Assembly: GCA_964550845.1 (NCBI GenBank)
Contig: CAZKAD010000002.1
Location: forward strand, 11,377 to 75,376
Reading direction: 5' to 3'
Source of the DNA: an uncultured Gammaproteobacteria bacterium
Lineage (GTDB): Bacteria; Patescibacteriota; Patescibacteriia; Magasanikbacterales; UBA922
Length of the DNA: 64,000 nt
The translations under genes and the position numbers were made by a program. Below are positions 1 to 64,000 of the stretch, piece by piece. The notes beneath the pieces are model-generated. The model made no database searches. It saw only the letters and a list, made by a program, of their open reading frames with translations, and was not told where the DNA came from. Within the stretch, counting starts at the first letter, position 1. The number at the start of each line of letters is the position of its first letter.

Positions 1-128
1 TTTCCGCTTTGTCTTAAAGTAAAATCGGGTGATATTTCTCGAGGATATTCGGTGTTAATCAAAAATGCAATCGTAATTGTTTAACATTAAATAATGGTTG
101 TTTTCTCTTCGGAGAAAACAAATCAAAA

Positions 129-1424
129 ATGTCTCAAGGACGAGTTAAAACAATTGATTCTTTTCCAAACATGAGTCGGTTGCATGTTATTTCTGCGAAA
201 TCAAAGTCAAAAAATTTCAATCTTCCCTCTCTTGATGAAGTTGAATCGGTAATCAAATCTCGAGACGCAGTTGGACTTATTCGTCGAAATGATATTTCCC
301 AAAGTGCTAGTGAATTAATAAGTCCTTCAGGACGTTTAATGCCTCGAGATGATGTCTCATCAAGAAGTGCCACTGATTTAATAAGTCCTTCTGAACGTCC
401 AATAACTCGAAGAGAGCCTGCTTTCGATGATGAATACGAAGCTCCAGATCTCGATTCAAGTCAAATGAAATCAATGTTTGAACAATTGGCCGAGGAAAGT
501 CGAAAAGAAAATGAACGAAATTCACCAAAGAAAAAGAATAAAAAAGACAAGAAACTTTACGATGCTCGAAATCATGTTGATCAAAGAAAACTTCAAAACG
601 ATCAAGCCCCCGAAATTGGTGATAGAGGAAATCGGCGGAGAATCTCAGTACAAGAGCTCGATCTTGACATTATTTATCCGAACTATGACAATTACCTTGA
701 TCCAAAAACCTCTGGATACAAAGTAGTGATGATTGGAAAAACTGGTACAGGAAAGACCACAGCTCTCCGAAGTATTATGTACGAGAAGTCTGAAATAATT
801 CCCTGTGCACAAGTCTACTCTGGATCTGAAGAATTCAATCATCAATATGCAGAGTTCATTCCAGATGTATTTATTCTCGACAATGACAGTGATGGTAAAT
901 GGGACAAAGAAGCTTATCGAAAGATGATTAAGAGACAAAAAATTGCAGTCAATTATTTGCAAAATCCATGGAGTATTATTATTTGGGATGATATTATTTC
1001 AAAGAAAAAGCATTTTGATGATCCAATGGTTAAAAATACATACAAAATTGGACGTCACTGGAAGATTCTACATTTTCTTCTCTTGCAATATGGCATGGAC
1101 ATTGAAAAAGATATTCGAGCTAATATTGATGGGGCATTTTTGTTTCGAGAAACCAAATTAGATATTTGTGAAACTTTATTCAAAACTTTCTCCGGAGGAA
1201 TCGAAACTTTTCGAGATTTTCGAAAGATTCTTGATTTTTATACTAAAGATTTCAAAGCTTTGTACATTCATAATCGAGGTGCAAGTTCCGATTTCAAGGA
1301 TTGTGTCTTCTATTATGAAGCGAGAAAAGATATTCCTAAAGACTTCAAATTTGGTGCTCAAGAAACATGGATGTACAATGATGAGATCTATGAGCCAAAT
1401 TCTGCAGTGGAAATGTTCTTTTAA
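129..1424 (+). CDS. A32-like P-loop DNA-packaging ATPase (FtsK/HerA superfamily) with unusual low-complexity N-terminal extension
   Basis: Walker A VVMIGKTGTGKTT and Walker B-like IIIWDDI lie in the C-terminal two thirds. The N-terminal ~110 aa are low complexity and hold two in-frame copies of a peptide (LISPSGRLMPR / LISPSERPITR) encoded by the GTTTAA-hairpin repeat DNA. The true start may be the internal ATG near 468 (MKSMFEQ). Confidence 0.6.
   Translation: MSQGRVKTIDSFPNMSRLHVISAKSKSKNFNLPSLDEVESVIKSRDAVGLIRRNDISQSASELISPSGRLMPRDDVSSRSATDLISPSERPITRREPAFDDEYEAPDLDSSQMKSMFEQLAEESRKENERNSPKKKNKKDKKLYDARNHVDQRKLQNDQAPEIGDRGNRRRISVQELDLDIIYPNYDNYLDPKTSGYKVVMIGKTGTGKTTALRSIMYEKSEIIPCAQVYSGSEEFNHQYAEFIPDVFILDNDSDGKWDKEAYRKMIKRQKIAVNYLQNPWSIIIWDDIISKKKHFDDPMVKNTYKIGRHWKILHFLLLQYGMDIEKDIRANIDGAFLFRETKLDICETLFKTFSGGIETFRDFRKILDFYTKDFKALYIHNRGASSDFKDCVFYYEARKDIPKDFKFGAQETWMYNDEIYEPNSAVEMFF
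298..420 (+). repeat. Two ~63-nt in-frame copies of a segment containing the GTTTAA-hairpin element (AGTCCTTCAGGACGTTTAATG / AGTCCTTCTGAACGTCCAATAAC) inside the A32 ORF
   Basis: Direct reading. Each copy is translated as S-x-S-A-x-[DE]-LISPS-[GE]-R-x-x-x-R. Confidence 0.6.
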
Positions 1425-1446
1425 TCATTGTCAAGACTTTTTGAAG

Positions 1447-1527
1447 TGTTTAACCAATTCAGGGAGTCCTTTTGAGGACGTTTAAGTTCGATTAAGCAAT
1501 TTAATTAGTCCCAAAGGACGTTTAATG
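1447..1527 (+). repeat. GTTTAACC-hairpin repeat units x2-3 (GTCCT-TTTGA-GGAC-GTTTAAG; GTCCC-AAA-GGAC-GTTTAATG)
   Basis: Direct reading; intergenic after the A32 stop. Confidence 0.7.
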
Positions 1528-1537
1528 TCACCGAAAA

Positions 1538-1858
1538 ATGAACGTAAAGGATAAATATCAAACACTGGTTGCATGTGGATTGTCTGATTACCAAAGTTAT
1601 CTTTTTCCTTTCCTTTGTCGAGATCTTTATGATCCTCGTTTGCTTATTTTAATTGGTCAATATTCCGAATACCGAGATATTTTTATTGTAAACATGGTTT
1701 CAGGATTGCGTTCTTATTGGATAAATACACGTTCGGTATTTCCCTTTTTGCCAACTGCTGTATTTCCAATTGGAGAAACGCAACTCGAGTATACAGGAAG
1801 TTCGGAAGGTGAAAACGTTTTGTCTGACGATCTTCCCTATTATCTTCAAATGGATTAA
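1538..1858 (+). CDS. Short member or fragment of the DLYDPRLL-motif family (C-terminal domain only; possibly a gene remnant)
   Basis: GLSDYQSYLFPFLCRDLYDPRLLILIGQY aligns with the C-terminal regions of ORFs 37220-38032, 38064-38906 and 49863-50540. It lacks the N-terminal ~170 aa of those paralogs. Confidence 0.35.
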   Translation: MNVKDKYQTLVACGLSDYQSYLFPFLCRDLYDPRLLILIGQYSEYRDIFIVNMVSGLRSYWINTRSVFPFLPTAVFPIGETQLEYTGSSEGENVLSDDLPYYLQMD

Positions 1859-1884
1859 TTATTGGATCAAAATCCAATAATAAA
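1857..1884. terminator. 9-bp-stem hairpin between convergent genes (TTATTGGAT-CAAA-ATCCAATAA)
   Basis: Direct reading. Position fits a 3'-end formation role. Confidence 0.45.
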
Positions 1885-1887
1885 AAA

Positions 1888-2097
1888 TTATTCCTTCATT
1901 CCTCTCATTCGATTAAATTCTCCATCTCGAACGATTGTATAACTTACTGTTCCGGTCAGTTCGGCATATCGAAGAGCATCAAGTGGAATCAAACGATTAT
2001 CAATTGAGTAATCAAAAAGTAGAGGTTTATTCACTTCAGAAAGTGCTTCAGGATGTTTATCCTGTTCAGACATATCTTGAGGTTCGCTGGTGGCCAT
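1888..2097 (-). CDS. Small acidic hypothetical protein (69 aa)
   Basis: ATG start 3 nt downstream of the kinase stop on the same strand. A 9-bp-stem hairpin (TTATTGGAT-CAAA-ATCCAATAA) follows its stop. Confidence 0.3.
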   Translation of the reverse strand: MATSEPQDMSEQDKHPEALSEVNKPLLFDYSIDNRLIPLDALRYAELTGTVSYTIVRDGEFNRMRGMKE

Positions 2098-2099
2098 TT

Positions 2100-3005
2100 C
2101 TAATGGTGAAAAACTTTTAATTCAATTTTATCCAACATTTGATAAATTTCTTTCCAAGAAGGTCTTTGAAGAGGGTCTTTTTGCAAACATCTATCGATCA
2201 GAGTTTTATATTCGTCCAAACAATCAGGCATCTCGTATTCTCCAGAAAGAATATTTGAAATGGTTAGACCTTCATCGAGATCGGCGAAAGGAGAATTCGG
2301 AGAAAGAAGTTCATAAACCAAAACTCCATAGCTCCAAATATCATGAGCATATGAATTACTACAGCCGAGTATCATTTCTGGAGGAATATAATCAACCGTT
2401 CCGGCAAAATCATTTGCTTGAGGAAGTCCTCTTCGTTCGGCATCAACAAACATCACCGATCCAAAGTCACATAGAATAACTTCATCCTGTGATTTAGTTC
2501 TAAATTTATTTGCTCGAGGACTTGAGACAATTTCACTATTTGACAAGAGAAGATTCTCAAGTTTTAAGTCTCGATAAATGATTCCTTCTGAATGGAGGAA
2601 GTCGAGAATCTTTGCGATTTGACGAAGATATCCAGGAATTTTTTTCTCTGGAAATCCATGTAGTTTGAGAGTAAAGAAATCAGTCGGATGATATTCGAGG
2701 ATAATACATTGATCAAATACTTTATCTCGTTTCTCGATTAAATCAATAAATTTACAAATTCCTTTACTTTGCCGATTTCCAATATATCGATAGAACGCGG
2801 CTTCATTAGTGAGTTTCCATTCTTCTTCACTTCCAACCAGAGTTCGTTGATGTTTGAGTGCATACTTTTTTGAACTTTTCTTTTGTTCGTCAACCTCGAA
2901 TGCGAGGTAAACCTTCGCATTTCCTCCTTTTTGGATGCAAGTTGAAACGACATATTTACCGATTTGTATTCCGGTCAGATTCATCTTCACTGCTACCATT
3001 GTCAT
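2100..3005 (-). CDS. Serine/threonine protein kinase
   Basis: Gly-rich loop IQKGGNAKVY, catalytic Lys in YALK, catalytic loop YRDLKLENLLL, DFG (CDFGS), APE-like PPE. ATG start confirmed at 3003-3005. Confidence 0.8.
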   Translation of the reverse strand: MTMVAVKMNLTGIQIGKYVVSTCIQKGGNAKVYLAFEVDEQKKSSKKYALKHQRTLVGSEEEWKLTNEAAFYRYIGNRQSKGICKFIDLIEKRDKVFDQCIILEYHPTDFFTLKLHGFPEKKIPGYLRQIAKILDFLHSEGIIYRDLKLENLLLSNSEIVSSPRANKFRTKSQDEVILCDFGSVMFVDAERRGLPQANDFAGTVDYIPPEMILGCSNSYAHDIWSYGVLVYELLSPNSPFADLDEGLTISNILSGEYEMPDCLDEYKTLIDRCLQKDPLQRPSWKEIYQMLDKIELKVFHH

Positions 3006-3282
3006 CTTTTCTTTCGGGAGAAAAGTCTTTTTTACGAACTTGACAAGTTTGAACTTGTGTTTTCTTCGAATATCGATCCCAAATTTCAGGCGGACAATCC
3101 TTTTTCGAGAGAGAAGATCTTACGGAATCAGTCAATTTGACTGAATATTCTCCAGCAGAAAGAAATTGTGTATTTTGCTCTTTCATCAGTCGGATCATCG
3201 TCTGACGAATTTTCGTCTCTTTCGCTTGAAGGGCGGCAATTTTTTGTTTCAATTGATACCAATCGCGAAGGAGATCGCTCAT
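2956..3282 (-). CDS. Hypothetical protein (charged, coiled-coil-like)
   Basis: ATG at 3280-3282 fused to the repeat core (GGTTAAAATG). The 3' end overlaps the kinase 5' end by ~30-50 nt in another frame. Confidence 0.45.
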   Translation of the reverse strand: MSDLLRDWYQLKQKIAALQAKETKIRQTMIRLMKEQNTQFLSAGEYSVKLTDSVRSSLSKKDCPPEIWDRYSKKTQVQTCQVRKKDFSPERKDDNGSSEDESDRNTNR

Positions 3283-3308
3283 TTTAACCAGTCCAAGAGA
3301 CGTTTAAT
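3283..3308 (+). repeat. Single degenerate GTTTAACC-hairpin unit fused to the ATG of gene 2956-3282
   Basis: TTAACCAGTCCAAGAGACGTTTAAT. Confidence 0.5.
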
Positions 3309-3321
3309 TCCAATCGAATTT

Positions 3322-3711
3322 TTAATCGAGATATTTCTTTCCGATAAAAATCAATAGAATCACCAGCAACAAGATAATGATAATGTAAACACTATTGTCA
3401 CATTTGTACAACCTTGAACATACAGGACAAGATTGGATATGCTGAGCAATCTCAATACAACTAATCACTCCAAAAGACTGAGGAAAATTTTCCTGTTTTT
3501 GAGGCGGAGGTTGAGCCACTGGGAATGAATTCTGATAATAGTTGTAATAAGGAGGAAACATCTCTTGTTTCGGTTCATAAGAAGGTTGGGGTTGAGGCAT
3601 TGGCAATGGACCTGAAAGCATCTCTTTGGTCGGATAATCACCTCCAACCTGAGCTACCTTATCTGGATTGGCTTCAAGGTCAAAATTTTGCATGAATGTG
3701 ATTCCAGACAT
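3322..3711 (-). CDS. Pro/Gln-rich tail-anchored membrane protein with Cys cluster
   Basis: C-terminal hydrophobic segment YIIIILLLVILLIFIG, CPVCSRLYKC motif. Palindrome TTTCTTTCCTCGAAAAGGAAAGAAA lies 9 nt upstream of the ATG. Confidence 0.5.
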   Translation of the reverse strand: MSGITFMQNFDLEANPDKVAQVGGDYPTKEMLSGPLPMPQPQPSYEPKQEMFPPYYNYYQNSFPVAQPPPQKQENFPQSFGVISCIEIAQHIQSCPVCSRLYKCDNSVYIIIILLLVILLIFIGKKYLD

Positions 3712-3787
3712 ATTTCGAATCTTTTCTTTCCTTTTCGAGGAAAGAAAAAAATTAATCTTCAGTCAATGATTTCAATAATTTCAATAG

Positions 3788-4423
3788 TTAATCTTCAATT
3801 TCTTCGCCTTCCTCAATTCGATCAATTGCAGAAGTTAAGACAACTGAATCTAAAACGGGGCCGATTGGACATCTACTTGGAAAAACGAATGATAATTTTT
3901 GTTTCAGTTTAAGCAATTCCTGATCAAGCTGGGCTCCAGGTTGGTCAGCTTCGAATGGAACGATTGGATAGACGTTACAAAGTTGATTCTTGTACACTTC
4001 ATCATTATCATCAAGAAGAATGGTGTTTTGTGGATTAAAATTTGGAAATGTATCCCAGATATAGCGTAGATCTTTCAAGTTATCATCTCCATAAATTTGT
4101 TCGGCATGATTGCAGTGATGATCAAAGAGGTAAAAAGCAAGTTTTCTTGGTTTTCCCTGGAGAATAATCTTTTCAACAATGAAACTTCCATAATCTTTGG
4201 TTGCCGCAGTCCAAACACCAACATTAAAGTTTTCGAACAGGTAATCGAGAAAGTCTTGTAAATAAGGCCGTTCGTAAACGTAAAAAATAGGAACTTCTTT
4301 ACCCTTTACATTCTCGGTCATAATATGAAACGAAAGACCTTTAATAATTTTCCCTGGATCGAGAGATGAAATGATTGTCGCATCCAGATCCAGAATCACA
4401 TTCATTCTTTTTGACGAGGTCAT
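3788..4423 (-). CDS. FCP1/NIF (NLI-interacting factor)-like CTD phosphatase, HAD superfamily
   Basis: N-terminal DxDxT motif LDLDATII, length 211 aa typical of viral NIF phosphatases. The palindrome abuts the ATG. Confidence 0.75.
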   Translation of the reverse strand: MTSSKRMNVILDLDATIISSLDPGKIIKGLSFHIMTENVKGKEVPIFYVYERPYLQDFLDYLFENFNVGVWTAATKDYGSFIVEKIILQGKPRKLAFYLFDHHCNHAEQIYGDDNLKDLRYIWDTFPNFNPQNTILLDDNDEVYKNQLCNVYPIVPFEADQPGAQLDQELLKLKQKLSFVFPSRCPIGPVLDSVVLTSAIDRIEEGEEIED

Positions 4424-4450
4424 TTCTTTCCTTTCGAAAAAGGAGAGAAT
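4424..4450 (-). promoter_or_regulatory. PolyY-CGAA-polyR palindrome abutting the ATG of the CTD phosphatase gene
   Basis: Minus strand reads TTCTCTCCTTTTTCGAAAGGAAAGAA ATG. Confidence 0.5.
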
Positions 4451-4463
4451 TTTTTTATTTCAA

Positions 4464-4910
4464 TTAATCAACTTCGAGAAATATCCCGATTGTGGCAAAC
4501 GCTCCAGCACGAAGAGGTGTTCCAACCGTTAAAGAGACAATCGCAACAACAGCCATATACTTACCTTCAGCAACACACGAATTGTTTTCATTGGTTGCAA
4601 GGATCACGATTCCAATTATAGCCAATACAATCAACCACAAAATGTCGAGAACAAACACAATAATTGTCACGAGACGGAATAAATCTCCACCTTTTTGCCA
4701 CCATTTGATTGCAATCACCGTAATGAGTGCAAACCAAAGAACCAGATCATGAAGTCCTTGAATAAAATTCCATTCATGAAGATAGAAACTTGCTCGTGTT
4801 TCTTGTTGGCATTCGGAATCTCGATCTTTTTCTCCTGATACAATCAAAAGAATTGCAATCGGTAACAAAAAGAATGAGACGGGAGTAATGACAGCAAGAT
4901 ATTTGCACAT
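4464..4910 (-). CDS. Multi-pass membrane protein (start moved to internal ATG)
   Basis: Several hydrophobic helices. The upstream part of the track ORF overlaps gene 5023-5625. The ATG at 4908-4910 has AAAATTGA (minus strand, 4972-4979) at -62 and a CATCT-CGAA-AGATG hairpin. Confidence 0.5.
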   Translation of the reverse strand: MCKYLAVITPVSFFLLPIAILLIVSGEKDRDSECQQETRASFYLHEWNFIQGLHDLVLWFALITVIAIKWWQKGGDLFRLVTIIVFVLDILWLIVLAIIGIVILATNENNSCVAEGKYMAVVAIVSLTVGTPLRAGAFATIGIFLEVD

Positions 4911-5022
4911 TGATCGAGATTCAATATTAAAAGTAAATTTAATTACTTTCCTTGAAGATTGAGAAAAAAGATCAATTTTCACATCTCGAAAGATGGGAAA
5001 TGTTTTAACAATGTAACGAGAA

Positions 5023-5625
5023 TCACTCCAACAATGAAAACAATTGTTTTTCAAATTGTTGGAATGACTTGAGTTCATCTTCATAACCATAGCCAGATTG
5101 GTCCCAATCGGCAAAAACTACACCGAAATCCTTCCACTGTCCATTTTGCTTCAAAAATTGCAACAACTTTTCTCCGCTCGAATTTTTCACATCAAATGCA
5201 AGACGATATCGCGAATACATTCCGTGATCCACAAAGTATTTTTGAATCTTCGCAGATGTACAATCGAATTGCTTGAATTCTTCAGACAATTTTTGAGGGA
5301 GGGGAAGATGAGTTACATCTTCATATGTGGTACCAAGAAAAACTTGCCATTCGAACTCTTCCTTCGATACACATGATGGTTCAACATCTTCATCACCAGA
5401 CCAAAGTATTCCTTTTTCCGCTGCAAGACGAAGAACATCAAGAACACGAAGCCAGTCTGCTTTTGGAACTGCATGAGTAAAGGAACAAATCGAATAACCT
5501 TGTTCAATGTTGACATTTTTTTGACCAATTTTTCGAGAAACTTCGTAAGTTCCTCGTGCATCACCTTGACTACTATCAATTTGAAAAAGAGGTCGAACAA
5601 TCAGACAATCTTGAGGATATGACAT
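5023..5625 (-). CDS. Paralog family A protein (unknown function)
   Basis: Start set at MSYPQDCLIV, which aligns with the MNFPRDCLII start of the neighbouring paralog. Shares the LSEEFKQF and FQQFEKQLFSLL motifs with 5713-6279, 27760-28338, 28455-29051 and 29242-29805. AAAATTGA at -57. Confidence 0.6.
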   Translation of the reverse strand: MSYPQDCLIVRPLFQIDSSQGDARGTYEVSRKIGQKNVNIEQGYSICSFTHAVPKADWLRVLDVLRLAAEKGILWSGDEDVEPSCVSKEEFEWQVFLGTTYEDVTHLPLPQKLSEEFKQFDCTSAKIQKYFVDHGMYSRYRLAFDVKNSSGEKLLQFLKQNGQWKDFGVVFADWDQSGYGYEDELKSFQQFEKQLFSLLE

Positions 5626-5712
5626 TGGAGTTTTGAAGTTCGAAAATGTTTTGTTTTTCTGTATGATATTGACAATAATAATCAATTTTCTTATCTCGAA
5701 AGATGAGAAAGA

Positions 5713-6279
5713 TTACAAGAGTTTCAAGACGTCAAAAAGTTGAGTCTCGAATTGTTGGAATAATTCAAGTTTTTGCTGATAATCCGGTTCAATTATATCA
5801 GCTATAACTCGATTATTTTGTTTGAGAGTTTCAAGTAATTTGAGACGTGTTGAATCTAAAGAGTTCAAATCAATTACAATTTGAAAATTACTCAATCGAT
5901 CTCCTGCAAGTAAACATTGTTCAATTTTATTTTCATCAAGAGTAAACTTTTCAAACTCTTCCGATAGTTGTTTCAGTTCAGGCACATCAAAAAAAGTTCC
6001 GTAGGAAGAAAGAAAAATTGCCCATGAAAACTTACTCCTTGATATTTGTTCCCGACGGGGAAAAATTTGCCAAACAAGACCTTTATTCAAAGCTTGAATA
6101 AAGAATTTAACCAAATTGAGATCTTCAAAAGAGGAATGAATATGTTCGTAATAAACTTCACCTCTCTCGGAAAGAGCAACATTTTTACCTTCTGTTTGCC
6201 GAGATATCTTATATGTCCCAACAGTTTCTCGGACACAAATTTCAATCCGAATAATTAGACAGTCTCGAGGAAAATTCAT
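5713..6279 (-). CDS. Paralog family A protein (unknown function)
   Basis: Start set at MNFPRD (ATG at 6277-6279). The track ORF N-terminus (NPSRI x4) is a translation of a 15-bp tandem DNA repeat in the promoter region. Confidence 0.6.
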   Translation of the reverse strand: MNFPRDCLIIRIEICVRETVGTYKISRQTEGKNVALSERGEVYYEHIHSSFEDLNLVKFFIQALNKGLVWQIFPRREQISRSKFSWAIFLSSYGTFFDVPELKQLSEEFEKFTLDENKIEQCLLAGDRLSNFQIVIDLNSLDSTRLKLLETLKQNNRVIADIIEPDYQQKLELFQQFETQLFDVLKLL

Positions 6280-6345
6280 TCTTGATGGATTGATTCTTGA
6301 TGGATTGATTCTTGATGGATTGATTCTTGATGGATTGAGAATGAT
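6280..6345. repeat. 15-bp tandem repeat (cttgatggattgatt) x4 immediately 5' of the ATG of gene 5713-6279
   Basis: Direct reading. Confidence 0.85.
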
Positions 6346-6385
6346 TTGAAAGTTATTATTTCTAAAACATAACAATTAAGAAGTC

Positions 6386-6427
6386 AATTTTTACATTGAA
6401 TATTGAATATTGAATATTGAATATTGA
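6386..6427. repeat. 8-bp tandem repeat (attgaata) x5 in the divergent promoter region
   Basis: attgaatattgaatattgaatattgaatattgaat. Confidence 0.85.
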
Positions 6428-6481
6428 ATTTTATCATACAAGAAAATTGATCTCCCTTCATTTGGAAATAAAAGAAAAGGA

Positions 6482-7879
6482 ATGTCAACTGAAGGGGAAA
6501 AAGAGAATGTCGAAGAAATTAAAATTCCCGAAGACGAATCAAAGATTGACGATGAAAAGATCGAAGAAGAGAAGGTTAATGATGAAAATTCGGAGAAACA
6601 TTATTCCGATTTGAAATCGGCTATCTTGAAAGGACATAATGTTTTTCTCACTGGTCCCGGAGGAACAGGTAAAAGTTACCTCATTCGGCGTCTGGTCAAA
6701 GAACTTGCCACTAATGCATACTATCAAAATATTGCTCTGACCGCAACTACTGGAGTGGCAGCTGAAAATATTCAAGGATGTACTCTTCATTCATGGGCTG
6801 GGATCGGAATTGGTAATCGATCTTATGATTATTACACAACTCGACTTCAAAAAGATGAAAACAAACGAGAATCGTGGACAAAGTGCAATCTTCTCATTAT
6901 TGACGAAGTTTCGATGATGGGAAAGAAATTGTTCCATTTACTCGACCACATCGGAAAGGTACTTCGAAGATCAATTCGTCCATTTGGAGGAATTCAACTA
7001 ATTTTTTGTGGGGATATGTGTCAACTTCCTCCAGTTGAAGATGAATATTGTTTTACTTCAGGATTGTTTGATAAATGTCAATTTTATTTTATCAAACTCA
7101 CTCATCCATGGAGATTTGTATCAGACTTGGAATATTTTCAGCTTTTGTTGAGAGTTCGACTTGGTGAGCAAACTCCACAAGATATTGCTCGTCTTGAAAC
7201 GAGAAAATGCTCGATGTTTCGAGACTTGGGAAATGAAGAAGGTGCTCTTCGTCCAACTCGCCTCTTTTCACGAAAAATGGATGTTCAAGAAATGAACATT
7301 GAAGAATTGAATAAATTGCCTGATCAAGAATATCATTATCAATCACATGATTCACTGATTCAGAAAAATCAAAAAGTCAAAATTAATCCTGAATATTACG
7401 AACAATTAATGGACAATCAACATCATCGTTTGACTCGATTGAAAAAAGGTGCACAAGTCATGTTAACTCGAAATATTTCGATTGAGCGAGGTTTAATTAA
7501 TGGATCACGAGGAGTGGTACTCGAATGTCATGATTCAACTGTGATGGTCAAGTTTCGAAAATGCGAATATTTAGTCACACCTTCTACCGTTGAGTATGAA
7601 GATGAAAATTGTAAATATCGACGTGTACTGATGCCTCTTATTCTTGCCTGGAGCATGACCATTCACAAATCTCAATCGGCAACTCTTGATTATGTGATTG
7701 CCGATCTTGGAACAAGTTTATTCTCGAAAAATATGGGTTACGTGGTCTTATCAAGATGTCGTTCTCTTGATTCGATTTTTCTGAATAATTTATTGCCCGA
7801 ACGAATTGAATGTGATCCATTGGCAAAAGAATTTGAGAAAAAGATTGATCGACAACTCGAGAAACAAAAGACGAGTTAA
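6482..7879 (+). CDS. PIF1-like 5'-3' DNA helicase (SF1B)
   Basis: Walker A LTGPGGTGKSYL, Walker B IIDEVSMM, and PIF1-like C-terminal motifs. AAAATTGA at 6443-6450 (-39). Confidence 0.85.
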   Translation: MSTEGEKENVEEIKIPEDESKIDDEKIEEEKVNDENSEKHYSDLKSAILKGHNVFLTGPGGTGKSYLIRRLVKELATNAYYQNIALTATTGVAAENIQGCTLHSWAGIGIGNRSYDYYTTRLQKDENKRESWTKCNLLIIDEVSMMGKKLFHLLDHIGKVLRRSIRPFGGIQLIFCGDMCQLPPVEDEYCFTSGLFDKCQFYFIKLTHPWRFVSDLEYFQLLLRVRLGEQTPQDIARLETRKCSMFRDLGNEEGALRPTRLFSRKMDVQEMNIEELNKLPDQEYHYQSHDSLIQKNQKVKINPEYYEQLMDNQHHRLTRLKKGAQVMLTRNISIERGLINGSRGVVLECHDSTVMVKFRKCEYLVTPSTVEYEDENCKYRRVLMPLILAWSMTIHKSQSATLDYVIADLGTSLFSKNMGYVVLSRCRSLDSIFLNNLLPERIECDPLAKEFEKKIDRQLEKQKTS

Positions 7880-7922
7880 ACTTGCACAGGATTAGTTAAA
7901 CATCTCTCTTCTTGGATAAAGA

Positions 7923-8285
7923 ATGGAGACTTTTCAAACTTGTTTTAATCAATGTTCACTTTCGGCTGACAGTTTGACTGAATTACTTTCAATTGATTCA
8001 AATCAATTCGAAGTTTTGAAAGTCCACGAATGGACTGTCAATTTGTCAAAAACATCAGTTAAACTAAAATGTCAGTCAATTGAATTGTATTGGAACTATT
8101 CAATCGAAGAAGTTGAAATTTTTATTTTCTTTGAACTACTTGCTTTACAGGCACAAATTAAAAGATATTCGAGTCAGTTTCTTCTCTCTTCATCAAGCAA
8201 TTTTTCGGGAGATGCGTCTCTCTCCTCTTCCGGAAGTTCATTTTGCCTCGTCACGTCTTCAACAGAAGAATCACTGTCTCTGTAA
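7923..8285 (+). CDS. Doubtful hypothetical ORF
   Basis: Its 3' end overlaps minus-strand ORF 8174-8689 by ~110 nt. No recognisable motifs. Confidence 0.2.
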   Translation: METFQTCFNQCSLSADSLTELLSIDSNQFEVLKVHEWTVNLSKTSVKLKCQSIELYWNYSIEEVEIFIFFELLALQAQIKRYSSQFLLSSSSNFSGDASLSSSGSSFCLVTSSTEESLSL

Positions 8286-8689
8286 TCAGGATCTTGATCA
8301 TAATCATTTCTTGGATCTTCATCGTCATGACAAAAATCGTCATCTTTGTGTTCAAGCCCATATTGACGAGCTTGATTGAAAGTTTTCTGATCAATCTTCA
8401 ATTCAAGTGAAAAATTAGTCAAAGAAAGTTCCCTGTTGTTCGGTTCGCGAATGAAACATTCAGGACAAAGATCAAAATCGCATTCAACACAGGAAAACAT
8501 TCCGTAAATCTTTTCGGTTCTGTTGATGGAGCGAATTAATAGGTAATCACGTTGACAGCAGTCGCAAATTCGGTACCAAATACTTGACGAATGAGTCGAA
8601 GGGCATTGAATTCGATCAACGTTGAAGAAGAATTTATGTGGATGATTTGGGTAATTGTACAAAGTGGGGGAAATTGTATGAGTTTCCAT
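8174..8689 (-). CDS. Cys-rich (zinc-finger-like) protein with acidic tail
   Basis: CDCC...CVEC...CPEC cluster, acidic C-terminus. ATG fused to the repeat array (GGTTAAATGG). Confidence 0.45.
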   Translation of the reverse strand: METHTISPTLYNYPNHPHKFFFNVDRIQCPSTHSSSIWYRICDCCQRDYLLIRSINRTEKIYGMFSCVECDFDLCPECFIREPNNRELSLTNFSLELKIDQKTFNQARQYGLEHKDDDFCHDDEDPRNDYDQDPDYRDSDSSVEDVTRQNELPEEERDASPEKLLDEERRN

Positions 8690-8870
8690 TTAACCAGTCT
8701 CGAAAAGACGTTTAACCAGTCTCGAAAAGACGTTTAACCAGTCTCGAAAAGACGTTTAACAAGTCTCAAAGAGACGTTTAATTAATTCAAAGAACGTTGT
8801 GGAAATAATATTCTCCGAAAAGAATATCATTTTTAACCAATTCAAAAAGTCTTGAAGAGACGTTAAATTA
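8690..8870 (+). repeat. Tandem array of 22-bp units CCAGTCTCGAAAAGACGTTTAA x4, plus one degenerate distal copy
   Basis: Direct reading. The last unit supplies the ATG context of gene 8174-8689 (GGTTAAATGG on the minus strand). Confidence 0.9.
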
Positions 8871-9159
8871 AAATTAGTCGAATTATATCTTCCTCTAAAA
8901 TTTGATCTGCTTCAAATATAGCTGTCCTTAACAGCTGAATAAACCAAGTACGAATAACAATCAATCCTTCTTCCGATAAAACGACTTCAATTTTTGACTG
9001 TTTATCAAATAAAACAAGAGTTAATCCATGTGTCCGATCTTCAATTTGATGACTGCTAAACAATTCGCTCTTTTTGGCTTCATTTACAAGCTTTTCGAAC
9101 GAAATTGCTAAAAAGAGGGAATTTTGAAATGACTCTTGTTTTTGCTGAACAAGGTCCAT
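8863..9159 (-). CDS. Hypothetical protein
   Basis: AAAATTGA on its own strand at -51 (9210-9217). Confidence 0.45.
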   Translation of the reverse strand: MDLVQQKQESFQNSLFLAISFEKLVNEAKKSELFSSHQIEDRTHGLTLVLFDKQSKIEVVLSEEGLIVIRTWFIQLLRTAIFEADQILEEDIIRLILI

Positions 9160-9274
9160 GATAAACTTCCTTTAGTTGATTAAGACGATTTTAAGATTGA
9201 AAAAAATAATCAATTTTGCTTCATCATTACAAAATTGATTTTTACTTTGTGATATTGGTTCGAAAAATAAACTA

Positions 9275-9682
9275 ATGAAGTTTCAAACTGTCTACGGAGT
9301 TTTAATCTCAGAAACAGATTTGTTATCTTCTGTATCTCCGAAGAATGAGAGCAAATATCATCTTTCAATAGCTCAACTTCAGCCAATATTTAATCGGCGC
9401 GATTCGATCGGTGATGCAACTATAGAAAAATATTTTCCGGGTTTGCTTCATTTGATCAAAGAATGGGAACTTCGTTTACTTCCGGCACCAAACTATATGT
9501 GTCCTCAAAATCGGCCACATTATGTTTTCGGTCTCTTCTCAGAGAATATTAACTTTCATATTTGCCCAACAGAAGAAATGAAACAAACATTAGTGATGTT
9601 GAAGAAATATTTCAATATCAATCAGGAATGTAAATATTTTTACTTTAATCCGAAGGCGTTTAACCACTTCAATAAGTCTTGA
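9275..9682 (+). CDS. Hypothetical protein
   Basis: AAAATTGA at -37. The last 10 codons are encoded by a GTTTAACC-hairpin repeat unit. Confidence 0.5.
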   Translation: MKFQTVYGVLISETDLLSSVSPKNESKYHLSIAQLQPIFNRRDSIGDATIEKYFPGLLHLIKEWELRLLPAPNYMCPQNRPHYVFGLFSENINFHICPTEEMKQTLVMLKKYFNINQECKYFYFNPKAFNHFNKS

Positions 9683-9695
9683 AGATACGTTTAAG
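9657..9695 (+). repeat. GTTTAACC-hairpin unit overlapping the 3' end of CDS 9275-9682 and leading into the ATG at 9701
   Basis: GGCGTTTAACCACTTCAATAAGTCTTGAAGATACGTTTAAG. Confidence 0.6.
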
Positions 9696-9700
9696 TAAAA

Positions 9701-10297
9701 ATGATTTTTTCTCTCTGCGGAGATGAAAAATTCAAAGCTCCCGACATTTTCGTCAAAAAAGATTCATCAATGTTGTTCTATTTGATTGAACGTGGATCTC
9801 GAAAGATGCTCATTTCACTTGAGTCTGCAAATCAGGAACTACTTGATATTTTCCATCTCTTCTTTTCGAATAGCAGAAGAAAAACCCTGATTTCGGAGGC
9901 AAAAGATGTTTCTGGAAAATACTTCCATCTTTATTCTCGTACATTTCTCGAGGATGGACAAAGAACAGATGAATTTCATCTTTTCTTTGATGATGTGAGC
10001 GATCATCCTCAACGACAGTGGGGTAATCAAATTCCAGGATTAAATACCTACCAAAAAACATTTTTCTGGGAACTTTACATCCGAGGACCAATTTCTCAAA
10101 TTGTTAAGTTGTCTCCTCAAGAGATGAACGTGCCTGTTCCATCTCCCTTCTTAACACAGCAATCAAGCTATCGAAAGGAACCTGTGCATTCTTCAACGAA
10201 AAAGCAAGATTATTTGCCTTATGGAGATACTCTTTCGATGCTTACCTTAAGATCTCCAGATCAAAGAAGAGTGGTTCGAATTCGACCAAGAGCATAG
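9701..10297 (+). CDS. Hypothetical protein
   Basis: Start context GTTTAAGTAAAAATGATTTT. Confidence 0.5.
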   Translation: MIFSLCGDEKFKAPDIFVKKDSSMLFYLIERGSRKMLISLESANQELLDIFHLFFSNSRRKTLISEAKDVSGKYFHLYSRTFLEDGQRTDEFHLFFDDVSDHPQRQWGNQIPGLNTYQKTFFWELYIRGPISQIVKLSPQEMNVPVPSPFLTQQSSYRKEPVHSSTKKQDYLPYGDTLSMLTLRSPDQRRVVRIRPRA

Positions 10298-10305
10298 TTA
10301 GAAAT

Positions 10306-10334
10306 ATTCCTTTCTTTTCGAAGAAAGAAATTAA
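10306..10334. terminator. Palindrome CTTTCTT-TTCGAA-GAAAG between convergent genes
   Basis: Direct reading. Confidence 0.45.
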
Positions 10335-10340
10335 TTATCA

Positions 10341-10958
10341 CTAAATAAATTTAACCGGAAAATCAGCCTGCAGTGTACCTGGAATTGGGCAATCAATGTC
10401 TCCGAGATGAACTTTCTTATCTCGAGACCACTTTTTGAGTAAATTACTTGAACATTTCTCAAAGACAAGAACATGGTATCCTCCACGGGTCTCAATAATA
10501 GTTGGAGGAACGTTTTCAACTTTAAGATCTTCAAGGAGTTCGGGAAGATCCTTTTTATCATCAAGATCAAAAGAGAGGCATTCGGTTTTTGCCGAAGATC
10601 GCCTGACTGCAGAGATCAATTCTCGATCTAATTCGCGAGTTTGATTGTTATCAACGAAACGAGACATAAATCTTTTCAACAGTAATCGTTCAGCTTCATC
10701 TTTACTTCTTCCGTTAGTAGTTGAATAAAAGGCGAAATGCCCAGTTTCATTTCGGAGCGCAAAATTCAGCAGTTCAACTTCTTCTCGAAATTGTTCGGCT
10801 GTCAAAGAATTGCACAGTAAAAATCTTTCTTTTTTGTTTGTTCCTCCATATTTCGCACGATCAATGGTAAAAATCACTTGAAGGGTAGATGAAGATTGAA
10901 TCAATTGAGCAAATCTTTCGATTTGAGCTGGATCATGAATTCGAGACTTGATTTCCAT
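10341..10958 (-). CDS. Hypothetical protein
   Basis: Start CTTAAATGG fused to repeat unit. Convergent palindrome 10306-10334 lies at its 3' end. Confidence 0.5.
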   Translation of the reverse strand: MEIKSRIHDPAQIERFAQLIQSSSTLQVIFTIDRAKYGGTNKKERFLLCNSLTAEQFREEVELLNFALRNETGHFAFYSTTNGRSKDEAERLLLKRFMSRFVDNNQTRELDRELISAVRRSSAKTECLSFDLDDKKDLPELLEDLKVENVPPTIIETRGGYHVLVFEKCSSNLLKKWSRDKKVHLGDIDCPIPGTLQADFPVKFI

Positions 10959-11016
10959 TTAAGTAGACTGAAAAATGTTTAACTCTCAAAAGGACCTTGA
11001 GGATGTTTAACCATAT
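10959..11016 (+). repeat. Two TGTTTAAC units flanking hairpin CTCAA-AAGGACC-TTGAG
   Basis: Direct reading; between two minus-strand genes. Confidence 0.6.
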
Positions 11017-12203
11017 AAAACTGGTGGGCCATAAGGATTAGTCATCACTGGATCGGCACCGATTGCAATCTTCCGTTTACTTTCAAACAAATGGGATACA
11101 CCAGGAATAACATCATCACCTGGAAGATTCCAAGTCGTTTGTGGAGCCGAATAATGATAGCGATTTTTAATTCCATAAGTTGGGTCAGTATAAGCCAGAT
11201 ATTCGACTGTATTGCTAATTGGAACGTCAGCCATTGAAACTTCGGGCATCTTGTTTTCAAGTAGTGCAAGTTCTTGATGGTCATACTTTTCAACATTACT
11301 AACTGCCGAAGGATTAACTGTCACTTGTAGATCATATTTGTCTTTCAATTTCGTCTTTGATTCAATCACCAATTCAACAACTGCCGTTGGAGCTGATTGC
11401 TTAACAGTCCAAGTATAATCTTTCAATCTAATCGTCTTTCCTTGGAAAGGTAGCTCGAGGATTGAATGAGCAGCAGCTGCCATTGCAACTGCCATTGGAT
11501 CTTTGAGTTTGAGGGGAACTGTTATTTCTCCATCAGAAAGTGTTGTTTTGGCAACTGGTGTAATCAATGTAATCAAATCTCTATCGCGAATATACTTAAT
11601 TGTTCTTACACGAGTCGCAGTTGTTTCCTCTGTCGGAGCAACTACACCTTCCATTGCTGAATAAGGTTTGTAAGTGATACTTGGTTTAACACCTTTTTCA
11701 ACACGATCAGTCTTGGTGTAGACTGCCGAAGGAACAACAGTAGTCACAATCTTTTTTGACGTCAAAGCAATTTGACTTGGATGAATCGGATGATTAATAT
11801 CGGCATAAGGAGTTTCAGTTGGAAAAGACACTGATGTCAAAGGACGAGGTTCTTGCGAATAATAATCCATCGGCAATCTTCCCTCCATTTGGTAATGCCA
11901 ACCTCCCGGAGGTTGACTAAATGGATCGGTTGCAATTATTCCTTTTCCAATACCTGAAGGCTGTTTGAGTTCTTGATTCAAATATAGACTACCGGCTTGA
12001 CCCATTCCCTGAGCAGGATTATTCGCCCTCGGAAACTTACGGATATATTCCGACATATCATGATTCTCGGAGTTTTGAATCACTTCTCCAATATCGACTT
12101 TGTCGTTTCTCGGTGCCATTCGTTGTTCATAATATTTGTTTGCACCGATATTTGAAACCCGGTAATCCAAATCAAGTGTATCGTATTTCGGGAATCCGAA
12201 CAT
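11007..12203 (-). CDS. Hypothetical protein (Pro/Thr/Val-rich, possible virion protein)
   Basis: 398-aa ORF with clean ATG. No catalytic motifs recognised. Confidence 0.5.
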   Translation of the reverse strand: MFGFPKYDTLDLDYRVSNIGANKYYEQRMAPRNDKVDIGEVIQNSENHDMSEYIRKFPRANNPAQGMGQAGSLYLNQELKQPSGIGKGIIATDPFSQPPGGWHYQMEGRLPMDYYSQEPRPLTSVSFPTETPYADINHPIHPSQIALTSKKIVTTVVPSAVYTKTDRVEKGVKPSITYKPYSAMEGVVAPTEETTATRVRTIKYIRDRDLITLITPVAKTTLSDGEITVPLKLKDPMAVAMAAAAHSILELPFQGKTIRLKDYTWTVKQSAPTAVVELVIESKTKLKDKYDLQVTVNPSAVSNVEKYDHQELALLENKMPEVSMADVPISNTVEYLAYTDPTYGIKNRYHYSAPQTTWNLPGDDVIPGVSHLFESKRKIAIGADPVMTNPYGPPVLYG

Positions 12204-12255
12204 TTCTTTGTTAAAAAAAATTGATATTGTTTAATTTTTATTTAAAGTAACTAAA

Positions 12256-15099
12256 ATGGACTCGGTACTCTCAGCCTTTATCCAAGCTCATCGAGCCGAT
12301 GATCGTGAGACCCATTACAATTTCGTTAGCACTCTTCGACCAAAAGGACGTTACCTTTTTGATCGTGCTCAACTCGAAGAATTAATGAAATTGTATTGTA
12401 AGAGGCTAAATGATATTCCCAATATGATGTCCGGATTGGGAGAAATGCCTCAAGAGTATTCCATGTTAGTTGTTGATGCAGATATTAAGAAAACATTACT
12501 CGAACTTGAAGAAAAGTACAAGACGGATAATGAAGGAAAAAATGTCATTCCTTTTAAACAAGTCGATGAAAAAGGAATGATTACATACAATTATCTTCCC
12601 CCTATTTATACAGAACTTCAAGTTCGACAAGTAATTGCCGCTTATCAATTTGTAATGCAACAATTGACTCGTGATTTTGAGAACAATTATGCAATTTGTA
12701 TTTTGCTTGAGAAGAAACCTTATATTAGTGATGATTATCTGAAATCAGGTTTTCATTTAGCTTTCATTAACTACTTTTGTGAAAAGTCTATGATGGATAC
12801 TTATCTTATCCCTCGTGTTGTAGATAAAGTTAATGAAATGCGAATTTTCCATAGTCTTGGATTTGGAACTTCAAGTGATGTGTTAGATATTTCGAAGAAG
12901 ATGCACCATTCGAAGCCGTGGATGATGTATGGATCAAGGAAAAACGAATATTCTGGATTTTATCAAGTGACTCGAGCCTTTGGAATGAATGGTGTTGAAA
13001 TATCTCTCGATGAAGCTTTTCGAGGATATCAACTCTTCGATCATTATCAAAGACCGATTGATATTTCTCAAAACCGAGCTTACCATTATCCAAGAATTTT
13101 TAGCGTCAATCCAACTTATCGGAAAGTAGTTGAAATAGCTCCTACCTTTGACCCCCGGGACGTTGGTGTTGAAGTTTATCAAGACAAGAAGAATAGTAAT
13201 CAGAAACCCGATCTTGACTATGAAGAGAGAATGAAATTGGCTCGCGAGCTTGTCCCATTGTTGAGTGCTGAACGGGCTGAAAATCATGATTTATGGATAG
13301 AAGTTGGTTGGGTATTGAAATCAATTAGTGAAGGTTCAGAGGAAGGATTGCAATTATGGAACGAATTTTCAATGAATTGTCCTGAGAAGTTTAATGATGC
13401 AGATAATATGAGGCGTTGGGCCAAAATGTACATCGGAAACTTTAAAATTGGTCGACTGAAACAATTTGCCAAAGAAGATTCTCCTGAGGAGTATCGCGCA
13501 TTGATGAGCACTCGTTTTGAAGCCCGAATGGATGAAGCCAGTATGTCAAGAACTCATAACGACTTAGCCAAAGCTTTGTATGAACAATATTCCGAAGAGT
13601 TTGTTTGCGTATCAAAGAAAAAGAACCTTTGGTTTCAGTATCGAGATCATCATTGGATGCCATGCGAAGAGGGAATTGAACTGAGTAAGAAAATTTCTGA
13701 TGATCTGGCACAAGAGTACTACAAAAAGAGTGGCGAGTTTCTCGATAATTCAAATAATATCGGAAATGAGGGCAAAAACAAAGATATTATGGCGAAATTC
13801 AAAATGGTCAGCGATTTAATCATTAAGTTGAAAACCAATTCATTTAAGAATTCAATTATGAAGGAATGCGCTGAAGTCTTTTATGATCGAGAATTTCTTC
13901 GTAAACTTGGTCAAAACAAATATTTAATTGGGCTCAAGAATGGAGTCTACGATTTGAAAGAACATAAATTCCGTGAAGGGAGAGCCGATGATTATATTTA
14001 CCATCAATTGCCGATTTATTTTCGAGAATATAATGAAAATGATCCATGGGTGATTGAAACTCAAACGTTCTTTGAAAAAGTTATAGTCGATGATCAACTT
14101 CGAGATTATTTCCTTGATCGAATGGCCGAAGTATTGATTGGTGGCAACAAACGTAAACATGTCTATTTCTGGACCGGAAGAGGTAATGCTGGTAAATCTA
14201 TGACTATGGAACTGTTTTCGAAGATGTTGGGCGAATATTGCAAAGAAGTGCCAAATTCTCTTTTTGTCGGAGATAAACCCAAAACAGGTCAAGCCTGCCC
14301 TGAACTTGCCAGAACTGATAAAGGTGTTCGACTCGTTTGTACACAAGAACCAAATAAGAAAGATCGAATCAATACTGGAGCGATTAAGGAATATTCGGGT
14401 AACGATCGTATCTTTGTTCGAGGTTTGTATGAAGATGGTGGAGAAATGCTCCCTCTATTTAAGATGGTCATGATTTGTAATGATCTTCCTGAAGTCACCA
14501 ATAATGATCTTGCTTTTTGGAATCGAGTTCGTGTGATTGAGTTTGGGAGTAAATTTGCTTACAATGCACCAGTTTCCGAAGACGAACAATTTGAAAAGAG
14601 AATCTTTCCAAGAGATGATTTATTGGGTGAAAAATTTGAGCATATGGTCGAACCTTTATTTTGGATGCTTGTTCAACGATTGAAGAAGATTCCGATTAAG
14701 ATCAAAGAGCCTGCTTGTGTCACTGATGCAGGTGAAAAATATCGACGATCTCAAGATGTCTACAGTAAGTTTATTGATGAACGTATCATTGTCGATGAAA
14801 AAGGAACAGTCAATATTAATGAAATGTATGTTTCATTCAAAGATTGGCATAAATCAACCTACAATAGCGGTCGACCTTTGCCATCCAAAGATGACATGTT
14901 TTCAAATATTGCTGACATGTGGGGAAATGCGATTAAGTTTTCTTGGCCTGGATATCGACTTCGACAAGAAAAAGATGACATTGCCGAAGGAAAAGCTGAA
15001 AAACATACTTCGTTTGACTTATCGAAACAGTTGGGTAAAGTACTTGGTATGCCAAATGGAATTGGAATGGTTAATCCACTTGCGACTCAACAAGCGTAA
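12256..15099 (+). CDS. D5-like primase-helicase (AEP primase plus D5N plus SF3 helicase)
   Basis: SF3 Walker A WTGRGNAGKSMT, D5-family architecture, 947 aa. AAAATTGA at 12217-12224 (-32). Start CTAAAATGG. Confidence 0.9.
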   Translation: MDSVLSAFIQAHRADDRETHYNFVSTLRPKGRYLFDRAQLEELMKLYCKRLNDIPNMMSGLGEMPQEYSMLVVDADIKKTLLELEEKYKTDNEGKNVIPFKQVDEKGMITYNYLPPIYTELQVRQVIAAYQFVMQQLTRDFENNYAICILLEKKPYISDDYLKSGFHLAFINYFCEKSMMDTYLIPRVVDKVNEMRIFHSLGFGTSSDVLDISKKMHHSKPWMMYGSRKNEYSGFYQVTRAFGMNGVEISLDEAFRGYQLFDHYQRPIDISQNRAYHYPRIFSVNPTYRKVVEIAPTFDPRDVGVEVYQDKKNSNQKPDLDYEERMKLARELVPLLSAERAENHDLWIEVGWVLKSISEGSEEGLQLWNEFSMNCPEKFNDADNMRRWAKMYIGNFKIGRLKQFAKEDSPEEYRALMSTRFEARMDEASMSRTHNDLAKALYEQYSEEFVCVSKKKNLWFQYRDHHWMPCEEGIELSKKISDDLAQEYYKKSGEFLDNSNNIGNEGKNKDIMAKFKMVSDLIIKLKTNSFKNSIMKECAEVFYDREFLRKLGQNKYLIGLKNGVYDLKEHKFREGRADDYIYHQLPIYFREYNENDPWVIETQTFFEKVIVDDQLRDYFLDRMAEVLIGGNKRKHVYFWTGRGNAGKSMTMELFSKMLGEYCKEVPNSLFVGDKPKTGQACPELARTDKGVRLVCTQEPNKKDRINTGAIKEYSGNDRIFVRGLYEDGGEMLPLFKMVMICNDLPEVTNNDLAFWNRVRVIEFGSKFAYNAPVSEDEQFEKRIFPRDDLLGEKFEHMVEPLFWMLVQRLKKIPIKIKEPACVTDAGEKYRRSQDVYSKFIDERIIVDEKGTVNINEMYVSFKDWHKSTYNSGRPLPSKDDMFSNIADMWGNAIKFSWPGYRLRQEKDDIAEGKAEKHTSFDLSKQLGKVLGMPNGIGMVNPLATQQA

Positions 15100-15102
15100 A
15101 GT

Positions 15103-15125
15103 ATTTTCTCTCCTCGAAAGGAGAT
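15103..15125. terminator. Palindrome TCTCC-TCGAAA-GGAGA between the D5 stop and the convergent small gene
   Basis: Direct reading. Confidence 0.45.
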
Positions 15126-15129
15126 AAAA

Positions 15130-15429
15130 TTATTCACTGAGTTGTTCATAAATGTTCCAAATAACCTCTTTCGTGTTACCATTAGGAACATCAATATCAA
15201 TAGTCATCATTTCGATGCTAACGCTGCTAGAATAGCGAATTCTGACTTTTGAATAATCGGTTGGATGTTCATAAGCAGAATTAAAATCATCTTTCCGAAT
15301 CACTAGTTGATTAGCACAGTTCAGAAATTTGCTTCTTAATTGAGAAGATGTCATATCTTTTTTCTCTTCATCCGAATTTTCCCACGTTCGTTTTATAAAT
15401 TCTTGTGTTTCTTCCCATCCTTTGGGCAT
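15130..15429 (-). CDS. Small hypothetical protein
   Basis: First ATG is at 15427-15429. The track start is TTG. A C9 homopolymer plus PETSA-repeat ORF lies upstream in the +1 frame. Confidence 0.4.
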   Translation of the reverse strand: MPKGWEETQEFIKRTWENSDEEKKDMTSSQLRSKFLNCANQLVIRKDDFNSAYEHPTDYSKVRIRYSSSVSIEMMTIDIDVPNGNTKEVIWNIYEQLSE

Positions 15430-15440
15430 TAGAGCACCCA

Positions 15441-15496
15441 CCCCCCCCCTTTTCAAAAATCTTAAAAGCAGAAGTCTCAGGAGCAGAAGTCTCAGG
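15441..15496. repeat. C9 homopolymer (15441-15449) and direct repeat gcagaagtctcagga x2 (15461-15496)
   Basis: Direct reading. Unusual in an AT-rich genome. Confidence 0.8.
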
Positions 15497-15528
15497 ATTT
15501 GACATTGTTAATTCAATTCTTATTTTTA

Positions 15529-15564
15529 ATTTTAGTCTTTTTGTTTTAATTCAAAAAGACTAAA
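15529..15564. terminator. 14-bp-stem inverted repeat TTTTAGTCTTTTTG-TTTTAATT-CAAAAAGACTAAAA downstream of RPB2
   Basis: Direct reading. Confidence 0.5.
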
Positions 15565-15601
15565 ATTCAATCAATTTTCGTTCCTCGAGAGGAAAGAAAA
15601 A

Positions 15602-18600
15602 TTAATTCATTGCGCTGTCTTCAAGTGGATCTTCAATTGGTTCAGTTTCAACCTTCAAATCAATACCCATTGCGCGAACATACTCCGAAAGCAATTTGAA
15701 AGGGTAAGGAATTTTGACTGGATTTAACTCCGCATTGAGACATTTACATTTTTTGATTTGTGAATAAGTTCCACAAACGCTGCAAACTTTGGTTTCATAT
15801 TTATCACTGCTTTCCAACATTCTTTCATTTAGCGCAAAGGCAGCACCATGAGAATTTAGAGCATCATCTTCCATTTGTCCGAAACGAATGGCCGCTTGAT
15901 CGGGACCGTTCTTTCGCCCTGAATTTACAGGTTGTCCAGTTACAAACTTCTTTGGTCCAAGAGACTGAGCTGAAAGCTTATCTTGAATAAAATGAGTCAA
16001 TGCTCGATAATAAGTCGGACCAATAAAGATGGAACAAGGTAATAATTCGCCTGTTCTTCCACAAATCATCATTTCGTCTCCATGACGTTGAAAACCATGT
16101 TGAACTAGTTTTGAGCCAACCATATCGATGTAATTCTTCATATAACTTTTATCTTCTGAAAAAGAAGGAGATCCATCGTAGTTTTCTCCTGTACACAAGG
16201 AAGCTTTGCCGCACACCGTCTCAATTAATTGACCAATTGTCATACGAGACGGAATACAATGCGGATTAATGATAATATCAGGTCGGATCCCTTCACTTTT
16301 ACCATCAGCGCAAAATGGAAGGTCAACTTCTGACATGATCATTCCAAGTGTACCTTTTTGTGCATGAACACTGGCAAATTTCGAACCCATTAACGGATTG
16401 CGAATAAAACCAAGTCTAACTTTGACTAATTTGGCGCCTTCTGAACTTGTAGTGATTAGAATATCATCAACAAATCCTTCTTCTTCAAGACGATGTACAA
16501 CTGAAATATCATGTCGTTGTTTTGGTTTGCCTTTCTCTTCCTTTTCTTCAATTTTACGAATCAAAACGTCACCTTTACAAACAGTTGAACCTTTACGAAT
16601 AATTCCGTTTGGACCAAGTTTGAGATAATTGTAGTTTCGATTAATAGTTTCAATTGGATTAAGAAGATCAACAGGGCAAATTTTCTTTGCAAGCTCTTCA
16701 ACTTCTGTGATCACCTTGTAGACGGTTGAAACAAATAAACCTCGTTGAATTGAAGCTTTGTTCATGACGATACTATCCTCAACATTCCAACCTTGACTCA
16801 TAATCGCCACAATCGCGTTGATACCAGATGGTAACTCGTTGTAACCGAGATATTCACTCATTTTGGTACTAATCAAAGCTCGTTGAGGATAATGTAATTG
16901 ATAGGAAGTTGTTTCGAAACGGGTCAAAAACATAGTTGACCAAATTCCAACAGCTTGTTTAGTCATTGAAGCCGAATAGATATTACGAGGACCTTGATTA
17001 TGATTGAGAAAAGGCACTATGCTACAACAAACTCCAAGAATAGTACATGGATGAATTTCACAATAGTGAGTCTTTTCATCAACTTGACCTGGATAAAGAG
17101 CCAAATTTGATGTTTGTTCTTCGAGTTTATCGACATAGACTATTTTACCTTCACGAAGAAGATCATACCACGTTTTTCCAGAGACTTCTTGATCACTTTT
17201 AATCAGAAGCTCTCCATTTTCACATGCAAATAGTGGACGCATACAACGACCACCATCTGTATAACAATGAAACTCTTTGATTTTTTCTTGATAAGAGAGA
17301 CTGATTTCTCCATGAAAGAGGCTATCTCGACGAGCTTTCTTTAGCTTATTTAATAGCTGATGAGGTTTTTCTGAAACTCCAATCAGCGCGCCATTCAAAA
17401 ATACTTTAGCTTGGTGACAATTTTCAAATGACATTTGTTGATCGAATTCATCAACGTTCATTCGTATTAGAACTGCAACCAAGGGTTGTTCTGAAACTGG
17501 TGTTGTAATATGGGCCAGAATAGCGAGATTTTTAATAATACCTGCTTTTTCACCCTCTGGAGTTTCAGAGGGATCTGTGATACCCCACTGACTGTTATGC
17601 AACAGACGAATATCTACTGCAGTTGATTTTGAACTACAAGTTGCCGATGATCTTCGAGTGTGAGAAATCGCTGACATATGGTTTTTCAATACCATTGCTT
17701 GGCAAATACCTTCGGCTGTATAACCTGTTCCCGGAACACCCCAATTACCCGTGCTCATTGCATTATGAATTGATTTACTCAGACTTTCATCAGTGGTAAA
17801 CTTCTCATAAGCAGCAGGATGAAAATTTAGTTCTTTAACCATTCTTTCATTGTAATACTTTTCAAACAATGGTCGAAAAAGCATTTCGAGCAAAGGTCCA
17901 TCAGTATCAAACTTTCGATTTGCAAAGTTGTCGCGGTCATCTTTAGGCAATCTGCCCAAAAAGGCAAGAATTACTTTGCGAATCATATAAGCAAGATAAA
18001 AGGGACGAAGTTTAATTGGAACATGAGCCAACACTAAACACTGAAACAACTCTCGAAGAAAATCTTGATGCTTATCACTGGTTACGTTTGGATTAATATT
18101 TCCGATCAGAATCTGATAAATATCTCTTTTTTGTGCATTGAATGTATTGATCATCTGACGAATACAATCTTGTACTTGATAGTCTTGTGAATCATCGCAA
18201 ATCATCAAACTCATTTTCTGAGTTGTATCTTCCTCAAATTTCCACAGTCCGGTATAGAAACCAAGCGTGTGAAAAAATACTCCAATTGGAATATCATTAC
18301 TGAATGAAGGTACAGAAGTGACAATTGTTTTGTCTGCTTTAACTTTTAAACTCAAAATATAAGGTTTTGTATTGTTGATGACTACAGATCTAACTTCAAT
18401 CATTGCTGTAAAAGATGTTGGTGGAGGACGGATAAAGTCTCGATTGTAAGGATCTCGTTCTCGTACAATTGTACAACGATGATTTCCATTGATAATATAA
18501 TATCCTCCTTTGTCGTATTCACATTCTCCGAGTTTTGCAAGCTCTTCTTCAGTCTTTCCTGATAGATGGCAAAATTTACTTTTGAGCATCAATGGAATTG

Positions 18601-19177
18601 TGAAGATTTTTTGAGCCGGGAAAACCTGACGGCCGACATGCGCATGAGATTGGAGATAAACATCTCTTGTGACATCTGCATGAACCGAGAGAAGATAACT
18701 CATATTTCTCTGTCGACATTGATCTGGTGTCAATGCTGGGGAAAAGAAATAGGCATTACCAAGCTTATAACTGTAGATTTGTTGAGTCTTTGAGTCATAG
18801 ACTTGAATTGGTTTGGTTTGTTGAATCACGTTTCGAACAGTATTTTCAAGGAAGTAATCGTATGATTCAATCTTTGAAAACATGAGTCCTCGATCACGAA
18901 AGAAGAGTTTGATGACTTTCCAAACATCAAGAATATCATTCTCTTGTTTAGGCGATTTTTCAAACTTTTCAATTGTAGGTTCGAGTGAAAGTCCTTCAAA
19001 TTGAAGAGACAGTTCTTTCTCTTCAATTTGATTGTCTTCGAAATCAAATGAATTGCCGTTTTCGCTGTTCATTTCGGGATGTTTTTTCGAGAGTTTTTGC
19101 CTTTTTTCATCAATTTTTTTGCCTATAACTATACCTTGAAAAGTTGTACAAATATCTGTTTTAGGGTTACTACCCAT
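15602..19177 (-). CDS. DNA-directed RNA polymerase second-largest subunit (RPB2)
   Basis: Continuous 1191-aa homologue with GSKFASVHAQKG (Rpb2 GDKFASRHGQKG) and C-terminal CxxC...CxxC zinc ribbon. First ATG is at 19175-19177 (track start is TTG). Confidence 0.95.
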   Translation of the reverse strand: MGSNPKTDICTTFQGIVIGKKIDEKRQKLSKKHPEMNSENGNSFDFEDNQIEEKELSLQFEGLSLEPTIEKFEKSPKQENDILDVWKVIKLFFRDRGLMFSKIESYDYFLENTVRNVIQQTKPIQVYDSKTQQIYSYKLGNAYFFSPALTPDQCRQRNMSYLLSVHADVTRDVYLQSHAHVGRQVFPAQKIFTIPLMLKSKFCHLSGKTEEELAKLGECEYDKGGYYIINGNHRCTIVRERDPYNRDFIRPPPTSFTAMIEVRSVVINNTKPYILSLKVKADKTIVTSVPSFSNDIPIGVFFHTLGFYTGLWKFEEDTTQKMSLMICDDSQDYQVQDCIRQMINTFNAQKRDIYQILIGNINPNVTSDKHQDFLRELFQCLVLAHVPIKLRPFYLAYMIRKVILAFLGRLPKDDRDNFANRKFDTDGPLLEMLFRPLFEKYYNERMVKELNFHPAAYEKFTTDESLSKSIHNAMSTGNWGVPGTGYTAEGICQAMVLKNHMSAISHTRRSSATCSSKSTAVDIRLLHNSQWGITDPSETPEGEKAGIIKNLAILAHITTPVSEQPLVAVLIRMNVDEFDQQMSFENCHQAKVFLNGALIGVSEKPHQLLNKLKKARRDSLFHGEISLSYQEKIKEFHCYTDGGRCMRPLFACENGELLIKSDQEVSGKTWYDLLREGKIVYVDKLEEQTSNLALYPGQVDEKTHYCEIHPCTILGVCCSIVPFLNHNQGPRNIYSASMTKQAVGIWSTMFLTRFETTSYQLHYPQRALISTKMSEYLGYNELPSGINAIVAIMSQGWNVEDSIVMNKASIQRGLFVSTVYKVITEVEELAKKICPVDLLNPIETINRNYNYLKLGPNGIIRKGSTVCKGDVLIRKIEEKEEKGKPKQRHDISVVHRLEEEGFVDDILITTSSEGAKLVKVRLGFIRNPLMGSKFASVHAQKGTLGMIMSEVDLPFCADGKSEGIRPDIIINPHCIPSRMTIGQLIETVCGKASLCTGENYDGSPSFSEDKSYMKNYIDMVGSKLVQHGFQRHGDEMMICGRTGELLPCSIFIGPTYYRALTHFIQDKLSAQSLGPKKFVTGQPVNSGRKNGPDQAAIRFGQMEDDALNSHGAAFALNERMLESSDKYETKVCSVCGTYSQIKKCKCLNAELNPVKIPYPFKLLSEYVRAMGIDLKVETEPIEDPLEDSAMN

Positions 19178-19254
19178 CAAATTTTTTTACCGACAAATCG
19201 ATGCAAATAATTGATAAAAAATTATTTTAAAAAAATCATCCCTCTCGGAAAGAG

Positions 19255-19665
19255 ATGGAAGATCAGTTTCTCAAAATTCCACATATCCGAACAGAAAACA
19301 TTGTTCAGGGCAATATTTATTCGTCTTCTAAACAATTACAAGGAAAAGCAATCTTTTTTGCTATCTACTCAGATAGATGTGGTCATTGTGTAAAGATGAA
19401 GCCGGAATATATTAAATTGGCTCAGGAATTGAATCGGAATGATTCAAAAGTTGTGATCGCAGCACTTAACTCGAACGGTTTGCCAAATGAGCCTGAACAA
19501 AAGGCGGCGCTTGATATGATGATTTCGGTTTTGAAGGCAAATGGAATTGAATTCGGAGGATTTCCTACCTTTATCCTCTTCCGTTCTGGTAAATTTCAAG
19601 AATATAACGGTTCTCGTGATGTAAAAGGATTCAAACAATTTCTCAATCAGTCTAGATTGTTGTAA
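19255..19665 (+). CDS. Thioredoxin-fold protein (PDI-like CGHC active site)
   Basis: SDRCGHCVKMKPEY active site. Palindrome TCTC-GGAAA-GAGA abuts the ATG. Confidence 0.7.
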   Translation: MEDQFLKIPHIRTENIVQGNIYSSSKQLQGKAIFFAIYSDRCGHCVKMKPEYIKLAQELNRNDSKVVIAALNSNGLPNEPEQKAALDMMISVLKANGIEFGGFPTFILFRSGKFQEYNGSRDVKGFKQFLNQSRLL

Positions 19666-19707
19666 AAAAATTGAAACTTCTTTGTTTGGATAATTGAAAA
19701 AATATCC

Positions 19708-21066
19708 ATGAAGAGATACCTCACGAATGAGGAAAAAGAAGACTTCATTCAAAGTCTTCCTGTACCATCATTTTTTAAAGCCGAGATTCGTGCTCATCAC
19801 CTAAAAAAAGTTAGAGATATGTTTTTTCCACAACTTGAAAGAAAAGTGTATCCCGAAACTATCCCTAAAATCAAAGAGACGATATGTAAGATTTATTTTC
19901 GTTCTCTGGCTGAACCTGGTAGTCCAGTTGGTCTTTGGGCGAGTCAGACCATGGAAACTTTGACTCAAAACAATTTGAGTTCTTTTCATACATCAGGTTT
20001 AGAAAAAAATATTTCAGCAGGTCTCTCTCGAATTACTGAATTGTATAACGTCAGTCAATCGCCAAAAATTGTCAGCTTTCATTTCGTTCCTCGGCAAAAG
20101 TTTTCTTCTGTTAAAGAGCTTAAAAAGAATATTCGACTTCCATCAGTCTTTTTTCGAGATCTAATTCGAAGACCTGTGATTCAAAAGCAGAAACCGGAAG
20201 CTTGGGAACATCAATTTGCATTTTTGTTTGAACAACCGATTCAAACTGAAGAATGGAGTGCAACCTTTTATCTTGATACCATTTTAATGATCAAAAACGG
20301 ATTGTCTCTGGAATATATTGTAAATAAAATTGCTTCTCAAATTGGATCTCTCCAATTTCGATTTCGCCCTCATGTTAACCCCCCAGTCTTGAAAGTCATT
20401 GTTGATACAAGTAATCTCGAGACAAATGCACAGTTTAGCTTAGGAAAATCGGTTGAAGAAGAATATATTTACAAGATCGTATTAGCAAATTTAGAAAAGA
20501 TTCATATCTCCGGAGTTCCTGGCGTTGAAGCTGCATATTTCAAAGAAACGAATGGTGAATGGTCATATGAAGGTAATGGAGGATCTTTGATTTCACTCTT
20601 ATCACATCAAGATGCAGATCCCTATCAAACGAAAAACGATAATATGTGGGACATTTTCGATTGTCTCGGAGTTGAGGCAACAACACAATTTTTAGTTGAA
20701 GAATTGACACGAGTAATGTGTGAAAACGATTCTTTTATTCACCCTGCACATATTTCATTGATTGCAAGAAATATTACACAAGATGGATATCCAATGGCAA
20801 TTAATCGTCATGGTATGACGCTTGAAAGATATCAACCGTTGTCGAAGATTTCATTTGAGGAATTTATCAAAAACTTGGTACAATCTGTCTATCAATCTGA
20901 AGTTGATCGTACAGCAACGATTGATGCTTGTGTCATGACAGGTAAAATTCCTCCAGTTGGAACAGGTATGTCAAAGATATACGTTGATGTTGGTAAACTT
21001 GAGAAAGAAATTCAAATAAATAAGGTTGTAAGTTCATCCGAGTCTCAACAATTAATGTACTTCTAA
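19708..21066 (+). CDS. RNA polymerase largest subunit, C-terminal half, encoded as a stand-alone gene
   Basis: Trigger-loop-like AEPGSPVGLWASQTMETLTQNNLSSFHTSG, DCLGVEATTQFLVEELTRVM (GIEAAR region), AINRHGMT, and C-terminal GKIPPVGTGMSKIY. AAAATTGA at 19667-19674 (-34). Confidence 0.85.
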   Translation: MKRYLTNEEKEDFIQSLPVPSFFKAEIRAHHLKKVRDMFFPQLERKVYPETIPKIKETICKIYFRSLAEPGSPVGLWASQTMETLTQNNLSSFHTSGLEKNISAGLSRITELYNVSQSPKIVSFHFVPRQKFSSVKELKKNIRLPSVFFRDLIRRPVIQKQKPEAWEHQFAFLFEQPIQTEEWSATFYLDTILMIKNGLSLEYIVNKIASQIGSLQFRFRPHVNPPVLKVIVDTSNLETNAQFSLGKSVEEEYIYKIVLANLEKIHISGVPGVEAAYFKETNGEWSYEGNGGSLISLLSHQDADPYQTKNDNMWDIFDCLGVEATTQFLVEELTRVMCENDSFIHPAHISLIARNITQDGYPMAINRHGMTLERYQPLSKISFEEFIKNLVQSVYQSEVDRTATIDACVMTGKIPPVGTGMSKIYVDVGKLEKEIQINKVVSSSESQQLMYF

Positions 21067-21246
21067 CCAGTCTTAAAGAGACGTTTAAAACATTGAAAAT
21101 TATCTCTCTTTTCGAAGAGAGATAATAAATTTGACCTGGATATAAAGATTATTCAATAAAATTATTGTGTAAATGTATTTGTTGCGGGAAATATTTAGGG
21201 GCAAAATCATGATGATTTGTATTTAAAAATAATTGTTATTTTAAAA

Positions 21247-21918
21247 ATGGCCGAAGAGAAAATAAATATAATGAATATAACAAAAGGTCTCCATTTTGAC
21301 GAAGGCTATATCAACTGGCAATTAAATAGGGTACTTTTTCTCATTAATTTAATGGGACGTGATTTCTTTCAGGGAAAGAAAATGCTCGAGCTCGGATCTT
21401 ATCAAGGTGGAATTACTCAAATGTTTCATAATTTAGGAGCGAATATAACTGGTGTAGAGGGATCAAAGAAAAATTTGGAGTTTGCTAGAACTAAATATCC
21501 GCATCTGACATTTATCGAAGGAGATTGTGATGATACAACTTGGAGATATGACGAAAAATATGATATCATTATTCATTGGGGATTATTGTATCATCTTAAA
21601 ACTCCCAAAGAATCGATATTGAATTGTATAGCCCATTGTGATATTTTATGTTTAAAGACTCTTGTTATTGATAAAACTATTCAAGAAGTTAATTTTGTTA
21701 ATGAAGACAATGTTCATAAGCCGGATCAGGCACTGAACGGTACGGGATCTCGTCCCACAGCATCCTATATCGAACAAATATTGACAGATTCTGGAACTAT
21801 GTGGACACGTTATGATAATACAGAACTTAATTCCAAATATCAACCTTGTTATTCAGCTGCTGACAAAAATACCGGTGGTACATATAGACGCTTTTGGGTA
21901 GTACACACACGTAAGTAA
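21247..21918 (+). CDS. Class I SAM-dependent methyltransferase (substrate unknown)
   Basis: Motif I LELGSYQGG, acidic end of beta-2 (GVEGS), motif II FIEGDCDD, motif III DIIIHWGLLYHL. Start set at first ATG (TTTAAAAATGG); track start is TTG. Confidence 0.6.
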   Translation: MAEEKINIMNITKGLHFDEGYINWQLNRVLFLINLMGRDFFQGKKMLELGSYQGGITQMFHNLGANITGVEGSKKNLEFARTKYPHLTFIEGDCDDTTWRYDEKYDIIIHWGLLYHLKTPKESILNCIAHCDILCLKTLVIDKTIQEVNFVNEDNVHKPDQALNGTGSRPTASYIEQILTDSGTMWTRYDNTELNSKYQPCYSAADKNTGGTYRRFWVVHTRK

Positions 21919-21975
21919 CAATCCAAAGGGATGTTTAACCGCTTTGACTGATATAATAATCTCGAAAAAATGATC

Positions 21976-21995
21976 TATCTCTCTTCGAAAAGAGA
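21976..21995 (+). promoter_or_regulatory. Perfect palindrome TCTCTCTT-CGAA-AAGAGAGA 4 nt upstream of ATG 22002
   Basis: Direct reading. Confidence 0.5.
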
Positions 21996-22001
21996 GATAA
22001 A

Positions 22002-22613
22002 ATGAACTTTTTCGAGATTATTACACAAATGGATAAATATCTCCCTCAAACGATTAATCGTGTTCAACAAATCATCGAAGTTGCTAACGCTAAAACATTA
22101 GAGATCAAAAGTAAACCAGAAGTAAAGAAAATTATTTTTGCTGTTGAACATTCAATTGAGTTTGTTAAAGAATTGCTTGAAGAAAAGACCACGAAAAGAA
22201 TAAGAAGGAAACAACATCAAGCTTTACTCGAAAAAATTCGATCTAGCAATGATGATACTTGTTTGGAAATGGCCGATCGCCGAAGATCAATTCAAGCCGT
22301 TCTTCTTGCTCTTCGTTATGGAAGATACATTTCATCACTCGAAGCAATTCAGATTGCAATTAAGTATGGGCAATTTACTTTTTGTAAACTCGAACTTGAA
22401 ATGTGGGCAGAAATTCCTTCCATTCCTGTAGATTATTACTACAAAGCAGTTGAACATGCAATTTACTTTTCCAGATATCGTTTACTCCGCCTTTTATTCA
22501 CTCAACATTGTCTCGATTTTGAACATTTGTTTCAACATGCAAGACGATATTATCAAAAGTTACATCGGTCTGGACACCATTGTCACAGAAAAATTCAGAA
22601 TTATTTGAGATGA
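22002..22613 (+). CDS. Hypothetical protein
   Basis: Perfect palindrome ATCTCTCTTCGAAAAGAGAGAT 4 nt upstream of the ATG. Confidence 0.45.
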   Translation: MNFFEIITQMDKYLPQTINRVQQIIEVANAKTLEIKSKPEVKKIIFAVEHSIEFVKELLEEKTTKRIRRKQHQALLEKIRSSNDDTCLEMADRRRSIQAVLLALRYGRYISSLEAIQIAIKYGQFTFCKLELEMWAEIPSIPVDYYYKAVEHAIYFSRYRLLRLLFTQHCLDFEHLFQHARRYYQKLHRSGHHCHRKIQNYLR

Positions 22614-22875
22614 GCCGAGAGAGATATCTCCATCGAAGAATGTAAATAATCATATTTTGACACAAGGCAATTGAAGAAGAAACAATCCATACCCAATCAT
22701 TTTCGATTATTCCATAAGCAATTGATACGAGGTAACTTGAAGACTGAATGTTTAACATTTTGACTGAAATATCTCGAACTTTCTTAGTTCGAATCATTTT
22801 GAATATTTGAGGCAATCGATAAGTTAAACTCAGGATATTATACAAAATACCAAGAATCAAACTGGGAACTTCCAT
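22498..22875 (-). CDS. PQ-loop membrane protein (semiSWEET/MtN3-like, about 3 TM)
   Basis: LPQIFKMIRTKKVRDISVKMLNIQSSSYLVSIAYG matches the PQ-loop consensus. Convergently overlaps 22002-22613 by ~115 nt. Confidence 0.45.
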   Translation of the reverse strand: MEVPSLILGILYNILSLTYRLPQIFKMIRTKKVRDISVKMLNIQSSSYLVSIAYGIIENDWVWIVSSSIALCQNMIIYILRWRYLSRLISNNSEFFCDNGVQTDVTFDNIVLHVETNVQNRDNVE

Positions 22876-22943
22876 TCGAAAGAGAAAGAGCAATGAAAAT
22901 TGAGTTTTTTGTTTGATTCTTTTTGAACAGTTCAATTTTAACG

Positions 22944-23678
22944 ATGGAATCTTGGGTCGAAGAAACAGTTCGTAATTTCTCAGTTAATCTCCACACCGTT
23001 GAACGGGAAATGGGGAAAAAGTACGAAATTCCATCTGAATTTCGGTCAATAAATATTGATCAACACGAAGAGCAAGATCGACAAGAGCAAGAAGAAAGTG
23101 ATCAAGAATCGAAAATGTCTGGAGAATCAGACCAAGATAATATTTTTAAACCTGGAGTTCAACTTTCCGCGAAATCTGATCAAAAAATCACCTTTCGCCA
23201 AAAGATGAAATATATGATTCGATTTGCAATTCAAAACCACACTTTGCTACCAGCTTTCCAGTATGAAGGTATTTCATACAAATACTCTCCGAAATTAATT
23301 GAGCGTGTGGTTGAATTTTTCAGTCGCGAAGAACAGTCTCGAGAAGAAGCGAATTTCTTTCGAAAGGAAATTTTAAGAGACTTTAATCTCACACTTAGTC
23401 CAAAGTTGATGAGAGAACTTTACAATCAGGCAGATCTTCGTAATGTCGATCATATGACCAAAGCTGAACTTCGACAATTTTTTGATTATGTGATCGAGCA
23501 TCCATATGAAGATATTGGTCAAGTAGCAAAAAGATTCAACTACACAAGAGAAAAAACGAAACGAATTTGGAGAAGATATATTTACATCTTTATTTGCAAA
23601 GGTCGTCCTCGCATTCGACCTGAAGACTTTGATTTGATTCGACTTGATTTGCTTCAACTCGGACCAAAACGGAGATAA
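22944..23678 (+). CDS. Hypothetical acidic protein
   Basis: Start moved to the first ATG (MESWVEE). N-terminal Glu/Asp/Gln-rich stretch. Confidence 0.5.
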   Translation: MESWVEETVRNFSVNLHTVEREMGKKYEIPSEFRSINIDQHEEQDRQEQEESDQESKMSGESDQDNIFKPGVQLSAKSDQKITFRQKMKYMIRFAIQNHTLLPAFQYEGISYKYSPKLIERVVEFFSREEQSREEANFFRKEILRDFNLTLSPKLMRELYNQADLRNVDHMTKAELRQFFDYVIEHPYEDIGQVAKRFNYTREKTKRIWRRYIYIFICKGRPRIRPEDFDLIRLDLLQLGPKRR

Positions 23679-23756
23679 TTTCCATCAATTGAAATGCGAA
23701 AAATGAATTATTTTTTGTATTCTTTTCGAAGAATTACAAATTGTTAAAAAGACGGG

Positions 23757-23924
23757 ATGCCATACGATCAATTTACTCAAGTATTGAAAGTTTTGATGCG
23801 GATGCATTCACCTTTGTTTCCTTGTGTAACCGCGAAGAGACTTATGATTCGAACTTCAAAACCATTGTTGAGAAGATGGACTATTCGTCGAGGTTATCGA
23901 CATCGAGTGAGTAAAGAAAAGAAA
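23757..23924 (+). CDS. Candidate small basic (Arg/Lys-rich) protein, 55 aa, below the ORF-track cutoff
   Basis: ATG about 30 nt downstream of palindrome ATTCTT-TTCG-AAGAAT. Product MPYDQFTQVLKVLMRMHSPLFPCVTAKRLMIRTSKPLLRRWTIRRGYRHRVSKEKK is strongly basic. Sits in an otherwise unexplained 275-nt gap. Confidence 0.3.
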
Positions 23925-23953
23925 TAACCTTTCGAGGTGATTTCACGATTTCA

Positions 23954-24505
23954 TTACAATGGAGAATTTGCAGCGCAAAGTTCAGACAATTTTCGAAACG
24001 CTTTTAACTGGAGATATGAATCGGCCAGATCGTCATTCTTCTTTCCGGAGAGTTTTTTGCAACCGTCATGATCTTTTTGTTCGACAAAGATTGAAAGAGC
24101 TTTAGTAATTGCCCAATTTTTTCGATCAGCTTTTTTCGGCATTTTCGGAGCCTTAAGTACACGTGTTTTGTTTGCGGCTGAAAAAAGATCGATATGTTTA
24201 AATGGTCCAAAATGATATTTGAAGAAGCCAAACAGACAACCTTGAATTAATTGGGCCTTCGGATTCAAGTTAAGTTGTCGTTCAATAATAATTGCTGAAC
24301 AAGACTGCCAAATTGCAAAATGTTGAAGAAGAAACTGAAATAATTGAGTATATCTTTCACCATGCCCATCAAAATCAATCACTTCCCAAAGTATTCGCTT
24401 GCCATTGTAGAGCAAATCATTTGGAGAGAATTCTTCGACATAAAAAGCACAATTTCGAAATCCGGGGTCAATGCTACAGATTCGAATTTTGTCGGTTGAA
24501 TTCAT
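23954..24505 (-). CDS. RuvC-like Holliday junction resolvase (poxvirus A22 family)
   Basis: N-terminal ICSIDPGFRNCAFYV (catalytic Asp in DPG context), 183 aa. Confidence 0.6.
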   Translation of the reverse strand: MNSTDKIRICSIDPGFRNCAFYVEEFSPNDLLYNGKRILWEVIDFDGHGERYTQLFQFLLQHFAIWQSCSAIIIERQLNLNPKAQLIQGCLFGFFKYHFGPFKHIDLFSAANKTRVLKAPKMPKKADRKNWAITKALSIFVEQKDHDGCKKLSGKKNDDLADSYLQLKAFRKLSELCAANSPL

Positions 24506-24604
24506 TTCTTTATATGGATGGACTTTAATTAAATAATTAAGAGAGAAATTTTCGTATTAAACATCAAAATAATTCGCCAAAGATTGGTTTTAGAGAAGAA
24601 TAAA

Positions 24605-24838
24605 ATGGGGAACTCATCAACATACAAAATTATTCAATTGCCGAAAGATAAGTATTTCGATTATGCAGCTGGGATTATTGATCTTAATCGTGATCTTAAT
24701 GTAATCTATGTTTATTGTGAACATTTCTTTACACTTACACAACAAAGAGATGATAAAATTTTATCTTTTAAGATACATACAAAACCACCAAAAACTGTCA
24801 ATATTAGAAATTTTCCCGGAGTCTATTGGCTCCGTTAA
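24605..24838 (+). CDS. Small hypothetical protein with N-myristoylation-type N-terminus
   Basis: Start moved to ATAAAATGGGG. N-terminus MGNSSTYK fits the MGxxxS/T motif. Confidence 0.3.
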   Translation: MGNSSTYKIIQLPKDKYFDYAAGIIDLNRDLNVIYVYCEHFFTLTQQRDDKILSFKIHTKPPKTVNIRNFPGVYWLR

Positions 24839-25005
24839 AAAGTAATCAAGGCTATCAAAAAGTAAACTTTTATTATTGGTCTTAGTTTTAATCTCAGTTT
24901 CAAAATAGACGTTTAACTACTAATATACAAAATTGATTTTTTCTGTCTTTGTTATGAGAGATTTAACAAAAAATCAAAAGTTGATTATTTGGATCAGGAT
25001 TTGTA

Positions 25006-25497
25006 ATGTTTGGTTCGAATTCAGTTTTGAATAATTCTCTAAATATTCACGCGAAAGCTAGTCGAGCTTATAAGTCTAAGTCTAAAAATTATACTTCTCG
25101 CCGGTGTTCATTGCTGGAAGCGAAAAAAGAATATCTCGAAGAGATCTACGATGATATTCTCGAACAAAATTTAGTTTCGCAGCAAATTATAGAACAAGAA
25201 GAACAAATTATTCGTCGATTAATTCTTGACGATGTCGGTGAAAAATTGATGCCTCGTGTAGGAGCTTGTTCAATTCAGAGGAAAGGAATGCATCTCGGAG
25301 AAATAGTTATTACTCTTGATCCTTTCGACAAAATTTTCCTCGAAATGAAACATGTCGAGAAAATTGTCGACAAACTTCGACAAAAATATATTGCCAATTG
25401 GGCTCAAGAAAAGAAGATATCATTTGGATATGGAGTTCACGCCGTAACCGATGGCAAGATTTCTTTTACTGCATCGTTGCATTGTTATACTGATTAA
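25006..25497 (+). CDS. Hypothetical protein
   Basis: AAAATTGA at 24929-24936 (-70). A 10-bp-stem palindrome follows the stop. Confidence 0.45.
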   Translation: MFGSNSVLNNSLNIHAKASRAYKSKSKNYTSRRCSLLEAKKEYLEEIYDDILEQNLVSQQIIEQEEQIIRRLILDDVGEKLMPRVGACSIQRKGMHLGEIVITLDPFDKIFLEMKHVEKIVDKLRQKYIANWAQEKKISFGYGVHAVTDGKISFTASLHCYTD

Positions 25498-25525
25498 TAA
25501 ATCTCTCGAGATTTATTATAACTTT

Positions 25526-26299
25526 TTAACAGCATCCAAAAAATCTCTTCCACCAACTTGTTGAAACTGGCGGATCTTCATTCCAGGCCGAATGAAACGC
25601 TGGAAAATTTGAGTGATCAGGCCAGCCGAGATGAACCTTTATTTTTTGCCATTCCGGAATTTCCTCTTCAATCTGAATAATTCGGGGAATCCACAATTGT
25701 CCTTTTTCGGTATAGTCATTCACCGTTCCAAAATAACGGAACCATGTTTTAGCATGAGGATACAACGCATGCGAATTCCAGGCTACATAAATCACCGGAG
25801 ATTCATCTTGATATTCAATATCTTCACCGTTCAGCCACAAACCATCCTTTGAGCCATGAGCTCCGAAGTAAACTTTACTAATTTTATACGTCGTTGGATC
25901 AAGAAGAAAAGTAACTCGTTCAAGATCGCCTTGATGAGCTCCAGCGGAAATACATCCGCAACTCGGGGTTCCACATACATTCAAATTTCCATTAAATGGG
26001 AATATCAGAAAGAAAACAACTCGAATAAATTGTGGATCTCGGCGATCGACTCGTGCATAAACTGGAGCATCAAGAGATCCTTCAAGTTCGGTGTGTTTAA
26101 GTGAATAACCATTTGAATAACGAAGTAATCTTTGAACTGGCTCTTTCTCTTCTTGAAGAGATAATACTTTTTCGGTTGGAGTCCAAACCTCGGCACTTTG
26201 AATCATCTTTTCAACCTCTTGTGGAAAGAACGCTTCTTTCCGATGAAACCAAAAGATTGGCCGAATTGAATTTAGCAAATCGGAATCTGATAACTCCAT
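25526..26299 (-). CDS. Hypothetical protein, possibly Vps62/DUF946-like
   Basis: AHQGDLERVTFLL resembles the H-x-GDWEHVT core of DUF946. AHGSKDGLW and WNSHALYPHA follow. Weak assignment. Confidence 0.4.
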   Translation of the reverse strand: MELSDSDLLNSIRPIFWFHRKEAFFPQEVEKMIQSAEVWTPTEKVLSLQEEKEPVQRLLRYSNGYSLKHTELEGSLDAPVYARVDRRDPQFIRVVFFLIFPFNGNLNVCGTPSCGCISAGAHQGDLERVTFLLDPTTYKISKVYFGAHGSKDGLWLNGEDIEYQDESPVIYVAWNSHALYPHAKTWFRYFGTVNDYTEKGQLWIPRIIQIEEEIPEWQKIKVHLGWPDHSNFPAFHSAWNEDPPVSTSWWKRFFGCC

Positions 26300-26381
26300 C
26301 CCTTTGGGTATTTTATTTACTCAAAATTTGTTTAATTGGTTCCCTTTTGGATGGTAAAAATAACTTTCCTCGAGAGGAGAG

Positions 26382-26969
26382 TTAATTCTTCGCAGCGGTA
26401 GCAGTAGCAGTGTAGTGATCTTCAATGTCGGATAAAATCAGATTGATCAAAGTCAATCCTTCAATTTCTCTTTGTCCTCCATATTCTGGATACTGAAAAT
26501 GTCCCGCTGATCGTATGATTTGTTCATAAGAAGCAAACATTGGAAATCGAACATTCGTAACAATGGAGATTCGAATTTTAAGATCATTATCCAGAATGGC
26601 GTTAGCCAAATCTTTTTCAGTTGAGACTTCATTCTCGACATATTTTTGATATGCTTGAGCTTCTTCTTTGAAAGTGAGAAAATTGACGTTCACATTCGAT
26701 GCTTTGAACCAACGATACATTACATGATCGAAAAGGTTATAAGTTTCGTGATCATCATTGTCGTCGTCATTACGATCTCTCGTCTCAATCTGAAGTTGCT
26801 TTGTCTTTTTGGCGCACAATGCAAACCGAGATAAAACGACGTCAAATATTTCCTTATTGATGATGAGGTCTGGTACAACTGTCGGTTCACCATCATTGTC
26901 AACCACAATTTTACCCAATCGATCTTTTCCTTCAAGGAAGTAAAGAGAAATTTTAGTCATCTTACTCAT
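26382..26969 (-). CDS. Hypothetical protein
   Basis: Clean ATG start. No motifs recognised. Confidence 0.5.
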   Translation of the reverse strand: MSKMTKISLYFLEGKDRLGKIVVDNDGEPTVVPDLIINKEIFDVVLSRFALCAKKTKQLQIETRDRNDDDNDDHETYNLFDHVMYRWFKASNVNVNFLTFKEEAQAYQKYVENEVSTEKDLANAILDNDLKIRISIVTNVRFPMFASYEQIIRSAGHFQYPEYGGQREIEGLTLINLILSDIEDHYTATATAAKN

Positions 26970-27066
26970 CTCTTATTGTTGTGTGATCACTTGAATCTTT
27001 AATCATGAGAGAATTCCTCATCTAAAAAATCAGTTTTCGGATCGAATGGGGTAAATTGTTTGCTTC

Positions 27067-36676: not shown

Positions 36677-37171
36677 ATGGGTTGCATTTCAACGAAATTG
36701 ATTGCTTCACCTCCACCACGAAAAGAAGTGGAACAACCGATTGTTGATGGAAAGCAAAATGAAGGTAAAAATGTTGATCTTGAACAACTCCGCTATGAGA
36801 ATACAACCTCTTTCTTGCCAAGATTTACGTCTGGAAAAATTGTCAAAGTTTATGACGCTGATACATTTTGGATTGCAACTTATTGTAATGGTGTACCAGC
36901 TCGATTTCGTTTGCGGCTTGCAGGAGTTGATACGCCTGAGATTAAATCAAAAGATCCTCAGATTAAGGCTAAAGCCATTTTTGCTCGAGATCAAGTCCGA
37001 GCCCGTATTCTTAATCGAATCGTTCAAGTTGAAATACTTCCCGAGATTGAGAAATTTGGGCGTCTTTTAGCCAGAGTCTCAGATTCGATGGGATCAATTA
37101 ATGACTGGTTGATTTCATCTGGAATGGCCAAACCTTATTTTGGAGGGACCAAAGAGAGTTTTGAAGAATAA
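36677..37171 (+). CDS. Staphylococcal nuclease (SNase/thermonuclease)-like nuclease
   Basis: GKIVKVYDADTFWIA ... RFRLRLAGVDTPE matches the SNase Ca-site/catalytic core. First ATG used (MGCIST); the track start is TTG. Two palindromes abut the ATG. Confidence 0.7.
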   Translation: MGCISTKLIASPPPRKEVEQPIVDGKQNEGKNVDLEQLRYENTTSFLPRFTSGKIVKVYDADTFWIATYCNGVPARFRLRLAGVDTPEIKSKDPQIKAKAIFARDQVRARILNRIVQVEILPEIEKFGRLLARVSDSMGSINDWLISSGMAKPYFGGTKESFEE

Positions 37172-37219
37172 AATGATTTTGATTGTTTAATGATGATCAA
37201 AACAACCATTTCATGAAAA

Positions 37220-38032
37220 ATGGCTAAAGTATTGTATAAATCAAAGAGAATAGAAAAACTCCAAAATTGGCTGGATGAGTTTTGTACTCTTCGAATTGGT
37301 ATTAATATTCGAGTGCGTTATCATGATACAAGGTCCTCCGGAACCGGGTCAAATAAATCCTCATTGTTTGTTTCGTTGATACGATGTTCAGGAAGTAGAG
37401 AAAGTTATTATCTTAAAAAGATTAAAGTAGACTCGTTTGTACGTTGCTTCGAAGTTATCGAAAATTTTTGCCACGAACGTATCTGTGATATTACACTTTA
37501 TCTTATTGATGTTAACATTGAACAACTTTATTCTCTCCGGGTGCGTCGTTTATTTATTTTGGGTAGTCAACCTCTTTCTTCTGAAATTAAATTTCAATCG
37601 AATTCCATTTACATTGATGATTTCTCAAAAAGTTCGGCTTTGATGAAGAATAAAACTTGCAAAAGGTTTTGGTTTCAAGCTTTAATGATTCGTCACGCAA
37701 ATGAAGGATGTCTCCTTTTCTTTGGAAAGTGTTCAAAATGTCAACATAATCAATCCTTTGTTGATCATCAACTTACAAATGCACTGATTGAAGTTCTCCC
37801 TGACATTCCAACTAATATTCTACTTACTCCACTAATGAAGTTTGCAATTTGTATCTTCTTTGGCCTTTCATCCGAAGAAACCATTTTCTCTCACTTCCTC
37901 AAAAGAGATTTATATGATCCAAGACTCTTGATCTTAATTCAAGAGTTTTTTATGATGACAACTCCAATCCTTTCATTTGGAGAATGTGGAAATGAATGTT
38001 CGCGTCATCAAAGGTCGCCGAGAAGAGAATAA
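37220..38032 (+). CDS. Paralog family B protein (C-terminal DLYDPRLLIL motif)
   Basis: Shares the C-terminal FLKRDLYDPRLLILIQ...GECGNEC region with 38064-38906, 49863-50540 and 1538-1858. Confidence 0.55.
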   Translation: MAKVLYKSKRIEKLQNWLDEFCTLRIGINIRVRYHDTRSSGTGSNKSSLFVSLIRCSGSRESYYLKKIKVDSFVRCFEVIENFCHERICDITLYLIDVNIEQLYSLRVRRLFILGSQPLSSEIKFQSNSIYIDDFSKSSALMKNKTCKRFWFQALMIRHANEGCLLFFGKCSKCQHNQSFVDHQLTNALIEVLPDIPTNILLTPLMKFAICIFFGLSSEETIFSHFLKRDLYDPRLLILIQEFFMMTTPILSFGECGNECSRHQRSPRRE

Positions 38033-38063
38033 AATGATTTTTACTTAAGTAAGTAAAAATAAA

Positions 38064-38906
38064 ATGTCCTGGGAATATTCAGATGATGAATCAAGTTATG
38101 GTCGAGATCGATGGAGCTATAGTCGAGATGAATTAAGTTATGATAGTTCCGAAGAACGTTTCCAACAAGCACTTTCAAGTATATTTAATGGAAATGTAGA
38201 TAAACTCTTTCTTTCCTTTACATTTTATGATCTTGACAAAGTAGCTGTAGATTACAAGATGGGAAATGAACGTGGACATTTTTCAATTCTTGAAACATAC
38301 GCAATGAATGCAATTCGTTACGCATCCGATGTGTGTTCTGAATTCTCTGTACAATTGTTTTTCTGCTTGGAAGATTGTGATAACGCCGATTATTTTCCAT
38401 TCAAAGTTGAACAATTGACAATTCAGAGTTATCAAGGTTGGATTCCCCTTGATAACATTCAATTTCAAGCAAACAAAGTTTTAGTCAACGATTCGATTTG
38501 TTATCGGCAATTGCTTAAAAATTCATCTTGTAAAAACGCCGGATTTGTTGCTCGCTCATTTTCATCTGATGGGAGCTTGTTTGCTGAAGTAAAAAATAGT
38601 GGATGTATCAGATGTCTCGCGCTGCGAAAATGTAACGATTATTACAAATGTACTTCGTTATTTAAGATATTACCTTTTCTCCCAGAAAATACCTCATTTT
38701 CTCCAATTGACAAACTTTTGATTCTCGTCTATTTTGGAATCGAGAATCAAGGGATTTGGACCGAATTCTTAACAAAAGAATTGTATGATCCTCGATTACT
38801 CTCCTCGATTTCACAGATGGCTGGAATATTGGTTCAAGAAGATTTACAACAATTGTCACCCAGTGGAGAATGCGAAGAAGGATGCGAAAATATAAGACCA
38901 ACTTAA
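38064..38906 (+). CDS. Paralog family B protein (C-terminal ELYDPRLL motif)
   Basis: Tandem to 37220-38032. Start ATAAAATGTCC. C-terminal GECEEGCEN. Confidence 0.55.
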   Translation: MSWEYSDDESSYGRDRWSYSRDELSYDSSEERFQQALSSIFNGNVDKLFLSFTFYDLDKVAVDYKMGNERGHFSILETYAMNAIRYASDVCSEFSVQLFFCLEDCDNADYFPFKVEQLTIQSYQGWIPLDNIQFQANKVLVNDSICYRQLLKNSSCKNAGFVARSFSSDGSLFAEVKNSGCIRCLALRKCNDYYKCTSLFKILPFLPENTSFSPIDKLLILVYFGIENQGIWTEFLTKELYDPRLLSSISQMAGILVQEDLQQLSPSGECEEGCENIRPT

Positions 38907-38945
38907 TCAAATCATTTCAATATTCTTTTCCTTTTGAGGAAAAGA

Positions 38946-39740
38946 TTAACCATCAATTTCCATTGGTTTCAAGGTCCTTTGGGGCGGGTTCAACTCGGGT
39001 GATGCGGAAGGTGAGGGAAGTCGATAATTTTCATGATAGAATTTAGATACATTTCGATCATTCCAGTTTTCCGGAGCAATGTGATAAGCATTCAAAAGAT
39101 TGGAAATTTCAAAATAGCTAAGAGGTTCTCTTATTCGAAGAACTTTTACATTTTCAAAGAAAAGTTCAATTGGATAATTAAATGCATCAGATGAAAGTCG
39201 AAGCATACTCTTATTCAGTTGTTCTGCTGACGTATCAACTGTCCGACAAAGATGAATGAATTCTGCTATAATTTCAGTCTTCGGATCATTTAATTTCTGC
39301 TCAGTCTTTCGATAATGAAGTGCGTTACCTACACTTCTTGATAAAATTTGAGACATTTGTTCAGCGGCGTACAATTTCATTTTAAATTCTTCAATATCCT
39401 TTTCAAGTGAATTTTTCGAAATCACGAGATTATCTTGAACAAAGATGAATACAACTCCCTGGCTGGCAAGTTGAGATGCAAAATTGTAGCCAAGTTCTCG
39501 ATTACGTGAATATCTATCTACAGAAATACAAACGAATAAACCATGTATAATATTTACTTTACTCAACAACGGTGGAAGTTGTCGGAATGCCGAAGCAGCT
39601 TCGGCGATCACTGAAATCTCCATCTTCAACTCAGGGAAATGACTACAAACCCATTCTCGGCAGATCTTTTCTTGAGCATCTAAACTCTTTCCAAGTAATT
39701 GATTTCTGGTTGAAACACGCGTGTAAATGACACATTGCAT
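38946..39740 (-). CDS. Serine recombinase (resolvase/invertase catalytic domain)
   Basis: N-terminal VIYTRVSTRNQLLGKSLDAQ (catalytic Ser) and downstream VDRYSRN motif. First ATG used (MQCVIY); the track start is TTG. Confidence 0.8.
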   Translation of the reverse strand: MQCVIYTRVSTRNQLLGKSLDAQEKICREWVCSHFPELKMEISVIAEAASAFRQLPPLLSKVNIIHGLFVCISVDRYSRNRELGYNFASQLASQGVVFIFVQDNLVISKNSLEKDIEEFKMKLYAAEQMSQILSRSVGNALHYRKTEQKLNDPKTEIIAEFIHLCRTVDTSAEQLNKSMLRLSSDAFNYPIELFFENVKVLRIREPLSYFEISNLLNAYHIAPENWNDRNVSKFYHENYRLPSPSASPELNPPQRTLKPMEIDG

Positions 39741-39777
39741 GTTCAATCAACGAAGGATGTTCCACCCAACGAAGGAT

Positions 39778-39912
39778 TACCTTTTGTTATGAGAATTTTT
39801 CTGCAAACGTTTTCTTTTAAGCGCGGGATGTCCACGAGATGAAGAAACTACACGTTGATGATTGAGATAAAGTCCGAGAGGTAAAATTCCTCCAAGGAGG
39901 GCAAGTGTAAGA
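39778..39912 (-). CDS. Candidate 45-aa signal-anchor/membrane micro-protein
   Basis: MFLTLALLGGILPLGLYL then a basic tail. The ATG is embedded in the palindrome CATTTCTT-TAATTA-AGAAATG. Below the ORF-track cutoff. Confidence 0.25.
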
Positions 39913-40032
39913 AACATTTCTTTAATTAAGAAATGTTTAAGTCTACTTAACACTGTGAATCTTGATCTTATTGATTAAAATCAGTTTAAACAATTTTGAC
40001 AAGATAGAAAGTCCTAAGAGGCCAGAAAAACA

Positions 40033-40377
40033 ATGTATGATTATCTTGTTGTGTTTACCCTCGGAATTGTAAGTACAATTTATCTTCCCTCTAAGATTGG
40101 AGGAACACTGAAGAAAACTTATTCGGAACTTCGAGAGAAATATCCTCAAGCTTACACAGTAATTTTATGTTGGAGAACATCTGAAATTATGATAGAAAAA
40201 ACAATTCAAGAATTAAAGAAAAGACAGGGTTGTCAACAAATTTCTCTTCTTCCAGGAAAAGAATTTCGATTGTCTGGAATTCGACATGATGGAACAGGAG
40301 AAAATATTCCTTTTGTAAGTGGGATTGTACCACTGAAAGAATATCGATCTCTTCAAATTGAGTTTCTCGAAGATTGA
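40033..40377 (+). CDS. Hypothetical protein
   Basis: ATG start. N-terminal hydrophobic segment. Confidence 0.4.
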   Translation: MYDYLVVFTLGIVSTIYLPSKIGGTLKKTYSELREKYPQAYTVILCWRTSEIMIEKTIQELKKRQGCQQISLLPGKEFRLSGIRHDGTGENIPFVSGIVPLKEYRSLQIEFLED

Positions 40378-40793
40378 GAGTCATTCAAAGCTCTCCATTT
40401 TTTCTCATGAAAAATCCATCGAATTGTTAGAATTAGATAAATGCTTCGAAAAATTGACATCAATGTAAGAATGTAATCTCGTGTAAATTCTCCGGTAAAC
40501 ATCCAAAGATCTACATAAAAAGCTATCTCAACTATACCCGCGATAATTAATGGAGTTGCTGCCCATTTCGGATATCTTTTTAACAAAACTAAATGAATTA
40601 TAAACACAAATATCAGAATGAATGCCCAGACGTAGTGAAGAACAATCAAGATGGATGAAATGTTTGTATAAGCAAGTAATTGCGCCAATGTAAAATGAAA
40701 TAGTGCATTGACTAAAACAAATGAGACCCAGAGGCCGAAATAATAAAATACAAAAAGATACAATTGAATATCTTCGAATTGAACCGTAAGCAT
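40353..40793 (-). CDS. Multi-pass membrane protein
   Basis: Four hydrophobic helices. Convergent 25-nt overlap with 40033-40377. Confidence 0.45.
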   Translation of the reverse strand: MLTVQFEDIQLYLFVFYYFGLWVSFVLVNALFHFTLAQLLAYTNISSILIVLHYVWAFILIFVFIIHLVLLKRYPKWAATPLIIAGIVEIAFYVDLWMFTGEFTRDYILTLMSIFRSIYLILTIRWIFHEKKWRALNDSQSSRNSI

Positions 40794-40835
40794 TTTGAAA
40801 ATAAAAGTAACTTTAAAAAGTCACTTTTATTAGAA

Positions 40836-41948
40836 ATGGCGTTGGCTGGAAATTATGCGCGAGCAATTTTGATTGACAGTGGATTCCGCAATCGAGAAAA
40901 ATATCCGCTCCAAGGCGATTTTGTTTTGATTCCAGAAGAAGGTAAAGGAAATAATGGAATTACCGAGCCTGTAGGATTGGGATATCCATTGCAAACAGGA
41001 CTCGTCAATACATACACCGCCGGTCCACCTTCTTATATTGAACTCCAAAGTGCAATTGTAGCTTCTTTTCCCGAAAATGTTTTGCTCAATTGTCAAATTG
41101 AAATTCTAGTCGGAACAACGGCTGTGTCGAGAGGATCGGCAAAAGTTATCGCATTTGGGACTGTCTCTCCGATCGTACGCATCTACTTTGATGATCCGAT
41201 TCCAGGAGCAGTTAACGGAGATACGGTAATTATCCGACAATTGGCAACATCGAAACCTCCTCATCGTCATGTCTTGACTGCTGGATCAAGCGTTGGAGAT
41301 ACAACTTTGACTTTGATTGGAGGATCATCCAAAACCAATTATTATGTCGGAATGTACTTTGGAGTCTTGGGTGCAACCCAAAAATACAAAATTAGCGCAT
41401 ATAATGCAACGACACAAGTGATTACATTTGCTCCTCCTTTATCTGCAATCTTATCAATTGGAAATATTCTTGAGATTTATCAAATTGAAGATAATAATTC
41501 TGGATTGTCAAAATCTGGTCATGTGATTGGAGGAATGTTTAATTATGAAATTCGTCTCGATTGGATTAATATTCCAACAGTTTCTTTGTTTAAAGCCGAA
41601 TCTTCATCTCTCGCGAAAAAGATTACCGAATTCCCTTACATTTTAGTTGAGTTTCGTAATGATCATGGATCGACCGATGCCGTTCAAACGAATAATAGGA
41701 ACGCAAAAGGATCAACATTTGTAATTCCGGTCGATGATCGCTCGACTGGATCGGGAAATTTTATTACACTTCGAGGATCAAATTCAGTTGTGCATATGCT
41801 TGATTTGAACGGAAAGATTCGATTTACTATTCGTGTTCCTTCGGGAGACATTGTTTATTTCGATGAGACATATGAACTCTCTTCTCTTCAAGTTTCAAAT
41901 CCCGATCTTCAAATTTCGGCTCATTTCACGGTGAGAAGAATTCATTAA
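40836..41948 (+). CDS. Hypothetical beta-rich protein (possible structural)
   Basis: First ATG (MALAGNYARA); the track start is TTG. The TAA stop lies inside the repeat core CATTAAATG. Confidence 0.5.
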   Translation: MALAGNYARAILIDSGFRNREKYPLQGDFVLIPEEGKGNNGITEPVGLGYPLQTGLVNTYTAGPPSYIELQSAIVASFPENVLLNCQIEILVGTTAVSRGSAKVIAFGTVSPIVRIYFDDPIPGAVNGDTVIIRQLATSKPPHRHVLTAGSSVGDTTLTLIGGSSKTNYYVGMYFGVLGATQKYKISAYNATTQVITFAPPLSAILSIGNILEIYQIEDNNSGLSKSGHVIGGMFNYEIRLDWINIPTVSLFKAESSSLAKKITEFPYILVEFRNDHGSTDAVQTNNRNAKGSTFVIPVDDRSTGSGNFITLRGSNSVVHMLDLNGKIRFTIRVPSGDIVYFDETYELSSLQVSNPDLQISAHFTVRRIH

Positions 41949-41987
41949 ATGTCCGAAAGGATTAAATGTCCTTCTGGGATTAAAACT
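41943..41987 (+). repeat. Three ATTAAAT-hairpin units between convergent genes; both stop codons lie inside units
   Basis: CATTAAATGTCCGAAAGGATTAAATGTCCTTCTGGGATTAAAAC. Confidence 0.6.
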
Positions 41988-43374
41988 CTTTCATTGATAC
42001 AAATAAATGATCAAGAATTTTGTTTGCAACTCGATATCCCGAACGTAAAGCGCCTTCCATGTATCCATAAAAGACTGGATCAGTGTGTTCGCCTGCAATG
42101 TAAGGAGATGTACTCTTTTGATAATATTCAACAAATTTCATCTGCCCAGGAGGAATATAAGAATATCCTCCTTCAATCAAGGGATTTTGATTCCAATTTT
42201 CAGTATAAGAATACTTTGTCCAATAGGGACAAAGTCTTTGAATATCTTGTGATTCTTTGAGGTCGGAATAAAAGTTGACTAACACTCGGTCATTTTTATT
42301 CATTTCACTGAAAGGAAAATAATCACCTCGATTCTCGGTCGCTTCCCAAATTTCTCCTTGAGGAAGTGCTAAAACGTTTGGCGATCGAGAAAATCGAATC
42401 CAGTCTCGGTGACCATAGATATATAATGTTTTAATAACTGGACCAATTGGCAACGCCGGTATAGATAATCCAGAAATTTTATGATATTGAGTCGGTGGAA
42501 TGGCAAGAATGAGGTAATCATAACTAACTACAATCTCTTTTCCTTCAAAGTCAAAAGTACATTTCTTTTCATGTTCATTGACGGCTTTGAGTTTGTGGAG
42601 AAGACGGACAAAGCTACGTTGTAATAGTTTTTCGACCATAAATAAATTACCTTCAGCACAACGATAAACTTGTTCAGTGTTCCAGAAACTTTTTCCATCT
42701 AAGTTAGGAGAACCACCTTTAACCTGTGTTAAAATAGAGAGATAACTTTGTTGACTTGGATCTGCAAGATTATCACATTGAAATTGTTTCTTAATGTATT
42801 CTTTTCCAAGATTCGACAATTCACATCGTTCAAGTTTATCTCCGAGGGATAAAGTATCTGGCATGTTCCACGGCTCGAATGGATTTGAAAGTTCTTTGCT
42901 ATCTTCAGCAAGCATATCTCGAAACTTTTTAATATCTTGTTCAATTTGCTTTTCTTCTTCCTTTGATAAAGCTTTGTCATTCAAATAAAGATTGTTTTTG
43001 CATCCTTGGGCAGCATAATAGGTTTCAGGTGTAACTAGAGTGAAAGAAAGTTTCAATCGATGAGCAAGAGTCAACCACATGGCATGATTTGATCCGATTA
43101 ATTCAGCTCCAAGTTCAACTTGAGGAACATCATAAATCGAAGCTGTCTTAACTCTTCCACCAACTCTTTCGGCAGCTTCATAAACGTGAACATTTGGAAG
43201 AGCAGACAAAAAGTAGGCAGCAGCTGCTCCAGCTAGACCGGCTCCGACAATGACAATCTTTGGTATAGTTCCGAGACGATTTGCTTTCTCTTGAACGTGA
43301 TCGAGATAACTGAGGTCAATTTTAGCCATCGGGGATATTTTCCCTGGCTCTCGAAGTGAATACCATTTATTCAT
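41980..43374 (-). CDS. Flavin-containing amine oxidase (MAO/PAO/LAAO family)
   Basis: Dinucleotide-binding IVIVGAGLAGAAAAYFL, YEAAERVGGRVKT, and C-terminal YIAGEHTD...GYMEGALRSGYRVANKIL. An 8-bp-stem palindrome abuts the ATG. Confidence 0.8.
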   Translation of the reverse strand: MNKWYSLREPGKISPMAKIDLSYLDHVQEKANRLGTIPKIVIVGAGLAGAAAAYFLSALPNVHVYEAAERVGGRVKTASIYDVPQVELGAELIGSNHAMWLTLAHRLKLSFTLVTPETYYAAQGCKNNLYLNDKALSKEEEKQIEQDIKKFRDMLAEDSKELSNPFEPWNMPDTLSLGDKLERCELSNLGKEYIKKQFQCDNLADPSQQSYLSILTQVKGGSPNLDGKSFWNTEQVYRCAEGNLFMVEKLLQRSFVRLLHKLKAVNEHEKKCTFDFEGKEIVVSYDYLILAIPPTQYHKISGLSIPALPIGPVIKTLYIYGHRDWIRFSRSPNVLALPQGEIWEATENRGDYFPFSEMNKNDRVLVNFYSDLKESQDIQRLCPYWTKYSYTENWNQNPLIEGGYSYIPPGQMKFVEYYQKSTSPYIAGEHTDPVFYGYMEGALRSGYRVANKILDHLFVSMKEF

Positions 43375-43378
43375 TCCT

Positions 43379-43400
43379 TTTCTTTATAGAAAAGGAAAAT
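43379..43400 (-). promoter_or_regulatory. Palindrome CCTTTTCT-ATAA-AGAAAAGG abutting the ATG of the amine oxidase gene
   Basis: Direct reading. Confidence 0.5.
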
Positions 43401-43442
43401 CTTTTATTCTTCTTTTTACGAGTTGTTTGAATAGTAAATAAG

Positions 43443-43799
43443 TTACCATCGTTCAACGATGATAATTAAACTTTCTTCTTTTTTGTCGAGATTTCCTCGA
43501 GCCGATCCAATTTCCATTGCTGTTACAATGGTTTCAAACGTTTTTCTCAACATCTCTTTTGCCTGATTTTTGGTTGTTCGGTCAAAGAATGAAGAGTGAA
43601 GAATGTTATGAAATAAAGGAAATACAGTTTGCAATTGGCATTGCAATGAAGATTTCTTTTCAATTAACAGAGCTCGAAGAGCAAGGAAAAGTTTTTCTTG
43701 TAATTCAAGATCGAGACATTCGAGAGCTCGTGAACATTCATGTGAGAGCATTTTCCTTTGTTCTCGACATCGAGTAATTTCATTCGAAACCGAAAGCAT
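43443..43799 (-). CDS. Hypothetical protein
   Basis: ATG preceded by three GTTTAACC units. Confidence 0.4.
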   Translation of the reverse strand: MLSVSNEITRCREQRKMLSHECSRALECLDLELQEKLFLALRALLIEKKSSLQCQLQTVFPLFHNILHSSFFDRTTKNQAKEMLRKTFETIVTAMEIGSARGNLDKKEESLIIIVERW

Positions 43800-43821
43800 T
43801 TCTTTTTAAAGGGAAGAAAGA

Positions 43822-43876
43822 AGTTTAACCAATCCTCTGGACGTTTAACCAGTCTTGGGGATGTTTAACCACTTTA
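43822..43876 (+). repeat. Three tandem GTTTAACC units (20-bp period) upstream of gene 43443-43799
   Basis: GTTTAACCAATCCTCTGGACGTTTAACCAGTCTTGGGGATGTTTAACC. Confidence 0.7.
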
Positions 43877-44203
43877 CATCGAAGATAATGTTATCATCAA
43901 TTGAATTGTTACGAGTTTCGCAACAATTCGAATCATCAACCAAGTTCCGACTTGTCGATCATCCTTATGTAGATTAGTAATCAGATTAGTTAATGCAAGC
44001 AGATTTAATTTATTTATGAATGCCTCATCAAAAACAAAGAGTGCTTTTTCTTCCAATGAAGGTGGCACATTTTCATTCCACCAACAGTGGATGACTTAAT
44101 TCTCAAGTTTGAGACGAAAATTTTTCATCTCGTTACGTTCAAATTTTTCAATCAATGCTTGAAATGCTTGAAATGCTTGAGAATCCATTTTGATATATCA
44201 AGG

Positions 44204-44262
44204 GAGGTTTAACTAGTCCTAAAAGGACGTTTAACCTCCACTCGAAACGTCTTAATCCTCTC
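44204..44262 (+). repeat. GTTTAAC-AGTCCT-AAA-AGGAC-GTTTAAC hairpin unit at the 3' end of gene 44252-45733
   Basis: Direct reading. Preceded by gcttgaaat x3 at 44158-44186. Confidence 0.6.
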
Positions 44263-45733
44263 CGTCTTCCTCATCATCTTCCCGAATGATTTCGTCATTT
44301 GGAATTTCCATGTCAGATCGTGTGCCAGTTCGAAGACGCAATTCTCCATTTTTCAGCTCCCAGACTTCATTGACTCGAGTGATATCTCCCATTACATCAA
44401 GTAAATTCTTGCTGACATCACTCTCGCCATATTCTCGGTTCCATTCGCATATATTCGCGTTGACCAGGTTACACAAAAACGAGAAGTAATATCTCTGATA
44501 TTTCATTTGATATGTACCTAGAATTTGTTTTTCATTCAGTACTGCCTGAGACATCTTATGAGTAATGATAGCTTTGAGTTGTTGACGGAAAGTTAACAAA
44601 TTGACAGACAAATCATCTTCATATCCATTAAATACATTAAGGAAGTTTTCGGTATGACCAGATGAGCACATTCCATCGATATCGAGTATTTCCTGATGGA
44701 GACGTCGAAGAAGTTCTTCTTTAAATTTCGAACTGTGTATCTTCATCAAAATGTACACCAAGCTGTCCAGGACAGTCATTCCATACACTGTTGTCGGATC
44801 AATTTGAACACGTTCGAGAAGTACATCATAAACTGCCTTATGTTCGGCAGGAATGGGAAGATGTTCTTTTAGATAACTCACTTTTTCAGGAATCGTGGAT
44901 GGACATTCTTTTTGCTCGAGTGCCCAGGTTTGAATCTTTCGTAGCACAGTTTCAAGAGCGCGAGCAATTTCTTCATCATGAGCGTTCTGTTGATCTTGAT
45001 AAACATTTTGTTCGTGATCTTTGAGTTCGCCAAAAGACATTTCTTCTTTGAATTTCAACACATCTGGATTGCGGCCAAATTTTCTTAACATTACATCAAG
45101 CAAATTTGACCTCTCTTTAAAATCTCTTGTCCGTCGAGACCAATCAAGAAAATGTTGAGTAATTTCTTTCTCAGGAAGATCTCCAATCAGTTGTTCATCG
45201 TTAAACATCTGGAGAAGGAAGTGCTTTTTGGCAGGCGAAAAACGATGAGTAAAGAAATGCTTCGCAATTGCTCGAATCGCATAAATATCGGCATAATGAA
45301 GATACATACTTTTTGGAATTGGATCTTCGGTTTCACTAATATGGGGGATCAATTTCTTTCCATACGAAGCGGCATCACTCTTTGAATGTTTGTAAAAGAC
45401 GTAAAGTTGCCGAAATAACCAATATCCAAGACCAAGAGCGATATAATGAGGACATTTATCATCCTCGATTGCAGCATGTACGTCTTTGAGCAGTTTTCCA
45501 AATGACTGTTGACGAATTTCTTTCATTTGTTCAAACATCATTGCATAAGGACTGTCTTTTTCTTCAGCAATTCTTTTCGCCTCATTGAAGATACGAAAAT
45601 GAGAAGGATCGGCAGAAATTTCAGTTTCGACTGCAGTATTGGCGATTTTACCGACACTTGGTTCAAGAGTGTTGAAAGCTTCTTCAATGAGAGCTTTCTT
45701 TTCTTCTTCGGTTAGATCTGCAAGCTTGGGCAT
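44252..45733 (-). CDS. Hypothetical protein (493 aa)
   Basis: Clean ATG. The stop is followed by a GTTTAAC-flanked hairpin. Confidence 0.55.
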   Translation of the reverse strand: MPKLADLTEEEKKALIEEAFNTLEPSVGKIANTAVETEISADPSHFRIFNEAKRIAEEKDSPYAMMFEQMKEIRQQSFGKLLKDVHAAIEDDKCPHYIALGLGYWLFRQLYVFYKHSKSDAASYGKKLIPHISETEDPIPKSMYLHYADIYAIRAIAKHFFTHRFSPAKKHFLLQMFNDEQLIGDLPEKEITQHFLDWSRRTRDFKERSNLLDVMLRKFGRNPDVLKFKEEMSFGELKDHEQNVYQDQQNAHDEEIARALETVLRKIQTWALEQKECPSTIPEKVSYLKEHLPIPAEHKAVYDVLLERVQIDPTTVYGMTVLDSLVYILMKIHSSKFKEELLRRLHQEILDIDGMCSSGHTENFLNVFNGYEDDLSVNLLTFRQQLKAIITHKMSQAVLNEKQILGTYQMKYQRYYFSFLCNLVNANICEWNREYGESDVSKNLLDVMGDITRVNEVWELKNGELRLRTGTRSDMEIPNDEIIREDDEEDGED

Positions 45734-45792
45734 GGGAAAAACTGATTTTGATTCTTTTTTGAAGGAAATAAGTTCTTTAGTCTTCCTTCAAA

Positions 45793-46644
45793 ATGAATAA
45801 TTCCTGGATCTTTCGCACATTGAGATTTGGATTCGAGTCGATAGTCGAGTCGAAAGATAATGAATGGAAAGAATTTTTTACATCTCAACTTGCAATCTTA
45901 AATCAAATTAACACGATTTTACTCTCATATTCTCTATCAAAGATTATGGTTTCAAATCAAGAGCAGTCTCAACGCCCATCGGGGCAAACTCAAGTCCCAG
46001 TTGAATTTTGGACTCACCTTTCAGATGAAGAGAAAAAGTTTGTCCTCACCCAAAAGCAACTTGCACAATATCCAGAAATTTGGCCCCTTCCTCTCGATGT
46101 GTTTAAAGCTTTTGAATTAGCTCCTCTTCAAAAAGTTAAGGTGGTGATCATTGGACAAGACCCTTATCATACTCCACATGTTGCGAATGGACTTGCATTC
46201 TCAGCTCAACGTGGAGCAAGTATGCCTCCATCATTGAGAAACATTTTTCTTAAACTGAAGCAAGAAGGATTCAAAGCTGACAATCCTTGTCTCGAATCTT
46301 GGGCAACCCAAGGTGTACTTTTACTCAATACTGCACTCACTGTTTTTTCTGGACAAGCCGAATCTCATCTCGGATTATGGAAAACTTTTATTACAGAATT
46401 AATCAAATACCTTGGTAAACGAGATGGACTTGTTTGGATTCTCTGGGGCAAGAAAGCTGAAGCTTTTCTACCCCATATTTCTCAACAGAAAAGTTATGTA
46501 CTGATTGGAGGTCATCCTTCTCCAATCAATACCAAGGGTACTTTCATGAGTGGAAACTATTTTCAACTGGCAAATCAATGTCTTCAAAAGATGGGTAAAA
46601 CTCCAATTGATTGGAATTTGGAAGCTAGTGTATTTCAAAAATAA
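45793..46644 (+). CDS. ung: Uracil-DNA glycosylase (family 1 UNG)
   Basis: Motif A VVIIGQDPYH and HPSP motif IGGHPSPIN. The N-terminal ~50 aa are non-conserved, so the true start may be an internal ATG. Confidence 0.85.
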   Translation: MNNSWIFRTLRFGFESIVESKDNEWKEFFTSQLAILNQINTILLSYSLSKIMVSNQEQSQRPSGQTQVPVEFWTHLSDEEKKFVLTQKQLAQYPEIWPLPLDVFKAFELAPLQKVKVVIIGQDPYHTPHVANGLAFSAQRGASMPPSLRNIFLKLKQEGFKADNPCLESWATQGVLLLNTALTVFSGQAESHLGLWKTFITELIKYLGKRDGLVWILWGKKAEAFLPHISQQKSYVLIGGHPSPINTKGTFMSGNYFQLANQCLQKMGKTPIDWNLEASVFQK

Positions 46645-46701
46645 AAAGAAATAAAATTGAATTCTTTTTCCCCATTTAAGAAGTAAGATTGAACATCAAC
46701 C

Positions 46702-47520
46702 ATGGAGGTTACCAATGAAAAATTACATGGCGATTGTTGTTCAAGATTGTCGAGATTTTTATTTGGAAATTTATATGTCTTCTATTCGTACAGAAAAAAA
46801 GGAGATTTTTACAGAGTTTTAGCTCATCACGATTCATTTTGCTCTTGTCAAAGGTTCTTCAATCAAAGCTATCAAAAATTTTGTCTTAATTTATCTCCTG
46901 TAGAAAAAGGAGGCGATGATCTATTTAAATTTAGCCTACTTTGTTGCTATTCAGATAATAAGAAACAAAGGGAAATATCAATCGAAAGTCTTTATTTAAG
47001 TAATGTTCGCGTGCTTGATTGGTTTCTCCAGGAATGCAAAGAAATTTCAGATCGACGTGGTGCGGAGATTGAGATTAATGTTAACTGCGAATCTACTTTC
47101 GATTTAACTGGAATTAATGCTGTGTTTAATCGAGTAATTGTTAGATCGGAAAATCGAATGGATTATTTTCGCCTACCAATTCGATGGATTATCATTTCAG
47201 TTAAAGGCGATTTCAAGCACCTTGAACAAATGTTATCACAGCCTGCGCACAATATAATCGAAGAAATTGCAATTAGCCATCTTTATCCATATAAAAATCC
47301 AATAGATTCTTTTTGTCGTTGGTTATATTATATAATAATTCAAAATCATCCGATTCAATTCGAATATTACACTGCAGAAATGTTTATGCAAGAAATTAAA
47401 TTAATATTGGATTTGACCAATTTAATTACTGAATGTTTACATCAACAAAATCAAGGCAACTTTTCATTCATTCCATCGGAGTTGCTCAATTTGAGCATCC
47501 AATTCGCTGGAAAAAATTGA
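46702..47520 (+). CDS. Hypothetical protein
   Basis: AAAATTGA at 46653-46660 (-42). Confidence 0.5.
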   Translation: MEVTNEKLHGDCCSRLSRFLFGNLYVFYSYRKKGDFYRVLAHHDSFCSCQRFFNQSYQKFCLNLSPVEKGGDDLFKFSLLCCYSDNKKQREISIESLYLSNVRVLDWFLQECKEISDRRGAEIEINVNCESTFDLTGINAVFNRVIVRSENRMDYFRLPIRWIIISVKGDFKHLEQMLSQPAHNIIEEIAISHLYPYKNPIDSFCRWLYYIIIQNHPIQFEYYTAEMFMQEIKLILDLTNLITECLHQQNQGNFSFIPSELLNLSIQFAGKN

Positions 47521-47572
47521 TCATCTCAAGAGATGATCAAATAAAAAAACTCATCTTTCCTTTAGGAAATAA
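47513..47572 (+). promoter_or_regulatory. Composite upstream module of kinase 47573: AAAATTGA (47513-47520), 10-bp-stem inverted repeat TGATCATCTC-AA-GAGATGATCA, palindrome TTTCC-TTTA-GGAAA, TAAATG
   Basis: Direct reading. Confidence 0.55.
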
Positions 47573-48961
47573 ATGAGTGAGATATATTTGGATACAACAA
47601 TTGAAAGAACATTTACCGTCAATGGAGAAGGCTTCAATCAAAAGTATAGAATCAATGAGTTTAAAAATCCTCATCCGGCTGTTTATTTTCTTGTATTTTA
47701 CTGTAATCTAACTAAATTTGAAGCAGTAAAATTTGATAAATGGGATTGTATGCCAGTAAATATGAAATGCATCTTAACTGGATCAAAAACCAAAATTTAT
47801 CATTTCTCGATTGTCGAAAATCTTCAAGTTCAATCTTATATTATCAAGTATTTTAACGATGAATGCACGCTTCATTTTATGCAAGAATTTTCTGTGTTGT
47901 ATCAAATCTCTCTATTATGTGAAGATCCAGAAGCATATGGATTGCCTCAATTATTGTCTGTGTATAAGAATTGTCTTCTTTTTCCATGTTATCGGAAATT
48001 TCAAAGTTTGAGTGTTTGCGCACTTAAAAATAAATTGCTCTCTGCAGTCAATATCCTTCATTCATTGCATGTTGTTCATTTGGATATCAAACCGGATAAC
48101 ATTTTATTTTCTGACAAAGGTCCTATCTTAAATGATTTTGATTGTTCGACTGTTTTAATCGATGGCCATCAGGCTGAAATTTCATCTTTTTGTGGTACGT
48201 TGGGATATATGCCTTACTGGTTTAATTATAATCAAAAAGTATATTCTTACACATATCAAAACGATCTCTGGGGACTCGGCTTGACAATCTCTTCTTTTCG
48301 GAGTGGAAGAAGAGAACTGATCAAATATCAAAACGAAAAAAGTTATTTCGATCAAGCGAAGAAATTTTTTGCCCAACTTTCACATTCAGATCCAGAGTTT
48401 GATTTATTTACTGGAACTTATACATTTGATCAAGTACTTCCATTTACAATTAAACCTTCATACTACCGCTTAGACTTATCGAGAACACAATTTCTCAGGT
48501 TTTTCAGACAACATGAACTTTGTATTCTTGCACTTGGCTTTCTTTTCTATAGCCAAGTCCAGGAAGATGAAGTGTTCGACCTTGCAAATGCAATTTTTTA
48601 CAATCAGAAACCATCTTTTGAACAAGGTTATCTTTTGTCGAGAATCAAATACATTATTTTCACAGCTCCGCAAATTCCCTTCTTTATTCTGCTCAAGAAA
48701 TATCGCAAAAATCCAACATTTTTTCTTCCTCTCATTATTTTGGGTGCCAAAGGATTTCATTCTGCTAAAGAAATTGACTGGTTTGAAAATCGATTTATCC
48801 ATTCAAAATATCTCGACGAAGATGAAGAAACCGAAAGGCGATATCACCAAATTCTCGAAGAATACAATTTATATGCCTCGTCAACAGTTGAAGACATTAA
48901 AAATGATTCTTCTTTACTTCGAAAAAGAAAGAAACCAGTTGAAGATGATCATTCCGGTTAG
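47573..48961 (+). CDS. Serine/threonine protein kinase-like protein
   Basis: Catalytic loop [17 protein letters not shown] (DFG-like) NDFDCS. AAAATTGA at -53, 10-bp-stem hairpin, TTTCC-TTTA-GGAAA palindrome, TAAATG start. Confidence 0.7.
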
Positions 48962-49160
48962 ATGTTTTACTTGTGGAAAAGTAGTTGGGAACAAATGGGA
49001 TAAATTTCAACAATTAATTAAGACTAAGACAGTTAAACCAGGCGAAGCTTGTGATCAACTTGGTCTTGAAAGATATTGCTGTCGGAGAATGCTACTCACA
49101 CATGCCGAATTGATCGACAAAATTTTACAAGTAACTCCAATTCGAGCTGGGCTTAATTAA
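48945..49160 (+). CDS. RNA polymerase subunit RPB10 (RpoN)
   Basis: [18 protein letters not shown]...[15 protein letters not shown] is the canonical RPB10 zinc bundle. The ATG overlaps the last 17 nt of the kinase gene in another frame. The track merged it into a longer TTG-start ORF. Confidence 0.85.
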
Positions 49161-49166
49161 GTCAGT

Positions 49167-49192
49167 CTGTTAAATAATTGAATCTTTTCGAA
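49167..49192. terminator. 11-bp-stem palindrome AATTGAATCTT-TTCG-AAGATTCAATT between convergent RPB10 and RING genes
   Basis: Direct reading. Confidence 0.5.
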
Positions 49193-49211
49193 GATTCAAT
49201 TCTTGTTGTTT

Positions 49212-49640
49212 TTATTCAACTTTGGTCCGACAATGTGGACAAGTGTCTGCTTCTGAAAACCAGCGTCTGATACAAGCAGCATGAAAAAAATCGCGACAAG
49301 GTAATTCTGTAATCATATCATGTTGTTGAAATGAGTCAAGACAAACCGCACATTTTTGTCCTTGTCTACATTGATGTTCATGAATATTATAAGTTTTTAA
49401 AGCATCTATCTTTTCCTGTGAAAGTGGATGCTTTGGATTATCCATTTGTAAAGATTGATGGAGAAAATGTTGAAAAATATCATCAACCGAAGGAACTGGT
49501 ACAACTGATGAGACTTCATCTTCTTCAGTAACTTTGCTGATGAAAAAAACCTTGTTTTTTCGTTTGATTCCTCGGAGGGAAAGTTTTCGATCGGCTGCAA
49601 ATTGTGTAACAAATCTATCAATTGATCCTACGTTGATCAT
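49212..49640 (-). CDS. RING-H2 finger protein
   Basis: CAVCLDSFQQHDMITELPCRDFFHAACIRRWFSEADTCPHCR. First ATG used (MINVGS); the track start is TTG. Confidence 0.7.
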   Translation of the reverse strand: MINVGSIDRFVTQFAADRKLSLRGIKRKNKVFFISKVTEEDEVSSVVPVPSVDDIFQHFLHQSLQMDNPKHPLSQEKIDALKTYNIHEHQCRQGQKCAVCLDSFQQHDMITELPCRDFFHAACIRRWFSEADTCPHCRTKVE

Positions 49641-49732
49641 CGATGGTACTTTTCCTTTGGACAAGAAAAATAATTTTTAACTAATGATGTAATTGATTTT
49701 TCTCTTCTCGAAAGAAGAGAAAAATAATCATC

Positions 49733-49868
49733 GTTTAAACGTCTCTTCGAGACTGGTTAAACGTCTCTTCGAGACTGGTTAAACGTCTCTTCGAGACTGG
49801 TTAAACGTCCTTATAGGACTCTTTGAAATGATTAAACGTCCTTATAGGACTCTTTGAAATGATTAAAT
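49733..49868 (+). repeat. Array of GTTTAAACGTCTCTTCGAGACTG x3 plus GTTAAACGTCCTTATAGGACTCTTTGAAATGAT x2; the TAA stop of gene 49863-50540 lies inside the last unit
   Basis: Direct reading. Hairpins GTCTC-TTC-GAGAC and GTCCT-TAT-AGGAC. Confidence 0.9.
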
Positions 49869-50540
49869 AAAAGCAGAAACAAGTGAAAATACTCTCGGGT
49901 CATACAAAGATTGTTGTTGAGAATCATACAATGTTCCTTCTCCAGATAAACTATGTGTAAGTAAGATATACAGTTTAAAATATCCATCAAAAGGCTCTAT
50001 TTTATCCGTCAGGCCCATTCGATGGAGGCGAGGAACATCTTTGTTTACATGATTATTCTCAAAGTTGAGAATTTTTAATAAGATTTGAAGATGATTTTTG
50101 TGTCCAGTCCAATCCAACGGGTCAATCAGATGAATTATTTTCTTTACATTCGTTTCTCTTGAAAACACTCTTTGATACATTGTAAAATTATTTACATGCA
50201 TTTCCTTCGCGTGAAGATGTTCGAGAAAATCACTGCGCGGAGAAAGTCGATTTTCTGCACTAAAAAATAACATGTAACAATGAAAATTGTCAGTCAAAGG
50301 AAGTTTATCATTAATGTGAATCGAGACGAAAAAGATGTAGTTTTGTTGATACAAGATTGATAATTGATCAAAAAGGGGTTGAAGATTTCGATCTCGAACA
50401 CGAAAGAGTGATACTAAAGTATTTGCATGTTTCGATTCAAAAGTAAAGAACTGCCGGCTCACTTGGCGAATAATAATCATTGCATAATTATGTGTAGTCA
50501 CATAATTATGAAGTTGTTTGACTCTATCTCGACGTGTCAT
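49863..50540 (-). CDS. Paralog family B protein (C-terminal SLYDPRVFSL motif)
   Basis: The C-terminus aligns with the DLYDPRLL family. Its TAA stop lies inside the terminal unit of the 5-unit repeat array. Confidence 0.5.
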   Translation of the reverse strand: MTRRDRVKQLHNYVTTHNYAMIIIRQVSRQFFTFESKHANTLVSLFRVRDRNLQPLFDQLSILYQQNYIFFVSIHINDKLPLTDNFHCYMLFFSAENRLSPRSDFLEHLHAKEMHVNNFTMYQRVFSRETNVKKIIHLIDPLDWTGHKNHLQILLKILNFENNHVNKDVPRLHRMGLTDKIEPFDGYFKLYILLTHSLSGEGTLYDSQQQSLYDPRVFSLVSAFI

Positions 50541-50581
50541 TATTCATCAATGACATTCTCAGAAGAAAGATGAATGGAATA

Positions 50582-51067
50582 TCATTTTTTCTCTTCCGTT
50601 TTCTCTTTTGTTTTTTCTTGTTGATCGAGAGGTTTTCTTGGATCGTATTTAAAACATCCTTGACATTTACCTGAAAAGAAATATTTCTTTTCACTCATTC
50701 TTCTCTCAGAGACAATCACAAGACCGCAGTTTGAACAGACATCAAAGTTAATCGTGTCGATTACCAAATAACCAAAATCAACTGCCTTTCGAATCAGTGC
50801 ACTCAAAATCTTCCGATTTTCCCGAGCTCCAAGATAGGTATCTTTGACGATTAGAATCCCCATTTCCGGAGGTTCAACACCAATTTGGACACATCCTTTG
50901 ACCCACCCAATGTTGAATCGTTCAATTTCTTTTGCAAATCCGGCGGCTCTTTTACAGAGCCATCCCGGCAAGATAAGATCAACAAAATTAATAAAATCTT
51001 TTGGATGTTCAGGGATATTCGAAATTACTTTTTCAACATTGAGTCCGACATCTGTATATTCAGACAT
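50582..51067 (-). CDS. Hypothetical protein with C-terminal C4 zinc ribbon
   Basis: CSNCG...(22)...CQGC. Start ATGTCTGAATAT. Confidence 0.5.
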   Translation of the reverse strand: MSEYTDVGLNVEKVISNIPEHPKDFINFVDLILPGWLCKRAAGFAKEIERFNIGWVKGCVQIGVEPPEMGILIVKDTYLGARENRKILSALIRKAVDFGYLVIDTINFDVCSNCGLVIVSERRMSEKKYFFSGKCQGCFKYDPRKPLDQQEKTKEKTEEKK

Positions 51068-51113
51068 TCAAGTTTTTGTTTCAATGAAAAACTTTTAACC
51101 TTTTCATGGATGT

Positions 51114-51192
51114 AAATGTTTATCCAGTTCCGCAGAACGTTTATCCAGTTCCGCAGAACGTTTAATCAGTTCCGCAGAACGTTTAATTACCA
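51114..51192 (+). repeat. Tandem 21-bp units CAGTTCCGCAGAACGTTTAWC x3
   Basis: Direct reading; between the stop of 51187-51579 and the start of 50582-51067. Confidence 0.85.
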
Positions 51193-51579
51193 CCAACCTT
51201 CAACCAACCAATAATTCGATTTGTTTTTACCTTCTTGAGGAACTTCCTTCTGCATTCGCTCCGCTTCCCGTACTGATTCAATTGGTTGAGTTATTTCAAC
51301 GGGAGACATTTCGGCTAAAGCAGGAATTTCTTGATATTTCTTTTCGCGTAGTTGAAAATTGTACAATTCTTGTTGTGTCTTTTGATGTGCCTGATGTTCT
51401 AGTTCAAGATTTTTTGATGTATGTTCAAGTTCTTTTGTAAGTTTCTCACATTTGAGCTGCATTTCAGCAAGATTACGAATCAGTTCTTCATTTTTACGTC
51501 TCACAAAGGCATTTTCTTGAAGAAGGTTTTGGTTTTGAGCCATTACCTTTTGAGTTTTTTCACGAGAATATTGAGCCAT
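51187..51579 (-). CDS. Coiled-coil protein
   Basis: First ATG (MAQYSREK). Palindrome TTCTTTTGAAAAGAA abuts the ATG. The TAA stop lies inside TAATTAAACG of the array. Confidence 0.45.
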   Translation of the reverse strand: MAQYSREKTQKVMAQNQNLLQENAFVRRKNEELIRNLAEMQLKCEKLTKELEHTSKNLELEHQAHQKTQQELYNFQLREKKYQEIPALAEMSPVEITQPIESVREAERMQKEVPQEGKNKSNYWLVEGWW

Positions 51580-51653
51580 CTTTCTTTTCAAAAGAAAAAA
51601 CTGATTTTCTTTTGCGACTTCAATGGAGTGAAATCAAGTTTTTTGATCGAAGA

Positions 51654-52883
51654 ATGTCTTTAAGCAAATTTACTCGAGAAACTCTTGAATCTGCCCAACA
51701 AGTTCAAATTGTTGATCGGCTCGATGATCTTGTGATGTACTGTTATGACGCAGACAGCGATCTCGATCAAGCCGACCATCTCATTCGCCAATCAAGAGGT
51801 CTAGTCTTCCATGGAGAAAAATTGTTGGTCAAAACATTCCCATATACCCCGATGTATCTCGGAGTGACTCACGGAATCTATCTTCGACACTTTGAGAAAG
51901 TGACCGTTGATGGAGGTAAACCAGCTTTCCAAATTCTTCCAAAGACGGAATTCAATTATCTCCAAGCCAATTGGGGTAAACTAATTTTTTATCCGGCTCA
52001 AGAAGGAACTTTGATTCGTGCTTTCGCCGTCAATGGGAAGTGGTATTTTGCAACTCACCGAAGATTGGACGCGAATCGATGCTTTTGGGGAGGAAAAATC
52101 TCATTTGGTGAGCTGTTTGCGTTTGCACTCAAGAAGTTGTTTAATTCTGAGAAGACAAATGAAGAAATCCTCAATGAACTTTCTTCCCATCTTAATCAAT
52201 CAAAAGTGTATGTCTTTTTGCTCAAACCTACAATTCAAACTCGAATTGTCTCGTTTCCCGATGAAAAGGAACCTGTGATTCTAGTTGGAGTATTCGAAAA
52301 CAATGTTTTTCAAAAAGATTTTGAATCAATTCCGGGGATTCCATCAGTCAAACAATTGACCGGATTTCGAGACATTTTCGATCTCTACAAAAGAGTGGAA
52401 GGAATGGCTCCCGAATATTACCAGGGAGTTTTGATCATGACCCCTAAAGGAGAATGTATCAAGATTTGTTCTTATCAATATCTTCATCGATATCTTTTGC
52501 GAGGCAATGTTGACTCGATTAAACTTCGATATCTCCAAATCCTTTCTCATCCCCATTTGATTGAGTGTTTTCGTCAAATGTACCCTGAGAAGGAAGCCGA
52601 TTTCGATGAATATGAAGATATCATCGACGGCATTGCTCAAACACTTGCTGACCATTATAATCGAAGATATGGAACAGAACGAAAAGAATATGTCATTCTC
52701 GAACCAGTCGAACATCATTTCTTGGTCGGAGTGAGAGCTACATATAACTACTCTAACATTGATCCTGCTGTCATGAGAGAATATCTAATTCGAGACATGA
52801 AAGTCTCAGACTTGAACAAAATGATTCATGATGATCTTCATCTCCGACGCGACATTGAGAAGATCATTGACGCAGATGATTAA
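51654..52883 (+). CDS. Hypothetical protein (410 aa)
   Basis: First ATG (ATGTCTTTAAGC). No confident motif. Confidence 0.5.
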   Translation: MSLSKFTRETLESAQQVQIVDRLDDLVMYCYDADSDLDQADHLIRQSRGLVFHGEKLLVKTFPYTPMYLGVTHGIYLRHFEKVTVDGGKPAFQILPKTEFNYLQANWGKLIFYPAQEGTLIRAFAVNGKWYFATHRRLDANRCFWGGKISFGELFAFALKKLFNSEKTNEEILNELSSHLNQSKVYVFLLKPTIQTRIVSFPDEKEPVILVGVFENNVFQKDFESIPGIPSVKQLTGFRDIFDLYKRVEGMAPEYYQGVLIMTPKGECIKICSYQYLHRYLLRGNVDSIKLRYLQILSHPHLIECFRQMYPEKEADFDEYEDIIDGIAQTLADHYNRRYGTERKEYVILEPVEHHFLVGVRATYNYSNIDPAVMREYLIRDMKVSDLNKMIHDDLHLRRDIEKIIDADD

Positions 52884-52943
52884 TTCCGATCTTAAAATAA
52901 ATAATGCTCAATAATGCTCAATCACGTTTCGACGTGATCGAAG

Positions 52944-53027
52944 TTTTTAACAAGTCCTTCAAGACGTTTAACCACTTCAGAGAGTCCCGAAGGATGTTTA
53001 ACCAATCTTGACGAAATCGTTTTAATC
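52944..53027 (+). repeat. Three degenerate GTTTAACC-hairpin units between convergent genes
   Basis: GTTTTTAACAAGTCCTTCAAGACGTTTAACCACTTCAGAGAGTCCCGAAGGATGTTTAACC...GTTTTAATC. Confidence 0.65.
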
Positions 53028-53570
53028 ATCGCTATCAGGACTTGTCGAAGGTGTAATAATTTTTAACTCCGAAAATGGCTTGAGAAAAGGATGGTGGACG
53101 TAAACTTCTTGAATTTTGTTCTGCACCGTTTCAATCAAAACGTCAAGATTGCAGACAAATTTGAGGTCCGAGTTGTATGTAACTCGCAAATTTGAAATGC
53201 CTTGAATTGAAGCTTCAAGATCTCGAAGAAGATCTTGTACATGCTTGCTCTCGGGAGATTTTTGAATCAAAGCATCGAGAATCTCAAATGAACGAGATAA
53301 TGTCTCCGATAAAAATGATTGAGTTTTACTTCGGCTATCACAATTCCAAGTACGGAGGAATTTGGCAGTCATACTCTCTTGCTGGAGAGATAAAGGTTCG
53401 GTTGAAATTTTAACATTTGTCGGAATCTTTCCAATAAACTTGAGACGACTCTTCACTTCTTCGTTTCCACTCAAAGAGACAGTACTCATTTGATTAAGAG
53501 AAAAAATTTGTTTTGCTGCCGAAATCAAAGAAAGCGAGGTCGAAACTTCTTGTAAGGAAGGAACACTCAT
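53022..53570 (-). CDS. Hypothetical protein
   Basis: The stop GATGATTAAAAC is part of the repeat unit. Confidence 0.45.
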   Translation of the reverse strand: MSVPSLQEVSTSLSLISAAKQIFSLNQMSTVSLSGNEEVKSRLKFIGKIPTNVKISTEPLSLQQESMTAKFLRTWNCDSRSKTQSFLSETLSRSFEILDALIQKSPESKHVQDLLRDLEASIQGISNLRVTYNSDLKFVCNLDVLIETVQNKIQEVYVHHPFLKPFSELKIITPSTSPDSDD

Positions 53571-53610
53571 TTAGCCCTTTTTTGACTGGAGAAAAGAGAA
53601 AAAAGAAAAA

Positions 53611-54285
53611 ATGGCAACCGATGGAGAAGACTATGAGTTTCTCATCGATGAATCGAAGTCGAGATTGCAGACCTTAAAAGCAGGTCTAGAAATTTATTCA
53701 AAAAAGTTCCCTGAAGATAAGAAAGGAATTGCAAGATTTCAAAGTTTGATTCGAAAAGAAGAAGATCGATATAACATCTATTCGATGTTCCAAGCTGCTG
53801 AACATGGAAGTATGCTCTCGTTTGCAAGCTCAGTATCAATCAATCATCAAATCAACGAACAAAATTTTGAATTAGTAAATTCAGACGAAATTCGTCAAAA
53901 ACTATCTCCACATGCTATTGAAGACGATATGTCAGAGTTTTCTTTTTTGATTTCTCCAAGAGCAGATGGACTCGTCAAAATTCCAATCGATCAAATTCTT
54001 CATGGAGGAAAAAACGTTCCTCTTGGTCAGAGAGTGATCAAAATGCCGAAAAATTTGGATCAAACTATTCGAACGGTAAGACAAAAATTAGCTGAAGAAA
54101 AAACACAGTTGAAAGATGTGTTCCCAAAAGAGGTTCACCCGACGAAGGAGGTTCACCCGACGAAGGAGGTTCACCCGACGAAGGAGGTTCACCCTGAAAA
54201 ACAACCAATCAAAAACACATTAGTTCAACCACCACCGAAAGGAATGGCAAAAAAAGTGATCATTGCAGAGCCAAAGAAAAAATGA
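53611..54285 (+). CDS. Hypothetical protein with KEVHPT x4 tandem repeat
   Basis: An 18-bp DNA repeat gaggttcacccgacgaag x4 at 54121-54195 is translated in frame. Confidence 0.5.
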   Translation: MATDGEDYEFLIDESKSRLQTLKAGLEIYSKKFPEDKKGIARFQSLIRKEEDRYNIYSMFQAAEHGSMLSFASSVSINHQINEQNFELVNSDEIRQKLSPHAIEDDMSEFSFLISPRADGLVKIPIDQILHGGKNVPLGQRVIKMPKNLDQTIRTVRQKLAEEKTQLKDVFPKEVHPTKEVHPTKEVHPTKEVHPEKQPIKNTLVQPPPKGMAKKVIIAEPKKK

Positions 54286-54292
54286 AAGAAAT

Positions 54293-54988
54293 ATGGCTCG
54301 TGAATCGAAGGATGGAATCTTTAGCGGAGTTTCAACTCTTGATCAACTTAAATCGAGAATAATTGAATTGTATCAAGATGATTCGAATAAGCTTAAACAA
54401 TTGCTCAATGATTTAGTTCAGACTCAATCATTAGAACAAAAGAATGAAATTTTTAAAGACGAAGAATTGGCTCGCCTTCGTTCATTTGAACAAAAATATA
54501 CGTTGATAACCGAAGCTTGTTCAAGAGATAAGAACAAGGAAAAACAATTAGTCTTTTCTTTTCTCCACGATGAGCAAGTCGATTTACCTTTGATTCCATT
54601 GTATGACTTGAATCGATTTGAGAAACTCTTTCTCCAAGATGAATGTTACAAATGGTTAATTAATCAGCATTCACCCAAGGAAGAGGCTGATTCAATCTTT
54701 GCTTGGACTCGTCATCCAAATGGATTCGTTGTACGAGCCGATGGAAGATGTTTTATCGTCGATGCCAAAATGTCAAAAACATTAAACATTCTCGGGGTGG
54801 ATAATATTCTCGAACAAAATGCTTGCCCGGTTGATCTCTCGGCGTATGAAACACCGAGATGTGAAGTATTTTGGACAACCAAAGGACCAAGTATTTGTCT
54901 ATTTACTCGAGAGGGTAAACTAATTGATCAACCACGAATTCCGTTGAATAAAATTTCGTTCAAGATGATTCGTCATTTCATCAATTAA
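54293..54988 (+). CDS. Hypothetical protein
   Basis: First ATG (MARESKDG), 8 nt after the upstream stop. Confidence 0.5.
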   Translation: MARESKDGIFSGVSTLDQLKSRIIELYQDDSNKLKQLLNDLVQTQSLEQKNEIFKDEELARLRSFEQKYTLITEACSRDKNKEKQLVFSFLHDEQVDLPLIPLYDLNRFEKLFLQDECYKWLINQHSPKEEADSIFAWTRHPNGFVVRADGRCFIVDAKMSKTLNILGVDNILEQNACPVDLSAYETPRCEVFWTTKGPSICLFTREGKLIDQPRIPLNKISFKMIRHFIN

Positions 54989-55058
54989 TTCTTATTGTTG
55001 AAAAATTGATTTCTTCACTTCGAGTAGTGAAGAAAATTCAAACATTTCAAACATCTCA

Positions 55059-64000: not shown

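Follow-up and report, generated by a model that had tools for sequence, protein, structure and literature searches.

A 'hairpin rule' has been reported for the Mimiviridae, Pithovirus and Marseilleviridae (Byrne et al., 2009; PMC4402537, PMC5413956), and the palindromes of giant viruses that follow it show no conservation at the nucleotide level (PMC4402537). The repeat units described here share several properties with this system, including spacer palindromes that go with the upstream stop codon no matter which way the downstream gene points, their common use by convergent genes, and an A+T-rich NCLDV genome with a AAAATTGA-type promoter motif. However, unlike the hairpin-rule palindromes, the units, analysed here in genomic sequence, possess a TTAAAC core that does not vary and a stem of the stereotyped form GTYYN/NRRAC. 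They also differ in that their stems are only 4–5 bp long, they occur in tandem and vary between strains, and the same genome has ordinary palindromes as well. A second point of comparison is the poxvirus late initiator TAAAT(G/A) (PMC5294985), which resembles the fusion of the unit core to the ATG of five genes as TTAAATG or TTAAAATG. Poxvirus late promoters lie on the 5' side of genes and point towards them, and transcription begins at their TAAAT with 5' poly(A) heads. In contrast to these promoters, the units lack an A/T-rich T-run core ~6 bp upstream of the initiator, and unlike the initiator itself they are also found in convergent spacers, in anti orientation and at stop codons, as TTAAAC rather than TAAAT.

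Short palindromes of this general kind are found in bacteria as well. REP/BIME and the Rickettsia palindromic elements are spacer palindromes of 35–150 bp that often lie at gene 3' ends, and they are clustered, strain-variable and occasionally located in frame within ORFs. The units likewise are short spacer palindromes with clustering, strain variation and occasional in-frame copies within ORFs, but they are ~22 bp long, strictly tandem, built on a fixed direct-repeat core and carried by a eukaryotic virus. Among the NCLDV, the family A repeat of Emiliania huxleyi virus 86 is a promoter-like nonamer directly upstream of genes, and the intergenic arrays of Pithovirus are kilobases long with units of ~150 bp. 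The units resemble both in being lineage-specific non-coding repeats at regular intergenic positions of an NCLDV, and differ from both in their core-plus-mini-hairpin build and their anchoring at stop codons. The motif strings were not found in the giant-virus papers searched.

The DNA that was analysed is a 64 kb stretch, referred to below as the window, of a 223 kb genome of an unclassified NCLDV. The nearest named relatives of its RPB2 are cellular polymerases and all close relatives are metagenomic contigs, so an assignment to the iridoviruses, as in the earlier note, is not established; in the databases searched, the polymerase of this lineage has no named viral relatives. The genome layout is that of the Mimivirus-type 'hairpin rule'. 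AAAATTGA-like promoter motifs are found 30–60 nt upstream of 33 of the 74 genes, and perfect palindromes of at least 6 bp, unrelated in sequence to the units, occur in 10 of the 13 convergent spacers and also immediately past many stop codons. Such unrelated palindromes also lie between AAAATTGA and the ATG in divergent spacers, and the hairpins of this virus are therefore not confined to 3' signals. The units have much shorter stems than these palindromes, and a role as their substitutes was rejected because the two showed no negative association (tandem spacers with both, 10; units only, 5; palindromes only, 15; neither, 9). Hairpin-rule signals are associated with mRNA 3' ends and poly(A) addition inside the hairpin, and with viral genes for an RNase III-like enzyme and a poly(A) polymerase. 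Neither an RNase III nor a poly(A) polymerase was detected by Pfam among ~60 ORFs of the window that were scanned, which says little given that the window represents only ~29% of the genome.

Each unit is 20–22 bp long and is composed of a TTAAAC core, mostly present as TGGTTAAAC, followed by a tiny stem-loop; units are frequently arranged in tandem. The consensus is TGG-TTAAAC-[GTYYN loop NRRAC], without the extra G that had been placed between core and stem. The family occurs far beyond chance in shuffle controls. Strict units, defined as TTAAAC plus a hairpin with a 4–5 bp stem, number 34 in 64 kb against 2.3 ± 1.5 expected from Markov shuffles, and GTTTAAC is found 38 times against 7.9 ± 2.7 in dinucleotide shuffles, with 0 of 100 shuffles reaching 38. 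Intergenic DNA makes up 11% of the window, yet holds 31 of the 33 TTAAACGT copies. When these copies were chosen by the core alone, 22 of 33 were directly followed by a Watson-Crick hairpin of at least 4 bp, compared with 2.4% of all GT sites. The scope of the unit counts is the 64 kb window and a few related loci. No Rfam family matched anywhere in the window at the gathering threshold. Each of the 18 loci listed in the earlier note has a unit or a degenerate copy, and further units are located at 7876–7901, 21921–21938 and 29131–29149. The loci are as follows.

298–420, minus strand: one good unit (322–339) and one decayed copy, within a tandem duplication of 60 nt located in the sequence for the N-terminal linker of the A32-like ATPase (ORF 129–1424).

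1436–1527, minus strand: three units with stems ACTT/AAGT, GTCCT/AGGAC and GTCC/GGAC, in the tandem spacer from ORF 129–1424 (plus) to 1538 (plus), anti-oriented to both genes.

3283–3308, minus strand: one unit, GTCT-CTT-GGAC, with a U·G pair on the minus strand, joined to the start codon of ORF 2956–3282 as TGGTTAAAATG.

7876–7901, plus strand: two TTAAAC cores with weak hairpins, the first core containing the stop of the PIF1-like helicase ORF 6482–7879.

8690–8870, minus strand, the flagged locus: occupies the entire 173-nt spacer from ORF 8863–9159 (minus) to ORF 8174–8689 (minus). Read along the minus strand, it starts with the stop TAA (8865–8863) within a TTTAAC core and the hairpin GTCT-CTTCA-AGAC, continues with the AAAATGAT motif and an unrelated 7-bp palindrome (8808–8827), then one degenerate and four good units (8781–8697), and ends in TGGTTAAATG, whose ATG is the start of ORF 8174–8689.

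9657–9695, minus strand: a degenerate unit over the stop codon of ORF 9275–9682, ending 5 nt before the ATG of ORF 9701–10297.

10959–11016, minus strand: degenerate units across the whole 48-nt spacer, the first core containing the stop of ORF 11007–12203 (TTAA/AC, the slash marking the boundary) and the last fused to the ATG of ORF 10341–10958 (TTAAATG).

21064–21090, minus strand: one unit whose beginning lies within the stop codon of ORF 19708–21066 (RPB1 C-terminal part), followed by AAAATTA and an unrelated 12-bp palindrome.

21921–21940, minus strand: one unit, ATCC-CTTT-GGAT, 2 nt past the stop of the methyltransferase ORF 21247–21918.

29131–29244, plus strand: an array of 5–6 units, GTTCT-TAA-AGAAC, whose final core runs into the ATG of ORF 29242–29805 (TTAAATG); the array is 79 nt downstream of the stop of ORF 28455–29051, which has its own palindrome and AAAATTGA.

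30841–30872, plus strand: one unit, GTCC-TTCG-GGAC, in frame within the 5' end of ORF 30357–30911 (minus).

34341–34467, plus strand: an array of five units in a divergent spacer, GTCT-TTC-GGAC, with a U·G pair on the plus strand and periods of 20 and 29 bp; the final core runs into the ATG of ORF 34465–35193 and the first adjoins AAAAATTGAT of the opposite-strand ORF 33563–34303.

41943–41987, plus strand: two units with TTAAAT cores, GTCC-GAAA-GGA and GTCC-TTCT-GGGA, the sole hairpins of a 31-nt convergent spacer, overlapping both stop codons.

43822–43876, minus strand: three units, their stems in part decayed, located ~25 nt before the ATG of ORF 43443–43799.

44204–44262, minus strand: a unit GTCCT-TTT-AGGAC and a flanking core, 17 nt past the stop of ORF 44252–45733.

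49733–49868, plus strand: an array of five units, three of 22 bp (GTCTC-TTC-GAGAC) and two of 31 bp (GTCCT-TAT-AGGAC), beginning at the stop codon of ORF 49863–50540 (minus) and anti-oriented to both flanking genes.

51114–51192, minus strand: an array of three units, GTTC-TGCG-GAAC, directly past the stop of ORF 51187–51579 (TAA/TTAAAC) and 59 nt before the next ATG.

52944–53027, minus strand: three units in a convergent spacer, adjoining the stop of ORF 53022–53570 (minus); the other gene has its own unrelated palindrome (52921–52938).

61003–61036, minus strand: one unit, GTCCT-TTC-AGGAC, in a convergent spacer, its core holding the stop of ORF 61030–61800 (minus) (TGA/TTAAAC); the SNF2 ORF on the other side is served by an unrelated hairpin.

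61880–61915, plus strand: a near-symmetric unit, TTTTAAAC-GTCCC-TTC-GGGAC-TTTTAA, 2 nt past the stop of ORF 61910–62563 (minus), followed by AAAATTGAT and a 13-bp palindrome.

The earlier statement that units always sit at gene junctions does not hold for every locus. The copies at 298–420 are inside the conserved N-terminal part of the A32-like ORF, where they are translated in frame (..LISPSGRL..) in a segment missing from homologues of 55–59% identity; 30841–30872 is inside ORF 30357–30911, and 9657–9695 overlaps the 3' end of ORF 9275–9682.

Units abut or overlap the stop codon in 11 of the 15 spacers that have a stop boundary, and the core also contributes TAA stop codons to upstream genes. 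Of the 12 spacers that leave 20 nt or more free, 6 have units within 3 nt of the stop (p = 1.4e-4 under random placement), whereas the start is abutted in only 2 (p = 0.23). In long spacers the units keep to the stop; the following ATG is 59–158 nt away, and the AAAATTGA of its gene lies in between. Units at 21064, 21921 and 61880 in the window, and at L048 4474–4633 and L045 7116–7192 on related contigs, lie between the stop and the AAAATTGA plus palindrome of the next gene. With respect to the abutted upstream gene, ~5 loci are co-oriented and ~5 anti-oriented, a split that a palindromic signal would give. Bona fide units are present in 3 of the 13 convergent spacers of the window (41949–41979, 52884–53021 and 60961–61029), and 3 more such cases are on contig JACCDN010507572.1; the related-contig spacers are L045 5528–5570, L045 438–539 and L048 2282–2455, the last with five units. 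At window 41949–41979 and L045 5528–5570 the units are the sole hairpins of the convergent spacer. Divergent spacers have units in 1 of 14 cases, against 15 of 52 other spacers, which is only a trend at this sample size.

The stems of the units differ between loci (GTCTC/GAGAC, GTCCT/AGGAC, GTTCT/AGAAC, GTCCC/GGGAC, GTTC/GAAC, ATCC/GGAT) and the differences are compensatory. In an alignment of 9 unit variants of 13 nt taken from the window, 3 of the 5 stem pairs change on both sides and 97.8% of cells are paired, compared with 22–53% in slid controls; no variation is seen in the TTAAAC core or in the outer stem pairs, G-C and U-A. Single units fold weakly, at −1 to −4 kcal/mol, while arrays fold as nested hairpins of −24.6 and −38.9 kcal/mol, the latter being the RNA of 49733–49868, a nested super-hairpin with a z of −3.5. 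Due to U·G pairs and loop differences, the fold is more stable on the TTAAAC-reading strand in 7 loci and on the opposite strand in none, and 6 of these 7 have the sense sequence of the adjacent gene on the stabler strand. We set this asymmetry aside as proof of the transcribed strand and count it as weak evidence, because two TTAAACAT-type units (43868 and ~52996) show the reverse U·G pattern and the arrays are not independent of each other.

Within a locus, by contrast, the arrays are near-identical, as had been noticed earlier along with the between-locus variation of the stems. TRF reports repeats at 8689–8781 (22 bp ×4.2, 95%), 29150–29242 (22 bp ×4.2, 97%), 34343–34452 (20/29 bp, 100%), 43823–43871, 49735–49867 (22/31 bp, 100%) and 51118–51185 (21 bp ×3.2, 95%). 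Unit copy number also differs in a strain that is 97–98% identical to the window, and tandem copy-number changes are the only strain differences seen at the units. At 10959–11016 the close strain L002 has one core more than the window, and at 21921–21940 it has three units where the window has one. The TRF results and these copy-number differences support the proposal of local amplification on a conserved core. Gene duplication was rejected as the source of the arrays, since all-against-all BLASTP of the window proteins showed that the array-adjacent genes are not mutual paralogues. The only Logan contigs with ORF 29242–29805 are genomic and break 38 nt upstream of it, inside the array.

The family is confined to its lineage. 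Core and units are also present in a second virus contig, and they are absent from relatives of 50% identity. In a motif scan of metagenomes, true arrays were found only on JACCDN01 contigs (L045, L048 and L050); the matches in L046, L047 and L049 arose by chance, L046 being bacterial by Pfam. An IMG/VR scan gave 29 matches. Two of them have several copies (L021 and L034) and represent a repeat within coding sequence (..SVKRRN..) of an unrelated giant virus; all others are isolated matches that arose by chance.

Among the four functions suggested in the earlier note, a 3'-end signal is the best supported, and its description as a version of the Mimivirus hairpin rule is favored by the hairpin-rule genome, the abutment of stops, the convergent spacers and the use of either orientation. 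We therefore propose, at what we would call an even chance of being correct, that the units are a lineage-specific, sequence-stereotyped hairpin signal for 3'-end formation (termination or polyadenylation) that has been amplified by slippage. In this model, a unit would consist of a conserved A/T core and a 4–5 bp stem-loop in which pairing, not stem sequence, is maintained. Transcription of the upstream gene would enter the unit, usually starting in or beside the stop codon, and the RNA hairpin would set the 3' end of the transcript, probably being read together with the core by a viral factor. Because the hairpin is palindromic, it could function in either orientation and serve both genes of a convergent pair. 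The cores form direct repeats on both sides of the hairpin, which would make the units prone to replication slippage and thereby give arrays that are homogeneous within a locus; an array would then fold into a nested hairpin far more stable than one unit. In such a compact genome the core may also act as coding punctuation, with its TAA as the stop of the upstream gene and, in one orientation, the last core supplying the TTAAATG or TTAAAATG of the next. Several observations speak against the model: the weak folds of single units and their shortness beside the unrelated palindromes, the failure of units to replace those palindromes in any simple way, the occurrence of hairpins before start codons, and the start-proximal position of the two largest arrays.

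This last property raises the alternative that TTAAA(C/T) is a late-type promoter or initiator resembling TAAAT(G), with arrays as reiterated promoters that would drive the downstream gene strongly at late times. Five genes, all of them small ORFs without a significant Pfam domain match, have their ATG joined to the last core (TTAAATG at 8689, 10958, 29242 and 34465; TTAAAATG at 3282), and a TAAAT(G/A) late initiator is documented in poxviruses (PMC5294985). Starts of the form TAAATG show enrichment in the window (6 of 74, p = 0.007), 4 of these 6 being built from units, and the enrichment is strong in the 50% identical relatives (9 of 23 genes, p = 8e-9; 7 of 20 genes, p = 1.5e-5). The two largest arrays are start-proximal: 29131–29244 follows a gene with its own palindrome, and 34341–34467 is in a divergent spacer whose downstream gene has no other recognisable promoter. 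A 5' role is possible for these two arrays, and an initiator role is likewise possible for the five ATG-fused genes. However, units occupy at least six convergent spacers, where no promoter is needed, and about half of the loci are anti-oriented to neighboring genes, so a late promoter is not their general function. In long spacers, too, they stay with the stop and upstream of the next gene's AAAATTGA; start abutment is not significant once completely filled spacers are left out; and upstream of the core there is a G+C-containing hairpin plus TGG instead of an A/T-rich poxvirus late promoter core. A promoter-only reading does not fit this distribution, and we consider a late promoter an unlikely explanation of the family.

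Equally improbable, in our view, is that the units are selfish or neutral mini-palindromes, slippage-prone or mobile, that spread wherever they are tolerated, mostly in spacers, and have no function for the virus. Their rapid copy-number change between strains, homogeneity within a locus and restriction to one lineage are what such a repeat would give. Two copies are in frame inside ORFs, one of them in a lineage-specific 20-aa insertion in a variable linker, reminiscent of the Rickettsia elements; TTAA flanks each hairpin, although it is also part of the core; and units of like orientation tend weakly to lie together in the genome, a run of 8 loci sharing one strand (p about 0.08). Random placement in spacers nevertheless fails to produce the observed anchoring at stops. 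Covarying stems together with a core that is invariant over more than 30 copies and in the second virus contig imply selection on both the fold and the core. Furthermore, no associated transposase-like partner such as RAYT was seen, nor, in the strain comparison, any dispersed presence/absence polymorphism with target duplications.

A less probable reading still takes the units and the unrelated palindromes together as sites of a viral endonuclease, where a single cut in a read-through or polycistronic RNA would give the upstream mRNA its 3' end and the downstream mRNA its 5' end. Mimivirus has an RNase III, R343, that cuts 3' hairpins (PMC4402537). Both hairpin classes of this genome occur past stops and directly before ATGs, divergent spacers included, the arrays at 8690–8870 and 29131–29244 occupy the position of a 5' leader, with a AAAATGAT or AAAATTGA motif before them and the ATG after, and the sense-strand bias of the stabler fold points the same way. 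On the other hand, the stems are too short for a classical RNase III, no nuclease candidate was identified in the window, the association with starts is not statistically significant, and the NCLDV literature consulted offers no precedent for 5' ends made by hairpin cleavage. We regard this as very unlikely.

Integron attC sites have inverted core sites, RYYYAAC ... GTTRRRY, around an imperfect palindrome and are used by a tyrosine integrase. The unit core happens to fit both consensus strings, and it is invariant and nearly palindromic (GTTTAAC versus GTTAAAC), which, with the weak orientation clustering, could suggest a site for a DNA-binding protein (insulator, replication or packaging) or a recombination hotspot. 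Such a DNA-level element is extremely unlikely, since compensatory stem changes point to a single-stranded fold rather than a duplex recognition sequence, the cores flank the hairpin as direct repeats and not the inverted repeats of attC, no tyrosine integrase is present in the window and its sole recombinase (a serine resolvase-like ORF, 38946–39740) adjoins no array, the array-flanked genes are neither paralogues nor cassettes, and the anchoring at stop codons is left unexplained; the insulator and hotspot ideas of the earlier note find no specific support. A CRISPR array, in which identical repeats alternate with unique spacers, was rejected as the units are head-to-tail and the extra sequence in the 29- and 31-bp periods is itself repeated, and bacterial-type terminators were rejected on architecture.

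Returning to the 3'-end signal, a bolder version would hold that the units are recognised, by their sequence, by a viral factor dedicated to RNA processing or termination. The units would then punctuate both gene ends as one module of stop, 3' signal and start context, with a VNTR-like, quickly evolving copy number tuning termination strength or downstream expression. We consider this version unlikely. If true, it would be the first sequence-defined termination or processing signal of such a kind known from a giant virus, the poxvirus U5NU signal excepted. Giant-virus 3'-end signals have been described as palindromes defined by structure only, and a variant with an invariant core and a covarying mini-stem would indicate a factor that reads sequence. 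With such a variant, transcript ends and gene boundaries could be predicted simply in an uncultured NCLDV clade without an isolate, and it would reveal how such signals are born and amplified, by slippage between direct-repeat cores and growth of arrays into larger hairpins. The arrays can be used directly as strain markers. Finally, the layout of this genome, with AAAATTGA motifs, palindromes past stops and hairpins before starts, extends Mimivirus-like transcription punctuation to this virus lineage.

The repeat family is real, structured and lineage-restricted. The unit described in the earlier note, a TTAAAC core with a 4-5 bp mini stem-loop, is present at 8690-8870 and at 17/17 of the other loci listed there, and GTTTAAC has 38 occurrences against 7.9 ± 2.7 expected from shuffled sequence. 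TRF detected six arrays with periods of 20-31 bp and within-array identities of 82-100% (95-100% in five, 82% at 43823-43871), and the top four intergenic 7-mers of the window include ACGTTTA, GTTAAAC and CGTTTAA. In the reference orientation, P, the sequence reads TGG-TTAAAC-(stem, loop, stem)-TGG-TTAAAC; the extra G previously placed between core and stem is absent. Under a strict definition (TTAAAC followed directly by a hairpin of at least 4 bp with at most one G.U pair), 34 units occur in the window versus 2.3 ± 1.5 in Markov shuffles. To guard against circularity, copies were also selected by core only (TTAAACGT, hairpin ignored): 31/33 are intergenic, though intergenic DNA makes up 11% of the window, and a Watson-Crick hairpin follows directly in 22/33, against a 2.4% baseline at all GT positions. 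An alignment of nine distinct 13-nt stem-loops, extracted by window coordinates, had 97.8% of its cells paired (22-53% in slid-register controls). Three of the five stem pairs varied in both partners (positions 3 and 4, C-G/U-A; position 5, U-A/C-G/U.G), and the outermost pair is also changed in JACCDN010507572.1 (ATCCC/GGGAT). The location of units at gene junctions holds for most loci and not for all, with two loci inside ORFs, one overlapping an ORF 3′ end.

The window has a G+C content of 36% and is ~89% coding, with 73-74 genes in a simple ATG-ORF model. Pfam/domain scans of the ORFs identified NCLDV hallmark proteins.

Hallmark and other genes of the window
15602-19177, minus strand: RPB2
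12256-15099: D5/C962R-type primase-helicase
19708-21066: separate RPB1 C-terminal ORF
129-1424: A32-like ATPase
Further genes: PIF1-like helicase, SNF2 helicase, RPB5, kinases, glycosylases and others

This RPB2 is identical to a protein on a 223,513 bp NCBI contig and on Logan contigs of SRR10036081. We take the host of the window to be an unclassified NCLDV lineage, because the nearest relatives of RPB2 (67% and 44% identity) and of the primase (75%, about 50% and 37%) are all metagenomic sequences and the closest named or solved ones are cellular Pol II/III subunits; an iridovirus assignment made earlier found no confirmation. The RPB1 domain-5 region forms its own 452-aa ORF with its own AAAATTGA motif and stays separate in all relatives fetched (the near-identical strain L002, and L004 and L007 from a 67-75% identical relative); therefore, this lineage appears to have a split largest RNA polymerase subunit. 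Elsewhere, a serine resolvase-like ORF (38946-39740), with a weak match to a TNP-like GTP-binding domain, adjoins an unusually long 292-nt spacer (39741-40032), and together they may form an IS607-like mobile element. The PIF1-like helicase of a 50% relative (L043 5913-8279) carries an intein/homing-endonuclease insertion (Hom_end_hint, Hom_end) that is absent from the window orthologue (6482-7879). Coding tandem repeats, perfect or nearly so, at 6274-6338 (15 bp period), 54130-54194 (18) and 61573-61684 (18/27) have no relation to the unit family. ORFs 43443-43799 and 44252-45733 are separated by a 452-nt "spacer" that contains a 29-codon ORF alone, from an ATG at 44189; 43877-44190 looks like a decayed gene, with units bracketing both sides.

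When the 70 nt up- and downstream of every ORF were listed, gene punctuation proved very regular. Motifs resembling AAAATTGA (AAAATTGA, AAATTGAT, AAAATGAT, AAACTGAT and similar) lie upstream of 33/74 ATGs, mostly at 30-60 nt, and are probably a Mimivirus-type early promoter, in a lineage for which the searches made returned no named viral RPB2 relatives. Perfect palindromes of unrelated sequence, with stems of at least 6 bp, occur in 10/13 convergent spacers and behind many stops in tandem spacers. Many are of the type TTTCTTTTCCTC-TCGA-GGAAAAGAAA; in a common design, TCGA or GAAA forms the centre, with pyrimidines prevailing in the left arm and purines in the right.

Examples of punctuation elements
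ORFs 12256, 19708, 28455, 33563-34303, 46702, 55059: AAAATTGA-like motif
1858-1881, 10310-10327, 15109-15124, 25495-25518, 38924-38945, 56958-56981: convergent-spacer palindromes

With such motifs upstream and palindromes after stops, this virus resembles the Mimiviridae, which combine a AAAATTGA early promoter with the hairpin rule, mRNAs being cleaved and polyadenylated at palindromes without sequence conservation; Pithovirus and Marseilleviridae also follow this rule (PMC4402537; PMC5413956). The same grammar is present in the 67-75% relative (L004, L007), and the clade, that relative included, seems to follow the general hairpin rule. The hairpins of this virus are not exclusively 3′ signals, because unrelated palindromes also separate the AAAATTGA motif from the ATG and stop 0-3 nt short of the start codon (34303-34329, 51589-51614, 21976-21999, 38037-38060, 43374-43397); this is so even in divergent spacers (those of ORFs 33563-34303 and 51187-51579), which have no upstream gene in need of a terminator.

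Our best explanation, to which we give about even chances, is that the units are a sequence-stereotyped, slippage-amplified variant of this giant-virus 3′-end hairpin signal. They occupy 16 spacers (12/39 tandem, 3/13 convergent, 1/14 divergent) and abut or overlap the stop codon in 11 of the 15 that have a stop boundary. The TAA often falls within the first core (TTAA/AC at 7879, 11007 and 61030; TAA/TTAAAC at 51187; TTTAAC at 8863), as does the stop at L045 437 and L048 4473 (JACCDN01 contigs) and at L004 919. Where spacers leave at least 20 nt of free room, units lie within 3 nt of the stop in 6/12 (random placement, p = 1.4e-4). Long tandem spacers usually run stop, unit(s), AAAATTGA, unrelated palindrome, ATG (window 21064, 21921, 61880; L048 4474-4633; L045 7116-7192), which puts the units in the position expected of the upstream gene's terminator. 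Two convergent spacers have units as their sole hairpins (window 41949-41979; L045 5528-5570), and a third, L048 2282-2455, is filled by a five-unit array. Relative to the abutted upstream gene, about five are co-oriented and about five anti-oriented, which would be expected were the palindromic stem the decisive part. Because of this stop-side placement, the convergent spacers and the mixed orientation, we ruled out a promoter-only reading. In map order, loci one to eight (0-22 kb) are minus throughout, whatever the gene strand, and the four after them plus; this clustering is not significant across loci 322 to 61889 (runs test, p about 0.08).

A promoter of the TAAAT(G) type is thus contradicted as the general function, and we consider it improbable; it could still apply to five genes in which the last core is fused to the ATG.

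Core-ATG fusions
8689 and 29242: TGGTTAAATG
34465: AATTAAATG
10958: ACTTAAATG
3282: TGGTTAAAATG

All five fusions are P-oriented, and the genes are small ORFs with a significant Pfam domain match in 0/5. The window shows a modest enrichment of TAAATG starts (6/74, p = 0.007, four of the six made from units), and such starts are strikingly frequent, at 9/23 genes of L041 (p = 8e-9) and 7/20 of L043 (p = 1.5e-5), the relatives with ~50% identical primases. These starts recall the poxvirus late initiator, TAAAT(G) (PMC5294985), and by analogy a similar late initiator may operate in this clade. Abutment at both ends is unavoidable in three of the five fusions, because units fill those spacers completely. 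The remaining two are the largest arrays: the gene preceding 29131-29244 is already equipped with a palindrome and a AAAATTGA of its own, and 34341-34467 sits in a divergent spacer, its far end abutting AAAAATTGAT of the opposite gene. A pure 3′-end model does not account for these two. They possibly stop antisense read-through, which we propose because ORF 35177-35734 overlaps ORF 34465-35193 with no palindrome between; alternatively, the units may have an additional 5′ function. The gene at 29242-29805 belongs to a family of four ~190-aa paralogues without assigned function (also 5713-6279, 27760-28338 and 28455-29051), three of them in tandem, with an upstream unit array at this last one only.

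Arrays are dissimilar to one another between loci. In strain L002 (GCA_020049755.1; 97-98% identity in aligned spacers), three units follow the methyltransferase gene versus one in the window, and one core more lies upstream of the 10341-10958 orthologue. The homogeneous arrays and these differences bear out the proposal of local amplification on a conserved core, and copy-number change would fit slipped-strand amplification between the direct-repeat cores flanking each hairpin. Gene duplication was rejected as the source, the array-adjoining genes not being paralogues. A covariance model built from the nine window units matched 26 times in the window, 10 times in 17 kb of JACCDN contigs and three times in L002; both loci from the 67-75% relative gave a single marginal match each, and the two 50% relatives examined (L041, L043), where the unit family is absent, gave none. 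In the 67-75% relative, one or two junctions bear a few units of the form TTAAAC-ATCC-TTCG-GGGT. True arrays were confined to JACCDN01 contigs in a search of 241 million metagenome records, and of these contigs JACCDN010507572.1 is NCLDV-like (EsV-1-7 repeats, collagen, copine, kinase); an IMG/VR motif scan found no unit family, and the literature searched contained no mention of the motif in any virus. Matches to GGTTAAACGT on IMG/VR giant-virus contigs (L021 9690-9860, L034 3810-3970) were discarded as chance, reflecting a 21-bp coding repeat of an unrelated giant virus, ..(S/T)VKRRN...

The A32-like ORF contains a good unit and a decayed copy (298-420), both in frame and translated as ..LISPSGRL.. 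and ..LISPSERP.. within a 60-nt tandem duplication of the variable N-terminal linker; the 20-aa segment with these copies is missing from 55-59% identical homologues. This is reminiscent of Rickettsia palindromic-element insertions. A selfish or neutral mini-palindrome is contradicted by the stop anchoring and the covariation, and seems about as unlikely as a promoter. Start abutment is not significant (2/12 spacers leaving 20 nt or more free; random placement, p = 0.23), and we find it less likely still that the units are two-ended RNA processing punctuation. The compensatory stem changes, together with the invariant core, favour a single-stranded fold over a site recognised as duplex, and we consider it highly improbable that the units act at the DNA level as binding or recombination sites.

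The RNA fold of single units is weak (-1 to -4 kcal/mol), and arrays of identical palindromic units fold into a nested super-hairpin, with -24.6 kcal/mol on the P strand of 8686-8790 versus -19.5 on the other strand, and -38.9 kcal/mol (z = -3.5) for 49730-49870. Amplification therefore makes a marginal hairpin comparable with ordinary palindromes. The fold is better on the P strand at seven loci and on the opposite strand at none (U.G pairs or loop differences), and the better-folding strand is the adjacent gene's sense strand in 6/7. This asymmetry is just a hint at the transcribed strand, because the pattern is reversed in two units of the TTAAACAT type and arrays are not independent of one another.

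By analogy, then, the units would work like a hairpin-rule signal. The published rule concerns palindromes without sequence conservation, whereas the units are sequence-conserved and so depart from it in one defining feature; we class them as a putative variant of that kind and not as an established member, for which 3′ ends inside the hairpin would be the decisive feature. The A/T core would also supply a stop codon and, in one of its orientations, a TAAATG context for the start, and its sequence specificity suggests a dedicated factor that reads it. Nothing in these results overturns current understanding; the gene-punctuation grammar neatly extends a known principle to a clade that had not been studied.

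Follow-up and report, generated by a model that had tools for sequence, protein, structure and literature searches.

Stem-loops at gene ends in an uncultivated giant virus: a probable lineage-specific version of the 'hairpin rule' for transcript 3' ends

Introduction

The palindrome at 21976..21999, in which a pyrimidine-rich arm and a purine-rich arm enclose a CG core, lies 2 nt before an ATG and belongs to a class that recurs between genes throughout this DNA. Do such elements mark the starts of genes or their ends? An earlier note proposed a protein-binding DNA dyad that, set between the AAAATTGA box and the ATG, would give a promoter module of three parts. We find that the hairpins track gene ends and not starts, and they are therefore most likely an mRNA-ending signal of the 'hairpin rule' type.

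Results

Source and gene content of the window

The window (the whole 64-kb stretch analysed) is part of the genome of a giant virus (NCLDV) that is uncultivated and carries genes for its own RNA polymerase. Polymerase genes in the window are RPB2, RPB5 and an RPB1 fragment; a D5/C962R-type primase, an SNF2 helicase and an A32 ATPase are encoded as well. Homologues of RPB2, D5 and A32 were found only on metagenomic or assembly contigs (GCA_020049755.1, GCA_020047435.1, SRR10036081, ERZ7245xx and JGI 3300003430), and RPB2 alone had no match in viral_contigs. The GGTTAAACGTC repeat forms an array at 34330-34464; searched for as a pattern, it had no hit in viral_contigs and only an unrelated contig of 42% GC in metagenome_contigs. 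Rfam and tRNA scans returned no matches. There are 38 copies of the AAAATTGA box, of which 18 are in sense and at most 110 nt upstream of an ATG. Some 'ATGs' belong to box-like AAAAATGA or AAAATGAA sequences and do not start a gene, and the canonical MPEGPEV N-terminus of the Fpg/Nei gene starts at codon 13 of its ORF.

A class of about 33 hairpins

We count about 33 members in the window, strongly non-random against shuffled sequence, which bears out the earlier estimate of more than 30. About 16 of the 20 coordinates listed at that time are clear hairpins with stems of 9-14 bp; 19241 (4 bp plus a bulge) and 62528 (6 bp) are weak, 51580 has 8 bp with a competing purine-first pairing, and 36640 is mainly a purine-first palindrome outside the pyrimidine-first class. 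Two quoted strings match exactly (28372 and 21977) and the quoted CCTTTTCT-ATAA-AGAAAAGG corresponds to 43374-43397 read on the minus strand, while TTTCTTTCCTCGAAAAGGAAAGAAA is absent from the window. Overlooked were the elements at 98, 3006, 4977, 5687, 15575, 21099, 26361, 29816, 49696, 55010, 56008, 56958 and 60971. Stems contain 3-5 G-C pairs and are followed on the 3' side by either an A-run or a promoter box, and predicted RNA folds range from -8 to -16 kcal/mol (-11.9 kcal/mol, z -3.8, for the focal hairpin). Direct fusion to a promoter box was seen in 13/33 hairpins: in type A (five cases) the 3' arm overlaps a AAAATTGA-type box that follows the hairpin, and in type B (eight cases, at 21976, 30882, 34303, 55010, 57512, 61833, 62528 and 63404) the hairpin lies just after a promoter-like box. 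The members are as follows (loops in lower case).

98..121: TTGTTTTCTC ttcg GAGAAAACAA; 7 nt before the A32 ATPase ATG, 13 nt past the stop of a co-oriented gene that lies upstream (visible in locus L018)
3006..3025: CTTTTCT ttcggg AGAAAAG, weak, score 7; adjoins the kinase gene ATG
3722..3748: TTTTCTTTCCT tttcg AGGAAAGAAAA; tandem (-) spacer, 39 nt past stop, 10 nt before ATG; 100% conserved in L012/L013
4424..4449: TTCTTTCCTTT cgaa AAAGGAGAGAA; 14 nt past stop, 0 nt before the NIF phosphatase ATG
4977..5000: TTTCACATCT cgaa AGATGGGAAA; type A, 3' arm (minus sense) continues into AAAATTGA
5687..5710: TTTCTTATCT cgaa AGATGAGAAA; 2 nt past stop, type A fusion with AAAATTGA
8016..8041: mixed arms, cgaa loop; convergent spacer
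8803..8832: AAATAATATTCT ccgaaa AGAATATCATTT; 30 nt past stop
10306..10331: ttcg loop; common to two convergent genes, 8 and 9 nt from their stops
15103..15130: 3 nt past the D5 primase stop; convergent spacer
15575..15600: 1 nt past the RPB2 stop; type A, 3' arm overlaps AAAATTGA
21099..21126: ATTATCTCTCTT ttcg AAGAGAGATAAT; 32 nt past the stop of the RPB1 C-terminal gene
21976..21999 (focal): TATCTCTCTT cgaa AAGAGAGATA; 57 nt past the methyltransferase stop, 2 nt before the ATG at 22002; type B, preceded by AAAAATGA
23921..23944: weak, ttcg loop; 9 nt past stop, convergent spacer
25495..25518: TAATAAATCTC tc GAGATTTATTA; overlaps or adjoins both convergent stops
26361..26384: overlaps the stop of 26382-26969(-)
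28371..28396: TTTCTTTTCCTC tc GAGGAAAAGAAA; 32 nt past stop, type A fusion with AAAATTGA
29058..29083: near-identical to 28371..28396, after the next, paralogous gene; type A
29816..29845: near-identical to 28371..28396, after the third paralog; convergent spacer
30882..30907: type B (minus strand), directly after box-like AAAAATGA; upstream of a second in-frame ATG
34303..34329: sole strong member in a divergent spacer; minus-strand order AAAATTGA, 2 nt, hairpin, ATG
38924..38945: TCTTTTCCT tttg AGGAAAAGA; between convergent genes
43374..43397: TTCCTTTTCT ttat AGAAAAGGAA; 45 nt past stop, adjoins ATG
49176..49201: mixed arms, ttcg loop; 10 nt past stop, convergent spacer
49696..49725: 13 bp, ATTTTTCTCTTCT cgaa AGAAGAGAAAAAT; tandem (-) spacer, fold z -4.5
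52921..52938: weak, ATCACGT ttcg ACGTGAT; convergent spacer
55010..55035: type B, directly after AAAATTGA (55002-55009); 21 nt past stop, 23 nt before ATG
56008..56031: TTTAATTCTCC ga GGAGAATTAAA; 28 nt past stop
56958..56981: TTTAATTCTCCG CGGAGAATTAAA, almost the same as 56008..56031, at the opposite end of gene 56111-56950; convergent spacer
57512..57537: type B with AAAAATGA; 20 nt past stop, 4 nt before the RPB5 gene ATG
60971..60998: 10 nt past the SNF2 helicase stop; convergent spacer
61833..61862: 14 bp, type B, directly after AAAATTGA, minus strand; 47 nt past stop, 32 nt before ATG
63404..63427: TTTCTTTTCT cgaa AGAAAAGAAA; after AAAATGAA, 8 nt upstream of the true Fpg/Nei start (~63396)

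As in NCLDVs that follow the hairpin rule, hairpins are enriched in intergenic over coding DNA: perfect stems of 9 bp or longer have densities of 3.07/kb and 0.11/kb, respectively. The 7.4 kb of intergenic sequence holds 43 hairpins of all kinds where dinucleotide shuffles give 5.3±2.1 (about 8-fold), and the excess is steeper for pyrimidine-first hairpins (20 versus 0.8±0.9, about 25-fold) than for purine-first ones (3 versus 0.6). The pattern Y5-(TCGA/TTCG/CGAA/CTCG/CGAG)-R5 has 41 sites, 25 of them in the intergenic 12% of the window, against 13.2±3.4 in shuffles; reversing Y5 and R5 gives 16 sites, none intergenic. A Mollivirus-like record used as negative control had 0 hairpins in 40 spacers.

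Hairpins follow gene ends

The orientation of neighbouring genes separates ends from starts, and here the class sides with ends. Pyrimidine-first hairpins are present in 8/13 convergent spacers, about 16/42 tandem spacers and 1/14 divergent spacers (convergent versus divergent, Fisher p=0.004); CG-core hairpins from the window and its relatives gave 18/66 versus 1/66 (p=2e-5, with ends counted per gene and each spacer thus twice). Counted per gene end, they accompany 13/30 convergent and 16/42 tandem 3' ends, 10/42 5' ends with a co-oriented upstream neighbour and 1/28 5' ends with a divergent one. The class is thus associated with stop codons, and its excess on the 5' side vanishes when the upstream neighbour is divergent, the same logic as in Fig. 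4 of PMC5413956.

These counts bear directly on the proposal of a dimeric viral transcription factor bound to a DNA dyad between box and ATG. Several features are in its favour. Eight hairpins begin 0-2 nt after a AAAATTGA, AAAAATGA or AAAATGAA box in the correct orientation, and at 34303-34329 this arrangement occurs in a purely 5' (divergent) context. The order box, hairpin, ATG described earlier holds for only 8/33. In five others the hairpin lies upstream of the box, which overlaps its 3' arm, and the majority of genes with a AAAATTGA box have no hairpin. The observation that palindromes abut start codons is literally true of the positions, but the excess is marginal: 4/16 lie at most 4 nt from an ATG, where 1.4 are expected (p=0.04). 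The class occupies 8/13 spacers that contain no promoter and is missing from 13/14 of those that contain only promoters. The palindromic immediate-early promoter motif of Medusavirus, likewise intergenic, near start codons and in a giant virus, shows the opposite distribution, being found in 22/115 divergent and 0/88 convergent spacers (PMC8557863). Divergent enrichment and convergent absence, as expected of a palindromic promoter or operator, are not what the window shows, and we consider the promoter dyad improbable. Because convergent and tandem spacers carry the class and only 1/14 divergent ones do, abutment to an ATG would mostly reflect the upstream gene's terminator in a very short spacer.

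Could the element instead be a 5'-UTR RNA hairpin that chiefly controls translation or stability of the downstream mRNA? Several members lie 0-10 nt before an ATG, and their purine-rich 3' arm fits the A-rich, purine-rich last 10 nt before starts (R=0.64-0.67), the only purine-rich zone that remains when hairpins are masked; moreover, arms made only of pyrimidines or only of purines should be unable to contain an ATG on either strand. Yet the class populates convergent spacers and not divergent 5' regions, its distance to the ATG varies from 0 to 158 nt, and the ATG within the Fpg/Nei box, upstream of the hairpin, would have to stay unused. That unused ATG suggests that transcripts begin after the box, possibly inside the hairpin. 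A primarily 5'-UTR role is in our view unlikely to be correct.

Some observations also count against reading the hairpins as 3'-end signals. A hairpin of score at least 8 is found at only about half of tandem 3' ends, no protein-coding gene reads into the divergent spacer at 34303-34329, and the weaker hairpins at 51580 and 19241 likewise lie in divergent spacers. In the eight box-hairpin-ATG cases, moreover, the element would also lie in a 5' UTR if transcription starts before it.

Arm polarity and loop sequence

The hairpins are constrained beyond pairing, as the earlier note had surmised: arm polarity is fixed, loops are nearly always YUCG or CGAR, and three tandem paralogs with only 29-43% protein identity carry nearly identical hairpins. 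In the 5' arms C/(C+G) is 0.84 (p=2e-10) and the pyrimidine fraction 0.79, compared with 0.58 and 0.51 in 74 other giant-virus (GVMAG) loci. A model of pure structure does not predict fixed polarity, which is a further point against the 3'-end reading in its simplest form, and a bias beyond pairing would also suit the promoter dyad. Background composition was ruled out as the source, as with hairpins masked the 3' flanks are not pyrimidine-rich (R=0.51-0.56). Imperfect stems, inspected by eye for G·U wobble asymmetry, were too few and revealed no pattern.

The loops also hint at RNA rather than DNA. Read in the transcribed sense, tandem spacers contain 14 YUCG-type and 4 CGAR-type loops (p=0.03), a modest bias that includes two paralogous copies and stands at 11:3 (p=0.057) for hairpins of score at least 8. 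Such dependence on the direction of transcription would be unexpected for a symmetric DNA dyad, and favours a role at the RNA level.

Conservation and natural experiments

Between strains that are 87-95% identical, 44/44 and 160/164 stem positions are unchanged, whereas other intergenic DNA is 79% and 89% identical (p=7e-5 and 2e-4), and on this comparison the stems are under purifying selection. Strong conservation between strains would be compatible with a protein-bound dyad, but at orthologous sites in different lineages it is pairing, and not sequence, that is kept. For example, the D5 primase gene has a hairpin 0-12 nt past its stop in six lineages with differing sequences, in which 58/60 pairs are Watson-Crick and 9/10 positions show at least two Watson-Crick pair types (pairs were counted directly, as MAFFT alignment of the six introduced gaps). 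In L015 one substitution repairs the sole mismatch of this hairpin, and the divergent 5' spacer of the D5 gene has no hairpin in any of those lineages. Hairpins are also kept at the RPB2, RPB1b and Vps62 orthologs. RPB2 of L002 has one 2 nt past its stop, and in a 67% relative, where RPB2 and D5 are convergent, each has its own 0-2 nt past the stop. In another natural experiment, a hairpin adjoins the NIF phosphatase ATG only where the upstream neighbour is co-oriented, and relatives with a divergent neighbour have none. Each related lineage has its own flavour of hairpin sequence.

These comparisons also speak to a third alternative, in which the palindromes are selfish or neutral repeats (REP- or MITE-like), or DNA cruciforms concerned with replication, recombination or restriction-modification at TCGA, and have no role in the transcript. 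Copies do look alike, gene 56111-56950 is flanked by near-identical hairpins, and TCGA is common in the genome. The units are, however, just 22-30 bp long and diverse in sequence, their positions are linked to stop codons, their stems are more constrained than the surrounding spacers, and they persist at orthologous 3' ends across lineages while their sequences differ. No insertion or deletion of whole units was seen between strains, except for one replaced element upstream of A32. Near-identical copies, presence/absence polymorphism and independence of gene ends, the hallmarks of REP- and MITE-like elements, are thus not what these hairpins display. TCGA as a restriction or methylation target was ruled out by its equal density in intergenic (9.1/kb) and coding (8.8/kb) DNA. 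We regard this alternative as very improbable.

Comparison with known 3'-end signals

The Mimiviridae 'hairpin rule', in which a palindrome serves as 3'-end and polyadenylation signal, reportedly goes back to work by Byrne in 2009. The signal was treated by Priet 2015, and an RNase III-like enzyme cuts within the hairpin (PMC4402537). Such signals are also present in Pithovirus, Sputnik and Marseilleviridae (PMC5413956; PMC8557863), and Fabre et al. assigned the Marseilleviridae palindromes to the 3' end of the upstream gene (PMC5413956), just as enrichment at starts in the window is owed to the upstream gene. As in these systems, the palindromes belong to a giant virus that has an RNA polymerase of its own and a AAAATTGA-type box; they are intergenic, lie just past stops, are common to convergent genes and retain structure and not sequence at orthologous sites. 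By contrast with those systems, our virus has stems of only 9-14 bp (Mimivirus stems have 13 bp or more, those of Megavirus 15 bp or more and those of Pithovirus 10 bp or more; PMC8557863), a pyrimidine-rich, G-poor 5' arm with a purine-rich 3' arm, a YUCG/CGAR tetraloop, lineage flavours and frequent promoter-box fusions. The A/T-rich arms without nucleotide consensus described for Mimivirus are not found among the window hairpins; with arms that are 79% pyrimidine and loops of YUCG or CGAR, we therefore call them a variant of the hairpin rule. Neither RNase III nor poly(A) polymerase was detected by Pfam among the ~66 ORFs of the window (64 kb out of a genome of 223 kb or more), or among the called genes of related loci.

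Bacterial Rho-independent terminators are likewise hairpins of the nascent RNA at gene ends, and palindromes between convergent genes can work both ways. The window stems differ in not being G+C-rich and in having no U-tract directly after them; nearby T-runs are promoter boxes of the next gene. Other short stems with a defined loop act as 3'-end processing signals: yeast Rnt1p is an RNase III that reads AGNN tetraloops, and the histone mRNA 3' stem-loop is comparable. Rnt1p is also discussed in PMC4402537. The likeness is one of analogy and the YUCG/CGAR consensus differs from that of Rnt1p substrates, but a loop consensus as such suggests that a protein may read the loop.

Discussion

Our analysis indicates that the hairpins probably mark the 3' ends of viral transcripts at the RNA level, as the form that the giant-virus hairpin rule takes in this lineage. 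They are enriched between genes, tied to 3' ends and conserved, they turn over with pairing kept, and their loops are biased in strand; from these patterns we infer action in RNA, the enzymes concerned and the alternatives of termination or of cleavage and polyadenylation. We propose that once the viral RNA polymerase has passed the stop codon, the nascent RNA would fold into a stem of 9-14 bp capped by a YUCG (or CGAR) tetraloop, which would trigger either termination or cleavage; in the latter case an RNase III-like enzyme would cut the RNA and polyadenylation would follow, as it does in Mimivirus. Since the element is a palindrome in the DNA, a single copy could serve both genes of a convergent pair, and because tandem spacers are only ~40-110 nt long, the upstream gene's hairpin would be packed against the AAAATTGA-type box of its downstream neighbour.

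A further possibility, which we put forward tentatively, is a cassette in which a sequence-read hairpin does double duty as terminator and promoter. Here a lineage-specific factor might read the YUCG tetraloop together with the fixed polarity of the arms, C to G, which would account for a hairpin flavour in each lineage and for identical hairpins in diverged paralogs. Where the hairpin is fused to AAAATTGA, the pyrimidine arm may supply the T-rich spacer of the promoter, and the purine arm its initiator or the 5' leader; downstream transcripts starting inside the palindrome would then carry only half of it and so escape the termination signal of the upstream transcript.

Our finding of transcript 3'-end hairpins, if correct, extends the hairpin rule to an aquatic NCLDV clade that is uncultivated and known solely from metagenomes and unannotated contigs of public assemblies. 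What is new is that the signals have strict arm polarity, a tetraloop consensus, lineage flavours and direct fusion to AAAATTGA. Polarity, loop consensus and flavours offer a handle on the still poorly defined factor that reads such hairpins, and hairpins together with box-embedded ATGs could help to revise where genes begin and end in giant-virus genomes assembled from metagenomes. The terminator-promoter fusions would represent regulatory signals compressed into spacers of 40-80 nt.

Virus, gene content and relatives

The window (64 kb, 36% G+C, ~72 ORFs on both strands, 88% coding) carries genes for RNA polymerase (RPB2, a C-terminal RPB1 fragment and RPB5), a D5/C962R-type primase-helicase, SNF2 and PIF1 helicases, an A32-like ATPase, a NIF phosphatase, several kinases, a uracil-DNA glycosylase (UDG) and Fpg/Nei; it derives from a nucleocytoplasmic large DNA virus that encodes its own transcription apparatus. 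A 223.5-kb NCBI contig carries an identical RPB2. Pfam scans of the ORFs found neither an RNase III nor a poly(A) polymerase gene within the 64 kb. The relatives compared, all metagenomic or assembly contigs, comprise strains at 87–95% nucleotide identity (L012–L016), a syntenic relative whose RPB2 is 67% identical (L002–L005) and three lineages with ~50% D5 identity (L006, L008 and L010).

Gene content is rearranged even at strain level: in L012/L015 (GCA_020049755.1 contig), window 6497–10328 is swapped for a kinase, PRA-PH, a collagen-like gene and others. The window holds a serine recombinase (resolvase) gene (38946–39740, minus strand), and the PIF1 and D5 genes of some relatives contain inteins or homing-endonuclease domains (e.g. 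L008 5913–8279).

Intergenic hairpins

The earlier note had reported more than 30 palindromes with a pyrimidine-rich first arm. This total holds at ~33, including ~13 sites it did not list, and ~16 of its 20 listed sites are clear 9–14 bp hairpins; those at 19241, 36640, 51580 and 62528 are weak or another kind of element, and one quoted motif string does not occur in the window. Perfect stems of at least 9 bp number 3.07 per kb in intergenic against 0.11 per kb in coding DNA. The 7.4 kb of spacers contain 43 hairpins, compared with 5.3 ± 2.1 in dinucleotide shuffles, of which 20 are pyrimidine-first (0.8 in shuffles) and 3 purine-first (0.6). The pattern Y5-CG core-R5 occurs at 41 sites, 25 of them intergenic (control 13.2 ± 3.4), and its converse R5-CG core-Y5 at 16 sites, none intergenic (control 11.1 ± 3.4). 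TCGA itself is present in 567 copies, equally dense in coding and intergenic DNA (~8.9 per kb, well above the ~3 per kb that rough arithmetic gives from base composition); CpG observed/expected is ~1.0–1.2.

Hairpins lie mainly at gene 3' ends

We grouped spacers by how the genes on either side are oriented and defined the class by pyrimidine-first arms and/or a TTCG, CGAA, TCGA, CTCG or CGAG centre, with a score of at least 8. The class does lie between convergent genes, as first noticed: 8/13 convergent spacers carry one, compared with 1/14 divergent spacers (Fisher p = 0.004). Counted per gene end, hairpins occur at 13/30 convergent and 16/42 tandem 3' ends, and at 10/42 tandem and 1/28 divergent 5' ends, so that those before start codons are essentially confined to genes with a co-oriented upstream neighbour. 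The same deconvolution led Fabre et al. to assign Marseilleviridae palindromes to the 3' end of the upstream gene (PMC5413956). The true palindromic promoter of Medusavirus, in contrast, has the mirror-image distribution, in 22/115 divergent and 0/88 convergent spacers (PMC8557863). The proposed abutment to ATGs barely exceeds chance, with 4/16 hairpins within 4 nt of an ATG against 1.4 expected under uniform placement (p = 0.04), and the apparent link with start codons is incidental, arising from very short tandem spacers and from fusion to the next promoter. Hairpin 34303–34329 is the single clear exception to the 3'-end pattern.

Fusion to the promoter box

The early-promoter octamer of Mimiviridae, AAAATTGA (PMC4402537), is present in 38 copies (e.g. 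12217, 27678, 28394, 34332 on the minus strand, 55002), 18 of which lie in sense 20–93 nt ahead of ATGs, in most cases with a T-run after the octamer. Of the 33 hairpins, 13 are fused to a box that is oriented like the downstream gene.

Hairpins fused to the promoter box
4977, 5687, 15575, 28371, 29058: type A (5 cases), in the order stop, hairpin, box
21976, 30882, 34303, 55010, 57512, 61833, 63404, possibly 62528: type B (8 cases), box, 0–2 nt, hairpin, with the ATG 0–32 nt on

The three-part module of box, hairpin and ATG described earlier corresponds to type B (8/33). In type A the box follows the hairpin, and the final 3–4 A's of the purine arm are the start of AAAATTGA.

The box variants AAAAATGA and AAAATGAA include an ATG, so first-ATG gene calls are misled and ORFs overextended. 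In Fpg/Nei (62560–63432, minus strand) the Pfam domain begins only at residue 13, with the sequence MPEGPEV, the canonical N-terminus that includes the catalytic proline. This places the true start at the second ATG (~63396), with the hairpin upstream, and transcripts must start downstream of the box ATG. On the model of poxvirus early promoters, transcription of the downstream gene could start inside the hairpin, which would leave its mRNA without an intact one.

A divergent spacer upstream of PIF1 helicase (6395–6429) holds tandem 7-nt repeats (ATTGAAT) that create four or five box-like AATATTGA copies, with two units fewer in L012 and L013.

Conservation across strains and lineages

Between strains, hairpin stems are identical at 44/44 and 160/164, against 79% and 89% for other spacer DNA (p = 7e-5 and 2e-4), and in L015 a single substitution gives the D5 hairpin an A-T pair in place of its only mismatch. 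A hairpin 0–12 nt after the D5 primase stop is present in 6/6 lineages with differing sequences; 58/60 pairs are Watson-Crick, with at least two Watson-Crick pair types at 9/10 positions. The divergent spacer on the 5' side of D5 has no hairpin in any of the six. RPB2 and D5 converge in the 67% relative, each with a separate hairpin 0–2 nt past its stop. In the window the NIF phosphatase gene has a co-oriented upstream neighbour and a hairpin adjoins its ATG; in L006 and L010 the neighbour is divergent and the ATG has no adjoining hairpin. The gene following the focal hairpin (22002–22613) has an L002 ortholog at 40% identity without the methyltransferase gene upstream; there, the RPB1b stop has the strong hairpin, and all that is left ahead of the ATG, at 6 nt, is a vestigial TTTCTCGAGAAA.

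Three tandem paralogs without a Pfam match (27760–29805; 192, 198 and 187 aa, 29–43% protein identity) are each followed by a nearly identical hairpin, which implies sequence-level constraint or concerted evolution. Hairpins 56008–56031 and 56958–56981, at either end of gene 56111–56950, are also almost identical (TTTAATTCTCC..GGAGAATTAAA), and this gene could be a cassette inserted or duplicated at a terminator.

RNA or DNA level

With 2-nt loops normalised, effective loops read YUCG or its complement CGAR. In the transcribed sense of tandem spacers, YUCG outnumbers CGAR by 11:3 at a score of at least 8 (p = 0.057) and by 14:4 (p = 0.03) once score-7 hairpins and site 98, counted as tandem because its upstream gene was recovered in L018, are added. 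The symmetric protein-binding DNA dyad proposed earlier predicts no such strand bias, whereas an RNA tetraloop does; the bias is suggestive, not decisive. Predicted RNA fold stabilities are -8 to -16 kcal/mol. Judged from sequence, the palindromes are most likely hairpins of the hairpin-rule type that form at the 3' ends of transcripts, where either termination, or cleavage and polyadenylation, would occur.

Other repeated elements

A second intergenic element, GGTTAAACGTC(T/C)YTTCGRGACT, has 27 matches against 0.7 expected and forms tandem arrays with a period of 20–22 nt.

Positions of the GGTTAAACGTC element
8707–8761, 29170–29224, 34361–34449, 43820–43870, 44226, 49733–49840, 52963–53003, 61003–61035: arrays
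9655, 11002, 21930, 24908: single units

Each unit can fold into a short stem capped by a UUCG-like loop, and units have no consistent orientation relative to flanking genes; in L012–L014 one replaces the hairpin upstream of A32. In the same virus, ~3.8 kb before the window begins (L018 3072–3130), a perfect palindrome with 27-bp arms fills a whole 53-nt divergent spacer plus both start codons (CATCG...CGATG); it is a mirror-image bidirectional 5' region, different in kind from the terminator hairpins.

Arm polarity and lineage flavours

A palindrome whose first arm is pyrimidine-rich has that order whichever strand is read, so arm polarity belongs to the element itself and does not depend on the choice of strand. 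Background composition was rejected as its cause: once hairpins are masked, 3' flanks show no richness in pyrimidines, and purine-richness is limited to the last 10 nt before ATGs.

Composition of hairpin 5' arms
Window: C/(C+G) 0.84 (p = 2e-10); pyrimidine fraction 0.79
67% relative: C/(C+G) 0.83; pyrimidine fraction 0.79
~50% relatives: C/(C+G) 0.75 (p = 1e-4); pyrimidine fraction 0.54
74 other GVMAG loci (via RPB2): C/(C+G) 0.58 (0.51 without four loci); pyrimidine fraction 0.51

Published hairpin-rule signals are described as A/T-rich with no conserved sequence (PMC4402537; PMC8557863), in contrast to the strong arm polarity of the window class, which is a trait of this clade and not general among giant viruses. 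Flavours differ by lineage: a Y-arm with a YUCG/CGAR loop in the window, a Y-arm with CACA, CGUG or UGCG in the 67% relative, and TAATAAC(C/A)C-loop-G(G/T)GTTATTA, often with the stop codon within, in L006 and L010. The latter two share a repeated, sequence-specific family of intergenic hairpins, TAATAACCC..GGGTTATTA, and L079 (IMG/VR GVMAG-M-3300023179-138) has six copies of another, CATTTTAATYCTA tgy TAGTATTAAAATG. Sequence-flavoured hairpins may thus be commoner in giant viruses than 'no sequence conservation' suggests.

Follow-up and report, generated by a model that had tools for sequence, protein, structure and literature searches.

A stand-alone serine recombinase at a conserved locus of a mimivirus-like giant virus

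The minus-strand gene described here encodes a protein that its residues and its modelled fold indicate to be a true and intact serine recombinase. We consider it likely that this is a functional, single-copy and vertically inherited stand-alone recombinase of a giant virus, probably produced early and acting on viral DNA. The gene is located in a stretch of 64,000 nucleotides, which was analysed as a whole and is referred to here as the window; the features of the locus are listed in Table 1.

Table 1. Positions of the recombinase gene and of its neighbouring features in the window
Feature	Position	Strand	Basis
Staphylococcal-nuclease-like (SNase) gene	36677..37171	+	Pfam SNase, 32.6 bits
Family-B tandem pair, 270 + 280 aa	37220..38906	+	Paralogy
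Hairpin TCTTTTCC-TTTTGA-GGAAAAGA	38924..38945		Read from the sequence; repeat-search arm
Serine recombinase gene, 264 aa	38946..39740	-	ORF, PF00239, AF2, Foldseek, dN/dS
Coding part of the C-terminal domain (residues 153-238)	39027..39284	-	Family alignment, hhalign
Tandem duplication of ~19 bp, CAACGAAGGAT x2	39739..39777		TRF, period 19, 2.1 copies
Micro-gene, 46 aa, with predicted N-terminal transmembrane helix and basic tail (…KRKRLQK…)	39777..39917	-	Counterparts in relatives
Perfect palindrome AAACATTTCTT-TAATT-AAGAAATGTTT	39912..39938		11-bp arms, 5-nt centre
AAAATTGT, one-base variant of the mimivirus early-promoter octamer	39990..39997	-	80 nt upstream of the micro-gene ATG

The window contains the hallmark genes Rpb2, D5 primase-helicase, A32 ATPase and Pif1. 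Its Rpb2 has its nearest counterpart in eukaryotic Pol II and not in the poxvirus or asfarvirus enzymes, and the relatives of its D5 primase-helicase are all metagenomic, with identities of 99%, 75% and then 53% or less. The early-promoter octamer AAAATTGA occurs in sense orientation within 120 nt upstream of 18 gene starts (~2.5 expected), and there are 27 perfect hairpins with a stem of at least 10 bp (1.8 expected), mostly at the 3' ends of genes, where such structures have been described for the Mimiviridae (PMC4402537). As judged from this gene content and these signals, the window is that of an uncultivated mimivirus-like (Imitervirales-type) giant virus.

The open reading frame of the recombinase extends from an ATG at 39740 to a stop codon at 38946-38948. 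Its homologues begin at the same methionine, and an alternative TTG start at 39746 is therefore not needed. The product carries the motifs YTRVSTRNQ (residues 6-14), SLDAQ (residues 19-23) and VDRYSRN (residues 74-80), which an earlier note on this DNA had read as those of a resolvase or invertase. The profile search proposed there bears this reading out, as residues 6-146 match the Resolvase family PF00239 with 38.2 bits (E=1.9e-9), above the Pfam cut-off of 23.3. The AF2 model (pLDDT 91) predicts a long helix E behind an alpha/beta catalytic fold, and Foldseek matches of the model to TP901-1 integrase, gamma-delta resolvase, Sin and Gin have a probability of 1.00. The protein can thus be divided into a catalytic domain (approximately residues 1-112), helix E (113-150), a conserved C-terminal domain (153-238) and a disordered tail (240-264) that ends in KPMEIDG. 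Used singly, the protein sequence gave only spurious tektin matches in a search of PDB sequences and no matches in a scan of IMG/VR.

Examination of the catalytic residues shows a set composed of the nucleophile Ser10 together with Y6, R8, Q14, Q23, E47, D75, R76 and R79. In Tn3 resolvase, Y6, R8, S10, D36, R68 and R71 are crucial (PMC2794168). E47 occupies the position of D36 of the Tn3 enzyme, a conservative replacement which is the same throughout the whole family. Between the window and a closely related strain (L007), the recombinase gene differs by 14 synonymous and 6 non-synonymous changes; the resulting dN/dS of 0.11 resembles that of the neighbouring genes, and by this measure the gene is judged to be functional and under purifying selection.

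The recombinase is a member of a family that comprises at least 178 clusters (representatives at E<1e-3), in which both domains are aligned, in many cases over residues 1-240. PF00239 was matched by 65 of 66 relatives, and the catalytic residues are conserved among 66 family members: R8 in 65, S10 in 64, R76 in 65 and R79 in all of them. The top matches of the recombinase among the viral protein structures of BFVD are “serine recombinase” entries of the Mimiviridae (E from 8e-11 to 2.6e-8, over ~250-300 aligned columns). The nearest named members of the family come from Bodo saltans virus (A0A2H4UUQ0), klosneuviruses and ChoanoV1, and others from Gaeavirus, Edafosvirus, Dasosvirus and Yasminevirus. 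Entries of Pithovirus LCPAC and Clandestinovirus are also found among the “serine recombinase” matches. Relatives of the gene sit on GVMAG contigs; their loci were found with a subset of 10 sequences, the 66-sequence alignment being too diverse for a locus search. Like the stand-alone serine recombinases of Mimiviridae type, the window protein consists of a catalytic domain, helix E and a C-terminal domain of ~90 amino acids, although its identity to them is just 25-38%. Searches of the literature for any giant-virus serine recombinase that had been characterised yielded no relevant result and no published function of any member.

Profile-profile comparison relates this family to the large serine recombinases. 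Aligned by hhalign with those of bacteria, the family scored a probability of 99.9% (E=1.4e-34), and its profile matches TP901-1 integrase (4e-16) and phiC31 integrase (3.5e-14). Homology to TP901-1, phiC31, Bxb1 and LI is clear for the catalytic domain and helix E, and of the recombinase domain the family keeps the GG-PYGY start as well as the helix region “…IA..LN..g…W…V”. The C-terminal domain taken alone also aligned with bacterial large serine recombinases (probability 96.6%, E=5e-10), with an insertion of ~36 amino acids, and by this comparison it is a diverged and partial homologue of their “recombinase domain”. The search for PF07508 proposed in the earlier note had a divided outcome: the recombinase has no direct Pfam match and the domain was found in it by profile-profile comparison alone; of 66 relatives, 8 gave weak Pfam matches. 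The PDB yielded neither a fold match (Foldseek) nor a sequence-profile match to the C-terminal domain, and since a structural counterpart is absent there, its DNA-binding role is only assumed.

Within its family, the window clade is derived. It lacks ~20 amino acids, the GGxxPYGY hairpin by which helix E is joined to the C-terminal domain in the rest of the family. Its helix E carries Met and Ser at the positions of Tn3 E118 and R125, where the relatives have Glu (63 of 66) and Arg (62 of 66), and its tail is short, with a KPMEID end, whereas many relatives possess long, charged tails rich in basic KRK segments. The Mimiviridae-type recombinases differ from the window clade in all three respects. 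Compared with one and the same relative, the recombinase is 54% identical and the D5 helicase 75% identical; the recombinase therefore evolves faster. The deletion, the changes in helix E and the faster evolution allow for an altered role, or for one without catalysis, like that of poxvirus F16.

We regard it as unlikely, all the same, that the recombinase scaffold has been recruited, like vaccinia F16 (OPG061), for DNA or chromatin binding, nuclear targeting or regulation, with catalytic residues that are not used for strand exchange. F16 is reported to be a recombinase that has been inactivated and localises to nucleoli (PMC4304020); like the window protein, it is a viral stand-alone protein (~230 amino acids) derived from a serine recombinase. 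Its sequence and fold links to the recombinase family are weak: Pfam Pox_F16 was matched by 5 of 66 relatives (best 9.9e-6), OPG061 proteins of four poxviruses appear among the BFVD matches at E 0.011-0.026, and in the window recombinase itself Pfam gave no PF04708 match at E<0.1. The basic tails of many relatives would also fit such a recruitment, as would the lack of a recombination site adjoining the gene, in addition to the losses and the faster evolution of the window clade. The active site, however, is where the two proteins part. The DRLxR motif has been lost in F16 of most chordopoxviruses, and the crocodilepox protein is reported to keep its active site (bioRxiv 10.1101/2022.11.22.517515); unlike the catalytically dead F16 of the other chordopoxviruses, the window protein keeps every key residue, and S10, R8, Y6, D75, R76 and R79 remain in place in the two diverged clades as well as throughout the family. 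The purifying selection on the gene speaks against recruitment as well, and the altered E118 and R125 positions are non-essential for the chemistry of Tn3 resolvase (PMC2794168).

By profile, the closest cellular and phage relatives are large serine integrases, and the recombinase might act like those of phages, integrating viral DNA into the host genome or excising it from there and thereby aiding the endogenisation of giant viruses; recombinases have been reported in endogenous giant-virus elements (PMC12455990). This is improbable in view of the architecture of the protein and of its context. In large serine integrases, the zinc-ribbon/coiled-coil domain serves for att-site recognition and directionality. 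Both the zinc ribbon and the coiled coil are judged by profile search to be absent from the recombinase, which ends at 264 amino acids and is thus about half the size of large serine recombinases (>~400); PF13408 was matched neither by the recombinase nor by the viral family members, while the bacterial large serine recombinases from the same search carry it. The window protein further differs from these enzymes in the insertion within its recombinase domain and in that this domain escapes both Foldseek and Pfam. As to context, no attP-like site adjoins the gene, there is no integration setting, and the contigs examined are purely viral, without host junctions. The family resembles large serine recombinases that were cut short beyond a diverged recombinase domain.

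The surroundings of the gene are conserved at three levels of divergence. In strain L007 (95.6% DNA identity; recombinase protein 98% identical), 15.4 kb are collinear, with no inversion or rearrangement. The order of the 114/127-aa gene, the micro-gene, the recombinase, family B and the SNase gene is kept in L001, in which the recombinase is 54% identical, and the adjacency of recombinase and SNase persists at ~28% recombinase identity (L010 and L011). The SNase gene is the convergent neighbour of the recombinase and is conserved in this viral lineage: the two are adjacent in the window, L007, L001/L023, L010, L011, L017, L018 and L019, and not in more distant family members. A functional module of recombinase and SNase was considered and rejected, as the adjacency is confined to one lineage. 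The family-B pair is inserted between the two; its ORFs (37220-38032 and 38064-38906) are paralogues with 29% identity (E=2e-19), in agreement with the tandem pair described earlier as flanking the recombinase. L001 possesses one family-B copy (E=3e-24), and L010 and L011 have none between recombinase and SNase. The hairpin listed in Table 1 abuts the stop codon of the recombinase, between the convergent recombinase and family-B genes, and is likely a shared 3'-end/polyadenylation hairpin; in L011, an analogous strong hairpin lies 3' of the recombinase.

This conservation bears on the suggestion, made in the earlier note, that the gene is the remnant of a mobile element. A remnant or active element of the IS607 type, or one with another serine transposase, would have entered the space that separates the 114-aa gene from the family-B genes, where a lineage-specific tandem duplication does flank the recombinase, and giant viruses are known to carry IS607-type elements (PMC6188088). 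IS607 TnpA has the same catalytic fold (Foldseek match to 6dgc), and IS607 elements share with this locus the lack of terminal inverted repeats, but the order of domains is opposite: TnpA has an N-terminal (MerR-like) DNA-binding domain, whereas here the catalytic domain comes first, with Ser at residue 10 and no N-terminal HTH. As had been observed from the sequence, there is no adjacent TnpB/OrfB (Pfam detected no such domain in any ORF of 36623-43374) and there are no obvious inverted repeats; a search of the flanks for inverted or direct repeats found none beyond ~25 nt at 70-80% identity, and these matches are at chance level. The gene is present in a single copy, under purifying selection (dN/dS 0.11) and in a fixed syntenic position across deep divergence. 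A mobile origin is thus highly improbable, and the reading as a remnant is refuted because the orthologous locus is syntenic, with no signs of mobility, in the strain and in the 54% and ~28% relatives. By these comparisons the recombinase gene is vertically inherited and lies outside any transposon.

The 292-bp interval upstream of the recombinase (39741-40032), previously described as an unusually long non-coding gap, holds the conserved micro-gene, directly upstream of the recombinase and on the same strand, so that what is left are two spacers of ordinary length, 36 bp and 115 bp. Counterparts occupy the corresponding location in L007 (46 aa), L001 (39 aa, MIISLLLLGGILPL…LRKRLRRKKR) and L011 (58 aa, …RLRKRLRKNKQ), and the micro-gene is, by this conservation, a small membrane-protein gene. 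The hydrophobic micro-ORF of the earlier note is therefore real; it does not form part of a non-coding gap, since its position, strand and sequence features are conserved. The octamer variant AAAATTGT is kept in L007 and L001, 64-80 nt from the start of the micro-ORF, and is a candidate promoter for the micro-gene and the recombinase; none of its 18 occurrences elsewhere in the window is promoter-associated. The canonical AAAATTGA is absent upstream of the window recombinase, AAAATTGT alone being found in the window clade; in 9 related loci the canonical octamer precedes the recombinase start by 39-87 nt.

The repeats of this interval had been proposed to contain a matching recombination site. 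The direct repeat is real, with copies of CAACGAAGGAT at 39747-39757 and 39766-39776, and the tandem duplication fills the 36 bp that separate the stop codon of the micro-ORF from the ATG of the recombinase; in L007 its second copy has already diverged, and L001 lacks the repeat. The palindrome is also real, and longer than had been claimed (11-bp arms). It overlaps the start codon of the micro-ORF, is identical in L007 and is not conserved in L001; as one of a genome-wide class of 27 intergenic hairpins, it is not special. The other proposed site, GTTTAAC, is over-represented 5-fold in the window and does not occur in the interval, which has a single GTTTAAAC at 39984. Because the GTTTAAC arrays all lie on the 5' side of gene starts, with variable stem sequences and an orientation that is fixed, they look promoter-associated rather than recombination-related, and both GTTTAAAC and GTTTAAC were rejected as sites. 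Nothing conserved and dyad-symmetric adjoins the recombinase, and no paired sites flank the gene. Although the palindrome and the 19-bp tandem repeat lie just upstream of the recombinase and GTTTAAC is scattered over the genome in excess, an invertase or switch acting on any of these can hardly be credited, given the loss of palindrome and repeat in the 54% relative, the 26 similar hairpins, the fixed 5' placement and variable stems of the arrays, and the 15.4 kb that are collinear between strains without an inversion. In its catalytic fold, its catalytic residues and its size, the protein does resemble the small resolvases and invertases (Tn3, gamma-delta, Sin, Hin and Gin), from which it differs in that it has no C-terminal HTH_7-type domain by Pfam, is not accompanied by a res- or hix-like site and is not carried on a transposon or plasmid.

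We therefore return to a functional recombinase that acts on viral DNA. By analogy with other serine recombinases, dimers would use the C-terminal domain and helix E to bind a dyad-symmetric site, and two dimers would then synapse; Ser10 would introduce double-strand breaks with 2-nt overhangs, and the subunits would rotate by 180 degrees before the DNA is religated. The protein is most likely made early, because the early-promoter octamer AAAATTGA is found immediately upstream in its relatives. It would probably act during replication or genome processing, for example in resolving multimeric replication products or in setting genome isomers. This biological role is the weakest step of the explanation, since the analysis did not arrive at a site of action. 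A more specific version, which we offer tentatively and consider possible but not probable, is that early-expressed, giant-virus-wide derivatives of large serine recombinases, devoid of the zinc ribbon, are the active counterpart of F16 and perform a site-specific step in genome replication or maturation (multimer resolution or isomerisation). The enzyme of the window clade, remodelled by loss of the linker hairpin and by changes in the helix-E interface, may then work with the 46-aa membrane protein.

As a stand-alone finding the recombinase matters little, and its wider value is modest. It corrects the picture of the locus in three ways, in that the gene is not a transposon relic, the adjoining interval is not non-coding and the palindrome has no special standing. 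A compact recombinase of ~260 amino acids with a novel putative DNA-binding domain could be of interest to genome engineers, only if its site is found. For the viruses themselves, the analysis points to a sizeable family of serine recombinases in mimivirus-like viruses, catalytically intact as far as its residues indicate, which in this lineage occupies a fixed position, has early-promoter motifs in the relatives and is one for which we found no published function. The weak link to F16 suggests, in turn, that the poxvirus protein may have its origin in this giant-virus family and not directly in a phage gene.

The window carries an intact serine recombinase gene under selection, viral and non-mobile in character. 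The protein contains the motifs YTRVSTRNQ, SLDAQ and VDRYSRN, scores 38.2 bits with Pfam Resolvase (PF00239), whose gathering score is 23.3, and begins at the same Met as its homologues. An AlphaFold2 model, computed from a 66-sequence family alignment, is confident (mean pLDDT 91); in it, helix E spans 38 residues (113-150) between an alpha/beta catalytic domain and a compact C-terminal domain (153-238). With probability 1.00, Foldseek pairs this model with the TP901-1 integrase catalytic domain, the gamma-delta and Tn3 resolvases, Sin and Gin. Tn3 resolvase activity is abolished by mutation of any of six residues, Y6, R8, S10, D36, R68 and R71 (PMC2794168); all are present here, with Glu in place of D36, as throughout the family, and equivalents of Q14, Q19 and D67 are likewise found. 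Profile, fold and catalytic residues therefore bear out the serine recombinase call of the earlier note.

Features of the recombinase locus and of other parts of the window
Feature	Position	Strand	Remarks
Recombinase ORF	stop 38946, ATG 39740	minus	264 aa
Micro-ORF	39777-39917	minus (as recombinase)	46 aa; N-terminal hydrophobic helix, basic tail
Palindrome	39912-39938		11-bp arms; overlaps micro-ORF start codon
AAAATTGT	39990-39997	minus	conserved, 64-80 nt upstream of micro-ORF in 3/3 clade members
Hairpin	38924-38945		abuts recombinase stop codon
Flavin amine oxidase gene	41980-43374	minus	Pfam Amino_oxidase, 100 bits
Rpb1 domain 5 ORF	19255-21066	plus	452 aa; preceded by a 136-aa ORF
Intergenic tandem arrays	8689-8781, 29150-29242, 34343-34452, 43823-43871, 44207-44235, 49735-49867, 51118-51185		period 20-22, also 29/31

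The window derives from a giant virus, and its hallmark genes are Rpb2, a D5-type primase-helicase, the A32 packaging ATPase and Pif1 and SNF2 helicases. The octamer AAAATTGA occurs 38 times, 18 of them sense-oriented and at most 120 nt upstream of a gene start (36-112 nt), a placement expected only about 2.5 times because 6.5% of strand positions qualify. The window has 27 perfect hairpins whose stem is at least 10 bp long, compared to 1.8 in Markov resamples; 22 lie outside ORFs of at least 100 aa, the majority of these at gene 3' ends. An early-promoter element and a hairpin polyadenylation rule are both described for the Mimiviridae (PMC4402537), and the octamers and hairpins point to a mimivirus-like biology of the window virus. 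The homologues of its D5 protein are exclusively metagenomic sequences, with identities of 99%, 75% and then 53% or less. Inteins (PF14890/Hom_end_hint) interrupt D5 in the relatives P0202, P0206, P0214, P0215 and P0220, as well as a metallophosphatase (12907-14364) in L011, a locus whose recombinase is about 28% identical; the window D5 has none. The largest RNA polymerase subunit appears to be split or interrupted in the window, since one ORF contains Rpb1 domain 5 only and another, shorter ORF precedes it.

The repeat unit of the intergenic arrays combines a constant TGGTTAAAC with a short hairpin, whose stem changes in sequence between arrays in a covariation-like pattern. GTTTAAC is found 38 times in the window (7.9 expected). 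All arrays that were checked are located 5' of a gene start and read GTTAAAC on the sense strand of that gene; this placement and fixed reading suggest a promoter-associated element that serves a subset of genes.

An exhaustive HMMER search at E<1e-3 yielded a recombinase family of 178 cluster representatives (39 below 1e-10; 25-38% identity), many of which align across the C-terminal domain as well as the catalytic one. Members are located on giant-virus MAG contigs, and the catalytic residues are nearly invariant in the 66 that were aligned. The best predicted viral structure matches, from Bodo saltans virus, Gaeavirus, Edafosvirus, Dasosvirus, ChoanoV1, Yasminevirus, Pithovirus LCPAC and Clandestinovirus, are annotated as "serine recombinase", "resolvase" or "recombinase family protein"; the family is thus already annotated in public databases. 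A literature search for its characterisation found no such paper, and the window recombinase is a further member of this annotated, uncharacterised family. In nine loci the canonical AAAATTGA is positioned 39-87 nt upstream of the recombinase start codon, which suggests early expression. The disordered C-terminal tails of relatives P0018-P0079 carry recurring short motifs: ELFxxFxxFxxxxK in one subgroup, KRK-rich, NLS-like ends in many, and M[EK][IV]D in the window clade and a few others (KPMEIDG in the window recombinase). These may represent interaction or localisation signals, and are of note in view of the nucleolar localisation reported for vaccinia F16 (PMC4304020).

Large serine recombinases are the class closest to the family profile (TP901-1, 4e-16; phiC31, 3.5e-14). 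In hhalign, the family aligns with 16 bacterial members of that class (99.9%, E=1.4e-34) through the catalytic domain and helix E as far as the GG-PYGY motif that opens the recombinase domain. Taken by itself, the C-terminal domain aligns with their recombinase domain (96.6%, E=5e-10); this alignment contains an insertion of about 36 aa. The window protein, however, lacks their zinc ribbon and coiled coil and does not match Pfam PF07508, and a Foldseek search of the PDB with its confidently modelled C-terminal domain (pLDDT 93) gave no match. Rather than a member of the class, the family is best seen as a derivative of the large-serine-recombinase type that has been truncated and has diverged. 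A possible distant link to poxvirus F16, a known inactivated serine recombinase (PMC4304020; bioRxiv 10.1101/2022.11.22.517515), is a lead: five relatives match Pfam Pox_F16, and OPG061 proteins from four poxviruses are weak structural matches to the recombinase model.

In the window recombinase and its 54% identical counterpart in L001, the GGxxPYGY hairpin that joins helix E to the C-terminal domain in the rest of the family is missing, which shortens them by about 20 residues. Both proteins also have Met129 and Ser136, where 63 and 62 of the 66 family members have Glu and Arg, respectively. The Tn3 equivalents are E118, at the dimer interface, and R125, a helix E residue involved in DNA binding and synapsis; both are dispensable for chemistry there yet affect synapsis and in vivo resolution (PMC2794168). 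The recombinase, moreover, diverges faster than D5 (54% vs 75% identity). Together, these features suggest altered regulation or DNA engagement in the window clade; they also leave room for an F16-like exaptation, to which we assign a modest probability. Membership in the IS607 TnpA group was rejected on domain order and the lack of tnpB, and that in the small resolvases/invertases on the lack of a C-terminal HTH and of an adjacent site.

The earlier note had considered a relic of a mobile element, while reporting no adjacent TnpB/OrfB and no obvious inverted repeats. The latter two observations hold: the neighbours (36623 to 43374) contain no TnpB/OrfB or any transposase domain, and repeats at the ends or in the flanks are no more than expected by chance. 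The window and every related locus carry one copy of the recombinase each. The close strain L007 (95.6% DNA identity) is collinear across 15.4 kb, and L001 retains the order of a 374-aa gene, a 143-aa membrane protein, a 127-aa gene, the micro-ORF, the recombinase, a family-B gene and the SNase (staphylococcal-nuclease-like) gene, the sole difference being duplication of the family-B gene in the window. Convergence of the recombinase and SNase genes persists even in relatives at about 28% identity. Its 14 synonymous and 6 non-synonymous differences from L007 give a dN/dS of 0.11, inside the range of its neighbours. Conserved synteny with no signs of mobility is the very outcome by which the earlier note would count a mobile origin as refuted, and the relic is not supported.

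The amine oxidase gene borders the conserved block and is shared with L007; its position in L001 (221-2854) is taken by an unrelated 877-aa gene. Between window and L007, dS varies about 18-fold between neighbouring genes over 34465-48961 (0.019 for a 166-aa ORF, 0.33 for the amine oxidase, 0.35 for a kinase), suggesting a mosaic formed by homologous recombination between strains.

The 292-bp interval upstream of the recombinase (39741-40032), previously taken as a non-coding gap, contains the micro-ORF. Counterparts occupy the same place in L007 (46 aa), L001 (4922-5041; 39 aa, MIISLLLLGGILPL…LRKRLRRKKR) and L011 (9772-9948; 58 aa, ending …RLRKRLRKNKQ). These micro-proteins of 39-58 aa combine a transmembrane helix with a basic tail, [LF][KR]KRL[QR][KR], and are encoded directly upstream of the recombinase; the micro-protein is absent in L010, also at about 28% identity, and in L017-L019 of the same lineage. 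In our view, this is a real small gene. The remainder comprises a 36-bp spacer and a 115-bp divergent promoter region, both ordinary for this genome. A 19-bp tandem duplication containing the repeat CAACGAAGGAT fills the spacer; it is already decaying in L007 and absent from L001. The palindrome is identical in L007 and absent in L001. The direct repeat and palindrome of the earlier note exist, but neither is kept in L001, and the palindrome belongs to the 27 hairpins counted in the window. The proposal that the gap holds a recombination site is accordingly not supported; no site was found, nothing conserved and dyad-symmetric adjoins the gene, and no rearrangement distinguishes the compared genomes. 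AAAATTGT may drive a joint transcript of micro-ORF and recombinase, which would end at the hairpin abutting the recombinase stop codon.

By analogy with the established serine recombinase mechanism, recombinase dimers would bind a dyad site and synapse into a tetramer; Ser10 would mediate double-strand cleavage, followed by subunit rotation and DNA religation. More tentatively, judging from its context, the enzyme may be made early and act on viral DNA in replication or processing.

Follow-up and report, generated by a model that had tools for sequence, protein, structure and literature searches.

Why should two distant arrays of short hairpins in one genome look as though they were built to the same plan? 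The question was raised by a 64-kb stretch of DNA (the window, by which we mean the whole stretch that was analysed), where a sequence-only reading saw in array 1 (34343-34460) and array 2 (49735-49862) the same composite of three short units followed by two long ones. It proposed that one array had been duplicated whole and that the stems had then changed in concert under selection for structure. The window belongs to a divergent NCLDV, an uncultivated giant virus: it encodes D5 primase, Rpb2, A32 and other NCLDV core genes, which is not the context of a bacterial chromosome. Homology searches with Rpb2 and D5 returned no cultured, named relative, and nothing in the whole window matched Rfam at gathering score.

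The tandem arrays are real at both sites, as TRF confirms. In array 2 it reports a period of 22 at 49735-49809 and a period of 31 at 49801-49867, each with 100% matches, and the units measure exactly 22, 22, 22, 31 and 31 nt. Here the three-short, two-long description was accurate. Three identical short units (49735-49800, plus strand; TTAAAC GTCTC-TTC-GAGAC TGG) are followed by two identical long ones (49801-49862, plus strand; TTAAAC GTCCT-TAT-AGGAC TCTTTGAAATGA) and by a terminal partial head, TTAAAT (49863-49868, plus strand). The array does end, as had been seen, at the stop of a minus-strand gene: TTA at 49863-49865 reads, on the other strand, as the TAA stop of 49863-50540, a gene of unknown function that is conserved in relatives with zero, three or five array-2 units. 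In the relative L193, the terminal head alone is present at the site. Just upstream of the array lies a pyrimidine/purine palindrome that we call class 1 (TTTTTCTCTTC..GAAGAGAAAAA, 49697-49724, no strand assigned), and it is conserved in relatives without array 2.

Array 1 is built differently. It has five heads and unit lengths of 20, 20, 29, 29 and 20 nt, the last unit being a variant, and TRF gives a period of 20 at 34343-34400 and of 29 at 34380-34452. Two short units (34343-34382, plus strand; TTAAAC GTCT-TTC-GGAC TGG, with one U.G pair) precede two long units with the tail TTTCTGAATTGG (34383-34440, plus strand), and the variant 20-nt unit (GTCTTTTAGTC CAA) then runs into a TTAAATG head (34441-34467, plus strand). 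The third short unit formerly counted ahead of the long ones came from counting the first long unit twice. The order is short, short, long, long, short in array 1 and short, short, short, long, long in array 2, and the arrays are not collinear, a global alignment offsetting their long units by one unit. Two other observations stood: the inserts are alike, both 9 nt, with TTTCTGAATTGG and TCTTTGAAATGA identical at 8 of 12 positions, and the stems differ, GTCT/GGAC in array 1 against GTCTC/GAGAC and GTCCT/AGGAC in array 2. Array 1 also leads into a start codon, its closing TTAAATG supplying the ATG (34465) of a plus-strand gene of unknown function, 34465-35193, whose ortholog in a sister lineage likewise has an array upstream. 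On its other side is the 5' module of the minus-strand neighbour (34303-34339), consisting of AAAATTGA (34339-34332) and then a class-1 palindrome (34329-34303) that abuts the ATG of the F-box gene 33563-34303(-). The octamer AAAATTGA is known as the early promoter element of Mimivirus. Folded whole, array 1 does no better than its shuffles (z -0.19) and array 2 reaches z -3.6 to -5.2, in both cases mostly through inter-unit pairings that are uninformative on single hairpins.

Both arrays are ordinary members of a lineage-specific, REP-like family of palindromic mini-repeats, and of the existence of this family and its dynamics we are highly confident. A unit comprises an unpaired, conserved TTAAAC head, a stem of 4-5 bp (GTC..GAC in the lineage of the window) with a loop of 3-5 nt, and a TGG tail; conservation of the head and tail exceeds that of the stem. 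Short units are 17-23 nt in length. A long sub-form of 29-31 nt has a 9-nt TYYYTGAAN insert ahead of the tail, and with the tail TYYYTGAANTGR it is present at six independent loci, four of which have one unit each, so that sharing the long form says nothing about the ancestry of an array. Our census of the 64 kb stands at about 31 units, spread over about 19 loci. A covariance model, built from gap-free 24-nt units after a MAFFT alignment (A2) with gaps within the 3' arm had been discarded, finds 34 units at E<=1, nearly all of them intergenic and one inside an ORF. There are 26 occurrences of TTAAACGTC, with 0.6 expected (0 of 100 shuffles attain 26), and TRF finds six arrays of the same grammar in the window. 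The arrays are contiguous, and a CRISPR-like reading was rejected because there are no spacers between units.

An IMG/VR scan for the unit junction GACTGGTTAAACGTC gave 55 contigs with one match each, consistent with chance, and no arrays. A metagenome scan for three phased TGGTTAAAC heads returned 109 stretches, and among the 80 of these that were examined, seven loci belong to the family, on ERZ7245xx contigs and on JACCDN010507572.1; most of the other examined stretches are unrelated satellites that merely contain the 9-mer TGGTTAAAC. Only two or three young lineages have the family, and 67 kb of the next clade contain none of it.

TTAA bounds each unit or array on both sides, and very often that TTAA is the TAA stop of the adjacent gene or the TTAAATG context of its start; because TTAA is its own reverse complement, it serves stops on either strand. 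Four arrays end exactly in TTAAATG. At starts we find a four-unit array of 22-nt units (8694-8781, minus strand) that ends in TTAAATG at gene 8174-8689(-), and another four-unit array (GTTCT-TAA-AGAAC; 29150-29244, plus strand) that ends likewise at gene 29242-29805 and lies in the leader of a paralog missing from strain L004. A single unit ending in TTAAAATG (3288-3309, minus strand) marks the start of gene 2956-3282(-), and a 2.5-unit array (43823-43871, minus strand), with one unit more in L016, lies upstream of gene 43443-43799(-).

By our tally, about 18 of 20 loci share their spacer with a stop codon. A single long-form unit (8838-8869, minus strand) has a TTTAAC head that contains the TAA stop of ORF 8863-9159(-), and the head of a single unit in a convergent spacer (61012-61035, minus strand) contains that of 61030-61800(-). 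A long-form-like unit (9673-9696, minus strand) overlaps the TGA stop of 9275-9682(+). Single units abut the stop (TTA) of the Rpb1-domain-5 gene 19708-21066(+) (21067-21090, minus strand) and the stop of 21217-21918(+) (21918-21940, minus strand; three units in strain L187). A three-unit array (GTTC-TGCG-GAAC; 51123-51186, minus strand) comes directly after the TAA stop of 51187-51591(-), with two units fewer in strain L016, and a single unit (44213-44236, minus strand) lies 16-19 nt past the stop of gene 44252-45733(-). Another single unit (61887-61912, plus strand) is followed by the TTA that is the stop of 61910-62587(-). At 1425-1527 (minus strand), three units, the middle one of the long form, are antisense to both flanking plus-strand genes, and the TTA that comes after the last of them is the A32 gene's stop in reverse complement. 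Convergent spacers hold a degenerate long-form unit with an ATAAAC head (2031-2060, minus strand), a long unit with a short one (52951-53003, minus strand) and two TTAAAT-headed units of 17-18 nt (41946-41982, plus strand; three in strains L004 and L016). In this last case the 31-nt spacer (41949-41979) consists of two units only, and both stop codons fall in the bounding TTAA. The remaining locus, a single unit in the window (30840-30862, plus strand), has three in strain L004 in the order long, short, short, the long form preceding the short.

Other features of these boundaries belong to the virus at large. T-TAA accounts for 27 of 72 stops in the window. TAAATG as a general initiator was considered and rejected, since TTAAATG is not enriched, with 18 observed against about 26 expected on our own estimate from base composition. 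Long palindromes stand at most 3' ends of this virus; a criterion of perfect palindromes of at least 7 bp proved too strict, missing many imperfect long ones, and the resulting table was not used. The 3' flanks in the window fold more strongly than the 5' flanks, with a median z of -1.61 against -0.51 and -0.56. This excess of structure is a property of the virus generally, and the mini-repeats by themselves are only modestly enriched, with units in 16 of 71 3' flanks and 9 of 69 5' flanks. Where a spacer holds both palindrome classes, the order is stop, unit, AAAATTGA, long palindrome, ATG, and in several tandem spacers the units are the sole palindrome. Tandem spacers have 6 sense and 7 antisense units. 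Among the Logan contigs inspected, poly(A) tails are absent from the ends, and several of the contigs break off within an array.

Comparison of strains shows arrays gaining units by local tandem duplication and losing them by deletion, as is evident from blocks of identical units and from copy numbers that range from 0 to 5 among close strains. Array 2 has five units in the window, three in a 99%-identical strain and none in the 87% relative L193; in L012, L014 and L016, three independent assemblies, it is one short and two long units. Array 1 has five units in the window, three different ones in L004 and one in L194. Gain or loss of units accounts for 12-13 of the 39 strain indels of at least 8 nt, although only about 1.2% of the sequence is made up of units. 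Repeat collapse in short-read assemblies could be a partial source of the differences in copy number; the junction sequences of L193 and L194, and the differing unit sequences, cannot be products of collapse. Single units are also present or absent at the T-TAA stops 54989 and 57557, and L016 has at 57557 an inserted unit whose 13-nt hairpin is identical to that of the unit at 61889. Lineage 2 has a five-unit array at a T-TAA stop that the window leaves empty. When filled sites are set beside empty ones, there is a clean duplication of TTAA at 57557 and none at 54989 or at 36604 (the latter against lineage 2). Orthologous unit positions are mostly unconserved between lineages; in lineage 2, an array also stands at the array-1 position ahead of the orthologous gene.

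Pairing of the stem is maintained. The suggestion that stem changes are compensatory was borne out across the copies of the family: in 26 distinct units 96.7% of cells are paired, with double-sided changes at four of the five pairs. None of 500 shuffles match the observed paired percentage, the count of double-change cells or the covariation score, and 14 of 500 attain the observed number of pairs with a double change. An unbiased test agrees: GAC comes after TTAAACGTC in 23 of 26 cases (background 5.4%) and AAC after TTAAACGTT in 6 of 6, which is to say that the third stem base of the head predicts the 3' arm. The sister lineage (67% identical to the window in Rpb2, 75% in D5) uses the same grammar with ATC..GAT and has no GTC heads. 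Stem pairing is kept by compensatory change across loci and, in the sister lineage, lineage-wide. Of the earlier idea of a concerted, compensatory change of stems, the maintenance of pairing survives and the concertedness does not, since the uniform stems within an array reflect recent local amplification of one unit, with 100% identity within blocks. Compensatory change in a palindrome can also arise without selection, through intrastrand template switching. On the head strand, G.U pairs outnumber A.C pairs 9 to 1, and the wobble-bearing loci in the window are sense to the abutting gene in 5 of 5 cases; lineage 2 has one wobble-bearing locus that is antisense (L017 905-938).

What, then, are the units? 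The reading that we favor, with slightly more belief than doubt, is that they are REP-like mini-repeats that seed at the TTAA of gene ends, are expanded by slippage and probably form dispensable hairpins at transcript boundaries. A unit would reach a gene-end TTAA either as an insertion or as a copy of one at a different locus, and would then be multiplied by slippage during replication or by unequal recombination. Transcribed within 3' or 5' untranslated regions, units may form small boundary hairpins, individually dispensable, that add to or replace the long palindromes at 3' ends, and the hairpin would be required either for this role in RNA or for the propagation of the element. The RNA-boundary function, judged from sequence, we put forward tentatively, at rather less than an even chance. 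Speaking for it are the structured 3' flanks, the units-only spacer at 41949-41979, the tandem spacers with a unit as sole palindrome, the order of elements in spacers with both classes, the preference for G.U over A.C, the sense orientation of the wobble loci and the position of array 1. Against it are the short stems, which at 4-5 bp fall far below hairpin-rule palindromes in length and are probably too short for an RNase III-type enzyme, the z of -0.19 for array 1 and the lack of an RNase III gene among the roughly 70 ORFs of the window in a Pfam scan (64 kb of a genome of some 220-260 kb). The antisense locus L017 905-938 and the unconserved positions weigh on the same side, as does the presence of units in both orientations, so that half of the flanks would not show the same motif to a reader of single-stranded RNA. 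A gene can persist where the array beside it is missing, and any function is therefore dispensable or modulatory.

One close counterpart of the family is found in bacteria. Bacterial REPs are imperfect palindromes of 20-40 bp with a small stem-loop and a conserved unpaired tag, GTAG or CGTC; they exist in many intergenic copies, mainly downstream of ORFs, with occasional intragenic copies and clusters, and are thought to be transcribed and to be RNA elements, possibly also mini-transposons (PMC3733652). Our units are of similar size (17-31 nt), are likewise imperfect-palindrome stem-loops with an unpaired end tag, in their case TTAAAC, and are likewise intergenic, multicopy and located mainly after coding regions. 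As for the CGTC tag, the letters CGTC precede the stem in the lineage of the window and CATC in the sister lineage. The differences are as plain: REPs are bacterial, whereas these units inhabit a giant virus of eukaryotes; REPs cluster as inverted pairs and these units as direct, head-to-tail arrays; the stems here, A/T-poor as they are, have only 4-5 bp, unlike those of REPs; REPs come with a RAYT, and there is none among the roughly 70 window ORFs; and bounding by TTAA is a feature of these units, not of REPs. The other obvious comparison is with the 'hairpin rule', whose palindromes are not known to be related in sequence from gene to gene. These 3'-end palindromes are known from Mimiviridae, Pithovirus and Marseilleviridae, and those papers describe long palindromes (PMC4402537, PMC5413956). 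Our virus resembles them in being an AT-rich NCLDV with intergenic palindromes concentrated downstream of stops, and in its own long palindromes at most 3' ends. The hairpin rule concerns a long, strong hairpin cleavable by a double-strand-specific, RNase III-like enzyme, with the polyadenylation site within it, whereas these units have 4-5 bp stems, conserved flanks and a tandem arrangement, some lie upstream of ATGs in spacers without a 3' end, and the window has no RNase III.

Occurrence in both orientations is what one expects of double-stranded DNA sites, and the head and tail are better conserved than the stem. A second explanation, unlikely in our view though well short of negligible, is that a viral factor binds TGGTTAAAC, either alone or together with the palindrome. 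Those arrays that lie upstream of ATGs would then be promoters or enhancers, comparable to the promoter element repeated in coccolithovirus EhV-86, and copies after stops would be roadblock terminators or insulators, like the Sal-box/TTF-I repeats on both sides of the rDNA unit. In the divergent spacer 34304-34464, nothing but the array lies outside the module of AAAATTGA and palindrome that belongs to the neighbour, so that gene 34465 must have its promoter within the array or overlapping it, and the position of the array upstream of that gene is kept in lineage 2. The exact TTAAATG ending of four arrays is also in keeping with binding sites, as are spacings of 20-22 and 29-31 nt, which come close to 2 and 3 turns of the helix, although units of 17-18 nt break the phasing. 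Yet only 4-6 of about 19 loci are upstream and in sense, units populate convergent spacers, where promoters are unneeded, and a dimer site would conserve its sequence, whereas this stem covaries. The asymmetry of G.U over A.C on one strand, the dispensability of the arrays and the lack of a candidate binding protein point the same way. Family A of EhV-86, a large algal virus, reportedly described by Wilson and colleagues in 2005 and Allen and colleagues in 2006, is said to consist of short non-coding repeats at start codons, directly upstream of many genes, and to have been interpreted as a promoter element; its conserved nonamer reportedly has no hairpin and occurs upstream only, in one region of the genome. 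Some of our units are, like it, short non-coding repeats directly upstream of start codons; unlike it, they occur in both orientations and often at stops and in convergent spacers.

A third explanation is a purely selfish mobile mini-element with no host-level function, its hairpin units mobilised in trans by a transposase, either TTAA-specific and piggyBac-like or an HUH/RAYT-like enzyme that recognises single-strand hairpins, as proposed for bacterial REPs. We consider this improbable, though it deserves a hearing. TTAA on both sides of units and arrays, the presence or absence of single units at TTAA and the 13-nt hairpin common to the L016 insertion at 57557 and the unit at 61889 are all consistent with it. 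So are the restriction to two or three young lineages, with none in 67 kb of the next clade, the gene-independent orientation, the dispensable arrays and the copy within an ORF, and pairing on one strand with G.T tolerated fits a hairpin substrate of single-stranded DNA. piggyBac-type transposons and their MITEs are TTAA-specific, and they resemble our units in the flanking TTAA, the presence/absence at TTAA and the one apparent TTAA duplication. Unlike them, these elements have 13-25 bp between TTAAs, far under any known transposon or MITE, and no separate terminal inverted repeats apart from the hairpin, and the right-hand TTAA duplication is missing at two of three filled sites. Among the roughly 70 window ORFs (of a genome of some 220-260 kb), Pfam found no RAYT/HUH, piggyBac or other DDE transposase, only a serine recombinase at 38946-39746, and slippage is the simpler explanation of identical neighbouring units. 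Pithovirus repeats are reportedly about 150 bp long, in arrays on the kilobase scale; they differ in this from our units of about 20 nt, which number 1-5 per locus and are fused to start and stop codons. Pithoviruses exemplify the invasion of giant-virus genomes by MITE-like repeats, which share with our family that they are lineage-specific, palindromic, non-coding, spread through intergenic NCLDV DNA and different between close relatives (PMC10664404). The mobile reading also draws on the conserved unpaired end tag of most REPs, which in one super-family is literally CGTC (PMC3733652).

Whole-array duplication, with which the question began, is not supported, and we now think it very improbable. 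In its favor, short units precede long ones in both arrays, the 9-nt inserts are alike at 8 of 12 positions and stem pairing is conserved. It is contradicted by the orders of 20, 20, 29, 29, 20 and 22, 22, 22, 31, 31 nt, by array flanks that are non-homologous beyond a generic pyrimidine/purine palindrome, by a long form that is a family-wide sub-type found at six loci, by a composition that is not constant from strain to strain (array 2 with 0, 3 or 5 units, array 1 with 1, 3 or 5) and by another locus where long comes before short. Since units are gained and lost between near-identical strains, the apparent common '3+2' design is a coincidence. We can give next to no credence to the idea that the arrays are scattered origins of replication or enhancers akin to the baculovirus 'homologous region' (hr) or to iterons, for although arrays of imperfect palindromes are dispersed round the genome of a large DNA virus and a complete array is able to form long nested helices or structures resembling a cruciform (array 2, z -3.6 to -5.2), most loci are single units far shorter than hr repeats, tied to start or stop codons, lost without consequence and without an associated AT-rich unwinding region, and the 17-18-nt units break helical phasing.

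The two arrays teach a lesson, which is that what looks like compensatory evolution from one array to another can simply result from units being amplified locally when both arrays belong to a larger family that covaries. If the reading of the units as REP-like boundary hairpins holds, this giant-virus clade has a REP-like family of its own, tied to start and stop codons through TTAA. The family would be the fastest-changing part of the genome between strains, a ready-made marker for strain typing and a natural experiment on what short boundary hairpins do to viral transcription. It would also be a warning to annotators, as the repeat itself often provides the starts and ends of this virus's ORFs. 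A bolder version, which we think decidedly unlikely, is that an active system copies hairpin elements of about 20 nt into the TTAA sites of gene ends and that slippage then tunes expression. The mobilising enzyme might be one that recognises single-strand hairpins or is specific for TTAA, encoded elsewhere in the genome. Were this true, these would be the smallest mobile elements known, and slippage in the arrays would create hypervariable 5' leaders and 3' ends through which the expression of single genes is tuned among strains that circulate together, the viral counterpart of contingency loci in bacteria.

The arrays at 34343-34460 (array 1) and 49735-49862 (array 2) belong, we are confident, to a lineage-specific family of covarying hairpin repeats that is bounded by TTAA at gene ends, amplified locally into arrays and extremely unstable in copy number. 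Array 2 is built as the sequence-only reading described: three short units (49735-49800; TTAAAC GTCTC-TTC-GAGAC TGG), two long units (49801-49862; TTAAAC GTCCT-TAT-AGGAC TCTTTGAAATGA) and then TTAAAT, whose TTA (49863-49865) serves as stop codon for gene 49863-50540 on the minus strand. Array 1 leads, as also described, into a start codon. It has two short units (34343-34382; TTAAAC GTCT-TTC-GGAC TGG), two long units with the same hairpin and the tail TTTCTGAATTGG (34383-34440), and a variant unit (34441-34460; TTAAAC GTCTTTTAGTC CAA) followed by TTAAATG, with the ATG at 34465. All blocks of both arrays are 100% identical internally (TRF). Unit lengths are 22, 22, 22, 31 and 31 nt in array 2 and 20, 20, 29, 29 and 20 nt in array 1, so the order of three short and two long units proposed for both is right for array 2 and wrong for array 1, where the first long unit had been counted twice. 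The likeness of the long inserts is real (9 nt added in both arrays, 8 of 12 positions identical), but global alignment places the long units one unit out of step. The aligned flanks have nothing in common except a generic palindrome; the palindromes before the two arrays are both class-1 elements (a class of long palindromes), and the one at 34303-34339 is part of the 5' module of the neighboring F-box gene.

The window contains 26 copies of the head motif TTAAACGTC, where 0.6 would be expected, and TRF returns four additional arrays of the same grammar (8689-8781, 29150-29242, 43823-43871 and 51118-51185). A covariance model built from 16 gap-free units finds 34 units at E<=1, at about 19 loci in the window, nearly all of them intergenic. 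Each has a TTAAAC head, a stem of 4-5 bp, a loop of 3-5 nt and a TGG tail, and successive heads are spaced 17, 20-22 or 28-31 nt apart. The long form, the family hairpin followed by TYYYTGAANTGR, is found at six independent window loci (1484, 2059, 8866, 34384/34413, 49802/49833 and 53000) and at additional sites in other strains. The insert common to arrays 1 and 2 is therefore a character of a sub-family and no sign of one composite ancestor. Duplication of a whole array, the origin first proposed for the pair, is contradicted by these six loci together with the differing unit orders and unshared flanks. One unit, 319-341(-), falls within the ORF of the A32 ATPase (129-1424), upstream of its Pfam-matched part (aa 195-334); it is either an intragenic copy or a sign that the gene truly starts further downstream. 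In 0-25 kb almost every unit is on the minus strand, regardless of the strand of the genes, and in 29-42 kb every unit is on the plus strand, with a peak of cumulative GC skew near 28-30 kb; the pattern may be a regional strand bias tied to replication, or chance.

Evidence for pairing includes an unbiased test in which units were picked by their 5' part only. GAC lay 3-8 nt beyond TTAAACGTC in 23 of 26 copies, or in 16 of 19 when only distinct sequences are counted (background 5.4%), and AAC followed TTAAACGTT in 6 of 6. Across 26 distinct units, 96.7% of cells are standard pairs, with changes on both sides at four of the five pairs; none of 500 shuffles came up to the real units in paired percentage, number of double-change cells or covariation score, and in slid registers pairing falls to 28-60%. 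In lineage 2, a sister lineage, the grammar is the same with ATC..GAT in the stem: TTAAACATC heads number 37 and TTAACGTC-type (TTAAACGTC) heads are entirely missing, which means that the basal pair has undergone a compensatory switch throughout that lineage. Together these results support the earlier proposal of selection on structure. On the head strand, G.U outnumbers A.C by 9 to 1 over the four outer pairs, an excess, from events that are not independent, which suggests that the stem is important on only one of the strands, in RNA or in single-stranded DNA. Palindromes can also be restored without selection, through intrastrand template switching.

Copy number was compared among strain-level relatives of 93-96% nucleotide identity. 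Array 2, with its three short and two long units in the window, has one short and two long in three independent assemblies (L012, L014 and L016), the gene beside it being 98.8% identical in L016. In L193, whose neighboring gene is 87% identical, the site is empty and reads ..GG TTAAAT AAAAGC. Array 1 has five units in the window, three in L004 (all differing from one another), one in L194 (96% identical) and, in L006 and L011, variants in which 8 nt are duplicated within a unit (GTCTTTCGGACTTTCGGAC). Slippage thus works within units too, and the duplication hints at how length variants, the long form among them, could come about. Counts of identical units could be distorted by short-read collapse, but the L193 and L194 junctions and the differing unit sequences cannot arise from it. 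Whole arrays are dispensable. Over a pairwise alignment of about 55 kb, 12-13 of the 39 indels of at least 8 nt are gains or losses of units, which make up about 1.2% of the sequence. Two of these changes are single-unit presence/absence polymorphisms directly after T-TAA stops (54989 and 57557), and the L016 unit inserted at 57557 has a 13-nt hairpin identical to that of the unit at 61889. In lineage 2 a small ORF has a five-unit array at its T-TAA stop, and the orthologous window site (36604) is empty. The ORF as found in the window (36398-36604(+)) encodes a hydrophobic, proline-rich protein of 68 aa; it is within the stop codon of the lineage-2 ortholog that the array starts. The lineage-2 ortholog of gene 34465 has an upstream array too, of four ATC..GAT units; array 1 has thus been kept in position with its unit sequences completely turned over.

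Units are found in tandem spacers (6 sense and 7 antisense loci), in convergent spacers and once in a divergent spacer. The clearest positional regularity is that TTAA bounds every unit or array, often as a codon of the neighboring gene. A same-strand stop lies inside or directly before the head at 8865, 41948, 51189 and 61032, in both lineage-2 arrays and, in L016, at 54989 and 57557. At 1424, 21066, 21918, 41982, 49865 and 61912 the 3' end is followed by TTA, a TAA stop on the opposite strand, and four arrays end in a start codon, as TTAAATG or TTAAAATG (3282, 8689, 29242 and 34465). TTAA reads alike on both strands and so provides a TAA for genes coming from either side. T-TAA accounts for 27 of the 72 stops in the window, and exactly two units make up the 31 nt that separate the convergent genes 40764-41948 and 41980-43374.

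The host of these repeats has a compact genome with 35% G+C and genes on both strands. The NCLDV hallmark genes in the window encode Rpb2, a D5-type primase-helicase with an ASFV C962R-like AEP domain, SNF2, RING, F-box and kinase proteins, an A32 packaging ATPase, a PIF1 helicase, a methyltransferase, uracil-DNA glycosylase, a serine recombinase, thioredoxin, Rpb5, Fpg glycosylase and an SNase nuclease; no tRNA genes or Rfam families were found in the window. Rpb1 domain 5 is a separate 452-aa gene (19708-21066(+)), as in lineage 2 (L017 1934-3274), and the largest RNA polymerase subunit appears to be split. Exact window proteins are present in NCBI and Logan contigs of up to 223-259 kb, and homology searches with Rpb2 and D5 gave no named relative for either. 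Lineage 2 is 67% identical in Rpb2 and 75% in D5, a wider uncultivated clade about 50% in D5, and everything else near 30-37%. The hairpin family is absent from 67 kb of that wider clade and from IMG/VR. Homing-endonuclease/intein domains (Hom_end_hint, PF14890) interrupt the clade's PIF1, Rpb2 and D5 homologs (L191 5913-8279; proteins P0061, P0072, P0109 and P0113). Strains differ in other ways. Of a tandem pair of diverged paralogs (28455-29051 and 29242-29805), L004 lacks the second, whose leader contains a four-unit array, and has an extra 699-nt segment at 25526; in L187 (2102-8061) other genes (kinase, PRA-PH, collagen-like) take the place of a block of about 4 kb including PIF1 (window ~6500-10330). 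Tandem repeats that do not belong to the family, perfect or nearly so (6274-6338, 6395-6429, 54130-54194 and 61573-61684), have 15-nt and 18/27-nt periods inside ORFs or are ATTGAAT x5 between a divergent pair of AAAATTGA motifs; strains also differ in copy number at 6278, 6395 and 54156.

The octamer AAAATTGA (for example 34332-34339(-), 29081-29088(+), 6384-6391(-)/6443-6450(+) and 12217-12224(+)) is known as the early promoter element of Mimivirus and also forms part of an iridovirus promoter. It is strongly enriched in non-coding DNA, with 20 of its 38 copies in the roughly 10% that is non-coding. The usual layout is octamer, long palindrome, ATG. The octamer is nearly absent from the clade with about 50% D5 identity (1-3 copies per 23-kb locus, one upstream of D5), which has (A/T)TAAATG at many gene starts instead. 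Class-1 elements are long pyrimidine/purine palindromes with TCGA/CGAA loops and follow most genes, including those of most convergent spacers; examples among many are 10298-10340, 15100-15129, 29806-29862, 38907-38945, 49697-49724 and 34303-34329. Compared with shuffles, the 48 nt after stops fold better (median z -1.61, with 44% below -2); the 48 nt before starts do not (median z ~-0.5). With its 3' palindromes and better folding after stops, the virus looks to obey a hairpin rule like that of Mimivirus; such a rule has been described for Mimiviridae, Pithovirus and Marseilleviridae (PMC4402537, PMC5413956). Tandem spacers with both classes run stop, mini-repeat, octamer, long palindrome, ATG (21067-21216, 61801-61909 and L016 at 54989), and mini-repeats are the sole palindrome at 1425-1537, 3283-3321, 41949-41979 and 51068-51186.

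Bacterial REP elements are small tagged palindromes spread through intergenic DNA, mostly after genes, and the units of this virus seem to behave alike (PMC3733652). As with REP elements, they would be transcribed within untranslated regions, and there be tolerated or used as boundary hairpins. Such an RNA-boundary function is a tentative suggestion from our analysis, and the very short stems, the two orientations of the units and the absence of an RNase III gene from the window all cast doubt on it. The units could instead be DNA-level factor-binding sites, acting as promoters upstream and as roadblocks or insulators downstream, which we consider rather improbable. A purely selfish element, mobilized at TTAA or as a single-stranded hairpin, seems to us about equally improbable. 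An hr- or origin-like role of the arrays is unlikely. The units, a lineage-specific hairpin family, are a variant of REP/MITE-like palindromic repeats and of giant-virus hairpin signals, and their features most worth following are the welding of TTAA to start and stop codons and the hypervariability at strain level.
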